Of a DNA stretch of 64,000 nt, positions 1 to 64,000 are shown in pieces. The DNA is from Callorhinchus milii (lineage: Eukaryota): the NCBI RefSeq assembly GCF_018977255.1, contig NW_024704754.1:2728001-2792000 (forward strand), in the 5' to 3' direction. A program made the position numbers and the translations under genes. The notes below the pieces were generated by a model. That model saw only the letters and a list, made by a program, of their open reading frames with translations, was not told where the DNA came from and did no database searches. Position 1 is the first letter of the stretch. Each line of letters opens with the position of its first letter.

Positions 1-704
1 GAAAAGTGATCCTACTTACTGCCACATATATAGAGATAGGCTTTTAGAATGGTTTTGAAAGTCAAAAGGGAGGGGACGAGGTGGAGGGATTTGAGAAAAG
101 GGTTCCAGAAGATGAGGGTAAAGTGGGGTGGAGTGAGCAAGAGGCATACAGCAGTTGAATAAACAGAGAGAGTGCTTGAGGGAGGAGGAGATGATTGGTG
201 GGCAAGGCCATGGAGGTATTTAAAGCTAAGGAAAAATATAATAAAGTTGTTTTGCTGGGATATAGGGAAGCCAGTGGAGCTGAGAAATCATTTGGGCGAT
301 GAGCTCGCAGAGTCTGGTGCAGGAAAGGACACAGGCTGTGGAGTCGTATCGCTGAGAGATGTGGATAGCTTAGATGTAAAGAGGAAATTCAGTGGAGACC
401 AGAACAGATCAAATTGTAAACGCGCTGTGAAGAGGTGAGGCACATGATCAGTTCTTATTCTCACACTCTGAGCGTGTTGCCGTGTTTTTTTCTTCGAAGG
501 TAACGGATGCATCCGTTGCTTTCATTGCTTTGTGAGTCAATTGGCTTTAAATTTAAATTTCCGCAGGCAAGCTGAGAATTAGCTGACCACCTGTCATTAC
601 AGAAGAAGAGGCACAGAAAAAAGGTAAAGAGAAACCTGCTTGTTTGTACGAGGCGTTGGGGGGATGCTCTGATAAAGCAAACAAGTCGATTTCACCAGCA
701 CCAA

Positions 705-1013
705 ATGGAGCTCTTCAACATCTCACAGGCCACCCGAAACGAGACCCACTTAATCATCCCAGCCGCTGCTCACTATGTCATCATCATTATGTATGCTATG
801 GCTACCGTCCTCTCCTTGAGTGGGAACGTGCTGGTCATTTGGGTTCTGACCTTGGGCTGCAGAACCAGAACGGACATCACCGACTTTCTCATCAACCTGG
901 CTGTGGCTGACTTGACTATGGCCATTTTCTGTATTCCTCTGACTTTCACAGAGGCTCTCCTTCAGAAGTGGCTCTTTGGTGAATTCCTCTGTCCTTTGGT
1001 TCGTTTCGCACAA
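705..1013 (+). CDS. GPCR coding exon 1 (N-term, TM1-TM2, start of TM3)
   Basis: ATG 705; MELFNISQ...LCPLVRFAQ; donor gtaagt at 1014. Confidence 0.92.
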
Positions 1014-4000
1014 GTAAGTGGTTTTTTTTTGGCTCCCTCCGGTCTGCGAAATAACTCCTGGACTGTGAATTAGCCGCTCTCACACAGGGCACCAGTTCAG
1101 AATCCGTGGGTTAGGGAATGAAAATAAAGCAAAACCCATATGAGTTAGCGAAGTGCACAATGAGCAAGACTCAGACTGACACAGCTGTGAAACCATTCCC
1201 ATGGTGGCAAGCACACCAAGGCTCAGTCAGTGTCAGTTCCTTCAAAAAAAAAATAATAATAATATAAACTGGTCACTTCATTCCACGAGTGTTTGTGGGA
1301 CACTGCTGTGCACAATTGGTTGCCACGTTTCACAGTAATAACCGTTCCAGGTTCCCCGAACTGACAACTTCAGTCATTCTTCCTTCTAAGAAACGGTCAT
1401 TAAAGTTAGAGGAGATTTGTAATGATCAATAGTACAATAAGCACACTGAGAGCACTTTATACTTACATTGTCACCTATTTCTTCCTTACTTTATTTCTTA
1501 TTTGTTCTTAAAAGATTTTGTTTTTTTTCCTCTGGATCAGCCCACGCATTTCCAAAACTAGAACCTGGAGAAATGGTTGAATATGATGCTGACTTAATAT
1601 CCACTTACTTGGTTGATCCATTTCCTCTCCACAATCACTTTGAAATTGAAATTTGCAGCAACAGAAAAACTCATCTAGATTGTCTGGCGACTGCACTCAA
1701 GAGCTATTAGACTTTGGGTGTTTGTTTTAAATCTAATTGTATGTAACTCCGTACCTTAGAAATCTTAAACTGGGTGGGATGTAGTCAGTATAAATATGTA
1801 ACTGACTTAAGGACCAGTGATCAGACTTGATGAATAAAAATGAACTTCCTTTCCTCAAGGAGCGAGAGACACTGAGAGGGATTTACACTGACACTGATAC
1901 TGACAGGAGAATTTAAACGAAAAAAAAATCTTCAGCTTCTTGAAGGAGGCTCTTCAGTCAATTGGGCCGAACCAAACACTGAGCCAACTTATAGAGAAGG
2001 AATAGGAAATGCATCTCTGTGAGGAAACAGTTGATTACAAGACTTGAATAAAATTTACCAGTTACCTCCCTACCCCCAGTATAACTATAATCCACTCCAT
2101 CTCCGTTATCTAGGCTGGTATCAATATAGGAATGGAAGGAAACCGCCTCTCACCAGTCGCCCAAAGTATCACAAACGACAATTTCTTTCGACCAGAAAAA
2201 CAACACCACCAAATTTCATTTACACGGCGCCTTTCATTTCAGGAGGACGTCCCAAGGTGCTGGACAGTCAGGGATTTGGATCCGAGCTGTTGGGTTTGGA
2301 TCAGGAGGGGTGGAGGGCGTGAGGGTAGAGGTAGGAGGGTGACCGGAGGCACAGTCTAAAAGGAGGGTCTTGAAACTTGCCTTAAAGGAGGCAAGGGAGG
2401 CAGTGAGGCGAAGGGACTGTGGGATGAAGGCCCGACCACAACAAAAATGAGTTAAAAGTTCCACCATTAGTTCCAAGTTTCAATCAAGCTGAGGTTGGCC
2501 AATTCTGGCTGAAACAAAGATATATTGTGAGTTAATTTTTGTCTTGTTAAAGTAACAATGTTGGCAATTGATTGGAGTTCACGTCAGACCTGAATGTCAT
2601 TGCCATTGTACAGATGACATAATGCAGTTAATTGTGTGGACAGCTCTGTTTTCCTCATTTTTAATTCCATTGCCAGGGTTTTAGGAACCACATGGAGTGT
2701 TCATAAAATAGAGTCTAATGGTTGCCTGAGAGTATTGGGAGGAGAAGGCAATAGTTATGGGATTCAGTTGTCAAAGGGTGAACATGAATTTGCCAGATAT
2801 CACTCCCATCCATTTTTACTTCTACGAGAGCTCAACGGTTTAGACACTGTTCGGCATTAGATTATAATAACCCTCGACACATTTCTGTATAAAACATACT
2901 TTGCGTCACTGGGTACGACAATTGCTTACATATTCTATCATTTCTCTGCCAGAATTAATTGCAAAACTTTTTTTCCAGCTGCAGCTCTTGATTTAATTGA
3001 GTTATTTTTAACCTTTTACGTTTTATTCCTAGATCCTGTCGGTGTCTGTGAGTATATACACCCTAATGACTATCGGCGTTGACCGATACTATGCCGTTTG
3101 TCATCCCTTGAAGTCTCGGATGGGTCGATCGCACAGCAAGATCTTAATTGCTGTCATTTGGATGATATCATGTGGCATTGCATCTGCGCAGTTAGTAGTA
3201 ACAAGGGTGAGTGTGACTGTGGAGAAGGCTCATCTCAATCACTTAACTGTTTCAAATGGTTTTGTGAAACAAATGTTTTGGGTGTATGGATTCTGCAGTG
3301 GTGTCCCAGTCGACTGTGCCCAGAACCATCATAGATTTACAGATTGTGCAGCACAGAAACAGGCCATTCAGCCCAACTCGTCCATGCTGGTGTTTATACT
3401 CCACATAAGTGCAGACACAAGAAACTTTGTGAGCCACATATTTCTCATATTTTTAAATATAGTCATCAAAGTCCCACTAACGAGGCCAAAAAGTAATACG
3501 GATTAATCTTCCATTTGACTTTGATGGACTATAGATTGCTGGTGTAAGACAGCTCTTGAACCTGCACCCACTGGTACCCAAACAACTGGAATCTTCCCCA
3601 AACAATTTGAGTTTAGATGATCCTCTCAAAGCTGAACAACCTTGGAAGTTTCTAAAAACATAAGGCTTGGCACATTCTTGGAGTGTTAGTCTTTGCAGTG
3701 TGTACATTAGATTCTGTGATATTGCATAAATCACTGCGAAGCTAGAATCCAAGTCACGCTGCACCATCTGCCACCTCCTAATACAAATGGATATCATGGC
3801 TGCAGGATTCCACTCTAATGATCTTCTCTTTAGAAGTCGGAACTTGTTGTGCAGTGATTGGGAACTTGTTGTGCAGTGATTCTTGTTAGCTTCACGGCTT
3901 GGAAGTAATTCAATAGCAGTCAAGTTGATTCCAGGCCTGTGTGTGGTGAAATGAACGTGAGGTGTCAATGAGAAGGTGACGGCTGAGTGAAAAAATGTAT

Positions 4001-7000
4001 ATTGTTCGTGTCAATGCCTAACTCAATGCCTTGACTGTCTCTAAGAGTTGCCCACATCCAGTTTGCCTCATCTATTGTCCTACGAGACATGATTTACCTG
4101 AGGGTCTGTATGGACAGAGCGCGATTAAGGAACAGAGATTAATTAACAATAGAGGCATCGACCAAGACATCATTGAGTTGTTTTCCTTGTTAGTGAGGTC
4201 TGAGTGTTGAAGAATCTCAATTGCACCCCTGCGTTGTTTCACTGTAATGACCAAATGGTCATTGAAAGACTTGGAAATTATCCACTAAAAATAACTTGGT
4301 GAATTATTCTGTTCTTTTTACTAAGTGTAACAGATTTTTTTTAACGCCTGCTTACGACAGGTTATGTCCTTACGTTGTTCCAAAGTGAACATTCGAAAGA
4401 TTCACTCACACTCGGTGAACAGAACATTTTTTAAAAAATTAAGAGAAGTGAATAATTCAAACCTTTGCACGGATTCAAATGCTTTTGCTACGAAATATTG
4501 TGGAAGTGAGTTTTTCAAAATTCATTCTGTTTTGTGAGCCAGACAAAACCTGTGGACAGCGAGGCTGAGGTGATCTGCTTGGAGATTGGTTGGCCTAACA
4601 GTACCTACCATGAAGTCTACACTCTCTTCCTATTGCTTGTTACTTATGTATTACCCTTATTGATCCTGACCATTACGTATTGGAACGTGGGCATGAAGTT
4701 GTGGGGTCGAAAGCCACCAGGCAACGTGGACAAAAACAGAGAAGCTCAACAGGACAAGTCAAAGCGAAAGGTAGAGGCAGAATTTTTACAATTCAGACCA
4801 AGTGAAACATTATGTTCAATGTGCCTTATTTCTTAGCTTAGCTTTCTCAGTTCAGTAAACCAATGGTGCTTTAATGGTAAAGTCTTCTCCACTGCCCTGC
4901 CGCTGATAAGTTTTCTGTTAATTCGGTCAATTTGCTAGACACTGTGGTTCCATTTGCCACATCCATCCACGCATCCCGTGGCTTCCCTGAGGGAGGAGAC
5001 TGATTAGTTTAACCCCCGATAATTTGAATCGACATTGCGACGTGATCCGTTTCCGACAATTTGCGATAAGTCCCCGAGTTGTTCGGATCTGGGACGCACT
5101 GCCCGAAACGGTGGCGGAAGCCGATTCGATAACAACTTTCGAGAGAGAAGTAGAGCGATATTTGGGGAGGACAAATTTGCAGGGCTATGGGGAGACAGCG
5201 GGGCAGTGGGACCAATTTGGATAGCTCTTTCCAAAGAACCGGCACGGATACGATGGGCCGGATGGCCTCCTTCTGTGCTGTATAATCCTATGATTCCCCT
5301 TTCAGGTTATTAAAATGCTGTTTATCATTGTGGCTGTCTTCGCGCTTTGCTGGCTACCGTTTCACATCTTCAGTGTTACGTACGAATTCAACCCAGATGT
5401 GTTGCCGAATGACCCCATGGATATCACAGCCCTGTACTTCTTCTCTCACTACCTGGCCATGTCACACAGCTTCTGGAACCCACTTATTTACGGATTCTAC
5501 AACGACAATTTCCGAGTGAGTCGAAAATTTCCACGTTTCCCTTTACAACCAATGGCTGTGCGCAGTGTGAAATAGTAATGATCAGCAAATAATATCTAAT
5601 ATTCCTCGCATTTGATATAGCGTCTTATCACATCGACGAGATGTCTCAAAGCGCTTCATAGAATGTACTGTAAAGCGTAGTCGACTGTGGGCGAAACGCA
5701 GCAAACATTTGCGCACAGCAGTGTCTCACAAAGTCATAGATTGAGTGACCAAATTAATCGACTAACAAGCAGGTTCCTACTTACTGTTAGGTAAACAGAG
5801 ACGTGTGGAGTAGGGAAACTTGCCTAAGGTTTCTCTCTGCCCGGGAATCGAACCCAGGTCTCTCGCTTGCGAGGTGAGCGCTTGGAAAGACCAAGAGACA
5901 GTCAGGGAAAGAATGGATTCTGGTCAAGGTAGAAAAAGCAGGGAAAGAGGGAGGAAGCATTGAGTAAGGTTAATGTGAGGAAGGGAAAAAGAGTGGGAAA
6001 TGAGACCAAACTGGGTCCATTCTACAAGAGGAACAGGGAATAGAGGAACAAGAAGCGAGTCAACAAAATTCTTGAGAATAAATAAATAACCTAGACATGA
6101 CCCAGCATGAAGTGTTAGTTGTGGGAAAAAAAATTTAATCCTTAAGAGCAGTCGGAAAGCAACACAAAGATCCAAAAGTGAGACAAAAGCAGGATGGAAT
6201 CAGGATTTAATACTGTTCAGCAGGTACCCTGTAAAGGAACAAGTGGTCTATAATAATAATACTTGCATTTGATATAGCGCGTTACCACGTCTGTCACTTC
6301 CAGTGGGTGTCTCCTTTACTCAGATCCCTGTGAAGAAAATAAGAAGTCTGAATGCAGATGGTGAAAGTCAGGGTAATTCTTTGAACTTATTTAACACTGA
6401 GGTTTCCTTTAAGTGGTGACAAATCATAGTGTCCACAGACTAATCAACCTATTAGAATCTGTTTCAATGGGTTCAGATTAGTAATGTTATTTGCTGGAGT
6501 TGTCCTGCCCTGCTACCCAGGTGGGAGAATTCATGATTACTGGAATCTTAAAGTCTCAAACCTTCCTCCACAAGGCAGGTCTTTATTTAAGCAGCTTGGA
6601 TAACCTACAGGAACCGATAACGGGCTGCGATTACCTTTATTATGTACAATCCCTTACAAGGGACCTGGGTTTTTTATTTGTATTAAATAAAGCAGACATA
6701 GAAGTCAAATTCCGGAGTACAACAGTAATTTCTGTGCACCTTCAATAACTGATGATGATAATAACTGATGGCTTCAAGTAATGCTCTGTATTTATCCACA
6801 GGCTGATTTGCAGCGACTCTGCATCCGTTTCAATCCATCCAGGTGCTGCCCTCACATGTACAGAGATAACCTTTCAACCCACAGTGACTCTGACATCTTC
6901 AGGAGAGAGAATAGCATCAGTGTGCGTCTGAGTTCAATGGAAAGCTGCAGGTCCCTCGTCTCCAGAAAACAATCAGTCATCACCTCGCCCAGAATAGTCC

Positions 7001-7017
7001 AAATTCACAGTAAGTGA
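705..7017 (+). CDS. Class A peptide GPCR, tachykinin/luqin-RYamide/leucokinin/GPR83-related orphan; 5 coding exons, 378 aa, intact
   Basis: Exons 705-1013, 3033-3206, 4543-4770, 5306-5515, 6802-7017 join via GT-AG, all phase 0, 1137 nt open frame. Motifs GNxLV (TM1), NLAVAD (TM2), WLFG..C, VDRYYAVCHP, YVLPL, CWLP, NPLIY; N-terminal NIS/NET glycosylation sequons. Confidence 0.93.
2200..2428 (-). mobile_element. L2-clade LINE 3' fragment in GPCR intron 1
   Basis: SFKASFKTLLLD plus 3' hairpin/tail. Confidence 0.78.
3033..3206 (+). CDS. GPCR coding exon 2 (TM3, DRY, TM4)
   Basis: acceptor ttttattcctag; ILSVSVSIYTLMTIGVDRYY...LVVTR; donor gtgagt 3207. Confidence 0.92.
3839..3881. repeat. Tandem duplication, 22-bp period
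   Basis: ggaacttgttgtgcagtgatt twice. Confidence 0.85.
4543..4770 (+). CDS. GPCR coding exon 3 (ECL2, TM5, ICL3)
   Basis: acceptor gccag; TKPVDSEAEVICLE...LWGRKPPGNVDKNREAQQDKSKRK; donor gtagag 4771. Confidence 0.9.
5072..5296 (+). mobile_element. CR1 3' fragment in GPCR intron 3
   Basis: [30 protein letters not shown] plus gatgggccggatggcc hairpin and tatgattc tail. Confidence 0.88.
5306..5515 (+). CDS. GPCR coding exon 4 (TM6-TM7)
   Basis: acceptor ccctttcag; VIKMLF...CWLPFH...HYLAMSHSFWNPLIYGFYNDNFR; donor gtgagt 5516. Confidence 0.92.
5600..5882 (-). mobile_element. Older-subfamily SINE
   Basis: Same core and tail, partial tRNA head, diverged. Confidence 0.8.
6802..7017 (+). CDS. GPCR coding exon 5 (helix 8, Ser-rich C-tail, stop)
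   Basis: acceptor tttatccacag; ADLQRLCIRF...QIHSK-TGA; Cys pair and Ser/Thr-rich tail. Confidence 0.85.
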   Translation, partial: ADLQRLCIRFNPSRCCPHMYRDNLSTHSDSDIFRRENSISVRLSSMESCRSLVSRKQSVITSPRIVQIHSK

Positions 7018-9079
7018 CACAAACGTTATAACAACTTGAATTTATATAGCGTCCTTCATGTGGGGAAGGGTCCCGGAGCGCATGACAGTGGTGAGGTCTG
7101 ACCCCAAGAGGGAGGGGGGGGAAGGTGAACCATAAGCACCATCAAAAAGGAAGGTCTTTAGGCAGGATTTGAAAGTGGGGAGGGAGCGGTGGGGGGAAAG
7201 GCAGAGGGATTGAGGGAAGAGGAAATTGTGAGTACAAACGTATGTTAGTAAAGGCTGGGATTAGGGTGGTGGGAGGGTGGAAATTAGTGACAGTTGGCTC
7301 TTCTGATCACTATCCATTATACCCGAACTTAGCACTGACACTTACAGGCAAACTGTAAAACGCGGTTTGTCCCCGAGTTCAAATGGTCCTTTGTTTTCAT
7401 GTTTCGTTTAATTTATTGTGGTTCATTGCAGAAGCATCTGTCTGTTTGGTACCTGCATACTAAAACTGGACTCAAACGCAGAGACATTCTCTCTTTAACA
7501 CACGTCAGACACAACCCATTAATTCGACATGTTGAGTAGACAGAATAATCATCTTCACTTACAATGTCACGATCAGTATTCCGCATGCTCTAGAAAGGTA
7601 ATCTCTGCTCTCTGTGATAAGCCTGCTATTTTGCTAGGTTTGTTTTGGAGGAAATGAAATGCAAGCTGCTGCTGTTGTCCCATCTGGATAAATTTGGATC
7701 AGGTTCACATTCCGTCCATCGTTAGCAGATCGTTCGTTTCAGGATGTTTTCTGCAATTAACATATGCTCTTTCCGATTTCCAACAGCTACCTCTGTGATG
7801 TGATGTTTATATTAAATGCAACTGGCAGCCCTGAGATAAGTTCCTGATCAATTGCCTGGAGTTTCCTTGGGCTCTCTTTAAAGCCAATGATTACTGAAGA
7901 AACTCCCAAGTTTAAAAGAAGTGCTACATGTCAAAACACGCATAAAAGGAAAATCTGAAAGCTACCAATCTTTCAATGAACAAGACATCCAAGTGGATAA
8001 AAAATGAGCAGGCAACAGCCTAAACTTAGTGTTGAGGCACAATATTCCTTATCTATTTACATAAGGCTAGAATTTAAATTGTACAATCTCAAAAAGTGGA
8101 TGTAAAATGTAAGACTTGTTTTGCATGTTTGCTGTCCTCTCCAAATAAGATTTCTTTCCACGAAAAAGAATTAGACTAGAGTCAAATTTGACCTGTTTTT
8201 AAGTGTTTGTGCTGAATGCTTTTTAGTTGAACAAGAGTGGACAATAAAAATGTTGTCTAGAAGCAACAAGTAACATGTGTGCTACTGTTCGTCACTAACT
8301 GGACATTCTGTTAATGTAGAATAATCTTTGTGCGAGGACAGAGTCTATAATTTAATCATGGGGTTCGGACTATGGGTTTCACAGATGTCATTTCAACCTT
8401 GAGGTCAAATTATAGTGTTGTCACTGCCTTACAGTGACATGTTACCATTTGTAAAATACACTCAATCTAACTGAAAGCAAAATAAATACATTTACCTTGA
8501 TGATTAGACTGAGTAGGTTTGGTGTCCCAGAAACTGTTAATATATTGTTTCAGCAGATATACAGATATATAATTTGTTGCTGTAAATTTTATGATTTAGA
8601 ATTGCTACATGGTCGAAGAGGGGAAAAAAACACTGCTTCTGTGAATTTCCTTTTATTTTGCACAAAAAACTATCTTGAAACTTTGGCAAAGTTTCTATCA
8701 AAAAGAAATGTGCTGCTATTGTTTCCCTATCCCCTAAATTCCCTCTTCAGAAACCAGTGGCTCAATTTTAGGAGGAACCCCATTAAAAGAACAAGTCCTG
8801 TGCATGGGTTTTGGTTTGGCGAAACAGCTAAATGAAGGACAAGCAACACCTGGTGAGGAGAGCAATAAACACTCGCGAAGTGGACCTCAGCAGGTGACCA
8901 ACTCCATGAGAGGAAAAGGGTGAAAAGAAGAGTCTCAACATCAGAATCTCTGAACCTTCTGTCAATTACAGCTGCCTCTTAAATACTGAAGATAAGTATA
9001 ACTGACATGCAGATGACTGACAACGTACTGGATTGCATGATCCTACAAAAAATTATGAATAGGAACTTTCTTACATTAT

Positions 9080-9387
9080 TCTAAATTGAGCACTTGGGCT
9101 TGAATCCCGGCAGGGCGAAACGTTGGGCAAGTTTCCTTACTCCGCACGCCTAACCTAAACCGGTTGTTAAGTCGATTTTCCGGGGGGGTAATAATGCCTT
9201 CAAAATAATTTAAAATAATTTGGTCAGTCAATCCACGACTGTTTGTGGGACGCTGCTGTGCGCAATTAGCTGCCTCGTTTCTCCCACAAAATCTAGTCAA
9301 TTCACTTTACAGTGTATTCTGTGAAGCGCTTTGAGACGTCTCAAAGATGTGATAAGGCGCTATATCAAATGCAGGGATTATTATTAT
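9080..9387 (+). mobile_element. Older-subfamily SINE
   Basis: gggcaagtttccttac...gcgcaattagctgcc...aagcgctttgagacgtctc...(att)n. Confidence 0.85.
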
Positions 9388-11124
9388 AAGTGGGCTTATA
9401 ATGGTCATTGTCAACTATATAATTTGATGAGTAAAGTGACAGAATGCAAACCCTCTGAAATAAAGCAGGATTTTTAATTTTACACTACAGCACATTTAAA
9501 ATAATTCTCTCCCTTTTTGTAAAAATCACTGAGTTTCATAGAACATAATCAAAATCCATTGCAAGTCTCACGTACTAGCATCACAGAACTGCAAATTCTC
9601 CCCTCTATTGAAATACACTGTGATTTCTGCAATGAGTATCTCTGGCTGTGCACTCTTAAAAACACTCCCAACCACTCTGTCAGGCCCAACATTCACTCAG
9701 TCACTCAACAAATAACCCAATTATTCTAGTCATCCACTCACACATTTGGCCACTTGCTTGTACTCACTCGTCTCCAAAGTGCCGCATGAAAGAGTGTTGA
9801 AACAGTTGCTGAGGACTCCTCTGGCAACATGCTCGTCACATCAAGGAAAATAATTCTATTTAATACAGTACTATTTATCGATAAGAGGCACATCGTTCCA
9901 AGAAGGTTCAAGACCTTTTTTTGGTGCAACTTTCACTCATTTTTCTCCAAGCCGAACCTATACTTGTATAGGAATAACCAACCTCCTGCACATCCCTTAA
10001 CACCTCCTCTCCACCATCGGCGGCCGTGCTTTCAGCCACTTCCAGACCAAAAACTCACGCAGGGTAGCGTCCCAGAGCGCTCGACAGTGGCGGAACGCGA
10101 CGCTGAGCCAAGAGTGGGGGGGAAGGTGACGAAGGGGGAGGCCGAGGAGTAAGGCTTGCACGTTGTCTACGTTTTTCCTTCGGCAATCTCCATTACTGAG
10201 TTGATTCTGCTCACTCAGCTCCTGTAAATGCTGCTAGCCAAACCTCGAAGAGGCAGGGAGTCCTGGTGAAACAAGCAGCTGGAATCTTGCCAGACAGACA
10301 GGACCCTCAATGGCAAACTATACAGTTGATTCAACTCAAGCAGTACCCCAATGGACACTCTGTTGATCCCAAGTCTTTGGTCCTCGCCAATCTACCAACA
10401 ACACATTCCTGAATTAAGTAAGCAATAACAACTTGCATTTATATAGCGCCCTTTACGTCCTAGCGTCCCGGAGTGCTTGATGCATCCTCAGGGAGGGAGT
10501 ACACCTTCCATTCTAGACACAAGGAAATTTCCACGCATAGCTCTTAAGCACGGAGATGGATTTCTGCAGGTGTCAAAAATCCAGCTGACTAAATCTGGGT
10601 GAAACTACGTCTCGTTTCTTCAATTAATTAACCTTTGGCTACAGAGATTAATACACAGACACAATAATCAGGCTAAACTTCTAAACGTGTTATCCACTTA
10701 CCTTTTAATGACATTAGAATTGCACAATGAAAATGTTCACTCTGCTCTTTAATGGGAACACCAACTTACAGAAACACAAGACACATATCCAACAAGTGTC
10801 TACAAATACTCATATAAATAAGATACACGACTCAAATAATTAAAGTACATTGTGTAACAAAGTAAAAAGGCTGGTCAGTTGATTCTTTCCAGTAAAACAT
10901 GGCCCCAGACAAGTACCAATAGATGGAAGATAAGTAGGCTATCAAGTAGTCAATCTCAGCATTTAAAAAGATAATGTATACACTCGGGCAGCTTCCTAGT
11001 TACATTTCTGCTCTCAAATCAATGAAGTTGCAGTATCTTTGTACTATGTAAAGCTTCTAACAAACATATTCATTACATACACAGTAAATAGACACACACA
11101 CTGGATTCTTTCTCTATACTATAT

Positions 11125-11290
11125 TAATAATCCTTGCATTTGATACAGCGCTTTTCACGTCTTCTAGACGTCTCAAAGCGCTTCACAGAATATACCATAA
11201 AGTGAATTGACTATATTTGTGGGCAAAACGCGGCAGCCAATTGCGCACAGCAGCGTCCCACAAACAGGCGTGGATTGAAGTGACCTTTTA
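11125..11290 (-). mobile_element. SINE 3' half downstream of the CAMLG stop
   Basis: Core plus tail match. Confidence 0.82.
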
Positions 11291-11705
11291 TTTTAAGTTT
11301 AGTTAGAACACATGGTTCTCCAAGGGGGTGGACTATAGCTTTTAATCTGTTCCTTGACAAACTCCGTTGTTGAATTTAAAAATGCTCATTCGGAAATAAC
11401 TACCCCTCAGTAAGTAAGAAACAGAAGTCCAGAATCTAATTCTGTTTGCACTGCCCAAATAATTAGTGTCTAAGCTTATAACATGACGCTTTTTAATATT
11501 AATATTAGTTTCTTATTTTAAATAGCTCTCTCTGGAGAGTGCGAATGGGATTCTGAATGAGGATTAGTAGCCTGACCCAGACAGATAGATCCAGTGTCTG
11601 CTTGAAAGCACAGTGATGGCTTACAACGGCAGACATTGGTGGCAGCTGCAAATGGAGTTGAAACAAACCCTCTCCTTGTTCCCCCTGCCTGACCCCTTAA
11701 CGACG

Positions 11706-11897
11706 TCAGGGCAAATCAATAGCAAAAAGGACAAGAATTTCATGACAGAAAATAAAGGTGAAGAAATAGACGCAGAGGTCGGCAAACACGTCTCCCATTT
11801 TGCCGTACGTATCCATGGAGCGATTGATAACTTCCGCAGGAATTCCAGACAGAAGCAGTGCAGCAGTCAACAGTGTGGTTTTTACCTTCTTTTCGCT
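11706..11897 (-). CDS. CAMLG: CAMLG exon 4 (terminal)
   Basis: [23 protein letters not shown]...[17 protein letters not shown]. Confidence 0.95.
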
Positions 11898-14800
11898 CTG
11901 ATCAACACAAGAGGCGTAGAATTAGTTTATTTTTCACCCCACATCTTCTCTCGAGACCCGATTTCAAATCACAACAGAAGAGGATCGTTTTGGGTCACTT
12001 CAACCGATGAGCACACTCAACTAACTGCTCTTTTAACTTTGCTCCTTTATCAGGATGATTTTTTGCTCCCAGTCCAGTCCGCGGGTAAGAGGCACTCACT
12101 TCACAGCCCGCGAGGAAGATGAATTGCATCTCGAAGGCAAGGATAAAACCCTATATTTGGTCAGACTTAATCCACAATTTTCAAGGATCCACAATACTTT
12201 CGAAAACATTTAACCACAAGTTTCAGAAATTTTTTCAAACTTTCTAATGTACAAAAACAGAACCAATTGAGCTCTCTCCTCCCCTCCCCAACCAAGTGAT
12301 AATAATAATGCTTACATTTGATATAGCACCTTATCATGCCTTCAAGATGTTTCAAAGCATTTCACATATGAAATAGTGTAGTGACTGTGTATTTTGTGGG
12401 TGAAACGTACATTAAAAAGTGAGTTACAATAACCAAACCTGGTGTCTGTCCAGTTACAGCTGTTTGAAAGTAGTTCTGTTTGTTTTTATTTCCAATAAAG
12501 CTGTTTTATTTTTCACTCTATTTCTATTCTGTGTCCCTCTTCGACACATCCCTCCTCAGCCAAGAAGCGAAATGTTTGCCTGTCACCAAACGCCTGACTG
12601 TGATTTGGGAAGAAATGTTTGCCCTTTCTACTCAAAGTGCTTCACAGAATATACTGTAAAGTGAATTGAATTTATAATTTGTGAGCAAAATGCTGCAGCC
12701 AACTGCGCACAGCAGTGTCCCACAAACAGTTGTGGATTGAGTGTCTACATTTTTTTAAATTTATTTTGAAGGAATCATTACCCCCATAACAGCAATCCAC
12801 CACTGGGTTCCTACTTACTGCTAGGTAAACAGAGGCGTGTGGAGTCAGGAAACTTGCCCAACATTTCACCCTGACGGGAATTGAACCCAGGGCTCTCGCT
12901 TGCAAGGCAAGTATACTAACCACTGAGCTGCAGGACTCCACAGTTAACTAAAGGCCCTTCAGAAGAATGAAAGAAATTAAGAGAGGTTTTAACGTTATAA
13001 ATCATAACAGATCTGTTGGAAGAAGTATGAGTTAGTTGAATAGCATCTTCTTGTCCCATACTTTATATTTTAAGTTGGTTGATCAAGGGCGACCTGGAGT
13101 ATAGATCAAAGCCAGAAATCTTACCTTTGGAAAATATTTCGACAATCCCATATATGCAAGTTGAAGTGTCAGAAATGGAGCAAAAATTGACTGCAGAGAG
13201 AAGAAAATAGAAGTGATCAATCAGGATGAAATCCCAAAGAACTGGTCCTAATGATGGTGACAGAAACCCTTCAGGGTCAATTATTTTAAATGAAAAAATA
13301 AAACAAATAAAATATATTTTGAGGTTGCTCCAGCGCGGATCAATTACGAACCACAGCTGACGCAGAAGCTAAATCGATTCACTGGTCTCTCGGAGAATGA
13401 ATCTACATTATTGGTTTCAATGACTTTACATTCTGCTGCACAGCACAATTTCAGGTTGTAATAAAATATTGATCACTTGTGTTCTGTCAGGTCAGTTTTA
13501 ACTGCCCACAAAATATAGTGTCACTGCACTGTACAGTATATGCTCTGAAGCGCTTTGAGATGTCTTGAAAGACATGATGAGGCAATATATCAAAGGCAAG
13601 GATTATTATTAGTATTATTAATTGCTGTGTTTCTCTTCTCTCTTTTTTTTGGTTTGTTCTGTTTCATTCCTTTTAGTTCCCCTTCTCACCCTTCCAGTTC
13701 TTTACTTTTCTTGTTACTCACTCGCGATTGCAACATACTGACTCCAGAAATGCCAGTAACTTTGGCAAAGATGCTCCTTTACATTTCCACCAGCACCCCT
13801 AATGGACGTGATGATTACAATACACACGTAAGAAGAATTACTAAGTGGATCGAGCCATCTATTGGCAGTCAATAGAAACTGCAGCAATTTAGCGGAATTA
13901 TTTTTTGTCATTTGCAGCATAAAAGAAGGCCATTCGGCTCATCTTGTCTGCGCTTTGCTCTTTTAAGACCAATGGTTTCAGCCTCACTTGCTTGTCCTTT
14001 CCCCGTAGCCTTGTGATTTCATTCCTTTTAGGTCTTTATCTAGATCCCTTCTGAAAGCAGCAGGGCATTGCATAACTTAACCTCTCTGGAGTGGAAAAAA
14101 ATCTCCTAAACTTCTCATTTGCTCGTTGCTAACCTCCAGATGAACTCTAGTCATTAACTCATCATCAGCCATTGAAAATGACTGCAATCTATTTTTGTGA
14201 TATGTGCAAATTTAGAAATTGTGCCCCTTATATCAGAATCCAGATCATTTATATAAAAAATGAAAAAAAAACAATGGTGGTCCTAACACTCACCCTGGAA
14301 TACATCACTATTTACACCTCTCCATTACAAATAACTCCCTGTACTCCACCCTCGGTTTCCTACGCTTTAATTAAATTTTCCATCCATGCTGTTAGCTTTC
14401 CATTAATTCCTTGCGCTCCCTTTACAGCACCTTAACCAAAGCCTTCTGAAAATCCATATAGACCACATGCACAACTTTACTGTCATCTTTTCTTGGATTG
14501 TTTTGTAAAAAAAACAATTAGATTTGTCAGGCAAGGCTGACCTTTAACAAATCCTTGCTGCCTGTCATTAATCAACCTGCGTTTTTCCAAGTGGTTATTA
14601 TATTAATAATAATTCTGATATTGATATATTGATATCAAAGGCATTTGATATAGAGCCTTATCAGGTTGTCGAGCCGTCTCAAAGCAGTTTACAGGATATA
14701 CTGTAAGGTGGATTTACTGTATTTTGTGGGCAAAATTATCCTGTATTATAGCCTCTAAAAGTATGCCCATTATGAATGTTTGACTGATCGACAATTACTT

Positions 14801-17800
14801 GGCTCATCCCATTTTCTTTTTTTTTTGAAACAGAGGTGTTACACTCACTACTCTCCAGGCTCCTGACATAACTAAGTTTGAAAAATGATAGTCCTTATCA
14901 AAACAATCCTTGCATTTGATGTAGAGCTTTCTGTAAAGTGTATTGACTGTGTACCAGTAGATTACACAACAAACAATTGTGCACATCAATGTCCTATGGG
15001 CTGTCACTTTGAAAGGGCAGTCGAGGCCGATTCGATAACTACTTTTAAACGCGGTGGATGGGTATTTGAGGAGGACGAGTTTGCAGGGCTATAGGGAAAG
15101 GGCTGGGAAGTGGGATTGATATTAATTGCTCTATTCAAAGAGCCGGCACAGACTCGATGGGCCAAATGGCCTCTTTTTGTGCTGTACAATTCTATGATTC
15201 TACGATTCTTCAAGATCCACGTGAACAGGCAGACAGGACCCGAATTTAACACGTCATCCAAGCTGATTCTCTAAAGCTATCCCCCAAAACAGATGGAAGG
15301 TTTTGAGACAAGGTACCTGCAGCTAAACATTCTGGAAACTCAATTCTTCTTGGGATAAGAAAATGTGACTTCAATGTTTCACACGTAGATTTCCTCACTA
15401 TAAAAGCAGGGTCTGGCTCTGAATGCCTAGTTTCCAGCCTTACTCACAATCGTTTATATTTGCTGAACTTACCGTTTCAAAATGCACAAAACTTCAGGAC
15501 AAAGTAATTTCAATTCTAGAATAGCAGCAAGAACTCACCAGATATTTACATGCAAAGATTCGGACCATGACAGCCAGCAGAGCGCTCCCCACTAAACGGA
15601 AAACGTGGAATGTGCCCAGCTCCTCACCCCTGCCTCCATTCTCCTGACTGGACTTCTCACTCATCAGCTGATTTCTCAATTTCATGGCTTCGTCAAACCG
15701 CGATAGATACTGCTCAAAGCCCCGGCGGGCTGGCTGCTGCTGCTGTGCCTGCTCTACAGGGACATCTGGTCGACTTGAGTATCGATGGTCACTGCTGCTT
15801 CCCGTGGCCAAGTCATTAACTGCCTCGTGAGTTTTGCTAAAGGAGTCTCTAATATCTCCAGTGTATGGCCTTTTCACTTCCGTTCCATTTGTGTAATGAT
15901 TGGCCGCCATGGTACCATCGGTGGTTTCGTTCAGAATCCCCGGGGTTCTCTTGGGAAAGCTTGAGGTTTGCAGCAACTCAGTCCTCTCAGCTTCATAAGG
16001 TGTTCGAGAGTCCGCCTGGCTTTCATCTTCTGAAACAGAACGAAAACAAACAAACGATCGCAGAAAAGGTGACTACTCATGTAATCGCATGGTATTACGA
16101 TTAATAATAATAATAATTTTTGCATTTAGTATAGTCCCTTATCATATCATCTCAAAGCACTTCAAAGGATTTTACTGTAAAGTGCTATGACTGTGCATGT
16201 TGTAGGCGAATGTGGCAGTCAATTTGCATACAGCAATGTCCCTTAAACAACCATTAAGGGACTGAACAATTTTACTTGGGGGACGGCTGGCCAAGACCCG
16301 AGGAGAAATTCTCTTCTCTTTTCAAATGACATTTCCCATTCATTTCAAGGTGCATTCAAATATATTTTGATCCTAAATAAAAACAGAAGTCGCTGGGAAC
16401 ACACACAGCAGGTCAGGCAGCATCTATGCAGAGAGGAAATTGAGTTAACGTTTCAGGTCGATGACCTTTTGTCAGAACTTGAGTTCTCAACGACTTCTGT
16501 TTTTATTTCAGATTTTCAGCATATGCTGTATTTTCCTTTATCTTTTGATCCTTTCTCTTTGATCAGTTTTATTTTGAGAGATGGGAAATTTTGATGTACA
16601 AAGTTGAGGGATAGCAGTCAAGAGAAATAGAACACCTTCTCAATTCAAATTATCACCACGGATAGCAAAGAATAATAACATCATCTCAAAGCACTTCACA
16701 GATTTTACTGTGTTTTGTAGACAAATGGTGGCAGCCAATTTGCAGAGCAATGGACCAAAAACAACCATTAATTGATTGACCGATTTTGTATAGTGCCTTT
16801 CCTTTCAGAAGAAGATCTCAAAGCACTTTATAGAGCTGACCGGGGACAAAGTATGGCTTGGGAGCCAAGGAGAGTATGGATTAGATGCAATTAATGATTC
16901 TTTTACTCTGCCTTAAGAATAGCACCAAGTACCACTTACTGAATCAATATGGAATTCCGTATTTATTCATCTTAAATTACATGCAACATCTGCCTGTCCA
17001 ACTCCCTAATCTATTCAGATCTCTCTGTATTTGGTCAATCTGCTCCCTGTTATTTGCAACTTCCACCAGTTTGGGGGCAACCATGATTGTATTAGTGCCG
17101 TGCCCAATTCCAAGTCATGTATGTAGTGTACTGAGCGAATTTCCAGCAACAACAAAGATCATATCAAAGCTTTGTAACAAAACTGAAATCAATAATGATT
17201 TGGTCACTCAATCCACGACTGTTTGTGGGATACTGCTGTGCGCAATTGGCCGCCGCGTTTTACCTACACGATACAGCCAATTCACTTCACAGTATAGTTT
17301 GTGAAGCGTTTTGAAAGATCTGGAAGACAGGATAAGGTGCTATAGCTAAAGCAAAGGTTATTATAAGGCCCCACCCCACTCCCTGCCTCCTTTTTTATTC
17401 TGTTCCAACGACAACAAATTTCATTTGTACGTAATGTATCTAATGTATGGCATCGTTCACGTCAGGGCGTTCCAAGCCACTGGACAGTCACGGATCCGCA
17501 CCGAGCCGGTAGCTGGGATCAGGAGGGGGTTGGAGGGCGGAGCAGGAGGGTGACTGAAGGCAAGGTCGGAGAGGAGAGTAAAGGTGGCGGAGGGATTATG
17601 GGATGGAGTTCCAACGGGCGGGGGCCGAGAGGCTGAATGCCTCTGGAAAATCTGGAATCTTTTCTCAGAGAAAAAAAAATAAGATAAAACCTTTGGAATC
17701 TTTGTCCTCATTTATTATTATTATTATTGTTATTATTATTAAGTGCATTAAAAAAAAAATCCATTCCTTTAGGAATGGGGCAGGGGCTGAGATGCCATTA

Positions 17801-18630
17801 AAGCTGCCTTTCCTCTGCCTTAAGAAATAGCACCACTGACTGCATATATGTTCATTCATATTCAATGACATGACAATCTGTCGGTCCCACTCCCTCACAT
17901 GGGCAGATCTCACTTGGATTTGATCAAGTCTGCCCCCAGGAGCCAGGCCCCAAGCACCCCGAGCACCAGTCCCTGTCTTCCTTTCTCTCCCCCCTCCCTC
18001 TTTCTCTCCCCCTCTCCCCTTCACTGCCCCCCTCCCTCTTCCCCCCCCCTCTTCTCTCCCCCTCTCCTTCTCTCCCCTTCACTCCCCCCTCCCTCTTCCC
18101 CCCCTCTTCTCTCCCCCTCTCCTTCTCTCCCCTTCACTCCCCCCTCCCTCTTCCACCCCCCCCTCTTCTCTCCCCCTCTCTCTCTCTCTCTCTCTCCCCT
18201 TCACTCCCCCCTCCCTCTTCCACCCCCCCCCCTCTTCTCCCCCTCCCCTTCTCTCCCCCCTCCTCCCCTCACCTTCTCTCCCCTCTCCCCCCCCTCCTCT
18301 TCTCTCCCCCCTCACCTTCACGCCCCCCCTCCCCCCTCACCTCCCCTCCTCTTCCCTCCCCCCCTCCCCTCTCCCCTTCTCCCCCCCTCCCCCCTCTTTC
18401 CCCCCTCCCCCCTCTCCCCTTCTCTCCCCCCCTCCCTCCCCCTCTCTCTCACCCGCTTCGCTTTTGCTGAAGCCCATGATGCGGTTCAGCCGATCCTCCG
18501 AGTTGAGCAGCAGTTTCCTCCTGCGGAGCTCGGCTCGTTTCCTGGCCGACGACATCTTCTGCTCCTCGGCGTTCGCCTTCAGCGCCGCGTTGCCGCCGCC
18601 GCCGCCATTGTTGCCGCCATTGCTCTCCAT
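11706..18630 (-). CDS. CAMLG: Calcium-modulating cyclophilin ligand (CAML/GET2), 4 exons, 308 aa
   Basis: Exons 18630-18453, 16029-15539, 13190-13125, 11897-11706 (927 nt, open). Hallmark [92 protein letters not shown]; adjacent and co-oriented with SEC24A as in human. Confidence 0.97.
12630..12940 (-). mobile_element. SINE in CAMLG intron 3
   Basis: tRNA head plus core; tail truncated. Confidence 0.82.
13125..13190 (-). CDS. CAMLG: CAMLG exon 3
   Basis: 66 nt [22 protein letters not shown]; ctgcag / gtaaga. Confidence 0.95.
15008..15208 (+). mobile_element. CR1 3' fragment in CAMLG intron 2
   Basis: [11 protein letters not shown]; tail attctatgattcta. Confidence 0.85.
15539..16029 (-). 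CDS. CAMLG: CAMLG exon 2
   Basis: acceptor gtttcag; EDESQ...FACKYL; donor gtgagt. Confidence 0.93.
16378..16532. mobile_element. Penelope-type fold-back relic in CAMLG intron 1
   Basis: cagcaggtcaggcagcatct arm plus minimal hammerhead-like motif on minus strand 16480-16443. Confidence 0.65.
17975..18450. repeat. ~475-bp C/T low-complexity tract at the start of CAMLG intron 1
   Basis: Nearly pure pyrimidine on + strand with recurring ctctccccttcactccccc units. Confidence 0.9.
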
Positions 18631-18830
18631 CCCGGGAACAGCCGAGGGGCGGGGCTCGGGTCCGCGCCTGCGCCTCGCCGCCCGATGACGTCGCAGGCTG
18701 CCCGCCCACCCAGGCGCCGCGAGGGGGCGCCCGATCAGAGGGTGGGGGGGCGGGAAAAACGCCTTCAACGCCCAAAAGTCACTGGCCATGCGACCGGGTT
18801 GGGCGGGTTCACGCCCAATTGGGCGTTTTT
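18450..18830 (-). promoter_or_regulatory. CpG-island promoter of CAMLG
   Basis: Only strongly CpG-dense segment of the window; GC boxes (GGGCGG), CRE-like TGACGTC at ~18686, CCAAT inside palindrome GCCCAATTGGGC at ~18813. Confidence 0.75.
18453..18630 (-). CDS. CAMLG: CAMLG exon 1
   Basis: ATG at 18630 (MESNGG...), TRC40-binding basic motif, donor gtgaga, phase 1. Confidence 0.92.
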
Positions 18831-18964
18831 TTTTTTTTGCTGTTTTAGAATTTTAATGGACGATGATGATGATAAGTTATTATTACTATTATTAGAAGAA
18901 GAAGAAGAAGAAGAATCCTTGCGTTCGACGCAGCGCCCTATCGCGTCTATGCCACTCCTCCTCT

Positions 18965-19285
18965 AATAATAATAATAATCCTTGCATTTGATATAGCGCT
19001 TTTCACGTCGGGAGGACGTCCCAAAGCGCTTCACAGAACACACTGTAAAGTGAATTGACTGTATATTTGTGGGCGAACGCGGCAGCCAATTGCGCACAGC
19101 AATGTCCCACAAACAGTCGTAGATTGAAAATGACCAATTTATTATTATTTTTTGGTTTTGGAGGGATTATTATTAGGCTCTGTGTGGAGTAAGGAAACTT
19201 GCCCAAGGTTTCGCCCTCTGCCTGGAATTGAACTCAGGTCTCTCACTTGCAAAGCGAGTGCTCTAACCACTGAGCTACAGGACTC
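18965..19285 (-). mobile_element. Full-length young tRNA-derived SINE (L2-type tail)
   Basis: Pol III A box TAGCTCAGTGG, B box GTTCAATTC, core tttgtgggacattgctgtgcgcaattggctgccgcgt, tail ...aaatgcaagg(att)n; near-identical to copies at 29759 and 40670. Confidence 0.9.
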
Positions 19286-19654
19286 TACCCGGATCTCAAA
19301 AGCGCTTCGCCGGGATTTAACCCTAAAGTGTAGTGACTGTGGGCTTTTGTGGGGGAGAAACGCGACAAACAATGGCGCACGGCAGCGTGCCCACAAGCAC
19401 GTCGTGGATTGAGTGACCACCTTTTTTTTTTTAAAAAAAGATGTGGGCAACCCTTACAAGGACCAGCGTTTACTGCTCGTCCACCAGTTGTAAGCTCTTG
19501 CGAAACCTCACTCTCGGGTTTTTCAGACGACCGAGTGGAAGATAAGGTCGTTTCAGAAGGCGTTAGGTCAACCACGAAGCGTGGAACCGGAGTCACGAGT
19601 AGGCCAGAAGGATAAGGGTAGCACATTTCCTTCCCTGAAGAACATTAATGCACA

Positions 19655-19985
19655 ATGCAAAATTACCTGTGTGTCGCCTTTCACGTCGGGAGGATGTCCC
19701 AAGGGATTTGGACCCGAGCGGCAAGGGAGGGGAGGAGAGTGGCCGAAGGCATGGTCGAAGGGGTGGGTCTTGAGACGGGCCTTGAAGGAGACAAGGAAGA
19801 GAGAGAGAGAGGCAAAAGGAAAGTGGGATGGAGTGGTGGGGGGGGCGGAGAGGCTGAAGACCCAACTGCTGAGGGCAGGGCGGGCCAGGCGGGGGGTGTG
19901 GAGCGGTCAGATCCTGCTGAGCGGAGGGGGTGGATAGGTTCATAAGGGGTTAGCAGGACGCTGAAGTAGGAAGGGGCAAGGCCGT
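19655..19985 (-). mobile_element. L2-clade LINE 3' fragment
   Basis: Same family 3' end. Confidence 0.8.
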
Positions 19986-20041
19986 TGTCGTGGAATAAAA
20001 ACCATAGACCACACAAACAATGAACAGTAATCAGTACAGGT

Positions 20042-20091
20042 TTTATTACAAGCTTTATTACAAGCTTTATTACAAGCTTTATTACAAGCTT
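20042..20091. repeat. 12-bp tandem repeat (TTTATTACAAGC)x4
   Basis: Four perfect copies. Confidence 0.92.
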
Positions 20092-20689
20092 ACCGGTAAG
20101 GGGAAGCACCCAATCAGGTTCCCAAGTCACCCAAAATGGTACTTCCAAAGAATGTATAAAAACAAAGGGTTATATTCTTTTTCTTAACAGATTATGTGGC
20201 ATTTTACAACCAATGATTGTTTCTTACCATGACCCGTGACAATTCTGCAGCATTTTTCACATCCAATCATAGCAATTAAAAGTTTTCCTTTGTCTGTTAT
20301 AATTTCACATACTCATATCAGAGTCATGTGGTCTTACCTGACCCTGAAGAGTGGTACCATCTGGTTTGAACAATCATCTCTTCTAGTCTGGAAAAGGGTT
20401 GGAATGTCCAAGACTTTGTGTAAAGACCTTGAGTAAGACCACTGTATAAGGCTATGTGGCAACACTGTGTACGTGCTTCAATTATCTATCAGGTGAACCA
20501 ACCATACACGTTGTCAGGGTCGTATAACCTCTGTAGGCTGATGGTACTTTTAATGTCACCTTCCACACCGTGAAGGGCACAACGATATAGCAAGTATAAG
20601 TGATGTGTGATCGAGGGAGCTTCACAATCCAGCTAATGTCCAGAACCATGCAATTTCCATTGGACATCAGTGGATCACGATAACAAACA

Positions 20690-20935
20690 ACAACAACAAA
20701 TTACATCTACACAGTGCTTTTCACATTGGGAGGATGTCCCAAGGCGCTGGACAGACAGGGATTTGGACCCGAGTTTGGGGTTGGGATCAGTGGGGGAGAG
20801 GGTAGGGATAGGAAGGAGGCCAAATGTGAGGTCGAAGAGGAGGGTCTTGAGACGGACTTTGAAGCAGGCAAGAGAGGGAGCGAGGCGAAGAGAAAGTGGG
20901 GTGGATTTCCAAAAGATGGGGGCAGAGAAGCTGCC
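20690..20935 (-). mobile_element. L2-clade LINE 3' fragment
   Basis: Same family 3' end with (gtt)n tail. Confidence 0.8.
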
Positions 20936-21010
20936 ATCTAATTTTTCCTTTCTCTAGCCCAAGATCACCAAGGTCAATTGGAGTGGCCCTGTTGACACTG
21001 ATTAAGATCA

Positions 21011-21232
21011 ATCATAGAATAATAGAATTATACAGCACAGAAGGAGGCCATTCGGCTCATCGTGTCTGTGCTGGCTCTTTGAAAAGAGCTGCCCAAATCA
21101 ACCCCACTCCCCCGCTCTCCCCCCATCGCCCTGCAAGCTTGTCCTCCCGAAATAATTATCTACTTCTCTCTTAAAAGTTTTATCGAATCAGTTTCCACTC
21201 GCCTTTCAGGTGGTTAACTCAACACAGAAAAT
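21011..21232 (-). mobile_element. CR1 3' fragment
   Basis: Same 3'UTR and tail. Confidence 0.82.
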
Positions 21233-21584
21233 TGGCAGCGAATTTGCGATAGCAATGTCCTGCTAACAGTCATAAAAGTAAGTGGTTAAAAATATTCACT
21301 TCAGGATGTACGGTTTTCATAGAAAATGTAACACTTTGCTCAGTTTAGTACTTTGCTTCAGATATAACACATATAAACTAACTTGAAACTAGCGGTTCAA
21401 GGTGTGATAAAGAAATGGTGAGAGCAGCAGAAGTATTTTCTACTTCTCTTGAATATCCTCACATTGAATTTTTTAAAATTAATGCTAAAAAGCTGGAAAG
21501 TTATCCACGCAACCGTTTCTCACATTTTCTTTTACCCAATTCCCAGCAATATTATTAGCTGTTTAGCAGATACTAACAAATAAA

Positions 21585-21746
21585 AATAATTTGGTTACTC
21601 AATCCACGACCGTTTGTGGGGACGCTGCTGTGCGCAATTGGCTGCCGCGTTTCGCCCACAAAAGCTACAGTCAATTCACTTTACGGGATGAACTCTGAAG
21701 CGCTTTGAGAAAATGCTATATCAAATGCAAGGATTATTATTATTAT
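21585..21746 (+). mobile_element. SINE 3' half
   Basis: Core plus tail match. Confidence 0.8.
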
Positions 21747-22089
21747 AAATAATTGGCATCTCCAACAATGCAGCACACCCCGAGCACTGCACAGAAGTGT
21801 CAACCTGAACTGTGAGATTTAAGTCCTGACTTTGGGGTTTGAATTTATGACCTTCTGACTCAGGGGTGAGAATGCTGCCAACTGAGCGAGGCTGCTACCA
21901 CACCATAAATGGAATACTAACAGTGAATTACCGGCACACTGTAAATATCAAGGGATATTCCGTGATCAGCCCTAGCTACAACAAGGCCAACATTTCTGCC
22001 AACTACTTTTCTGATTCCCTCTGGAAATGGTTGAAGCAGGAAGTGTTGATTCCTTCAAAACACGGATTAGATTGTTCTCTTTTAGGAAA

Positions 22090-22283
22090 AAACAATAATA
22101 AATTGGTCATTTTCAATCTACGACTGTTTGTGGGACATTGCTGTGCGCAATTGGCTGCCGCGTTCGCCCACAAATATACAGTCAATTCACTTTACAGTGT
22201 GTTCTGTGAAGCGCTTTGGGACGTCCTCCCGACGTGAAAAGCGCTATATCAAATGCAAGGATTATTATTATTATTATTATTAT
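22090..22283 (+). mobile_element. 5'-truncated young SINE
   Basis: Reverse complement of the 3' half of the 18965-19285 copy. Confidence 0.88.
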
Positions 22284-22289
22284 AACATG

Positions 22290-22408
22290 ATGGAATATAA
22301 AAGCATAGGTAGTTCGGGTCATACGTGCAAGCGACCGCCAGGAAGGTCGAAGGCGAACTAGATGGACCTGGGTCGTTTTCTCGTCTAGCATTTCTTATGT
22401 TCTTATGA
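22290..22408 (+). mobile_element. Second CR1-type 3' end (also 32630-32720 minus, 63225-63328 plus)
   Basis: gaactagatggacc...tttcttatgttcttatg tail shared by three copies. Confidence 0.65.
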
Positions 22409-23327
22409 GATAGTTCAATGCAATATATCAAACGCAAAGATTTCATTTAATTATTATTTGCAGGCCTTCCATGTTAAGCATTCTCCTGTGCATCTTCCAT
22501 TTAAAGCACCCACAGTTTCTCTCAATCTTCTCAGTCTGAGTATCTGCTTTAAAATTAATATTGGTAAAGTTAAAGAAAATGCGAATGTTATAAGTTCAAC
22601 AGATCTCACGCCAAGAAACGAGAGAGTCAACAGCAGTAGCAAGCTGTGGTTTGCGGAGGCTTCAAAAACCACACAATGGAAAATGAGATCACTAAAAATA
22701 ACCAAGACATCATGCAAGTACAATTGCTTTACTAATAGTTGCTGTGCAAACAATTAATTTATTTGAAACAGTTTGATGATTTGATGAGAAGAAATTGTAA
22801 AGCTGTGTACTTGAAAAGATATCCAGTGTTGAAACTTCCTGTTAATAAGTGGCTTGATGATGAAACTTGCATCAAAGTGCCTGAATGTGGTAAAGATTCA
22901 CGACTTAACTTACCAATGAAAATGTTGGTTAAAGCACTTATAGAGTTAAGTGGTGACTTCCTGAATTTACATCGCAATCAGGAACATTTACTACTGGTGG
23001 CTAGGAGGGCAGTAACAGGTTGGTAAGTGGTGTAATTCAACTCTTTTTTAATCTCAATTCTGCAATTCTACATTTTGAAGTGTGGGGTGCCCCAAAGTGC
23101 AGTCGGACAGGAAGGAGCGAGGCCGAGGAAGGGCTTTGAAGGCGAGGATTTTGAACTCTATCCTCCAGGGATTGGGGAGCCAGTGGATTCGGGCGAGAGT
23201 GGTGGGTGATAGTGTTATGGTTCATAGTAATAATGTGCTAGAAAAATCTGAAGTAAATGTCCAATTGTACAATATACGCTTTATTATATGATGTATACTT
23301 AGTATATTAAATATATGTTTAGTATAA

Positions 23328-23645
23328 GGGTGAAACCTTACACAAGTTTCCTTACTCCGCACACAAGCCTCTGTTTAGCTAGCATTAAATAGGAACCCGA
23401 TTGTTAGTCAATTGGCGGATCGCTTTTCCGGGGGTAATAATCCCTTCAAAAAAAATGATAATAATTTGGTCACTCAACCCGCGACTGTTTGTGGGGACGC
23501 TGCTGCGCGCAGTTGTCTGCCGAGTTTCGTCCACAAAATATACAGTCAATTCACTTGACAGTATATTCCGTGAAGCGCTTTGAGACGTCTCGTAGATGTG
23601 ATAAGGCGTTGTATCATACACAAGGATTATTATTATTATTATTAT
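23328..23645 (+). mobile_element. Older-subfamily SINE
   Basis: Body, core and (att)n tail. Confidence 0.85.
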
Positions 23646-25843
23646 CATCTATCTGAAATAACAGAGACTTAACATCTGATCCGTCGGATGGCGTTTCCGA
23701 CAATGCACCCCTACATTGGGCTGCATTTTCGGACTGTGTGAGCTCAAAGTCCCAACGTGACGTTCACATAGTTCTGCTGCTCCTAAATACAGCTTTGTTA
23801 GCCTCACTTAGGCTTTTCAGTCTTGTATTATATTCTGGCCTGGGGTGCTTCAGTTACGTTTCAAAATTGTAACCCATCTTAAACGATGTCTTCAATCCTC
23901 CGCTCTTTAGCTCCCCCTGCGTCTCGAACACCCAGTTATCTGTGTAAACTGCTTTGAGATACGCCCTCATGCAAAAGGCACTATGTAAATGCAAGTTGCT
24001 TTAAATGCTATATCAAGCACTAGAACTCTAATTAAATGTATCATCAAATACAACTTCAAAATCACAATTTATAATTCTAATGGGCAAAACCTGATTTCTC
24101 ACTTATCGCTTATCACCAGCAAAGGCAGATATGCAGATAATATTTCACAATATATGCAGATCCCTGTCAGAATGAAATTTTAAGATTCTGAATCTACACA
24201 GTTGATTTATCTACATCCCTCCTCTTAGACTGTGCCTTTGGCCACTCTCCTACCCTCCATCCCTCTCTTACCCTAACATCTCCCTTACCCCAACTCTCCC
24301 CCCACCCCCAGCTCAGACCCAATCCCCTGGCTGTCCAGTGCCTTGTGACGTCCTCCCAATGTGAACAGCGCTGTACAAAAGTAATTTTGCATTGCATTGT
24401 ATCATCTAATGACATTTCCCTCAGCATGGTAATCAAAGTGTACTTTGTATTGTAGTGTAGATGAACTCAGCCTGTTTTATTCATGCTTCCCGCCCTCCCA
24501 AATTTGTTCTGTTATTTTTTCCCCCCTCCCCACAAATAGGAACGTGCAAGTTAGAAAAATCTTTTGGGTGTCTGAAGTATGTTGAGCCTGTGTCAAGAGG
24601 AAGTATCACCATCTGTTTCCCCTTTCTTAATGTAACGGGAGATTTTCTTCTTTAGATTTTTATTGGCAAAGTTATTTTTGGAGGAGACAAGATGCGGAAG
24701 AAAATTACGCCCATTAAACGCCCTTGTGAATATGGACAGGTCATTAATTGTCACTAATGCTCACATCTGGATCATTCGAGTTATACCACAATTGGTTTCA
24801 GAGTATTTATGTCATTCAAGTCGATTGCCTGTAAACAAAAGAAACGAGGTTTACCAGATGCAGCCATGACACCGGGAGAAACTCACTTTTCTTTTCAAGT
24901 CGTGTGATGGGATCTTTAACATCTAGAAGCAAAGCCAAATATATAAGCAAATAAATAAATAAATAAATAAATAATAATTTGGTCTCTCAATCCATGACTG
25001 TTTGTGAGGATGCTGTCGCGTTTCGCCCACAAAATATACAGTCAATTCGCTTTACAGTATATTCCGTGAAGTGCTTTGAAGGGCTCATAAACATCGAAAC
25101 AACTCAAAGTGCTTCACGGCACTACCTTCTGTAAAGTATGGTGACGACGGATTTGTAGGTGAAGCAACAAGCATGTCAGCTTGTAGCTAGCTTGGCAACG
25201 GAATATCAGAATTAGGTAAGCAGTATGTGTTAGAATTAAATAAGCCGGCTGTGCCCCACAAGGAGAGTGCGAACATTTTATTCCAACAATCTATCTCTGG
25301 CATTTCCACATGTAGGTGAGATGTAAGGAAATCGCTTGATTTGGATACTCTTAAGCATGGTGATGGGTTTCCGCACATGTCAGACACCCGGTTGATCACC
25401 CAAAAAATAGGTGAAAATGTAAAGAAATTCCCCCCCTGTCTGTGCCTCTGATCTCTGATAGCTCAGTTGCGATCTTTGCCCATCATTTGTGTGGGAAATT
25501 TGTGCAAGGATTTCCCAAAGGGGAACTGATTCTCTTCTCTACTGCAACACAGAGAACTATTGGCAATTGAGAAATAAGTATGTCCCATTTGCTAATTTAC
25601 ACAAGATGGTGTCACCAGTGAAAATGTGAATTTACAGAAGAAAATATCCTGGTAGCCACAGGCACATTGTCTTCCAATGTCATAGTGTGTCGATGTACAA
25701 CATTCAAACCTTCAACTAAGATTTAATATCATAAACTATCAAGTTTCTTTGACTTTCAGGCTGCACTGTACCAAAATATTTTTGCAGCAGTCATACTTTT
25801 AAATCTTAAGTGTAAATAAGTCCCATCAGAGTTTTGCCCACAA

Positions 25844-25954
25844 AATATACAGTCGATTCACTTTACAGCATATTCTGTGAAGCGCTTTGAGACGTCTTCA
25901 AGACGTCTCAAAGCGCTTCACAGAATATGCTGTAAAGTGAATCGACTGTATATT
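25844..25954. repeat. Perfect palindrome (55-bp arms, 1-nt spacer) inside a SINE tail
   Basis: 25844-25898 is the exact reverse complement of 25900-25954. Confidence 0.95.
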
Positions 25955-26040
25955 AAATGCAAGGATTATTATTTCTATCATTATTATCTTAAAATGTTTT
26001 CCTTTAAGCAGATTCCAGAGGTGCTCAGACGGACGTAAAG

Positions 26041-26402
26041 ATGGCCGTAGACAATGAAACCCTCAGTAATGTCACTTCACAGGATCTCCCAAAGAACCAA
26101 GCCAATACCAAATTGGACCTCGTTGTGACAACCATCATGACAATAATGCTCTTCTTTATCATGCTTGCAATGGGTTGCACAGTCAGCTTTACCAAGATGT
26201 GGAATCACATTAAAAGGCCGTGGGGGATCTTGGTTGGCTTTGTGTGTCAGTTTGGCTTGATGCCTTTGATTGGGTTTGTGCTATCATTCCTATTCCAACT
26301 GAAAACAGCTGCTGCATTTGCAGTGGTGCTCACAGGAAGCTGCCCTGGGGGGCTTGGCTCAAACATTGCAACCTTCTGGATTGACGGCGACATGGATCTC
26401 AG
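26041..26402 (+). CDS. SLC10 coding exon 1
   Basis: ATG 26041 in good context (aagATGG); ends GDMDL-S, donor gtaaga 26403, phase 2. Confidence 0.93.
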
Positions 26403-29400
26403 GTAAGACAGACAGTTGCTGGGGGTGGGGGGGGTGGGGGGTCACGATCGTAACATGACCTGCGATTCTGGCCCGTTTCTCAAAACTCACATCCTATAAT
26501 ATGTTAGTCCCGAGGTGTAGTGATTAGAGCACTCGCCTCGCAAGCGAGAGGCCCCGGGTTTGATTCCCAGCCGGGCGGGGTAAAGCCTTAGGCAAGTTTC
26601 CTTACACCACAAAAACACTTCTGTTTACCAAGCAGTAAATGGAACCCGATTGTTAGTCGATTGGCGGATTGCTTTTCCGGTGGTAATAATTCCTTTAAAA
26701 AGAATAATAAATTGTCACTCGATTCGCGACTTTTTGTGGGACGCTGCTATGCGCAATTGGCTGCCGCGTTTTGCCCACAAAACACACAGCAAATTCACCT
26801 TACAGTATATTCCACAAAGGCGCTTTGTGACATCTCGAAGAGTGATAAGGGGCTAAATCAAATGCAAGGATTATTATTATTTTATGATATGATCTGATGT
26901 GCCTCTATAACAATATGCACAGATCAGCTTTGGCACATTGTTAAACTCCTACTGAGCCATGACATGTTTGGTTGTCCACAGCATTTGTATGACCGTATGT
27001 TCCACACTCTTCTCAATGGGGATGATCCCACTGTGTCTGTTGATCTACACGAGCCACTGGGATGTTATCAGCGAGATCAATATCCCATATGAAAAAATTA
27101 GTAAGAATTATTCTTAATCATTTCTGACACGTACCTTTTTAATTGATGGACGCTTCGAATGGTTCTACTTTGGATGGGATGAGTCGAGAGTAACTAATGC
27201 AAATGTACTTCCAGGTTTTAGTCTGTTGCTATTGATTATACCCATTTCTATCGGTGCGTTCATCAACTACAAGTGGCCCAACAAGGCAAAATTACTGGTA
27301 AAGGTAAGATTTATTCCTCTATCTAAGCCTTGCATTCTTAGTTTCCTTATTGTGAAAGAGTATTTGTGGTGAGAGTAGCACAGAGTGCAGCAAAATAACA
27401 CAGGGGGCCACACACTAGCAGGACTGTGGGCAAACACACTTTGCATCCCTTATTCTGTTTAGTTCCTCATCTGAGCTGTATTGTGAGTGCTGAGCAGAGG
27501 CTACTCATCTTCCTTGCTTATCTACGACAGCTAAACCAGCCCTCACCCAGCTAAATAATAATTTATAATAATGATTGAACAATAATTTGTTTACAGATTG
27601 GATCGATTATTGGTATAGTTCTGTTGTGTCTAATTGGCATTGGTGTAAACTGGCTGTACAAAGACATGTGGAAAATGAACCTTACCTTTCTGATGACTGG
27701 GATAATATTTCCGTGTATTGGATTCGCTTTGGGCTTTGTTCTAGCCTGGATTGCTCGTATGCCCTGGCAAAGGTAAACAACATAATTAGGTGATGCCTTG
27801 TACTGGCAGAAGCCCTTTGCAACTTGTGCTACAAGCTATGGGGAAAAGGTAGGGGAATAGAACTAAATGATCTTGAGGGAGTTAGCACACACACACACAC
27901 ACACACACAGCGATTGGATTGCCGCATTTCGCCAAGCAAAATACAGTCAATTTACTTTACAGTATGCTATTATTATTATTTTCTTGAGAACACAGAAGAA
28001 ATCAGTCCATTTAAGCGCTCCGAGACGCTATCCGGAGGGAAGGGCGCTATATAAATGCAAATTGTTGTTGTGGCTCTTTTCTCCATCCTTCTGAAAAAAT
28101 ATGATTTTATGTACATAATGTGCGCAAAGAGAAGCATTGAACTGAGAGAAATTTAGGTCTGCAGTGATTCAGTTAAACAGGCGAATGATCTTGATTCTAG
28201 TAAGTAAGGAAACTTGCCCACGTTTCGTCCTGCTGAGAATGCTCTAACTACTGAGCTACAGGACTTAATGGAGAAAAGGAACCAATTGTTCAATCAGAAT
28301 TTACTTAAAGGTTTCTTGGCAGGCAGTGGCGAGTGAACAGAGTAACTTTCCTGGAATTGGTAGTTTGATTATGCATTGCTCCCTTACACCACTCTCAGCA
28401 ACATCCCCGTTCAGCACCACTTAACTGGCTCATGCATTCTTAATTTGGTCATCTTCAGTTGTGGTAGTCCTGGAGGTTAGTGGTTAGAGCACTCGCCTCG
28501 CAAACCAGAGGACTTGGGTTCGATTTCCGGCAGGCCAAAACATTGGCCAAGTTTCCTTACTCCACACGCCTCTGTTTACCTAGCAGTACAGTAGGAACCT
28601 GGTTGTTAGTCGATTGGCAGATTGCTTTACCGGGGGATAATAATCCCTTCAAAAAGTAAATATAATAATATTGTGGTCACTCAATCCACGACTGTTTGTG
28701 GGACGCTGCTGTGCGCTGTTGGCTGCCGCGCTATCTGCCCACAAAATCTACAGTCAATTCATTTTACAGTACATTCTGTGAGACGTCTCGAAGACGTGAT
28801 AAGGCGCTGTATCAAATGCAAGGATTATTATTATTGAAACTCTTACTAATGTTGCACTGGCTCTCTTAACAGATAAAGATTTGTTGAATTCAGTTTAATG
28901 ATTGTCGATCTCTCCAAAACCTTTCTTGTTTGAGTAGGTGTCGTACCATTTCTTTGGAGACTGGTATACAGAATGCTAATTTGTGCTCCATAATTATCAA
29001 GATCTCATTTCCCGCTGAGGTGGCTACTGAAATGATCTTCTTCCCAATGGTTTACAGTTGCAGCAGCATCATTTTCGGGATTGCCATGGTCATTGGTGAG
29101 ATCTCTCAGTTATTCGTGAAATAAGGCAACACAATTCTCATAAAAGTATTCTACTTATTGAGCACTCGCCTCACAAGCGAGAGACCTGGGTTCGATTCTC
29201 GGCAGGGTGAAATGTTGGGCAAGTTCATAGAATCATACAGCTCAGATGGAGGCCATTCGGCCCATCGTGTCTGTGCCCGCTCTTTGAAAAGAGCTATCGA
29301 ATTCGATCCCACTCGCCCGCTCTCTCCCCATAGCCCTGCAAACCTGTCCTCCCCAAATAATTATCTACTTCTCCCTTAAACGTTGCTATTGAATCGGCTT

Positions 29401-30353
29401 CGACCACCCTTTCAGGCAATGCATTCCAGATCTGTGTGAAAAAAAATTTCTCCTCACCTCCCCTGTTTCTTTTGACAACTATCTATTTTAAATTGGTGTC
29501 CTCGGGTTACCGACCCACCCGCCAGTGGAAGTAGTTTCTCCTTGTTCGAATCCCCTCATCATTTTGAAAACTTCTATTAAGTCTCCTCTTAACCCTCTCT
29601 GCTCCAAGGAGATTAATCCGAGCTTCTCTCGCCTCTCCTCATAACTGAAGTCCCTCATTCCTGGTACCATCCTGGTCAATCTCCTTGGGATCTTCTCCAA
29701 TGGTTCAAAGGGGATGGATAAGCACCTGCACAATAAAAAAACGTGAAACGGATTAATTAATAATAATAATAATAATAATAATCCTTGCATTTGATATAGC
29801 GCTTTTCACGTCGGGAGGACGTCCCAAAGCGCTTCACAGAACACACTGTAAAGTGAATTGACTGCATATTTGTGGGCGAACGCGGCAGCCAATTGCGCAC
29901 AGCAATGTCCCACAAACAGTCGTAGATTGAAAATGACCAATTTATTATTGTTTTTTTGATTTTGGAGGGATTATTATTAGGCTCTGTGTGGAATAAGGAA
30001 ACTTGCCCAAGGTTTCGCCCTCTGCCTGGAATTGAACTTAGGTCTCTCACTTGCAAAGCGAGTGCTCTAACCACTGAGCTACAGGACTCCACAGTAAATC
30101 TTTGAATATGGGGAAAGAATTGGAAAGTGAGATTAATAACAAATAACTTGATAACTTTTTCTAGTGAGGTAGAAAAGCAAGTAAAGCTGTAACATATACC
30201 ACAATCTGGAAAATATTTCTTTCTTTCTCAGTTTACAGAATTTACGAGGGAAAGAAGTCAAAGAACACAGAAATGTCCAAAAACACAGACGAATGTAATG
30301 TGGAAGAGAACTTGACACCCAAGTCGTGTGACACGTCAAAAGTCGACGATTAA
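26041..30353 (+). CDS. SLC10-family Na+/bile-salt cotransporter (ASBT/SOAT-like paralogue), 6 coding exons, 341 aa, intact
   Basis: Exons 26041-26402, 26982-27100, 27215-27303, 27597-27772, 28938-29095, 30232-30353 (1026 nt, open). Internal exon sizes 119/89/176/158 match the SLC10A2-type structure as I recall it. Motifs AMGC, HIKRPWGI.VG..CQFG.MP, CPGG..SN, DGDMDLS.CMT, CRTISLETG.QN. Confidence 0.95.
26506..26882 (+). mobile_element. Full-length older SINE in SLC10 intron 1
   Basis: tRNA head, body, core, tail. Confidence 0.85.
26982..27100 (+). CDS. SLC10 exon 2
   Basis: 119 nt ICMTVCSTLFSMGMIPLCLLIY...IPYEKI. Confidence 0.93.
27215..27303 (+). CDS. SLC10 exon 3
   Basis: 89 nt FSLLLLIIPISIGAFINYKWPNKAKLLVK. 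Confidence 0.93.
27597..27772 (+). CDS. SLC10 exon 4
   Basis: 176 nt IGSIIG...FPCIGFALGFVLAWIARMPWQR. Confidence 0.93.
28465..28834 (+). mobile_element. Full-length older SINE in SLC10 intron 4
   Basis: tRNA head, body, core, tail. Confidence 0.85.
28938..29095 (+). CDS. SLC10 exon 5
   Basis: 158 nt CRTISLETGIQNANLCS...FPMVYS...MVI. Confidence 0.93.
29225..29705 (-). mobile_element. CR1-clade LINE 3' fragment, abutting a SINE head (29160-29225)
   Basis: RRLTRMVPGMRDFSYEERREKLGLISLEQRGLRGDLIEVFKMMRG is CR1 ORF2 C-terminus; tail gatgggccgaatggcc...(attctatg). Confidence 0.9.
29759..30090 (-). mobile_element. Full-length young tRNA-derived SINE in SLC10 intron 5
   Basis: Near-identical to the 18965-19285 copy. 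Confidence 0.9.
30232..30353 (+). CDS. SLC10 exon 6 (terminal)
   Basis: acceptor tttctttctttctcag; VYRIYEGKKSK...KVDD-TAA; phase compatible. Confidence 0.82.
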
Positions 30354-32802
30354 GAGAAAGTTGGTCTTCACAGATGTGCTTTGTTTGCTTTGAAGGAAAT
30401 TGTTTCTAAAGCTGTTGTCTTTAAAATACTAAATTGTTGTTACAATGCTTTAAGTAGCCGCATAACATTTTTTGTCCAGCTTTATTAGGAAAGCGGCATT
30501 CATTGCGTAGGAGGGAATGGAGCCAGAGTTCAATGCCATTTTATCACATTGCCTTTGTCTTTAATGAAATACATATGTGTTTACTTTATCCATTTACCAA
30601 CCACTTTTACAGGAAGATAATACTTCTGTAATACAATGATTTTGCAATTTGGATTATTATAGTATTACTTTATTTAGATCTCTGCCACACGATGAATTTT
30701 GTTCAGAATTTCTTATTGATTGAAAATCACTGTTGATGGCATAGAATACTTTTTTCCCCCCAAAATTACAATGAAGCCAAATTAAAAACTAACAAATTAA
30801 AAACTAACTTGCCGCCCGATATATGGCGCCTGTGAAATGTTTTATATCTAGATACTAATATTAAAAATAATACCAAAATTTTTTTTAAGTTGCATATGTA
30901 ACAGTATGTTTTAATATGTGAAGAATTTAACAAAAAGTATGTTTTGCTTGCCTTTTCTTTGTTGAGGGTCTATGAAACATGGTCTTGCACTGAACCTAGA
31001 CTCAGCTTTCTGGCAAGTTATTATAAAGTTTACCATTTGTACGTCAAATATCCCAGAAACAAGATTGCTTTTAAACAAGAGTAAAAATACTGGTTCCAGT
31101 ATTGCATTTCTGTTCACAGTAGCTACCACAACAACTTGTATTTATATAGCCCCCTTGCACAGGGTAGTTTCCGGGAGCGTATTACCTATGGAATATTGTA
31201 CATATATTCCCATAGTTTGCCCTATCAAGTGCACAAATGTAAGCACCTTCACCAATGTACTGTATTCTACAATTCTATAAATTACGGTCGACTGCACCCT
31301 CGTGTGGGAAAGATTGCTACTGCATCACTTCCCTCACCAGCAAAAACTGCACCTCTAACAGACGCTTTTGAACGGTGATCTGCTCGGGGAGGGTCAATTC
31401 ACTTTGAGCACCTGTTGGCAGCATCATACACTACCAGGTGAGATAAAAGAATAAGCCCCGGACCCCTCATCATGGAAATTCTTGTAGTTGTTGGATACTA
31501 TAAACACGGTTTGAAGGAAACAACGATTTAACCCGTTACATGCAGGATAACCTGCTCGGAGGAAAGCATTAGAAGTCAAAAGTTATCCATTGTACAATTG
31601 ATTCACAGAGAAGCTTTCATGAGCAGAGTCGATGTGACATGTAACATTACCAGAAACAGATACCTAGGTTGAATGGTAGCCAGCGTTCAATTGCAAGATT
31701 GTAATAATATTTGCATTTATCGCATCTTCAATACGTCTCAAAGCACTTCACGGGATTTTACTCTGAAGTCCAGTGAGTGACTGATTTTGACTGATCGATG
31801 AACACCATTAAAGCAAATGACTCATTTTTATTTGAGGGATTCTTGGCCACAATGAACTTCGAAGTATGTTAAAAATTCCAGATCTCACTTAACATCAACA
31901 CTGAACTGGATTGATCTTTTTTGAATTTTAGATAACATCAATAAGTCAACCTCCCATGAGGTATCAAGTGTGAAGAGCAGCAGGCACCAAATTCCGACAT
32001 TTGTCACATTTTGTCTTGTTAAAAAAGAGAAAAGATCAGACTGGAAGGTGTCATTAATCAACCTGACCTTCGATAAGATTTTGCCTACAACAACAACAAC
32101 AAGATTGCATTTATAGAGCGCCTTTCACGTCGGGAGGACGTCCCAAGGCGCTGGACAGTTGGCTCAGGACCCGAGCATTGGGGGGGAAATGGTGAGGGGA
32201 GGGAGCGAGAATACAAAATATTCAGTCAAGTCACTTTACAGTATATTCCGTGAAGCGCTTTGAGACGTCTCGAAGACGTGATAAGGCGCAGTATCAAATG
32301 CAAGGATTATTATTATTATTAATGCAGATTCCATACCGTTACCTGAACAGTTAAATGCAGGGCTGCAGCTCTACGTCATAGGCAAGTGGACAAAAAGGAT
32401 CCAAATGCTCACGATGGTGAAGGGATCAAGTATTGGGGGGTGGTGGTTAACATTTAAAGAAAGAGTAAAAAGGGAAGTCAAGCAGATTGGCTTTCCTTCC
32501 GCAAAGCCTAAGCAGTTCACCAGGAGAGGATGTTAAAGTAAACTGTATACTGTGATTAATATTAATTCAGATATATTAGCAAGTTCAAGAGGGCACTGGT
32601 TCAGGATTGAGCTGGCTAATATATATATATAACATAAGAATTTGCTGGCGAAAGAAGACCAAGGTCCATCTAGTTCGCCTTCCACCATCCTGGCAATCAC
32701 TTGACATGTCGTGTCCCAAACTATACATTGTATCACCAGATATTATTTTCTAGAAGAAATCTATCTCATTTGTTCTCAATTAATATTAATGACCTGAATT
32801 AA

Positions 32803-33540
32803 CAACAACCACATTACATTTATAGAGCGCCTTTCACGAAGGGAGGATGTTCCAAGGCGCTGGACAATCACTGTTTCGGACCGGAGCTGGGGGTCGAGAT
32901 CTGGGAGAGTGTAGGGCAGTGGGGGGGGGAGGTGGGTGATTGATGGCACGGTCGAAGAGGAGTCTTGAGATGGGTCTTGAAAGGAGGCAAGGGAGGGGGT
33001 GAGGCAGAGGGCCTGCGGAATGGAGTTCCAGAGGATGGGGGCAGAGTGGCTGAAGGCCTGCCCGCCTGTGGTGTGGCAGGCAAGGTTTGGGACGTGAAAC
33101 AGCTCGGAGCCCGCTGAGCGAAGAGAGCGGGCAGGCTGGTAGTGGGTTAGGAGGTCTCAGAGGTAGGGGGGAGCGAGGCCATGTAGGGCTTTGAAAGTGA
33201 GGACGAGGATCTTGAACTGTATCCTCTGTGTGATGGGAAGCCAGTAGAGTCGGGCGAGGATGAGGGTGATAAGGTCATGGAGAGAACACGGGCTGCAGAG
33301 TTCTGGATGATCTGCAGCCTACTATGGAGGGAGGAGTTGGGGAGGCCGACAAGCAAGGAGTTTGCATAGTCAAGCCTGGATTTTATGAATCGAGTGTACG
33401 AGGGTTTCGGAGGCCTGCGGTGTGAGATAGTGGGGCAGTCGGGCGATGTTGCGGAGGTGGGGAAGGCAGAGCAGGTCATGGCACGATGTGGGGTAGAAAG
33501 GATAGTTGAGAGTCAAACAAGACACTAAAGGTCAAACAAG
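32803..33540 (-). mobile_element. L2-clade LINE 3' fragment (end of ORF2 plus 3'UTR), degenerate
   Basis: Minus-frame SRLDYANSLLVGLP...[11 protein letters not shown] and FKTHLKT, typical L2 ORF2 C-terminus; (gtt)n tail. Confidence 0.88.
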
Positions 33541-34099
33541 ATGAATTATTATTAATCGTTACATTTGATATAGTTCCTAAATCATCAAATTGATGTGGAA
33601 GGACTGCAAATAGAGACCAAGATAATGGGAACTCAGTTTAATGTGTCCAAGTGCAGGACTGGACTTCTGACAATTCGGCTTTCCTCTTATACACGGCTTT
33701 GTCACGTTAGCCTAGACTGAGCTCAAGTCCAATTTGGGGTTTGAACCCACAACTTTTTGACCCAAGCAGAGGAGGTAACCAACTGAGGCAAGCCAACACT
33801 TGCATCCGTATTGCCTCAGTCTTTCAATATCGGATGCAACAAATCAACGAGGAGTTAAAACACCATCTCCTGGACTCTCAAACCACTCCCAAAACAATAG
33901 TCTTTCATACTGCTCACAGAGAATACGGCGGTTTTTATTTACGTGCAGTTACTTGCATTGAATTTGACCCGTCAGTGTTGATCTTAGGTGCAGACCCTGA
34001 TGAACTTCTTGTGGAAGGGATCACGCTGGCAAATACATAGAGGATTAATGCTGAGTGTGAGGGAAGGATGAGAATGTCAGGACTCCCTTGAGAACAGAC

Positions 34100-34305
34100 A
34101 AAATGCAAAATCCTGCAGACGCTGGAAATCTGAAACACAAACAGAAGTCGCCGGGAACACTCAGCAGGTCAGGCAGCATCGATGGAGAGGAAAGTGAGAA
34201 CTGAACTCTGGGTTCTGACGAAAGGTCATCAACTTTTCATCTCACTTTCCTCTCTCCATAGATGCTGCCTGACCTGCTGAGTGTTCCCAGCCACTTCGGT
34301 TTTTA
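34100..34305. mobile_element. Fold-back element, probably Penelope-derived, with central hammerhead-like core
   Basis: Arms 34153-34199 and 34240-34288 are near-perfect reverse complements; related copies at 16378-16532 and 60397-60502. Confidence 0.7.
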
Positions 34306-34611
34306 ATTTCACCCTCGAGAAAAAATTGCCCAGCTGTGTGTTTGAATGCAACAGCTTCCTGCATCTTTTCCGAGAGAAACACTCACTATTGTTGCAGGCG
34401 ACCAACAGGTCCATGTTTCCACACCAGAACAGATAAAAGCTGGAAACATTAAACAAGTAAATCAGACGATTGGTTCTAATGAATAAATTTGGCAGTAAAT
34501 TCAGCGCAGGAGCCAAATCTCCAACTCAAACTAACAGTGAAAATTGCTATACAAATGTAATTTTGTTGTTGTTTTGATACCCGGATAGTTTGGAAGTTTA
34601 GAGCATTTCAG

Positions 34612-35048
34612 TTTATTCTTTGAGTGGGAAAATCAGGGATAGAAGATGGTTACATTCAGGTCCCAGCAGCATTACAAAGGGCAATAAACACAAATAGCAT
34701 CTCAATTTGGTAAAAAAAAATCTTGGAGACAGGGCAGTGTAGAATATACAACCACCCCCTGTAATACTATTCACCTCGGAATCAGTTTCACAGTTGCACC
34801 TCAGCATCTCAGACCGGAAGGTTTGCAGTTTTATAAAACTGAAACAAAACCAAATCAGTAAAGCAGGTCGAGTATTCCTGTAACCATTTCTTAAAACAAT
34901 ACCAACACAGCAAGTTCAAACTGTCCAGAGAGCAAAAGACTAATGTGCATCTAAAAAAATCCCCATGGAAAGATTCTACAAAAATCAGTGAATGCATTAA
35001 TATCCAAGACCTCAGAATTGAACGCTTTTAAGAGAATTAGGATTTAAT
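34612..35048 (-). terminator. Candidate SEC24A polyadenylation signals (ATTAAA 35048-35043; AATAAA 34617-34612)
   Basis: Hexamers on the minus strand after an AT-rich, repeat-free 3'UTR-like stretch that includes a TGTATATA Pumilio-type site. Confidence 0.45.
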
Positions 35049-36280
35049 TTGTTACAATTTTATACACTACTTTACAAAATGCAATTTACTATATACAGAT
35101 TACATTTTCATAGTGTATGGACTTTCAAATGGATATTTGTGGTCCCGGATACTGTTTTTAGCAGGTTCTGCAGAGTCAACTTTGTTCAGTGATTTTAAAG
35201 AAATCTAATAAAAAAAAGCCCATCTGTAAAATAGATCTACCTGTCCTGATCAGAAAAGGTTTGTTCACTCCAAGTAGAAATGTTAGACATGACAGACCTG
35301 TTACACTCTGCTCAATAGAACATTAGAATCATTAGAACACATTCAAACTTAAATATCACTTATAAATTTAAAAAGTCGATGCACATGATACTCCGAGCAC
35401 AAAGATGTGGATTATCAGCAATACCAGCAACATTGATATAAATCGCACTTTTACCATATAGTGAATTCTTACATAAATAAGTTGCCTCTGCATAAATCTG
35501 TCATCTTCCTAGTTAAAAAAGCGGGAGAAACTAGAAAAATATAGCAAATTTAATAATGTTACACTGAATATGGTTGTCTAAAGGCCAGATGTGTCACAAG
35601 GAGAAACGTGCTATTGGTGACGAGATTGGATGCTAAAGTTGATCTCTATCGGCATACACACTGTCATAAATGAAGATTTCAAGTATGTACAATCTACAGT
35701 CTGCTTAAAATCACCGGTTGTGAAGAGCTCAGACAATTGTGATCAAATTTCTCACGTTCCTCCATTTTTTTTACAAGCATCTCCTAGAAACATCATCTCG
35801 CCTTATGGAGGAGGAAGAAAAAGAACCATGATTTGAAATAAGTTTACATAGAACACTACAGTGCGATGATTTCCTCTAGTTTCCACAGCTTTTACTACAG
35901 GATATTAAATCATGCTATTACATCCCAGTTATGTGGCTTTTTTTTTAAAAAAAAGAGAGTACCACATCCCAACATTAGAAATCCAAAGTTTGAACAGAAT
36001 AGATACATTTAGCTTCTCACAACTTGTACGCTGCAACATTTCAATCTATTCGGGTTTAACTAAGTAAATCTTCAAAATGCTATCAACATAAATCAAAAGA
36101 ATGGCTTAGTACTATTTCTAATCTTTGTCGTCCAACCTATCACACATTTCCAATAGGTTTAGAAAATGTAGGTTGAAGTCAAAATGGAAAGGAGACCAAT
36201 ATTTAGTTTTTATTAAGCATGTAAATACTGGCTCCTTGTACCGACGTGAGCCATCTCTAAGCAGCACCCTCTTGTAAGGG

Positions 36281-36395
36281 TCACTTGTTCACTTGTTGCT
36301 GTATGTGAAGCAGGAACTCGTAATAAGACAATGCTGACTCTGTCCTGTCTTCAACCATGTTCTGCAGGAAGTTGGCTTTAAGAGGGCTCTCATCC
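36281..36395 (-). CDS. SEC24A: SEC24A exon 23 (terminal)
   Basis: [40 protein letters not shown]. Confidence 0.95.
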
Positions 36396-39300
36396 CTGTG
36401 TTTAACAAAGAAACGACGATAGTATCAGTCACCAGTTTCACCCACCAACGTTCATACATGTTACACTTCCAATATTTAGTCCAGAGATGATATTCACCCA
36501 CAGAATAAACAGCCAATTAACTTTACAGTATATTCTGTGAAGCACTTTAAGATGTCTCGAAGACGTGATAAGGCGCCGTATCAAAATGCAAGAATTTCTG
36601 ATGTACAACATTTTGTGGGGTGAAAAGCAAACAACATTAGCAAAAGTTTAAGGACAAGCTAAAGGCCTTAAGATGTCACCTTCTTGGTGGGTAAATTAAC
36701 ATTTTTGAAGTAAGCTGTGCAAATGGGCTCAATAAAAAGAATCTTATGATGAATAGAGTGATAACCGTTGCACCTTTCATATCGAGGCGATGTCTAGAAG
36801 TGCTTCACGGGATTTCTGTGAGTATTTATAGATATATATATATATAACTGTATTTTGTAGGCAAACGCAAATATCCAAATGAATAAATAAGATGAAGCTA
36901 TTTCCTGAACAGCATCATTGAGAAAGAGACCTGCTTCCTTCAGGACTCCATTAAAACAACGGGAGGAAACTACACTTGCCAAGACTAACAACCTCGCTGA
37001 CACGTGAGAGGCGCTTTACAAATGTAATTTTGTTGTTGACATGCGTAAAGGCCTCAGCTCCCTCCTCCTCTTCCCCACGGCTGAATTATCTGCAGGCACT
37101 GAGTAAACCTCACATATCAGTCCCGTTGGATAAGAAAGATTAACCTTTAGAGAGCCACAAGACGCTGCCGTCTTTTAAGAAATAAGGGGGCAGGAAGTTA
37201 AATTGACGAGTTAAATGAAAAACGCCGGAAAGATCCACAGTCTTGTGGTCTTCTGGAAGCACAAAGCTTTAGAAGTGTCTAAACAAGGAATCTCATTCAG
37301 ATCAATTTACTTTAAAACTACTATTAGAATCCGGGTCCAAAATATAGACATTTCTTCGCAGACATGCATGTAGGCTACCGCTGGCCTAATTTTCCTAGCC
37401 CCCGCCCACCCCCCTCCGCCCGTGGCCAGGGAATATCAACTTAGACTCAGCTCAAATCCCGAGGGCAGAAGACAGGTTATTCTCTATCTGCTGCTCACAG
37501 GATTCAAACAATTGCAACGAGGATACAGGCATTTGCCAGCATTGAAATCCCAGTGCTTGCATTGTCATTACACCAAGCCACAAATTCTGACTCGCTAGAT
37601 CTCCCCTCCGTTAGTCCGGCTGGCTGGGGATTTGAATGCTCTGAACTGAATAAGGCTTCTACTCAAAAGCCATTTCTTTTCCCCCCCGATATACCAGGTC
37701 GGTCTTATTTCAAAACTGATCAACCTTTGTACTTACTTGATGACGTGGAGCACAGGAAAGAACGGTCTTTGATCTCGCAACCAGGAGATGAAAGCTCTGG
37801 TTCTCTGAGACTCAGCAGTGTCCAGTTCTGGAAGTTGCATCTAATTTGGAAAGAATGTAAACAACTGCTGTTACAGGCGCTAAGACATCAACAGGAAGTA
37901 CAGTGTAACTATTCTTACAGCTTTTTATCGTCAATCACAATAATTCAAATGAGAATGAAAGCGCCAACATTTTTATAGCACTTTGTTAAATTGTTATATT
38001 ATAATAATCCCTGCCTTTGATATAGCGCTTTTCACGTCTTCTAGACGTCTCAAAGCGCTTCATAGAATATACTGTAAAATGAATTGACTGTATATTTGTG
38101 GGCGAAACGCGGCAGCCAATTGCGCACAGCAGCGTCCCCACAAACAGTCGTGGACTGAAGTGACCAACTTATTATCGTTTTTTTCTTTCTTGAGGGATTA
38201 TTATCAGGCTTGTGGAGGAGTAACGAAACCTGCCCAAGCTTTCACCCGGCTGGGAATCGAACCCAGGTCTCTCGCTTGGGAGGCGAGTGCTCTAACCACT
38301 GAGCTACAGGACTTCATTGTTCATTGTTAGATAACAATGAATGTGCAAACTATCTACTATGTAGGATCTCTGGATAACAAAATGTGTAAATTTGCCACAG
38401 GGAAATAAATAGAGCTAGACAAGGATTTACAGAGACCATACAGCACAGAAACAGGTCGCTTGACCCGCCCAGTCCGTGCCAGTGTTTATACTCCATACGA
38501 GTCTTCACCCATTCCGTGACAAGTATAGAATATCAAACAAATGTTCGTAGAGCTATACAGAGCCCTGGTCATTTACTGTTCTGGCCACTCCATTTTACAA
38601 AGGATATTCAGTGCTCCGAGACACTAAAATGTTACAAAGAATTGCAAGTATTCAAGTATATATATGATTTTGTTCGTACAAGCAGCAGCACTTGTGTCAG
38701 GAAGGTTTCACAAATAGTAACAAGGTGAAATGACTAATCTGGAGAAGTGTTGGACGGGACCTAAGAAATGTTCCCTTCTCTTTTCAAAAACACGAGATCT
38801 AGAATAGCCATCTGAAGAACAGGCAGGGTCTCGGTTTAGTATCTCACCCAAAAGATAGCGTCTCATTAAGTCTAGATTAGGCTCAAGTCTCAATGAGGGG
38901 CTGGGACACAACCCTCTCAAGCAGGAGGCCAGAAAGTTATATACAGACTCAAATTAACAACAGAATTCAGATAGAAAAGCCGACCGTGAATTCTTGTAAT
39001 ATAATACAAAATTATATTTGTATAGCGCCTTTCAAGTTGGGAGTACGTCTCAAGGCGCTAGACAGTCAGGGATTTGATTTACTATGTAACATCTTGGGGC
39101 AAAAAGGCTACGCTGAACAGTAAAGGATGCATTTGATTTATTTCAATTTAGTTTTCCTTCAATTTAATTTAAATTATCCTTCAAGACCCGTCTCAAGATC
39201 CTCCTCTTCAACCGTGCCTTCGATCACTCTCCTTTTCCCCCCTGCCCTCCAGCTTGCTTGATCCCACCACCAGCTCGGGTCCGAAACAACGTGAAAGGCG

Positions 39301-42300
39301 CTGTACAAATGTCATTTTGCTGTTGTTTAAATGCTGCAAAACTTTCGATGTACATTAACATACCATGTTTTGGGGTATGGAAGAATAGTTAGAAACGCCG
39401 AGCACCTGGTTCACAAAGTGTGAGCCACAATTTTTTCCAACCCAGAGAAAGAGAACCTGAAAGACAAAAATTGCATTCATATTACTTTCCCACAACGTAT
39501 CAAAGTCAAACCCACATATTCAACCTCAAATTGTTAATGTGAACTGGGTGATGAATAGAGATGCTTTCAACTCGGGTGTAGGTTTGAATCTATCCAGAGT
39601 TAATTAAAGTCTTCTCTCTTCGCCAAATATAAGGTTTCAAGTTCAGCTTATTCGGGCAGCTTCTAATACGCGCAGCATAATGATTGGCTCAACTATCTTC
39701 CCAAGAGACCACAAATAATAATAATTATAGCTCCTTATCACATCTTCGAGACGCCTATATTTTGTGGTCGAAAAGCAGCAGCCAATTGCACACAGCAGTG
39801 TCCCACAGACAGTTGTGGATTCAGTGACCAAATTCTTATCTTTATTGTTAATTTATTTATTTGGAAAGGATTATTCAATTGCCAATCGACTAACAACCGG
39901 GTCTTAATTACTGCGAGGTGAACAGAGAAAATAGAAAGCTTTTCAAACAGTTTTTTTTTTTTAAAAATGCGTCTTGCAAACCTGCGCCCAATACTTTCTG
40001 GAATTAGGTAAACAAAATGCGACCCTCCAGAGAGTGTGTGAATTCCTTGCAACAAGCCATCCCTGGGATTTCCGTGTGATAGTGTGGATGCATGGAGTTC
40101 TCAGTTTGGTTTGGATATTCTGAAGCATAGTGATTGATGGGTTTCCACACCTGTCCAGGTGACCAAAAATAAACGTCACTTACACAGCCAGCATCCATAA
40201 GAAAGGCTCCGTCTCTACTTAGTTTCTCTACAGAAAGCTGAAGAATTGGTGGTTGAGGTACAGTTTTCTCATTAATGTGCATGCACCCCTAGAAAAGAAA
40301 ACATTGTTATTTATTAATGATTAATGATTAACTACCACTAAACCAAGCAGCTCAATTTTAGAATAATAAGTGATATTCAGTGCAGACTGCAACCTACCTC
40401 ATCAGACAGATTGTCAACCTTATACAGGCTCGGATGAACCATAAGCATGAGGTAAGCCACGGGTTGGTATTTCACTTCGCACATGCAGAACAAACGGTCA
40501 TCCAACCTCGTGTTGGTCCCAGTTCGGAAAGCTTTCTGAAATAAAAAGGGTCAAAGTTTTAATTTATTCTTACTTCAACAGCTTCAATGCAAACCGTCGC
40601 GCTGATGATGGCAGGGCTCGCGGTTCACCGTATTCTCAGTACCCTCTCTCACGTGTATGTCTGAATTCATAATAATACTTGCATTTGATATAGCGCATTT
40701 CACGTCGGGAGGACGTCCCAAAGCGCTTCACAGAATACACTGTAGAGTGAATTGACTGTATATTTGTGGGCGAACGCGGCAGCCAATTGCGCACAGCAAT
40801 GTCCCACAAACAGTCGTAGATTGAAAATGACCAATTTATTATTGTTTGGTTTTGGAGGGATTATTATTAGGCTCTGTGTGGAGTAAGGAAACTTGCCCAA
40901 GGTTTCGCCCTCTGCCTGGAATTGAACTCAGGTCTCTCACTTGCAAAGCGAGTGTTCTAACCACTGAGTTACAGGACTCCATTTTGTGGGTAAAACCAAT
41001 TGCGCACAGCAGTATCCCACAAACAGTTGTGGGTTGAGGATCCAAATGCAAGGATCATTGTTATATAATTATATATAGATATATCATGGCCTAAAATCAC
41101 TTTCCAATGGAAATAATTTGCCATTTAATCTCTTAAACACATTCATAACATTAAATACCTAGATCATATCACCAGTAGAAAGATTTCCAATCTCTCTAAT
41201 CTCTCCCCATATCTATATGGCCCTTAATCATCTCTATGAATCTATGCTGTGTCCTTCCTGCAGCTCTGATACTGTTAAATATATTGTTAATTATCAGATG
41301 TTAATATTGCCCAAAATAGATATTTTCCAGCTGTGGTCTAACCAACATCCTCACTCTCTTATATTTTAAGGTGCTGAAGTAATCTTGGCTCATACCTGTT
41401 TCAATAGTGATAGGACGTAGAGCGGAAACAGCTGCAGTGACGCAGGGCACATTACACCCGGCTGTTGTTGCTGCTGTTGGCTCAAAACTGCTGAACGATA
41501 AGTGGAGAGCGAGTCTATCACAGCATTAACCAAGGCGTCTCGGGCATCACTCAGACTCGACAAAATGGATCGGTCAACCGCTGTATAAACAAAAGGAGAC
41601 GACACTCGAATGAGAATGAAATATTCAGTGTGTCCAAAGGGTCGTGTACACAGTAACTTATAGCTTATAGCTCGGGTAACCAGGCTGGTTCAGGGGTAAA
41701 ACAATAAGGTTAATGATGATTCCGGCATTTTGAATAGGGCCTTTCACTTCAGGAGAATGACCCAAAGCACTTTACAGGAGTTAACTATAGTGGAGCGACT
41801 GTATTTGTAAATTAGGGCTACTTATCCACTTTATTTCATAGATCTTTTTTTGATTACCGATGTAGTGGAATGACTGTGTGTTTGTAGGCGAAAGCAGCAG
41901 CCCAATTGCACACAGCAGTGTCTCACAAATAGCCATGAAACAAACAACCAATTTGATTTGTGGGATTGTTGGCCAACAAACTCCCTTCTTTTAAACCCAC
42001 AGCCTTCCAACTCAAGAACTGGGTTAGATTTGGAGACAAATCAACACTAAAAGTAGAACATTGATTGAGAAATGTGTGGGAAGAACATGGTTAAAGCACT
42101 AAAAATTTAAATTTATAAAGTTAATATTCAATAATCCTCTAAAACAACAGCAGCAAATGACATTTACACAGCTGGACAGTCTAGGATTTGGACCTGAGCA
42201 GGGGTTTGAGATCAGGGTGGGGGGTGGAGGGCAGGGACGGTAGGTGTAGGAGGGTGACCGAAGGCACGGTCGAAGAGGAGAGGCTTGAGATGTGCCTTGA

Positions 42301-45300
42301 AGGAGGCAAGGGAAGGGGCGAGGAGAAGGGAGTGTGGGGTGGAGTTCCAAAGGGTGGGGACAGAGAGGCTGAAGGCCCGATCGCTGATGGTGGGGCGCAC
42401 TGTTACTGCCAACAGCATCAATGGAGAACGTTGGGTTTTAAGATCAGTTTTGAATGCAGACTAAACACTTACCCATGCTGGCCAGCAGGCAGGTGATGGC
42501 CTGAACATCAGCTCCTGCGTAAATATCTGCCAGCGAGTTCACCACTGGTAAACACATGGTGTGAACTCGAATGCGTCGCTCACCTAGACAGGATACCAAA
42601 AACAAACATACTGGAAAACTGAAATAAATACAGAAAGTTGTTCAAATGAGGCCGGAGCAGCTTTAAAATGAACCATAAATGACTTAACAAATTTTAAAAA
42701 TAGTTAAACAAATTCGGCGCACTCTGCAGTCTCCCTGATTCTTATCAATAACAGCAAAGCGTTCCTAGTCTATCCGTACCTTTACTCGAAGTGTACAATA
42801 GGGCGGCTTGGAACGAGACAAGCTGCACATCTGTCAGATTCTCTTCGATGGACATCTGCACTGCAAAACCCGCGTCAGGGTTTATATTGGGCAGCGACAG
42901 CAAGTCCGTGGAACGTACAAAGAAGTTTCCATGGAAAGTATGGATTGCAAGACCTAGGATAAAAAATTAAATAAATTAAACTTTTTTTTCAGTCGAAGGC
43001 ACAAATTATCTTTCAGTGTACAGGATCCATTTTGAAAGTTTGGTTAAAAGAATACCATCCCCACCCCAGGCCAGCAATTTCCATTGCAAGTATAATAAGT
43101 AATAATAATCCTTGCATTTGATACAGGGCCTTTTCTCGTTCTTCGAGACGTCTCAAAGCGCTTCACAGAATGTACTTAAAAGTGAATTGACTGGATATTT
43201 TGCAGGCAAAATGCGGCAGCCAATTGCGCAGCAGTGTCCCACAGTCGTGCAGTATCACTAACATCAAGGATTATTAGTGTTCAGCCTCAAGAGTGTACTA
43301 GCCGAGTGGTTTTAACAGCACATACAAAGGAGACCAACCTTTTGTACATCTTATCCTCATGACTGCTTCAAAGCCAACCTTTCTGGTCAAATAGCGTTTA
43401 ATCTCCTTTTCAAACTTCTCCATCAGGGCGGGGTTGTGTTTGTGATGGTATGAAGGGTAATAGTAGATGCAGCCCGCAGAGTATTTTGAAATACAAGCTG
43501 AAACACATTAGAAAAAGACTTTCAGTTGTGCATCAAAACAAACAAAAAAAGTGACAAAACCGGTTTTGGGTAGTGATCAAAAAGTTGTGATATCATTACG
43601 ATGTCTAATAAGTCTTAAAGAAATGATATGTATATATGGGGGATTGTAGGGTAGATATAACAACTTTTTGATCACCCTGTATATGGTTATGGTCATCATT
43701 TGGTAACACTTAAATCCAAACAGCATCCAAATATTGCTCTCCCGCTGCAAAATTCACTACCTGAAAGTTTAAACAAACGGCCCAAAAGCAAAGCAACAAC
43801 AACAAATTACATTTGTATCACGCCTTTCGCAACAGGAGAACGTCCCAAAGCGCTGGATAGTCAGCTATCCGCACCCGAGCTGATGGTTGGGATCGGGGGG
43901 CAGGGGAGGGTAGGGATAGGAGGGTGACCGAGTAATAATTATTCTTGCGTTTGATATACCAATGGGAAAGCCTAAAGCAATATTTAAATGATTCAATTGG
44001 AACTGGTATTGTGATGCATCAATCTTCAGTGTCACAGGTTTCTTTCTTCCCCCCACCTCCTCCGCCAGACAGGATTACCAGCATCAGGAGATTGATAGAC
44101 GTGAGTAATGAAATCCAGTAGGAATTGTACTTGGGAAGAACAAAAGAGTTTTCATATCATTGAAAACCTTTGAATAGTTTTGTTGCAACTCATAGTAAGG
44201 TTCTGTAATCACGTGTGAGGAATTTTAAAGACAGTTCTTGTGTTTTGAGGGCAGTGTGGATTTTATGAAGCGAGCCCTGGACAATTATGCGTTTATGTAA
44301 TACATTAAACATGCACAACTTGCATGCATATGCTTCTAAATTAGCCTACCCAGGCTTCAAGAAGGGAGTGGTTTACATGCAAGTCATTTGCTTCCAACAT
44401 GCAGCATTTAAAGTGTAACATTTGGAGAGTTAATTTTCCCCCTGGCTTTCTGTTACTTACATTGATTTATATAGATTGTACAGGACAGAAACAGGCCATT
44501 GGGCCCAACTAGTCCATGCCAGTGTTTATGCTCCACACAAGTTTCCACTCAGTAACTCCCAAAAGGAGACCCAAGCTTGGGGTGGGAGTTGAACGGGTTA
44601 AAGCACGGATGTGGGGTTTGAAGGACACTACTGGTTTCTACTTGCATTTACTATACGTCAATTAAACAATAAGTTTGGCAAACATTAAGACGATGGACTT
44701 GCAAACATTCGTCTCACTTACTCAGAGATGCCAAATCAGAATATTGGCCATTTAACAGAAAGAGGTCGACTGCTATCTGCTGTCCCGAACAGTCCAGGGC
44801 CAACTTCTTATAGAAGTCAATGGCAGGAGAGAGGTGCTGCACATCCTTCAGGGAATAAAACAGAGTCAAATGTGTATAACATACAATTGTTTTTATCTAC
44901 ATTAACTTACAACATATCCTTCTTAGAGCAAGTTACGAGAGGCCCAATGAACCAGAGGTAACCCCCTAAAGTGTAAAAACACTCGAGGCATGAGCAACAG
45001 CCTTCTTCAGAATCTCACACAGCGACAGTATTTTGTTTCTTAAATATTTGTTAGTACCTTGGGATTTTTGAGAGAATTCTATAACGACAACTTGCATTTA
45101 TATAGTCCTTTACGCGGGTAGCATCCCAGAGCGCTTAGATTCTAACCAGATGAAGACCTCTATCTGCAGTAACAAGCTAAAACTTTCCTAATAAATATGG
45201 ATGGGGTAGGAGTGAAGATATTAACAAGTCAGTGTGTCAACGCTGGAGATGGCTCATTAGCTGCTCAGCTCAAAATATTCAAACCTTGTAATAATAATCT

Positions 45301-48300
45301 TTGCATTTGATACAGCGCCTTATCATGTCTTTGAGATGTCTCAAAGCGCTTCACAGAAAACACAGTAAAGTGAATTGACTGTGTATTTTGTGGGCCAAAC
45401 ACAAGTGATAATAAAAATAATCATCGAGCATTATCTGATGAATAATTATCTGATTTCAAGAAAATAAGGTGTTTTATTAACAAAAGCAACACAGACGTGA
45501 CGCCCGATGGCTCATCGTTCCTAACTTCTGGACTTTCACGTAAGAAAAAGCACGACAACAACAACAGAATTACATTTGTATAGCGCCTTCCACGTCGGGA
45601 GGACGTCCCAAGGCGCTGGACAATCACTACGGAGCAGTTAAAACATGCTACGATCACAGGATGGCACTGTACTACCTTTACACTGGACCTCTGGCTGGGA
45701 TCCTCTCTGGGTTTTAGAGCCCCCACACCTATTGAAGGCAGCTGTGTTTGGAAGACAGAGGCTCGACCTCCAGTGGGTGACAGCAGTTTGAACGCCGCCT
45801 GCAGTGCAGGCCCCAGGGCACTTTGGGTCTCTGAAGTGTTGCTAAACATCTGCGGCAAAGCTCTCAGCAAGTCCTCGATCAACTTAAAAAAAAAAAACAA
45901 GAAAAAAATACGTTCAGTGTATTACTTACTTTCAAACCTTTTTTTTAAATTTTATATTCGATGTACAACAATCTTAAAAACATCGCAATGCAGGAAAGTC
46001 TTTGAAACCTGGCCAGCAATAGTATTCTCACTCGGCGTGTAATAATCATCACCGTTCAATATAAAATCTAGCCTTTAGAATATTTGTAGCACATCAAGTA
46101 CCATAAATCCCAAATGTATACTTTTAATACATTAGGCCATGAATCTGGAGGTCATGCGATAAGGTGCTGGATGAATCTATAAATTACATCAACAAGCACG
46201 ATTGGATGATGGGCTCTGAAATAGTCAATCCACAACTGCAAAAGCTTTACAGCCTGCTCAAGTTAAAGCAGTATAAAACAATATATAACGCACGCTTGTT
46301 ATAAGGTGACCTGGAAGTCAGACAAGGTTTAAGCACAGAAACCAACTGGGCTGCAACCATGCACAGTGAAACCAGCTATCTTTTGCAAGGCAGGTTGGAA
46401 TTTTATTGACTTCAACAACTGCTCTACAATGAAGGCCACTGTACTAGGTTCCATACAGATATTCAAGATATGTTTTACCTCTTTGCTTTCATTCAAGTTC
46501 ACCAACAAGTTATCTGGAGTTGGAATAAAGATATCTGCAAAAGAAGAGCAAGATTTTCAAACCCATTTGGATCAACATCAATCTTCGATGATTACCCATT
46601 GTGGGTATATACTCACTGTACACACAGAAACCCACTTTAGTAACCTTTCCTCATCACTCAAACTTCCTTGCTTCATTGATTATATACTAGCAACTAAAGC
46701 AAAATATCAAATAAAATATCCACCCATGTCATTACAGGGAGAGGATTATTATTATTAATAATCGCATTTGATATAGTTTGTGAAGACATTAAAATATCTG
46801 ACACTTCACAGTAACCACTGTCCACTACCTGATTAACTGTACGATTGTGGGGCAGGACACTTCCCCTTTTGAAAGTCTTGGGTCTTTCATAATCCAACTG
46901 AACTTCGGTCAAAATCATCTAAATGACAGAAACTCAAGAGAATGCAGCATTCCCTGGGCTGGACTGAAATGTCAGCCTAGACCACAAGCTGAAAGCCTCA
47001 GACACGGGACTTGAACCCACAACCTGCTGACGCAGCAGTGAGAGCGCTAAGAACAGAGCCAGGCCGATACTTTAAATTGGCCACGTGACACCAGCAAAAT
47101 GAATTCTTCTTCTGCTAGTTGAAAGCATACCTTCTATATCTGAAACCACCATCATCTGAGGCTGAGACAGACCCTCCTGAAGATTGTAGAAATGGACAGT
47201 GCTGTCAAATGTAATGAATCCTATCCTCATGCGGGAATCACCAGGCAACCTGCGGGGGATTAAAAAGATAATTAGTTTATCGGATTCTTCTAAAACAGGT
47301 GATGAGTTTCAATTTCTGTCCCCGGCTGTATTGGTGTCTTGTAGATGAATCGTCTCGCAGTTTGGGAAGAGCCAAGGCTTTCAGTACCCCAGAGTGATGT
47401 GAGTAAGGGGGCTACTGGAGTTTAGTCAGCTAAAACCACGTAGCTTCCATTGAAAGAAAGCACTGTCTGCCAAACAACCCACTGCTTGTCCAGTTAGTCT
47501 CATCTTACCAGAATTGTGACTTGCAGGGTTAACAGGAGCCAAGTGGGAAGAAGAATCCTTGCCCCCATTGACTGGTCTGCTCCTCCAAGTCTTTCCTGAG
47601 TCAGGCAGTACTCTATGAACATGGTCAGTGAGACACCTGAATCCAGCTGATAGTGCTGTAAAGGGTTTCGCTGCACTCACTCTGATGGAATTTCAATGAC
47701 AGAAGTGAACAACTAAAACCCAGAGGNAAAAAAAATGAAACTTACACGTTCAGATTTTCCAACAAGGATTGGCAGACGGTATTTAAGTATCCGGATTCTA
47801 CTGCATTATGAGAAACATCCAAGACATACAGATACACTGCAGGTTGTGGTGGACGCAACTGGGGGGAAAAAAAGACGTTGATTAATAATTAATAATCCTT
47901 GCATTTGATATAGCTCTTTATCACATCTTTGTCGCGTCTCAAAGCCCTTCACAATTAAGCAGGAACTCCAAACCACAAGAACATTTCAAAAATGTTGTAC
48001 GCAGGATCTGTATGTTCCAATCCAGATACACAGAACACTGGGGAAGGATATATATCACGCACATGGCATATTTGTGACTTTCTGATCTGAATAAAAAGCA
48101 GCATTGGTATCTTAAATGCAAACTATGCATGTACTCAAATGCATGTACTCAATTCACAAACCTGACAATTTTGTACATCACAAATGTGCTTGAATAAGAG
48201 CCAACTTCAGCCGCAATGTAACATCTATAAATTGGATAAAGTGTAGAAATTGTGTTATGAAAACATTTGCACTCACCATGTATTCTGAAGGAGCAATAAA

Positions 48301-51300
48301 TTCTATCGTTGCACTCTGAACTTCTGGCCGCTTGTGGGGTTCTCCGTATGATCGGGTCACTGGATTATACATGAATTCTTCTGGGACTAAATATTGTACA
48401 ACAATTGTCAGACTTTTTCTTAAATACACAGATATCTAAATAATAATCCTTGCATCACATCTTCGAGTTGTCTCAAAGCGCTTCACAGAATATACTGTAA
48501 AGTGAATCGACTATATTTTGTGGGCAAAATAGTATTAGAATGCCTGTTTTTTTAGGCCTGCCTTTCTACAAAACTGATACAATGTCTAGTGAAATGCTAG
48601 CGATAGAATAGTAAATATTTCAGTGTCTGACACTGGCAAAAGACAACTCACTTAAAAGCGCAATGCTTCAGTAATAGATGCATTCTTGTTCTATTTAGAT
48701 AGTAATCTTTATTCTTTTAGATCACTTTTCAGATACCCCATTCTTTTAGAACACGTGGTGTGTGCAAATGTTTTCATGCCTTTCATATCAGTAGGGTGAC
48801 TCAAACCTCTTCACAGGATTTACTGTAAAGTGTCATGACTGAATTTTGTAAGCAGGAAGCCCATTCCCAGATCTCTGGCAGTGAAGTGCTAGAACCAAAT
48901 GGCTTGTAAGACCCAAGCATCCAATCTCTTCAGCAGTTCAGGTTTTTAAGGAACTGCATGACAATCTGCACCTTAACGATACAACATTGCAAGATTTGGC
49001 TTCAAGTTTTCTCTACTAGCATTTCATTAGCAAAGTACTTGCAGAGTTCAAAACTAATATACAGTGTGGTCCTGTTACAACACAATGGATATGGCAATGG
49101 ATCCCATACACCGCTGATGTCATAATAATCCATCAGTTTTTTGCTACCCACGGGCGTGGGAATTGGATGGCATTGCTGGCCCCTTGCACACAAGCTATGC
49201 CACGAGCTACAGGATTAGAATTTTCTCCCTGTTGGCCTACATCTCACTTCTAGCTCCTAACCTCCTCCTCCTGCTAGGATGTGGTTCCTTAGGCTCTGGC
49301 TCCTCTCTGGAACCACGCCCAAGTGTTTTTTGTCCATGTGTGAGTCTTGACATTGAGTGTTACCGGCCCAAGCCTAGCACCTGCCTGTCACACAACAACA
49401 AAATTACATTTGTTTAGCGCCTTTCACGTCGGGAGGACGTCCCAAGGTGCCGGAGGGCCAAGGTGTGCTTGTCCCTAGGCACAAGCACACAACCAGTAGA
49501 GGGACCTGGAGCAGGAACCCAGACTGGCTATCCCATCCCTAACCCTATGTAGTTCCAGCTGAGGCCAGCAAACAGCACGGAATTCCTAAGCTCTGTGCAC
49601 TACATCATCATGGCCGTCCGCCCGTCAAATTAAATTTGCTCCTTTTCAGCAAACTTACCATCATTAACTCGATAGCACAAGTTACATTTCCATCTTCTTT
49701 GGTCCAGAAAGTTAACAAAGGGGTTAATGTACGTCCGGCAGGAACGACACCTAACAATGGTACTGGATGTGACAACAGGTAATTGCTGCAACAAGAAGCA
49801 AAACTAAGCATTAAAGAATGAACAACATAAACAACACATTTACCTCCAGCAGCGTTAACAAAAATAAGATCAAATATAGAATTAAAATTAACTGTAAGGC
49901 CATTTGAAACAATGACTTGAAAGATCAGGCAGCAGAACCCCAATGAACGAACAAGTGGTACCACATTACTCAGTTTTATATTCCGCTGCCTCTTCCCAGC
50001 TCCTGATCTCAACCAAATTGCTGTGTGTGTCAAGTTATAGCTAGGCCAAAGGCAACAACGGAGGAATAATGCATATGCAGTTTTTCTTTTTTTTTTGGCT
50101 ACTGAAAGATTAACCGTCTTACCGATAAATCTCTGAAGGGATGCAGATGCAGTCCTAATGGAAGCTTAGCTTTGTTCAATAAAGACTGAGTCTGAGGGAT
50201 GTTGGTCAGCGTACATCTGAACACGCTAAATTGAAAATAAAATACTCAATGTTAGCAAGGTTAAATGTATGAAGGTCACTTGGCTCTCCGACCCTTTGCC
50301 TGGAATGGAGTGTGCACTCTGCCCGGAGTAATTTATTCTGCTTCCCCAATTCCTCATTAATTAATTACCTGTTATTAGCTACAGGCAGACGTAAGCTAAG
50401 GTTTGGGAAGGCCATGGTGTGTTGGGGTACTGATGGAAGTTAACCAGCTAACACAGTATAGCTGCCATTGAGAGAATTATCTCCCAAGCAACCCGCTGTC
50501 TGTTTAGCTAGGACCAGGATTAGGGCTTTGATCTGCAGCGTTAAAGTTGAGTGGAAAGAACCCATTCCAGTCCTGTCGACATGCCAAGATGGCTAATCTG
50601 TTATCAGCAGTGCCCTCTCTCTCTCTCTCTCCAATTCCCCCCCACCACCACACCCGAGGATAGCAATGTTAGAATAAGCGACAGCTGATGGAGCTCACTC
50701 TGATTTGGAATTCAATCTCTGTAGATCTTTGTGCAGGTTTGGAATTGGGGCTTTGACGGGAGTTGAAGGCAGAATGTTTCTCTCCTGCAGAAGGTTCACA
50801 GGTCTCAGCCCTTCTGGCTGCTGGTTCTGTTGTAGACCAAGGCCACCCATGGAGGTTGTCAGTGTATTCATCCCAAGAGGAGCCTGAAGAGGAGAGTTTG
50901 ATCAGTGAGAACAAATCATTACTCATTCCAGGATCTTATCAAAGAGTTTTTCCAAACAGCTGATTGGAAACCAGGCAAGATAACTTTGGCAGAAAAGCTT
51001 CAATACCACAGCATTATCTTGTTATAATACTGTACTCAAGAACACAGCAATATTAATAATAATCCTTGCATTTGATATAGCGCCTTGTTATGCCATTGAG
51101 GCGTCTCAAAGCCCTTCACAGGATATTGACTCCCTCCAAGGGGGAAGCTAATAATGTACACACTGGCCAATATCAGGAACTCCAAACATATGGCAGAATT
51201 GTTGCTTTAAATCCATGTCTATTAGTCCACTAAAAACAGAGCTTTGCACCATTTGACAGTTGGTTCTAGCAGTGAGTATTTGATATTCAGCGAGATTCTC

Positions 51301-54300
51301 AGTTCCAGCACTTACCTGAGGAAACTGCTGTGGTCTTGCACTGTTGACCTGAGTAGGAGGTTGACCACCTGCGATTCCAGGGCCAGGTAGGTTTTGGTAG
51401 CCGGGGGGCAAGGAGGGATACGAATGGCCGAGTGTCTTGCCATGCTTTACAGCTGGTTGATGAGGTTGCACTGGTGAAAGCAAGATACACTTAAAATGCA
51501 CATCAAGAAAAGTGGTGCTCTATTTGATATATAAATAAAACAAGTCTTGGAAGATTGTACATCATGCAAGTATGAGAGAACTTCCCAGAAGACTTGGACC
51601 ACCAATGAACATTGCTGTGAACACCAACATCTCCGGAAAGCAATGAGTAACATCAGTATTAAGAAGAGCAATTTAAAAAAACACTTACCCATGCAGCCTC
51701 CGCCTTCCAAAACATCATAATTGTTTGAAACTATAGGTTGATCACTACCGGTTCTGGAGTTGTCTCCTGAAATGGAAAGTTGCATCGGGTATTTATAGTT
51801 ATACTCCTGAAAATTAACATCTGGATTACAAAATATAAAGTCAATTCACTTTACAGTATATTCTGTTAAACGCTTTGGGACGTCTCGGAGATGTATTAAG
51901 GCGCTATATCAAATGCAAGAATTCTTATTATATTACAGAATTTTCAGACTTCCAGGAAGGAACATGTTAAATTCAACAATACTCTTGAAAACACTGATTT
52001 TCTCTCTCTCCCCTCAACTAGAGCCCAATTTCACTACAGAAGTAATTTGTGTGGTACAGTTTTGTATTGTGGTACATTGCTGTGTGCAAATTGACTTCCT
52101 TTTAAACTAGAAGTCATTTAAAATAAACTAACACTGAGTTTGAATATACTTTTGTATAGAAGATGAACCAAATGGACAGTATACACTTGCTTTACCCATT
52201 TAGTTAAGATGCCTAAAATACACAGCAAAGGGATATTATTCAAATTCAAAGCAACGCATACAAACTCATTATTGGGCAGTGGATGCAAAACACTTTGGCA
52301 TTTATGTTCAGTATTTTAGATATTCCAGGAAGGTACAAATGGCTTGAGATGAAAATCCAAGCTCATAAAATGGCACTTTATCTGTCTTTTACAAATGTAA
52401 CATTTCCATGAAATTTAAATAATTTCCACATCATGTTGCATTTGCTTGTGAAATGTGAAGATACAATACCAAATTACACTTGTAAAGTGCCTTTCAGGTC
52501 AGGAGAACGTCCCAAGGCGCTGAACTGTCAGGGATTAGGACCGGGGGGGGGGGGTGGGTGGGGGGGAGGTGGGGGTAAGAGGGTGGCCGAAGAGGAGGGC
52601 CTTGAGGCGTGCCTTGAAGGAGGCAAGGGAGTGAGCAAGACGAAGGGAATGTGGGATGGAATTCCAGAGGGTGGGGGCAGAGAGGCTAAAGGCCCGACCG
52701 CCAATGGTCGGAGCAGGACTCAGCGGACAGGTTGATAAGGGGTCAGCAGGTCATGGAGGGCCTTGAAGGTGAGGACGAGAACTTTGAATTCGATCCTCTG
52801 AGGGATGGGGAACAGTGGAGCCGGACGAGGGTGGGAGTGATGGGGTCTCGGAGCCTGGTTTGGGAGAGGACACGAGCTGCAGAGTTTTGGATGATCTGCA
52901 GCTTGTGGAGGGAAGAGGACTTCACATAACATACTGTAAAGTGAATTGACTGTATATTTATGATGTTCTAAAAGCACCTGCACCAATAAATGCATCTCCA
53001 CAAGCAATAAGTGCCATTACCACTTTTATCTCTACTGCTTAGCTCACAATTAATTCTTAAACCAATATATTGAATTTTTAATCTGAAAAAACATGGCAGG
53101 AAACTCCACCGTGAGAACAGTTAACAACTCATTATCTCAACACAAAACTTTTCTGCTTTACTCATCTTCCTTTCACAATTCTTCCAATACAGATTAAATG
53201 TTTCACACGTGGATTTCCTCATTATAAAAGCAGGGTCTGGCTCCGAATGCATGGTTTACCGCCTTAATCCCAATCATTTAAATATGCTTAACTTACCATT
53301 TAAAATGCGCAAAGCTTTAGGACAAAGTAGAACTGTAGTTTCACCACCAACAACAATAAATTACATTTGTTTAGAGAGTTCCACGTCAGGAGGACGTCCC
53401 AAAGATCTGGATAGCGAGGGATCCGCACCCGAGCTGGTGGTTGGGATCAGGAATGGTGGAGGGTGGGGAGGGTAAGGGTAGGAGGGTGACCGAAGGCACG
53501 GTCGAAGAGGAGGGTCTTGAGATGGGCCTCGAAGGAGGTAAGGGAGGGGTGAGGCGGCGGGACTGTGAGATGGAGTTCCAGAGTGTGGGGGCAGAGGCCG
53601 AAGGCCTGCCCGCCAATGGTGGGGCGGGTAAAACGGGGGACGTAAAGCAGGCTGGAGTCCACTGAGCAGCAGAATTCTGCAGTAAAATATTCCCATCGTC
53701 TTCTTTCCCTCCCATTCCCTCGTTTCTCCTGAAAGCAGAACTGGTGTTGCTTGACAGTTCCGCAGGATGAACCTCTCATATCTCACCCAAGGTGTTACTT
53801 TCATGTTGGTATAGTCAGTGTCCTTTACCTCACTCACATCATTCCAAATCTAACTTGTGGATGAAGGTACATTTATAGACGGCCTCTTCCCGAGAGAAAA
53901 AAACACCTGCTTCCGAAAAAAGTTTTTTTTGGGGGGGAATGCATTAATGTAGAGCAACTTTTAAAATGATTGCGTTTATAGCATCTTAAAAAGTACTCTG
54001 CTAAAACCGCCTGTCAAGCAGTTTGTGTTATATAATCCAAACAGCATTCACTATATTTAGCAAAACGTACTCTACACAACACTGGACTATATATAGGTTT
54101 GGATCATTAAACAGGGCATCAATTGACATGGATTATCTAACGTTTCTCTGTCTCAATTTATATAAGCAATCCGTGCATCAGAGTTGATAATTAAGTTTTT
54201 TTCATCCATGGGAGGCTTACCTTCTAGTCCTCCTGAGAAGTTTAGGTTTTGCGGCAATGGTCTATCATGACTATTTGTTGCCGGAGGACAAGTTGGTCTA

Positions 54301-57300
54301 ATCATAGAAGCACCTCCACTTGGTGGAGGGGCCCCCAGGGGTGGTCTGCCGGGCTGATACATCCGAGGTATTGGCTGGCTGACTGGTGCATGACCTAATC
54401 CTGTCGAGATATTGAAATCATTAACAAGAATTTACATACGCAAGTTCATTTATATATAAAATATATATATATATACACACACACACTTTGTTCACTGCAT
54501 TATAAAGTATAATCCCTTCAAAACAAGACACTGCTGTGTGCATTTGCTGCCAAGTTTCGCCCAAAATTACATAGTCAATTCACTTTGCGGTATATTCTGT
54601 GAAGCGCTTTAAGAGGTCTCAGAGACGTGATAAGGCCCTATGTCAAATGCAAGGACTATAACTATTTATCCTTCTTTAGAATTTTTCCAATTAGGTACTT
54701 AATGGAAACTAATCACAAAGGGCCATTCATTTCAAACAAAAATGCACAGTACGATCTTACAAAACCACATTTAAAAATTCCTAGTATGTAAACACCAGTC
54801 ATTTTTATTCTCCCTTTCCTCCAAGCTCAATAAGTTTGCCAGAGATCATTAGTATTGGAAACAATTCACTCTGTTGTCCCAATAAACCCATAAAATGAAA
54901 TTATTACCTCAATTTACCCACAACAGCAATGTATCTCTTAAACTACCACTTTACTCTGCAGCACAATATACTGTATATACTGTATAGACCAGCTTCAGAA
55001 AAATGGTTGTTCCACTGGATATTTGAGCACTCGAGCAGACAATGTGAAATTTTCACATTGACCTATATTTCCGTTTTGCATACATTTGTACATGACTAAC
55101 TGTCACAATTCATTGAAAGTACAAAAGACCAAAAGGTCAATCTCATTTTGAGCAAAATTCTTTGATTTCCTAGTAGAGATGTGCATTTTTGACTGTAGTT
55201 TTGTGTATTTAGTCACTGAGCACCTTTCAATATTTTGCACATGTGCATTGCAGTTATCACCAGCTGTCTCAACAACATCTTGCGTTTATACAGCGCCTTT
55301 CACACCGGACGGCGTCTCGGAGTGCTTCACAGTTGCGGAGCCTGATGCCAAGCCAGGGGGAGGGGAAAAGTGACTATAGGCACGGTTGAAGATGAAGGAG
55401 GGGGGCAAGGCAAAGCGATTGAGGGTGAGAGTTCCACAGCTTCGGGGCACAGTGGCTGAAAGACAAGTTGGCATCTAAGGAAGCGTGTACAAAAAGCAGC
55501 CCGAGTAGATCAGCCCTCTAGTATAAAACCGCATTGGTTTCCTTGAGAGAACTGAAGAGCTACTTGATAAACCCAAGAATTGATTTTCTGCTTTGAGAAT
55601 GCACAGTGCATAAAACCCAAACCAAGTTACAAATGCTTCCTAACCAATTCAGTAATGTTCACCTCTCATCTATAAGAATTGTTTATTTTTATCTGAGCCA
55701 CATATAGCGGGAGAGAGCCAGACTGAATTTTAAAATTCGTCGAGGTTTAACAATATTTTTAAACTCTCATCTTTTATAAATAGTTGTGAAATCATTCCAA
55801 AAACTGGTCACACCCAATGCTGGATTAAGAGCAGTGCCAGACACGATAGCATAATACCCTCCACATTTGTACTATGCAGTTGGATTTCAGAAAGGCAGCT
55901 GCATTTTCCAATGTAGTCTGCTGGCGTAGCAGTAATCCCTACTCCACTTGCAGATTTTAACTGGCAACATCGAGATAATCCACCCCAACCCACGCCCATC
56001 ACTGTTCAGTGGGTAAATGGGTAAATTTACCCATTTAAATTTCGCCCACAAAATATACAGTCAATTCACTTTACAGTATATTCTGTGAAGCGTTTTGAGA
56101 CGTCTTGAAGACGTGACAAGGCGCAATATCAAATGCAAGGATTATTATTACTATAGATGTGATTTGGTACTGAGCCAGAACTTGAAGGTCCCACGTGTAT
56201 GCAGAAATAGGTACATCAGGACAGCAGTGCTCACGCCCAGGAAAGAAGGAACAAATGATCAAGAAAACCTATTGTAGTATGTCTTCAGGAGGGGATGGAG
56301 TAGAAAGTTTGGGGAGGTGGGGAAAAGAGAAAAAAAAGATAAAGCATTATTGTTTATTCAAAGGATTTGAAGAATAGGATCTGTGGCGTGGAACTTCCTC
56401 TACAGAGATACGTTCCCAAATTTGCAGACTGCAGCAATTTTGGAGAGGAACAAAGATGCAATGCATAAAAACAATGCAAGTAGAAAATTAGCGCAAAGGT
56501 TCATGGTAAGGATACAAAAGCAGTATTCAACACCTGGAAGACATGACATCTGTGGTTTGCATGACACACCTCCCATTTCAGACTACTCTGCTGCTCGTGC
56601 AAGCTTTGATTGGGAGCCTTGGAATTCAGTCGTTAATACTCTTTATGTATGTAATATGAAGGAAACAAATTATATCCAGAATGTCATACGGATAGAACAC
56701 CACAGGGGACATGCCTTATAAAACCAACATAATGGCATAGTGTGTTGTACATTTTGTCCAAACAAAAGGCCAAAGTGCAATGTTGCAAGACTGGAAATTG
56801 ATCATGCTCACGGTCACCTCCCCCGCTCCCTCTCCCCCTGGCTCCTTATCAAGACTTCGCCAGTGTGAAGTGCTCCGGGACTCTATCCCACGTGAAGGGT
56901 GCTATGTGAATGCAAGTTGTTGAAATAATGATGCTCTTTGATGTAGTGTCAGGAAGTGTCTCCTGAGCCGAGGCAAAGGCGAGCAGGTTTCCTTACCAAC
57001 TGCGTCCTCCCATTAATCCCCTGGGCTCCTGCTGCTGCCATGACAGGACAGTTCACTGGCGAGGGAGGGAGCGGGAGGGCTACCAGTTGGACCACCTTGA
57101 TCTAACCCAATTACTTTCCCTTTATTTTACTTCAGATTGAGCCATGTCGCCACGAACCACTATTCTTAAAATAACACACAAAAACACTTGACACTAACAC
57201 TCAGGGGGATGGAATGAGGAGAGAATAAAGAACGAGAACGTTGCTGTAGGTAGAGTATAAAGAAAGCAGATGTACATTTCTGTACTGATATCAGATTTTC

Positions 57301-60300
57301 CAACCAAAATATCACAATGAACCAAAGTTCAACCTTCTCTTCCTCCTGGCTCATTCACTCATTAATCTGGCACTGTGAACAGACTTTAGTACCAGAAGCA
57401 TTCCAGAAGAGCTTTATTAGCAGAATACCTTTATCAGAAACCCTGTTGTTAAAGAGTATTGTAATGAGGTAGTTAGCTAGTAGTCAATTGAACGTAAGGT
57501 CAATGTTCACCTCCAACAACAGGGACCTTTCAACCTCCTCTGTCACAACGCAGTCGGTGCTAATCCAGCCAGTCATTCACCTTGCATGATGAGTAAGCAA
57601 CTGTGTGACTCCGGAAAAACGCAGCACTGTGGAAACTCTAAGACGTACGAGGGGCTGAATGGCCTATTCCTGTTTCTTTGTTTCTAGGAGCAGAGGAATA
57701 TATATCCCAATGAAGGGAAGCTGGAAAATTAATTTGGACACACTAGCATTTTTGTAAAAAAAAAGTGGAAAGGATCATTCAGAAACATGTATGACCCTTA
57801 AAGAAGCACCGTACAGGAAACGGCCACAGTGTGAGAGGACAGGTGTGTTCTTTCTGTCCGCCTGCGTGAATTGAACATTTGCTCAGCCTGCCAAATTCCA
57901 AACAAAACACCAGAAATACCAAAGCATTGAACCCTCAGCAAATAAAATGTATACTGACAATTGAACACTGTTCTATTAAAATGATCTTTACCCCCTGGAC
58001 ATTTCTGCAAGCAGCAAATGATCCCAGAGTACAAAATGAGCAGAACTCGCTTACCTGGGTTCACATAGTTCTGCGGAATAGGTCCTCCAGTTGGATTTGC
58101 ATACAGAGTGCCTGCAGGTGCTTTTGAACCTCCACTGCCGTAAAGCACAGACGAGGGCTCTGTAGGTATTTGGCTCGGCCTGGTTCCTGGGACATGATTT
58201 GCTTGGTAAGGGGTAGCCAGTGGTGGCTGACTGATAGGACGGGACTGTTGTGGGGCACTGTACTGCCAACTTGACTGTGATGGGACTGCGGCTGGCGAGT
58301 AAACACTGTTAGACGCTACGTGCGGGAAAGAGCCGTGAGGAGGCGGAGGCATTCTCGAGTAAGATCCTGGATTTGTAGCCACAGACGTGCTCAGTCCATC
58401 AGCTGGCATTGCCTTCTGTTGTGGGGCAGCATTTAGTGCAGGACCCATGGGGGGTCTTGTGGCATTCTCTCCAGGGCTCGAAAAACCTCCGGCAGGCTGA
58501 GCGTATTGACTATATCCGTAGTTGGCCTGTCCAACCATCGGCTGCGAAAAGTCCTTCGAAGGGATTTGCTGTGAATATGGTGCTGGAGGAACTAAGTTAT
58601 ACCCCTGTTCATTGGAGAATGGAGGATGCTGAATCAACTGGTTCTGCACAGGGCCTGTGAAAAGGGACATAGAATGCAGTTACAAAACAACAGAGGCATT
58701 TAGATCAGATAGATGCAGATTATCAAGCCAACACGAAAGTAAAATGATATTGCAAATGCGTTCGAAGCAGGATCTCATTGGCTCCACTCAAGGCGCAATT
58801 TGCAACCGAGAGAGGACAAAAATATCGGTTTACAAGCTCTAGAGATATTCATTTGAATAAAAAGGTTGGGATATCATTTGTTCACAGGCTTTCTTTCAAA
58901 ATTCATAGCTAATCCCGTAGCGTTTTACGAAGAACACATTTTAAAAGCTTTCTGGTCATGACTTTTATATGACATGACACAATTACTGAGGATACAAGTG
59001 CTCATTGGCGCAAAAGTTAGATTCCATAAGAAAAATCACCAAAGCTCAAAAAATTCAAATACGTTTCATCATTTTTTATTATAATGATTATGTACCTTGG
59101 GGTACACACCTAAGAAACTCATTCAGGTTTATGGCTGCACCAATGTTAAGACTTTGAAGATAGTGGCCTGGTGGGTGGGGGGGGGGGGTTCAAAGTAGTG
59201 AATTTGAGGCGGGGGGAATTAAAAGTAACCAAGGAACAAATTAAATGCAATCCACAAGGTTGAACCCATAAGAAATATCATTGCTTAAATCCCGAGATTG
59301 CTGCTGGATAATAATTAGGGTAATCCTTGCATTTGGTATTGATCAGCAAATTCAGCCACCGGAAAGCAAGTTACAAGACAAATCATTGTTTAAAAAGTCC
59401 AATAAAAAATAAATAGCTTCCACTCAGCAATAAGAATCTTAATCCTCCCAGAACAATTCAAATGCTTTAGATGTTTTCCTCAGACTAAAAGTAAAAGCTT
59501 TGCATTATTTTAGATGACAGAAAGAAGGGTAACCATACCCTCTCCGCATGGTGTGCAGATCACTCACATTGGATAGGAAAGGTATGCGAACCTCAGTTTT
59601 GGAAAGCATTTAGACTCAAAAAGCTTTTTCTCTAAATTGCTTCAGAAAAGAGCCAAGCTGCTGCTAATACACTGACCAATTAATCCTTATACTTGATACA
59701 AGCCTGTCACATCAGGAGGACATCTCCAAGTACTTCAAGGTGTAGAGACTGTGTATCTTGTAAGCAAATCATAATATCTTATTAATGTATGCTGGGTGTG
59801 CATTTCTGTGCTCGCGTTAATAAGATACATTTCCTTTGAGATGTCTAGAAGACCTGATAAGGCGCTATATCAAATGCAAGGATTATTACTATTACATTAT
59901 TATATCATTCAGCCCGCAAACAGTCGCACTGTGTGCCCCAAAGCCTGGTCAATTTAAATGCATAAAGAAATGGATTTTCCTATTACATACTAATATAACC
60001 AGTCTTCCTTTTGCTCAGTGTACATAAATTTAGCATTTAAGCAGACGGAAAAATTAGGTATCTGAATTTTGTATGCAGCCACAAGGTTTTTTTTTTAAAA
60101 AGAGAATCGTGACAACAATTCTTACATTTAGTGTAGTGCCTTTCAACAACAACGTGCTCTGATATAGCGCTCTCCGTGCAGGGTAGCATCTCAGAGCTTT
60201 CACATCAGAAGCATGCCTCAAAGCGCTTCACAGGATATACTGTAAAACGTAGTGTTGGTATGCTTTGTTGAATTGAATAACCAGGTACGTATCATGGTTT

Positions 60301-63300
60301 AATGCATTTGTGATTGGTATGATCATAAGATAATGCACATTACTAAAACAAAGTGAGGATAAAATAAGATATGAATAGATTACAGTTGTCAAAAAAAACC
60401 TGACTCACTTTCCTTTCTCCACAGATGCTGCCTGACCTGCTGAGTGTTCCCAGCGACTTGTTTTTGTTTCAGATTTCCAGCACCTGCAGTATTTTGCATT
60501 TTTTTTAAGATAATGGTTGTCCTCTGTTTAAGTGCAGTGATCATTTTAACTTTAAAAAATGATCAGACAATTACACAGGATCCATTGTTTTCTTGGCTAC
60601 CTTTTAGTGCAGATAATGTCGGGATTGACCATTAGCTGCAGCAGCATCAATGTTTAACTAGAATGGGATTCTGAAGAGATAATCTCAATGACTATACTGA
60701 CATTGCAATTAAATGACTGGCCAAGGTAGCAGTACTCTCATTTCACTGCTGCCCCATTTAAAAATCTGTTGAAAAAGTTGTGCGCACATCTCAAGAGTCA
60801 GGAGCCAAGTCACAAACCAAACCACAAAAGATAAAGTTTGTTTAATAGTGCCCCAAACACTGAAATTAAAATGTCTCACAGGTATTGCTCTCACATGCAG
60901 TGACTGTATTTGTACACAAAAACAGCAGTCAATTTCCCAAGAAGCTTTGATGTAAATGACCAATTAATTCAGATGATCACTAGTCAATACTCTACTCAAA
61001 ACATCCTTCTGTTTTTCTATTTGGAATTAGGATCTTTAACATCCACCCGAATAGAAAACAGGTAGCAATGTGTTGTTTGAACCGACAAATTTCTGATAGA
61101 AAAGGCAAGAGTGAAAGACAAGGCATTATCGCTCAATATAAAAATTCTACACTTTCAACTACACTTTATTTCATGTATTTTTCAAACTACAGCATTATTT
61201 TCTGAATGGTCGATGATCTTTGCTTGAAGTTATTCTACAAAACATATAGTCTGCAGTACTATAATTTTCTTAGAAATAACAGTCTGGACAAACGCACAAC
61301 TGTAAGTCAACACAAAAGTCAGAACAAACAAACAAAAAAGTTGGATTAGGTCAAATTCAAATCTAAAATGAAAAGCTTCTGAATATAAGATCCAATCGAA
61401 AAAGTCTTTGGAATTGTTTTATCACAGGAAGCAGAAAACACTTCTACCACCGAAGTTCACCAGACAACGTGCAGATGGTGAAGTTGCGAAGCAGCTCAGC
61501 TTCACAACTGAAGATGTTTCATCCACGTTGCATTATTGGCCACTCCTATACCCTGGGGTGTCGGCCAGCATTTAGCAGATCCTACACTGAAATTTATACC
61601 GAATGTTTTAACAGCTTTAAACTTCTTTACAAAAACACAGCAACTTTTACACCCACATACAGATACTTTTTAAAGAGAAACTAAAAAAATGTGTTACATC
61701 ACTGCGCACCTGTGACTACCAGCATTTCCACTGTCTTTGCCACGTCAGTTGTACAACATTCTACACTTTACATGAAATTTCTTTACTGGGTGATGTATTT
61801 TATGTAGTAATCTGGACACTAGAGCACAGCCAACTTGGTGCTATGAAGTGTTCAGTAGTTCTTGGAATTTGCAAGGGATAAGGAAACAATAGGAAGTACA
61901 TAAAAGTATTTTTTCGAGTTGTTCGGATCTGGAATGCATTGCCTGAAAGGGCGAAACGAAAGCCGATTCGATAACAACTCGAACAGCAATTCTTAAAACA
62001 TTTCAAGCTGCTTTTTGGCCCCATTGTCATTTGCGGCCATTGATACATTACTCTCATTTTTACATTTCAAAATCTATTTAAAGTAATTCTCTATTGAGTG
62101 TCAGTCACCACCTTCAAAGGCCAAGAGAGGATGGACCGCAGGATTGTGTACTGTAGAGGACATCAATGGATTTCTCATACTTAGCTGAAGCTTGTGTGAA
62201 AACGAACGAATTGCAAGGCAGAACCACACACTGGCGGACAAATCATTTTTAGGAATGGGATTGGAGATGAAGACGTGTCAAGATATATCCAATTACCCCA
62301 GAGAAGAACAGTGGCTCTAAACTACTGGGGGAAAATAACTGAAAAGAGCAGGAGGCCTGGGTTGAACACTGCAGGTTTCTAAGGATGGTGTTTTGGGAGT
62401 TTTGTGTAATGGTCTTTAGAAAATCAGACTTTGTGGGAGGAAGGTTCCTAGACTCGAGACTTTTCAGAGCATAATGACAGTTATCTTTCAATTCTACGCA
62501 GTCTGCAAAAGTATATTTTCTCCCAAAATCGTTTTTTCTAAATAATATGCACCTGGAAATGAGGATGCAACTCAAGTAGTTCAAATCAGATTTTCAAAAC
62601 TATGCCAAAAGTACAGAGTAGCAGGATTCTCCCATTTTACAATCAAGATTGGGCCTCAAATTTTGTGATCTTCAGGGAGAGCATGTATATAATAATGCCA
62701 CAATTAGTCCGAATTTGTTAACAATGCGGTATGTATAGTCACAAATCTATCAATATTTTGAGCAGCCTCCAGGCAATCAGTCAGAGAACAACAAGCCTCC
62801 ACTTGCACACAAAAGATCCAATGATGTTGAATACCACAATCCCACACGGTTATTTTGTGACGTTTTCCCGACGTGGATGGTGCTATACAAATGGAATTTT
62901 GTTGTTGCTGTTGTTTGAAATTAACACCCTGACTTACAGCTCTTGCGAAAGAGTAGAGTGACGGAATTTTTTCTCCATAAATGCTTTTTAAAAAAGGAAT
63001 GAATTCCTCTCACTGAACAGGTTTTAGTTAGTTTAGTTTGGGACGAATGGCTGTCTGAGATCAACCACGGGCTGAAGAGACCAGAAAGTCAGGCTCTCAT
63101 TTATTACTCGGACATTGAACAGAGGAGGGGTGGGTGAGGTTAGTGACTGAATATTTGGTAGATTTCTGCTAGAAAATAATATCTGGGGATAAATACAGTA
63201 TATAGTTGGGGGTGGGGGAGGCACCACAGGTCAAGCCAGGACTGACTGCCAGGATGGTGGAAGTCGAACTAGATGGATGGACCTTGGTGCTTCATCTTTT

Positions 63301-64000
63301 CGCCTCGCAAATTCTTCATGAGCTTATGAGTGTGACACGTTTACAAACACAGAGAGAGGGGGAGAACGAGAGGGGCAGAGACAGGTGCACACTGCCACCG
63401 GCAGAAGGACNNNNNNNNNNNNNNNNNNNNNNNNNNNNNNNNNNNNNNNNNNNNNNNNNNNNNNNNNNNNNNNNNNNNNNNNNNNNNNNNNNNNNNNNNN
63501 NNNNNNNNNNNNNNNNNNNNNNNNNNNNNNNNNNNNNNNNNNNNNNNNNNNNNNNNNNNNNNNNNNNNNNNNCACACACACCCAGAGAGACACACACACA
63601 CACAGACACCCAGAGACACACACACACATACAGGCATTGACACACACACACACACACAGCGGCGGAGACATTGTTAGACCAAACGATTACACGTCAGAAA
63701 CCCACGTGAACGTGAACCCGGGTCTCTCTCTCTCTCCTCACAGCCACACACCCGGTGAGACGGGAGACAGACACACAATCAATCCCAGTAAAGTGGGGGG
63801 GGGGGGTGTAGGGGGGAGGGGGGGTGTGGGGGGGGGGTGTGGGGGGGGGGTGTAGGGGGGAGGGTGGGTGTAGGGGGGAGGGGGGGGACGGTAACCCTGG
63901 TGTGTCAGCAACTCTCCCCCTCACCCCCACCCACCTGTCCCGCCAACCCTCGGCCTCACACTCTCCCTCCCCCACCGCCCGCTCCCCACACACTGACCGT
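36281..64000 (-). CDS. SEC24A: COPII coat cargo adaptor SEC24A (exons 2-23 complete; exon 1 nearly all outside the window)
   Basis: 22 exons totalling 3341 nt with continuous frame. Pro/Gln-rich N-term ([23 protein letters not shown]), zinc finger ([11 protein letters not shown]...WKCNLC), trunk, barrel ([28 protein letters not shown]), helical and gelsolin-like domains, C-term [23 protein letters not shown]; neighbour of CAMLG. Confidence 0.97.
37737..37840 (-). CDS. SEC24A: SEC24A exon 22
   Basis: 104 nt [11 protein letters not shown]...[18 protein letters not shown]. Confidence 0.95.
38000..38313 (-). mobile_element. Full-length SINE in SEC24A intron 21
   Basis: tRNA head, core, tail. 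Confidence 0.85.
39364..39456 (-). CDS. SEC24A: SEC24A exon 21
   Basis: 93 nt [10 protein letters not shown]...[14 protein letters not shown]. Confidence 0.93.
40184..40288 (-). CDS. SEC24A: SEC24A exon 20
   Basis: 105 nt ...[25 protein letters not shown]. Confidence 0.95.
40398..40535 (-). CDS. SEC24A: SEC24A exon 19
   Basis: 138 nt [14 protein letters not shown]...[13 protein letters not shown]. Confidence 0.95.
40670..40980 (-). mobile_element. Full-length young tRNA-derived SINE in SEC24A intron 18
   Basis: Near-identical to the 18965-19285 copy. Confidence 0.9.
41396..41580 (-). CDS. SEC24A: SEC24A exon 18
   Basis: 185 nt [23 protein letters not shown]...[12 protein letters not shown]. 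Confidence 0.95.
42140..42397 (-). mobile_element. L2-clade LINE 3' fragment
   Basis: [29 protein letters not shown]. Confidence 0.82.
42473..42583 (-). CDS. SEC24A: SEC24A exon 17
   Basis: 111 nt [15 protein letters not shown]...[14 protein letters not shown]. Confidence 0.95.
42780..42953 (-). CDS. SEC24A: SEC24A exon 16
   Basis: 174 nt [23 protein letters not shown]...ALLYTSSK. Confidence 0.95.
43339..43497 (-). CDS. SEC24A: SEC24A exon 15
   Basis: 159 nt CISKYSAG...[19 protein letters not shown]. Confidence 0.95.
44722..44845 (-). CDS. SEC24A: SEC24A exon 14
   Basis: 124 nt [31 protein letters not shown]...DLASL. Confidence 0.93.
45676..45882 (-). CDS. SEC24A: SEC24A exon 13
   Basis: 207 nt LIEDLL...[23 protein letters not shown]... 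Confidence 0.95.
46479..46534 (-). CDS. SEC24A: SEC24A exon 12
   Basis: 56 nt [19 protein letters not shown]. Confidence 0.93.
47131..47249 (-). CDS. SEC24A: SEC24A exon 11
   Basis: 119 nt [32 protein letters not shown]... Confidence 0.95.
47746..47858 (-). CDS. SEC24A: SEC24A exon 10
   Basis: 113 nt [25 protein letters not shown]... Confidence 0.95.
48277..48386 (-). CDS. SEC24A: SEC24A exon 9
   Basis: 110 nt VPEEFMYNP...[10 protein letters not shown]. Confidence 0.95.
49659..49785 (-). CDS. SEC24A: SEC24A exon 8 (zinc finger)
   Basis: 127 nt [24 protein letters not shown]...[11 protein letters not shown]. Confidence 0.95.
50123..50225 (-). CDS. SEC24A: SEC24A exon 7
   Basis: 103 nt [34 protein letters not shown]. 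Confidence 0.95.
50699..50883 (-). CDS. SEC24A: SEC24A exon 6
   Basis: 185 nt ...[17 protein letters not shown]... Confidence 0.9.
51316..51470 (-). CDS. SEC24A: SEC24A exon 5
   Basis: 155 nt ...[13 protein letters not shown]...QFPQ. Confidence 0.88.
51689..51766 (-). CDS. SEC24A: SEC24A exon 4
   Basis: 78 nt ...[13 protein letters not shown]. Confidence 0.88.
52463..52920 (-). mobile_element. L2-clade LINE 3' fragment
   Basis: [15 protein letters not shown]...[26 protein letters not shown]. Confidence 0.88.
53349..53670 (-). mobile_element. L2-clade LINE 3' fragment
   Basis: [23 protein letters not shown] plus shared 3' hairpin. Confidence 0.85.
54221..54400 (-). CDS. SEC24A: SEC24A exon 3
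   Basis: 180 nt GLGHAP...GAPPPSGG...GGLE. Confidence 0.85.
58055..58654 (-). CDS. SEC24A: SEC24A exon 2
   Basis: 600 nt GPVQNQ...YVNPG; ttcacag / gtaagc. Confidence 0.9.
63411..63572. other. Assembly gap (N run)
   Basis: 162 N. Confidence 0.99.
63573..63990. repeat. CA microsatellite and G-run/C-run low-complexity tract at the start of SEC24A intron 1
   Basis: (CA)n 63573-63658; long G runs 63793-63888. Confidence 0.85.
63998..64000 (-). CDS. SEC24A: Last 3 nt of probable SEC24A exon 1
   Basis: Minus strand reads ACG|gtcagt; (A)AC G + exon 2 GC CCT GTG CAG AAC gives the SEC24A N-G-P-V-Q-N junction, phase 1; GC-rich context. Confidence 0.6.

What the first reader, a model, noticed from the sequence alone, without database searches (positions are those of the whole stretch)
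705..7017. Intact orphan neuropeptide GPCR with invertebrate luqin/RYamide/leucokinin-like signatures in a vertebrate genome
Seen: an open 378-aa 7TM frame with ICL3 'KLWGRKPPGNVDKNREAQQDKSKRKVIKML' and TM7 'HYLAMSHSFWNPLIYGFYNDNFR'. Known: the LWG..PG[NE]A...RD......[SN]K[RK]KVIKML loop and LAMS[HN]S TM7 typify protostome leucokinin and luqin/RYamide receptors and related bilaterian orphans. Human GPR83 has a different loop (LWLCNMIGD...), and luqin and leucokinin signalling are generally described as absent from chordates. Inference: this may be an ancient peptide receptor kept in this lineage and lost in mammals, implying an undescribed vertebrate peptide ligand and signalling system.
Basis: partly seen in the sequence, partly recalled or inferred. 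Interest (0 to 1): 0.78.

Follow-up and report, generated by a model that had tools for sequence, protein, structure and literature searches.

The report
Ghost-shark FMRFamide-type receptor, ligand unknown
This is an intact ghost-shark gene for an ancient peptide receptor, already placed in print with the annelid and brachiopod FMRFamide receptors, that sharks, rays and lampreys also carry and bony vertebrates appear to have lost, and it likely responds to a still unidentified RFamide peptide.

Summary
The gene is real: five GT-AG exons (705-7017) give an open 378-aa class A GPCR. Residues 1-307 are identical to Callorhinchus milii XP_007899584; both RefSeq versions miss exon 5. It is not a luqin/RYamide, leucokinin, tachykinin or GPR83 receptor (AU tests, p 1e-42 to 2e-5). 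The loop and TM7 motifs run across this whole receptor group, human NK1R included. It belongs to the 'FMRFamide type 2' receptors (deorphanised in Platynereis and Terebratalia), and this accession was placed there in 2017 and 2021 (PMC5577450, PMC8557429). Added here: orthologues in 13 sharks and rays and 4 lampreys form a chordate clade with amphioxus; no bony-vertebrate orthologue was among the listed hits; the Arg-Phe-amide pocket residues are invariant. The vertebrate ligand is unknown, and no FMRFamide-like precursor turned up in the genome. Verdict: a known gene in a known family, with a real and testable open question about its ligand.

The parts
705..1013 (+). Exon 1: ATG, short N-terminus with two N-glycosylation sequons (N5, N12), TM1, TM2, start of TM3 (aa 1-103; holds C2.57, T2.61, E2.64, C3.25, R3.29, Q3.32)
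3033..3206 (+). Exon 2: rest of TM3 with DRY, ICL2, TM4 (aa 104-161)
4543..4770 (+). Exon 3: ECL2 (C45.50, E45.52), TM5 (Y5.38), ICL3 (aa 162-237)
   Evidence: the acceptor at 4543 agrees with XP_007899584
5306..5515 (+). Exon 4: TM6 (CWLP, E6.59), ECL3, TM7 (H7.39, NPxxY) (aa 238-307)
6802..7017 (+). Exon 5: helix 8 region and Ser-rich C-terminal tail to TGA (aa 308-378); absent from both RefSeq versions
15494..18852 (-). Neighbour: first two coding exons of a CAMLG (Get2-like) gene, convergent with the receptor
   Evidence: Pfam Get2_like E 1e-40 and 3e-12
26008..26406 (+). Neighbour: first coding exon of an SLC10-type (bile acid:sodium symporter family) gene
   Evidence: Pfam SBF E 2e-25
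41390..45921 (-). Neighbour: two exons of a SEC24-type gene (more exons probably run to about 58.7 kb)
   Evidence: Pfam Sec23_helical and Sec23_trunk; the name SEC24A is recalled

Best explanation
This is an intact, single-copy ghost-shark class A GPCR of the 'FMRFamide type 2' family (the trochozoan FMRFamide/FLRFamide receptors), shared with sharks, rays, lampreys and amphioxus, apparently lost from bony vertebrates, and likely switched on by a peptide ending in Arg-Phe-amide. Shown: gene model, identity with XP_007899584, tree position, conservation, presence of the pocket residues. Inferred: the peptide's amide would dock on C2.57/T2.61/Q3.32/H7.39 and its Arg on E45.52/Y5.38/E6.59, as in the PrRP receptor structure, with signalling through a heterotrimeric G protein (type unknown) in nerve or muscle. 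Inferred: the chordate-specific acidic 2.64 / Arg 3.29 pair suggests the ligand differs upstream of the RFamide from invertebrate FMRFamide. Odds: family about 0.97; functional receptor about 0.93; RFamide/RYamide-type ligand about 0.7.
For: Residues 1-307 identical to XP_007899584.1 and .2. Thiel 2017 lists that accession and places C. milii in the fully supported group with the deorphanised Platynereis and Terebratalia receptors. The Thiel 2021 supplement labels it tFMRFlike_Chordates with the same sequence. My 55-row ML tree: with catshark 100/99, plus lamprey 100/99, plus amphioxus 99/94, whole family 100/99; the family holds accessions from those papers' lists (Aplysia XP_005090267, Helobdella XP_009016737, Saccoglossus NP_001161681 and XP_002730476, the Nilaparvata A44 cluster). 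The same grouping came out of a 67-row mixture-model tree and a 186-row FastTree. Identity over aa 25-307: 235-249 of 283 to 12 full-length elasmobranch rows, 173-182 of 277 to 3 lamprey rows, 125-149 of about 282 to 7 invertebrate family members, 91-108 of about 278 to 7 rows of other families. C2.57, T2.61 and Q3.32 are kept in 15 of 15 vertebrate orthologues that cover them, and E45.52, Y5.38, E6.59 and H7.39 in 16 of 16. These are the RF-amide contacts named in PMC11369081. E45.52 is in 0 of 7 leucokinin, 0 of 5 tachykinin and 0 of 6 GPR83 rows. Exon searches of the own genome found no paralogue above 46% (150 of 156 and 150 of 264 candidates scored).
Against: No ligand was tested. The two deorphanised receptors were not rows in my trees; I compared them by eye in the supplements and rely on the papers for that link. 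Thiel 2017 calls the C. milii and amphioxus sequences 'further related GPCRs' rather than direct orthologues, and the order of chordate, ambulacrarian and protostome branches inside the family is unresolved. Elphick 2018 (PMC5818035) says, from unpublished analysis, that the Platynereis FMRFamide receptor belongs to a protostome-only family with sNPF receptors, which conflicts with the Thiel placement. The pocket set is shared with luqin, PrRP and NPY receptors, and several family members lack parts of it (A44 has Tyr at 6.59), so it does not name the ligand. Two pattern scans found no FMRFamide-like precursor in the genome. Absence from bony vertebrates rests on word-seeded protein searches, not on genome scans.
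Confidence: 0.7

Rival explanations
1. A surviving chordate luqin/RYamide or leucokinin receptor.
For: The ICL3 layout resembles these receptors. His at 7.45 (LAMSH) is shared with 4 of 8 luqin/RYamide rows, and the RFamide pocket set with most luqin rows. Several orthologues carry the automatic name 'RYamide receptor-like'.
Against: Holding the three vertebrate rows with luqin/RYamide costs 127 lnL (p-AU 1e-42) and with leucokinin 85 lnL (p-AU 5e-6). Identity is 93-108 of about 280 against 125-149 to invertebrate FMRFamide type 2 receptors. Orthologues 85-90% alike carry at least five different automatic names, so the names mean nothing.
Confidence: 0.01
2. A divergent vertebrate tachykinin receptor or GPR83/GPR165 paralogue ('substance-P receptor-like' is the database name).
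For: The best PDB sequence match is human NK1R (E 9e-53), and the RefSeq name says so.
Against: p-AU 1e-7 for tachykinin and 2e-5 for GPR83. The genome has a separate GPR83 (L028, 100/100 with anchovy GPR83). Shark tachykinin receptors form their own clade. NK1R leads the PDB list only narrowly over NK3R, PrRPR and NPFFR2 (183 against 176-172 bits).
Confidence: 0.01
3. Same family, but the ancestral ligand gene is gone and the receptor now answers to a known vertebrate RFamide (NPFF/PQRFamide, GnIH, QRFP/26RFa, PrRP or kisspeptin). This is a sub-case of the best explanation that needs no new peptide.
For: No FxRFamide precursor in two genome scans. The pocket matches the common vertebrate RF-amide site. 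Cross-activation among RFamide receptors is common (recalled).
Against: The scans only catch single-exon F-x-R-F-G-basic or closely spaced tandem motifs. The strict conservation from amphioxus to sharks of the 2.64/3.29 pair fits a dedicated partner.
Confidence: 0.33
4. Same family, but the chordate ligand is no longer an RFamide (a different amidated peptide, or a ligand-independent role).
For: Arg 3.29 is in 6 of 6 chordate and 0 of 14 non-chordate family rows, so the outer pocket changed. Insect and some hemichordate members lost pocket residues, so ligand shifts happen in this family.
Against: All seven RF-amide contact positions are kept in every vertebrate orthologue that covers them.
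Confidence: 0.2

Closest known systems
C. milii XP_007899584 ('substance-P receptor-like'; 'tFMRFlike_Chordates' in Thiel et al. 2021, PMC8557429 supplement)
   Same: The same gene: aa 1-307 identical; same sequence printed in the supplement.
   Different: Version .2 reads through into intron 4 and version .1 ends in another frame from intron 4; neither has exon 5, which shark and ray orthologues support.
FMRFamide type 2 / FaRP-GPCR family: Platynereis FMRFamide receptor AKQ63063 and Terebratalia FLRFamide receptor (Thiel et al. 2017, PMC5577450)
   Same: One clade with their listed orthologues (100/99); same loop and TM7 layout; C2.57, T2.61, Q3.32, E45.52, D/E6.59, H7.39 also read by eye in both deorphanised sequences; an intron after the ICL3 basic patch seems shared, since 36 of 173 related database models break off at query aa 234-242.
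   Different: Ligand known there (DFLRFamide EC50 26.5 nM, AFLRFamide 12.4 nM), unknown here. Chordate members have acidic 2.64 with Arg 3.29, and most have His 7.45. No matching multi-copy precursor found in this genome.
Luqin/RYamide and leucokinin receptors
   Same: ICL3 layout and LAMS[NH]S; luqin rows share the RFamide pocket set.
   Different: Separate clades. Leucokinin rows have Gln at 2.61 and no E45.52. Reported lost in chordates (PMC7041311), which nothing here contradicts.
Vertebrate PrRP, NPY, NPFF and QRFP receptors
   Same: The Arg-Phe/Tyr-amide contact residues.
   Different: Separate clades with their own genes in this genome (L003, L004, L007, L009, L012); about 33-37% identity.

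Membership tests
Class A (rhodopsin-like) GPCR | Seven TM segments with GN, LAxxD, DRY, CWxP, NPxxY and the TM3-ECL2 cysteines | tested here: met
   Motifs found and Pfam 7tm_1 on exons 1-4; six hydrophobic peaks passed my threshold, TM7 is given by motif and alignment
FMRFamide type 2 (trochozoan FMRFamide/FLRFamide) receptors | One clade with the family's published members | tested here: met
   100/99; member accessions matched to the published lists
FMRFamide type 2 (trochozoan FMRFamide/FLRFamide) receptors | Direct grouping with the two deorphanised receptors | not tested
   They were not returned by my searches as usable rows; taken from PMC5577450 and the PMC8557429 supplement
FMRFamide type 2 (trochozoan FMRFamide/FLRFamide) receptors | Arg-Phe-amide pocket residues | tested here: met
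   necessary but not specific, since luqin, PrRP and NPY receptors share them
FMRFamide type 2 (trochozoan FMRFamide/FLRFamide) receptors | Activation by FMRFamide/FLRFamide | not testable with these tools
   Needs a cell assay
FMRFamide type 2 (trochozoan FMRFamide/FLRFamide) receptors | A cognate FxRFamide precursor in the same genome | tested here: inconclusive
   50 matches against 115 control and 50 against 136, none precursor-like among those read; split or divergent precursors would be missed
Luqin/RYamide receptors | One clade with luqin/RYamide receptors | tested here: not met
   p-AU 1e-42
Leucokinin receptors | One clade with leucokinin receptors | tested here: not met
   p-AU 5e-6. 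The group's label rests on Platynereis AKQ63034 standing among LK-receptor-like rows in the PMC8557429 alignment and on recalled motifs
Tachykinin receptors | One clade with tachykinin receptors | tested here: not met
   p-AU 1e-7
GPR83/GPR165 | One clade with GPR83 | tested here: not met
   p-AU 2e-5; separate own-genome GPR83 at L028. GPR165 itself was not identified among my rows
PRLHR/NPY receptors | One clade with PrRP/NPY receptors | tested here: not met
   Separated by branches of 100/99 on both sides; no AU test run for this group

The most novel reading that the evidence does not exclude
Sharks, chimaeras and lampreys make an undescribed RFamide peptide, the vertebrate descendant of the bilaterian FMRFamide system, from a precursor gene that bony vertebrates lost together with this receptor. 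It would be a sixth vertebrate RFamide family (five known ones recalled) and the missing link between molluscan FMRFamide and chordate peptides.
Probability: 0.35. Interest if true: 0.75.

Novelty: already known. Interest (0 to 1): 0.4.

Why it matters
The gene and its family were flagged in 2017 and 2021, but only as one ghost-shark sequence in invertebrate-centred trees (all 4 'tFMRFlike_Chordates' places in the 2021 supplement are this accession). The present data show a conserved gene in both cyclostomes and cartilaginous fishes, so the last common ancestor of vertebrates had it, and suggest one loss on the bony-vertebrate stem. A receptor 83-88% identical in its 7TM core between chimaera and sharks/rays, with an invariant RFamide pocket, must have a ligand. 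Catshark and lamprey are laboratory animals, so the old question of whether vertebrates kept a true FMRFamide-type system can be tested directly. My ten paper searches listed no study of the shark or lamprey receptor; subscription papers are not covered, and Bauknecht and Jekely 2015 could not be read.

Tried and rejected
Expression: no RNA holder listed. Laying runs X1, X6, X2 and X8 showed no exon-exon joint among the joints listed (308 more not shown), and the X1 contigs shown lie mostly in introns and flanks; this is no evidence either way. Polymorphism as a selection test: of 22 substitutions in run X2 within 705-7017, 1 is coding and it is synonymous; P = 0.07 against a uniform spread, inconclusive. 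dN/dS was not run: I had no orthologous DNA. Ligand hunt: the F-x-R-F-G-basic pattern gave 50 matches against 115 for the control; 42 of the 50 places were translated and none had a second amidation site in its frame. The tandem pattern gave 50 against 136; 35 are two simple repeats (C8, C11), and of the other 15 I translated 7. The best-looking one (L086) lies in what looks like a common repeat tail (recognised by eye) and L097 has no Phe-x-Arg-Phe. ESM Atlas gave generic peptide-GPCR clusters at 0.97-0.98 and no family call. Earlier findings: none. Bauknecht and Jekely 2015 is not held; my memory that it already mentions C. milii is recalled only. My first exon 3 and 4 limits were wrong and were corrected. 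No structure or complex prediction was run, since it would not change the family call and cannot name a peptide. Column '5.39' is position 5.38 (Y187 with P199 = 5.50).
Full report
Observation. The region 705-7017 holds five exons with GT-AG boundaries, all phase 0, giving 378 aa without an internal stop. Exons 1-4 hit Pfam 7tm_1.

Identity. Exon 1 is 100% identical to a Callorhinchus milii UniRef protein, whose cluster holds XP_007899584.1 and .2. Both are identical to the window protein over aa 1-307 and then run into intron 4. Exon 5 is supported by shark and ray orthologues (54-59 of 71 residues in 12 of 13 rows), so the five-exon model corrects the database models. Exon searches found no second copy in the genome: the next matches are 46% or less (only the best candidates were scored).

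Distribution. A search with the catshark protein listed 120 of 260 hits. The top tier is rays, lampreys, amphioxus, hemichordates, a brittle star, molluscs, some arthropods (including planthopper 'GPCR A44') and many unnamed metagenome proteins. The 6 named bony-vertebrate rows are at 32-34% identity; the 3 that I put in a tree went with or near NPY receptors, the other 3 were not treed. A profile search listed 120 of 329 hits with no named bony vertebrate. Cluster look-ups name 13 elasmobranch species and, 4 lampreys. No hagfish or tunicate row was named. These searches are word-seeded and read annotated proteins, so loss in bony vertebrates is likely, not shown.

Synteny. CAMLG (Get2-like), an SLC10-type gene and a SEC24-type gene follow in the window. 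A DDX46 exon lies about 39 kb before the window start. That CAMLG and DDX46 are neighbours in human is recalled, not tested; it would fit deletion of this gene from the interval.

Phylogeny. Outgroups came from an exhaustive HMMER search (150 listed) and the own genome; ten were looked up for names. A 186-row FastTree, a 67-row quick mixture-model tree and a 55-row careful LG+G4 tree (rows chosen by me from the 186) agree. The gene joins catshark (100/99), lamprey (100/99) and amphioxus (99/94) inside a 20-row clade (100/99) with hemichordate, echinoderm, spiralian and arthropod members. Luqin/RYamide, leucokinin, tachykinin, GPR83 and PrRP/NPY receptors lie outside. Forcing the three vertebrate rows into the first four is rejected (p-AU 1e-42, 5e-6, 1e-7, 2e-5). 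The leucokinin label rests on Platynereis AKQ63034 standing among LK-receptor-like rows of a published alignment and on recalled motifs.

The motifs. The loop layout and LAMS in TM7 occur in human NK1R and across luqin, leucokinin, tachykinin and this family. They mark the wider group, not an invertebrate origin.

What is in print. Thiel et al. 2017 (PMC5577450; passages, discussion section, part of the references and the supplement read; preprint passages) deorphanised the Terebratalia FLRFamide receptor, found it in larval muscle and under the ciliary band, and named C. milii XP_007899584 among related orphans in a fully supported group with the Platynereis FMRFamide receptor. Thiel et al. 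2021 (PMC8557429; passages and supplement searches) call the family 'FMRFamide type 2' and label the sequence tFMRFlike_Chordates; it is the only sequence with that label. Elphick et al. 2018 (PMC5818035; passages) instead put the Platynereis receptor in a protostome-only group with sNPF receptors, from unpublished work; this conflict is open, but by eye the Platynereis sequence has this family's loop and TM7. The luqin review (PMC7041311; passages) reports loss of luqin and leucokinin signalling in chordates. The xenacoelomorph preprint (10.1101/265579; passages) confirms the family in that group. The supplements of the bioRxiv preprints were not available and the figures of all papers were not seen; either could list further vertebrate members.

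Mechanism. In the PrRP receptor structure the peptide amide binds C2.57, T2.61, Q3.32 and H7.39, and the Arg binds D6.59, Y5.38 and E45.52; the authors find these largely kept across RF-amide receptors (PMC11369081; passages). The window protein has all seven (E at 6.59), as do all vertebrate orthologues that cover them (15 of 15 and 16 of 16). Leucokinin, tachykinin and GPR83 rows lack E45.52 (0 of 7, 0 of 5, 0 of 6). With the known FMRFamide/FLRFamide ligands of the family, this makes an Arg-Phe-amide ligand likely (about 0.7). Arg 3.29 with an acidic 2.64 is found in 6 of 6 chordate rows; Arg 3.29 is in 0 of 14 other family rows, so the chordate peptide probably differs upstream. G-protein coupling and tissue are unknown; the brachiopod assay used a promiscuous G-alpha-16.

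Ligand. Two pattern scans of the genome found fewer matches than their controls and nothing precursor-like among the places read. This argues against a classic multi-copy FMRFamide precursor but would miss a one-peptide, intron-split or divergent one. A new peptide (about 0.35) and co-option of a known vertebrate RFamide (about 0.33) are both open.

Verdict. Already known as a gene and as a family member; the luqin/leucokinin reading is rejected. The shark, ray and lamprey orthologues, the corrected last exon, the invariant RFamide pocket and the apparent loss in bony vertebrates were not found in my searches of the held literature, and they make the ligand question directly testable. Interest 0.4.

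Noticed in passing
window 26008-26406 (+): An SLC10-type transporter gene lies between CAMLG and the SEC24-type gene. From memory no SLC10 gene sits there in human, so it may be a second gene lost from this interval.
   Followed up: no
L031:7913-8050 and 8229-8492 (-), 1.5-2.1 kb before the window start: Two exon-like frames with coiled-coil-like text, head to head with the receptor; the one scanned had no Pfam hit. Possibly an unannotated gene or remnant between DDX46 and the receptor.
   Followed up: partly
L004, L005, L006 (G000 C1, C8, C44): An NPY2R-like frame of 397 aa appears with the same printed protein on three contigs; the 3849-base loci differ at 321 and 521 positions when compared without alignment. 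Recent duplication or assembly artefact.
   Followed up: partly
P0081, P0086, P0258: Automatic names mislead here: an Augochlora 'RYamide receptor' and a damselfly 'tachykinin-like receptor 99D' group with leucokinin-type receptors, and a termite 'gastrin/CCK-B receptor' groups with A44 in the FMRFamide type 2 family.
   Followed up: partly
P0031, P0047, P0040, P0049, P0050, P0203, P0205: Arthropod members occur in hemipterans, termites, a scorpion and ticks. The two tabulated have Tyr at 6.59 instead of an acid, which suggests a different ligand in arthropods.
   Followed up: no
P0016 (Lethenteron reissneri): The database model has an out-of-frame-looking insertion in ICL3: annotation or assembly error, or a real lesion.
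   Followed up: no
P0008, P0029, P0358/P0207 (Branchiostoma); Saccoglossus, Ptychodera, Glandiceps rows: Amphioxus has at least three paralogues and hemichordates a large expansion of this family, against one copy in this genome.
   Followed up: partly
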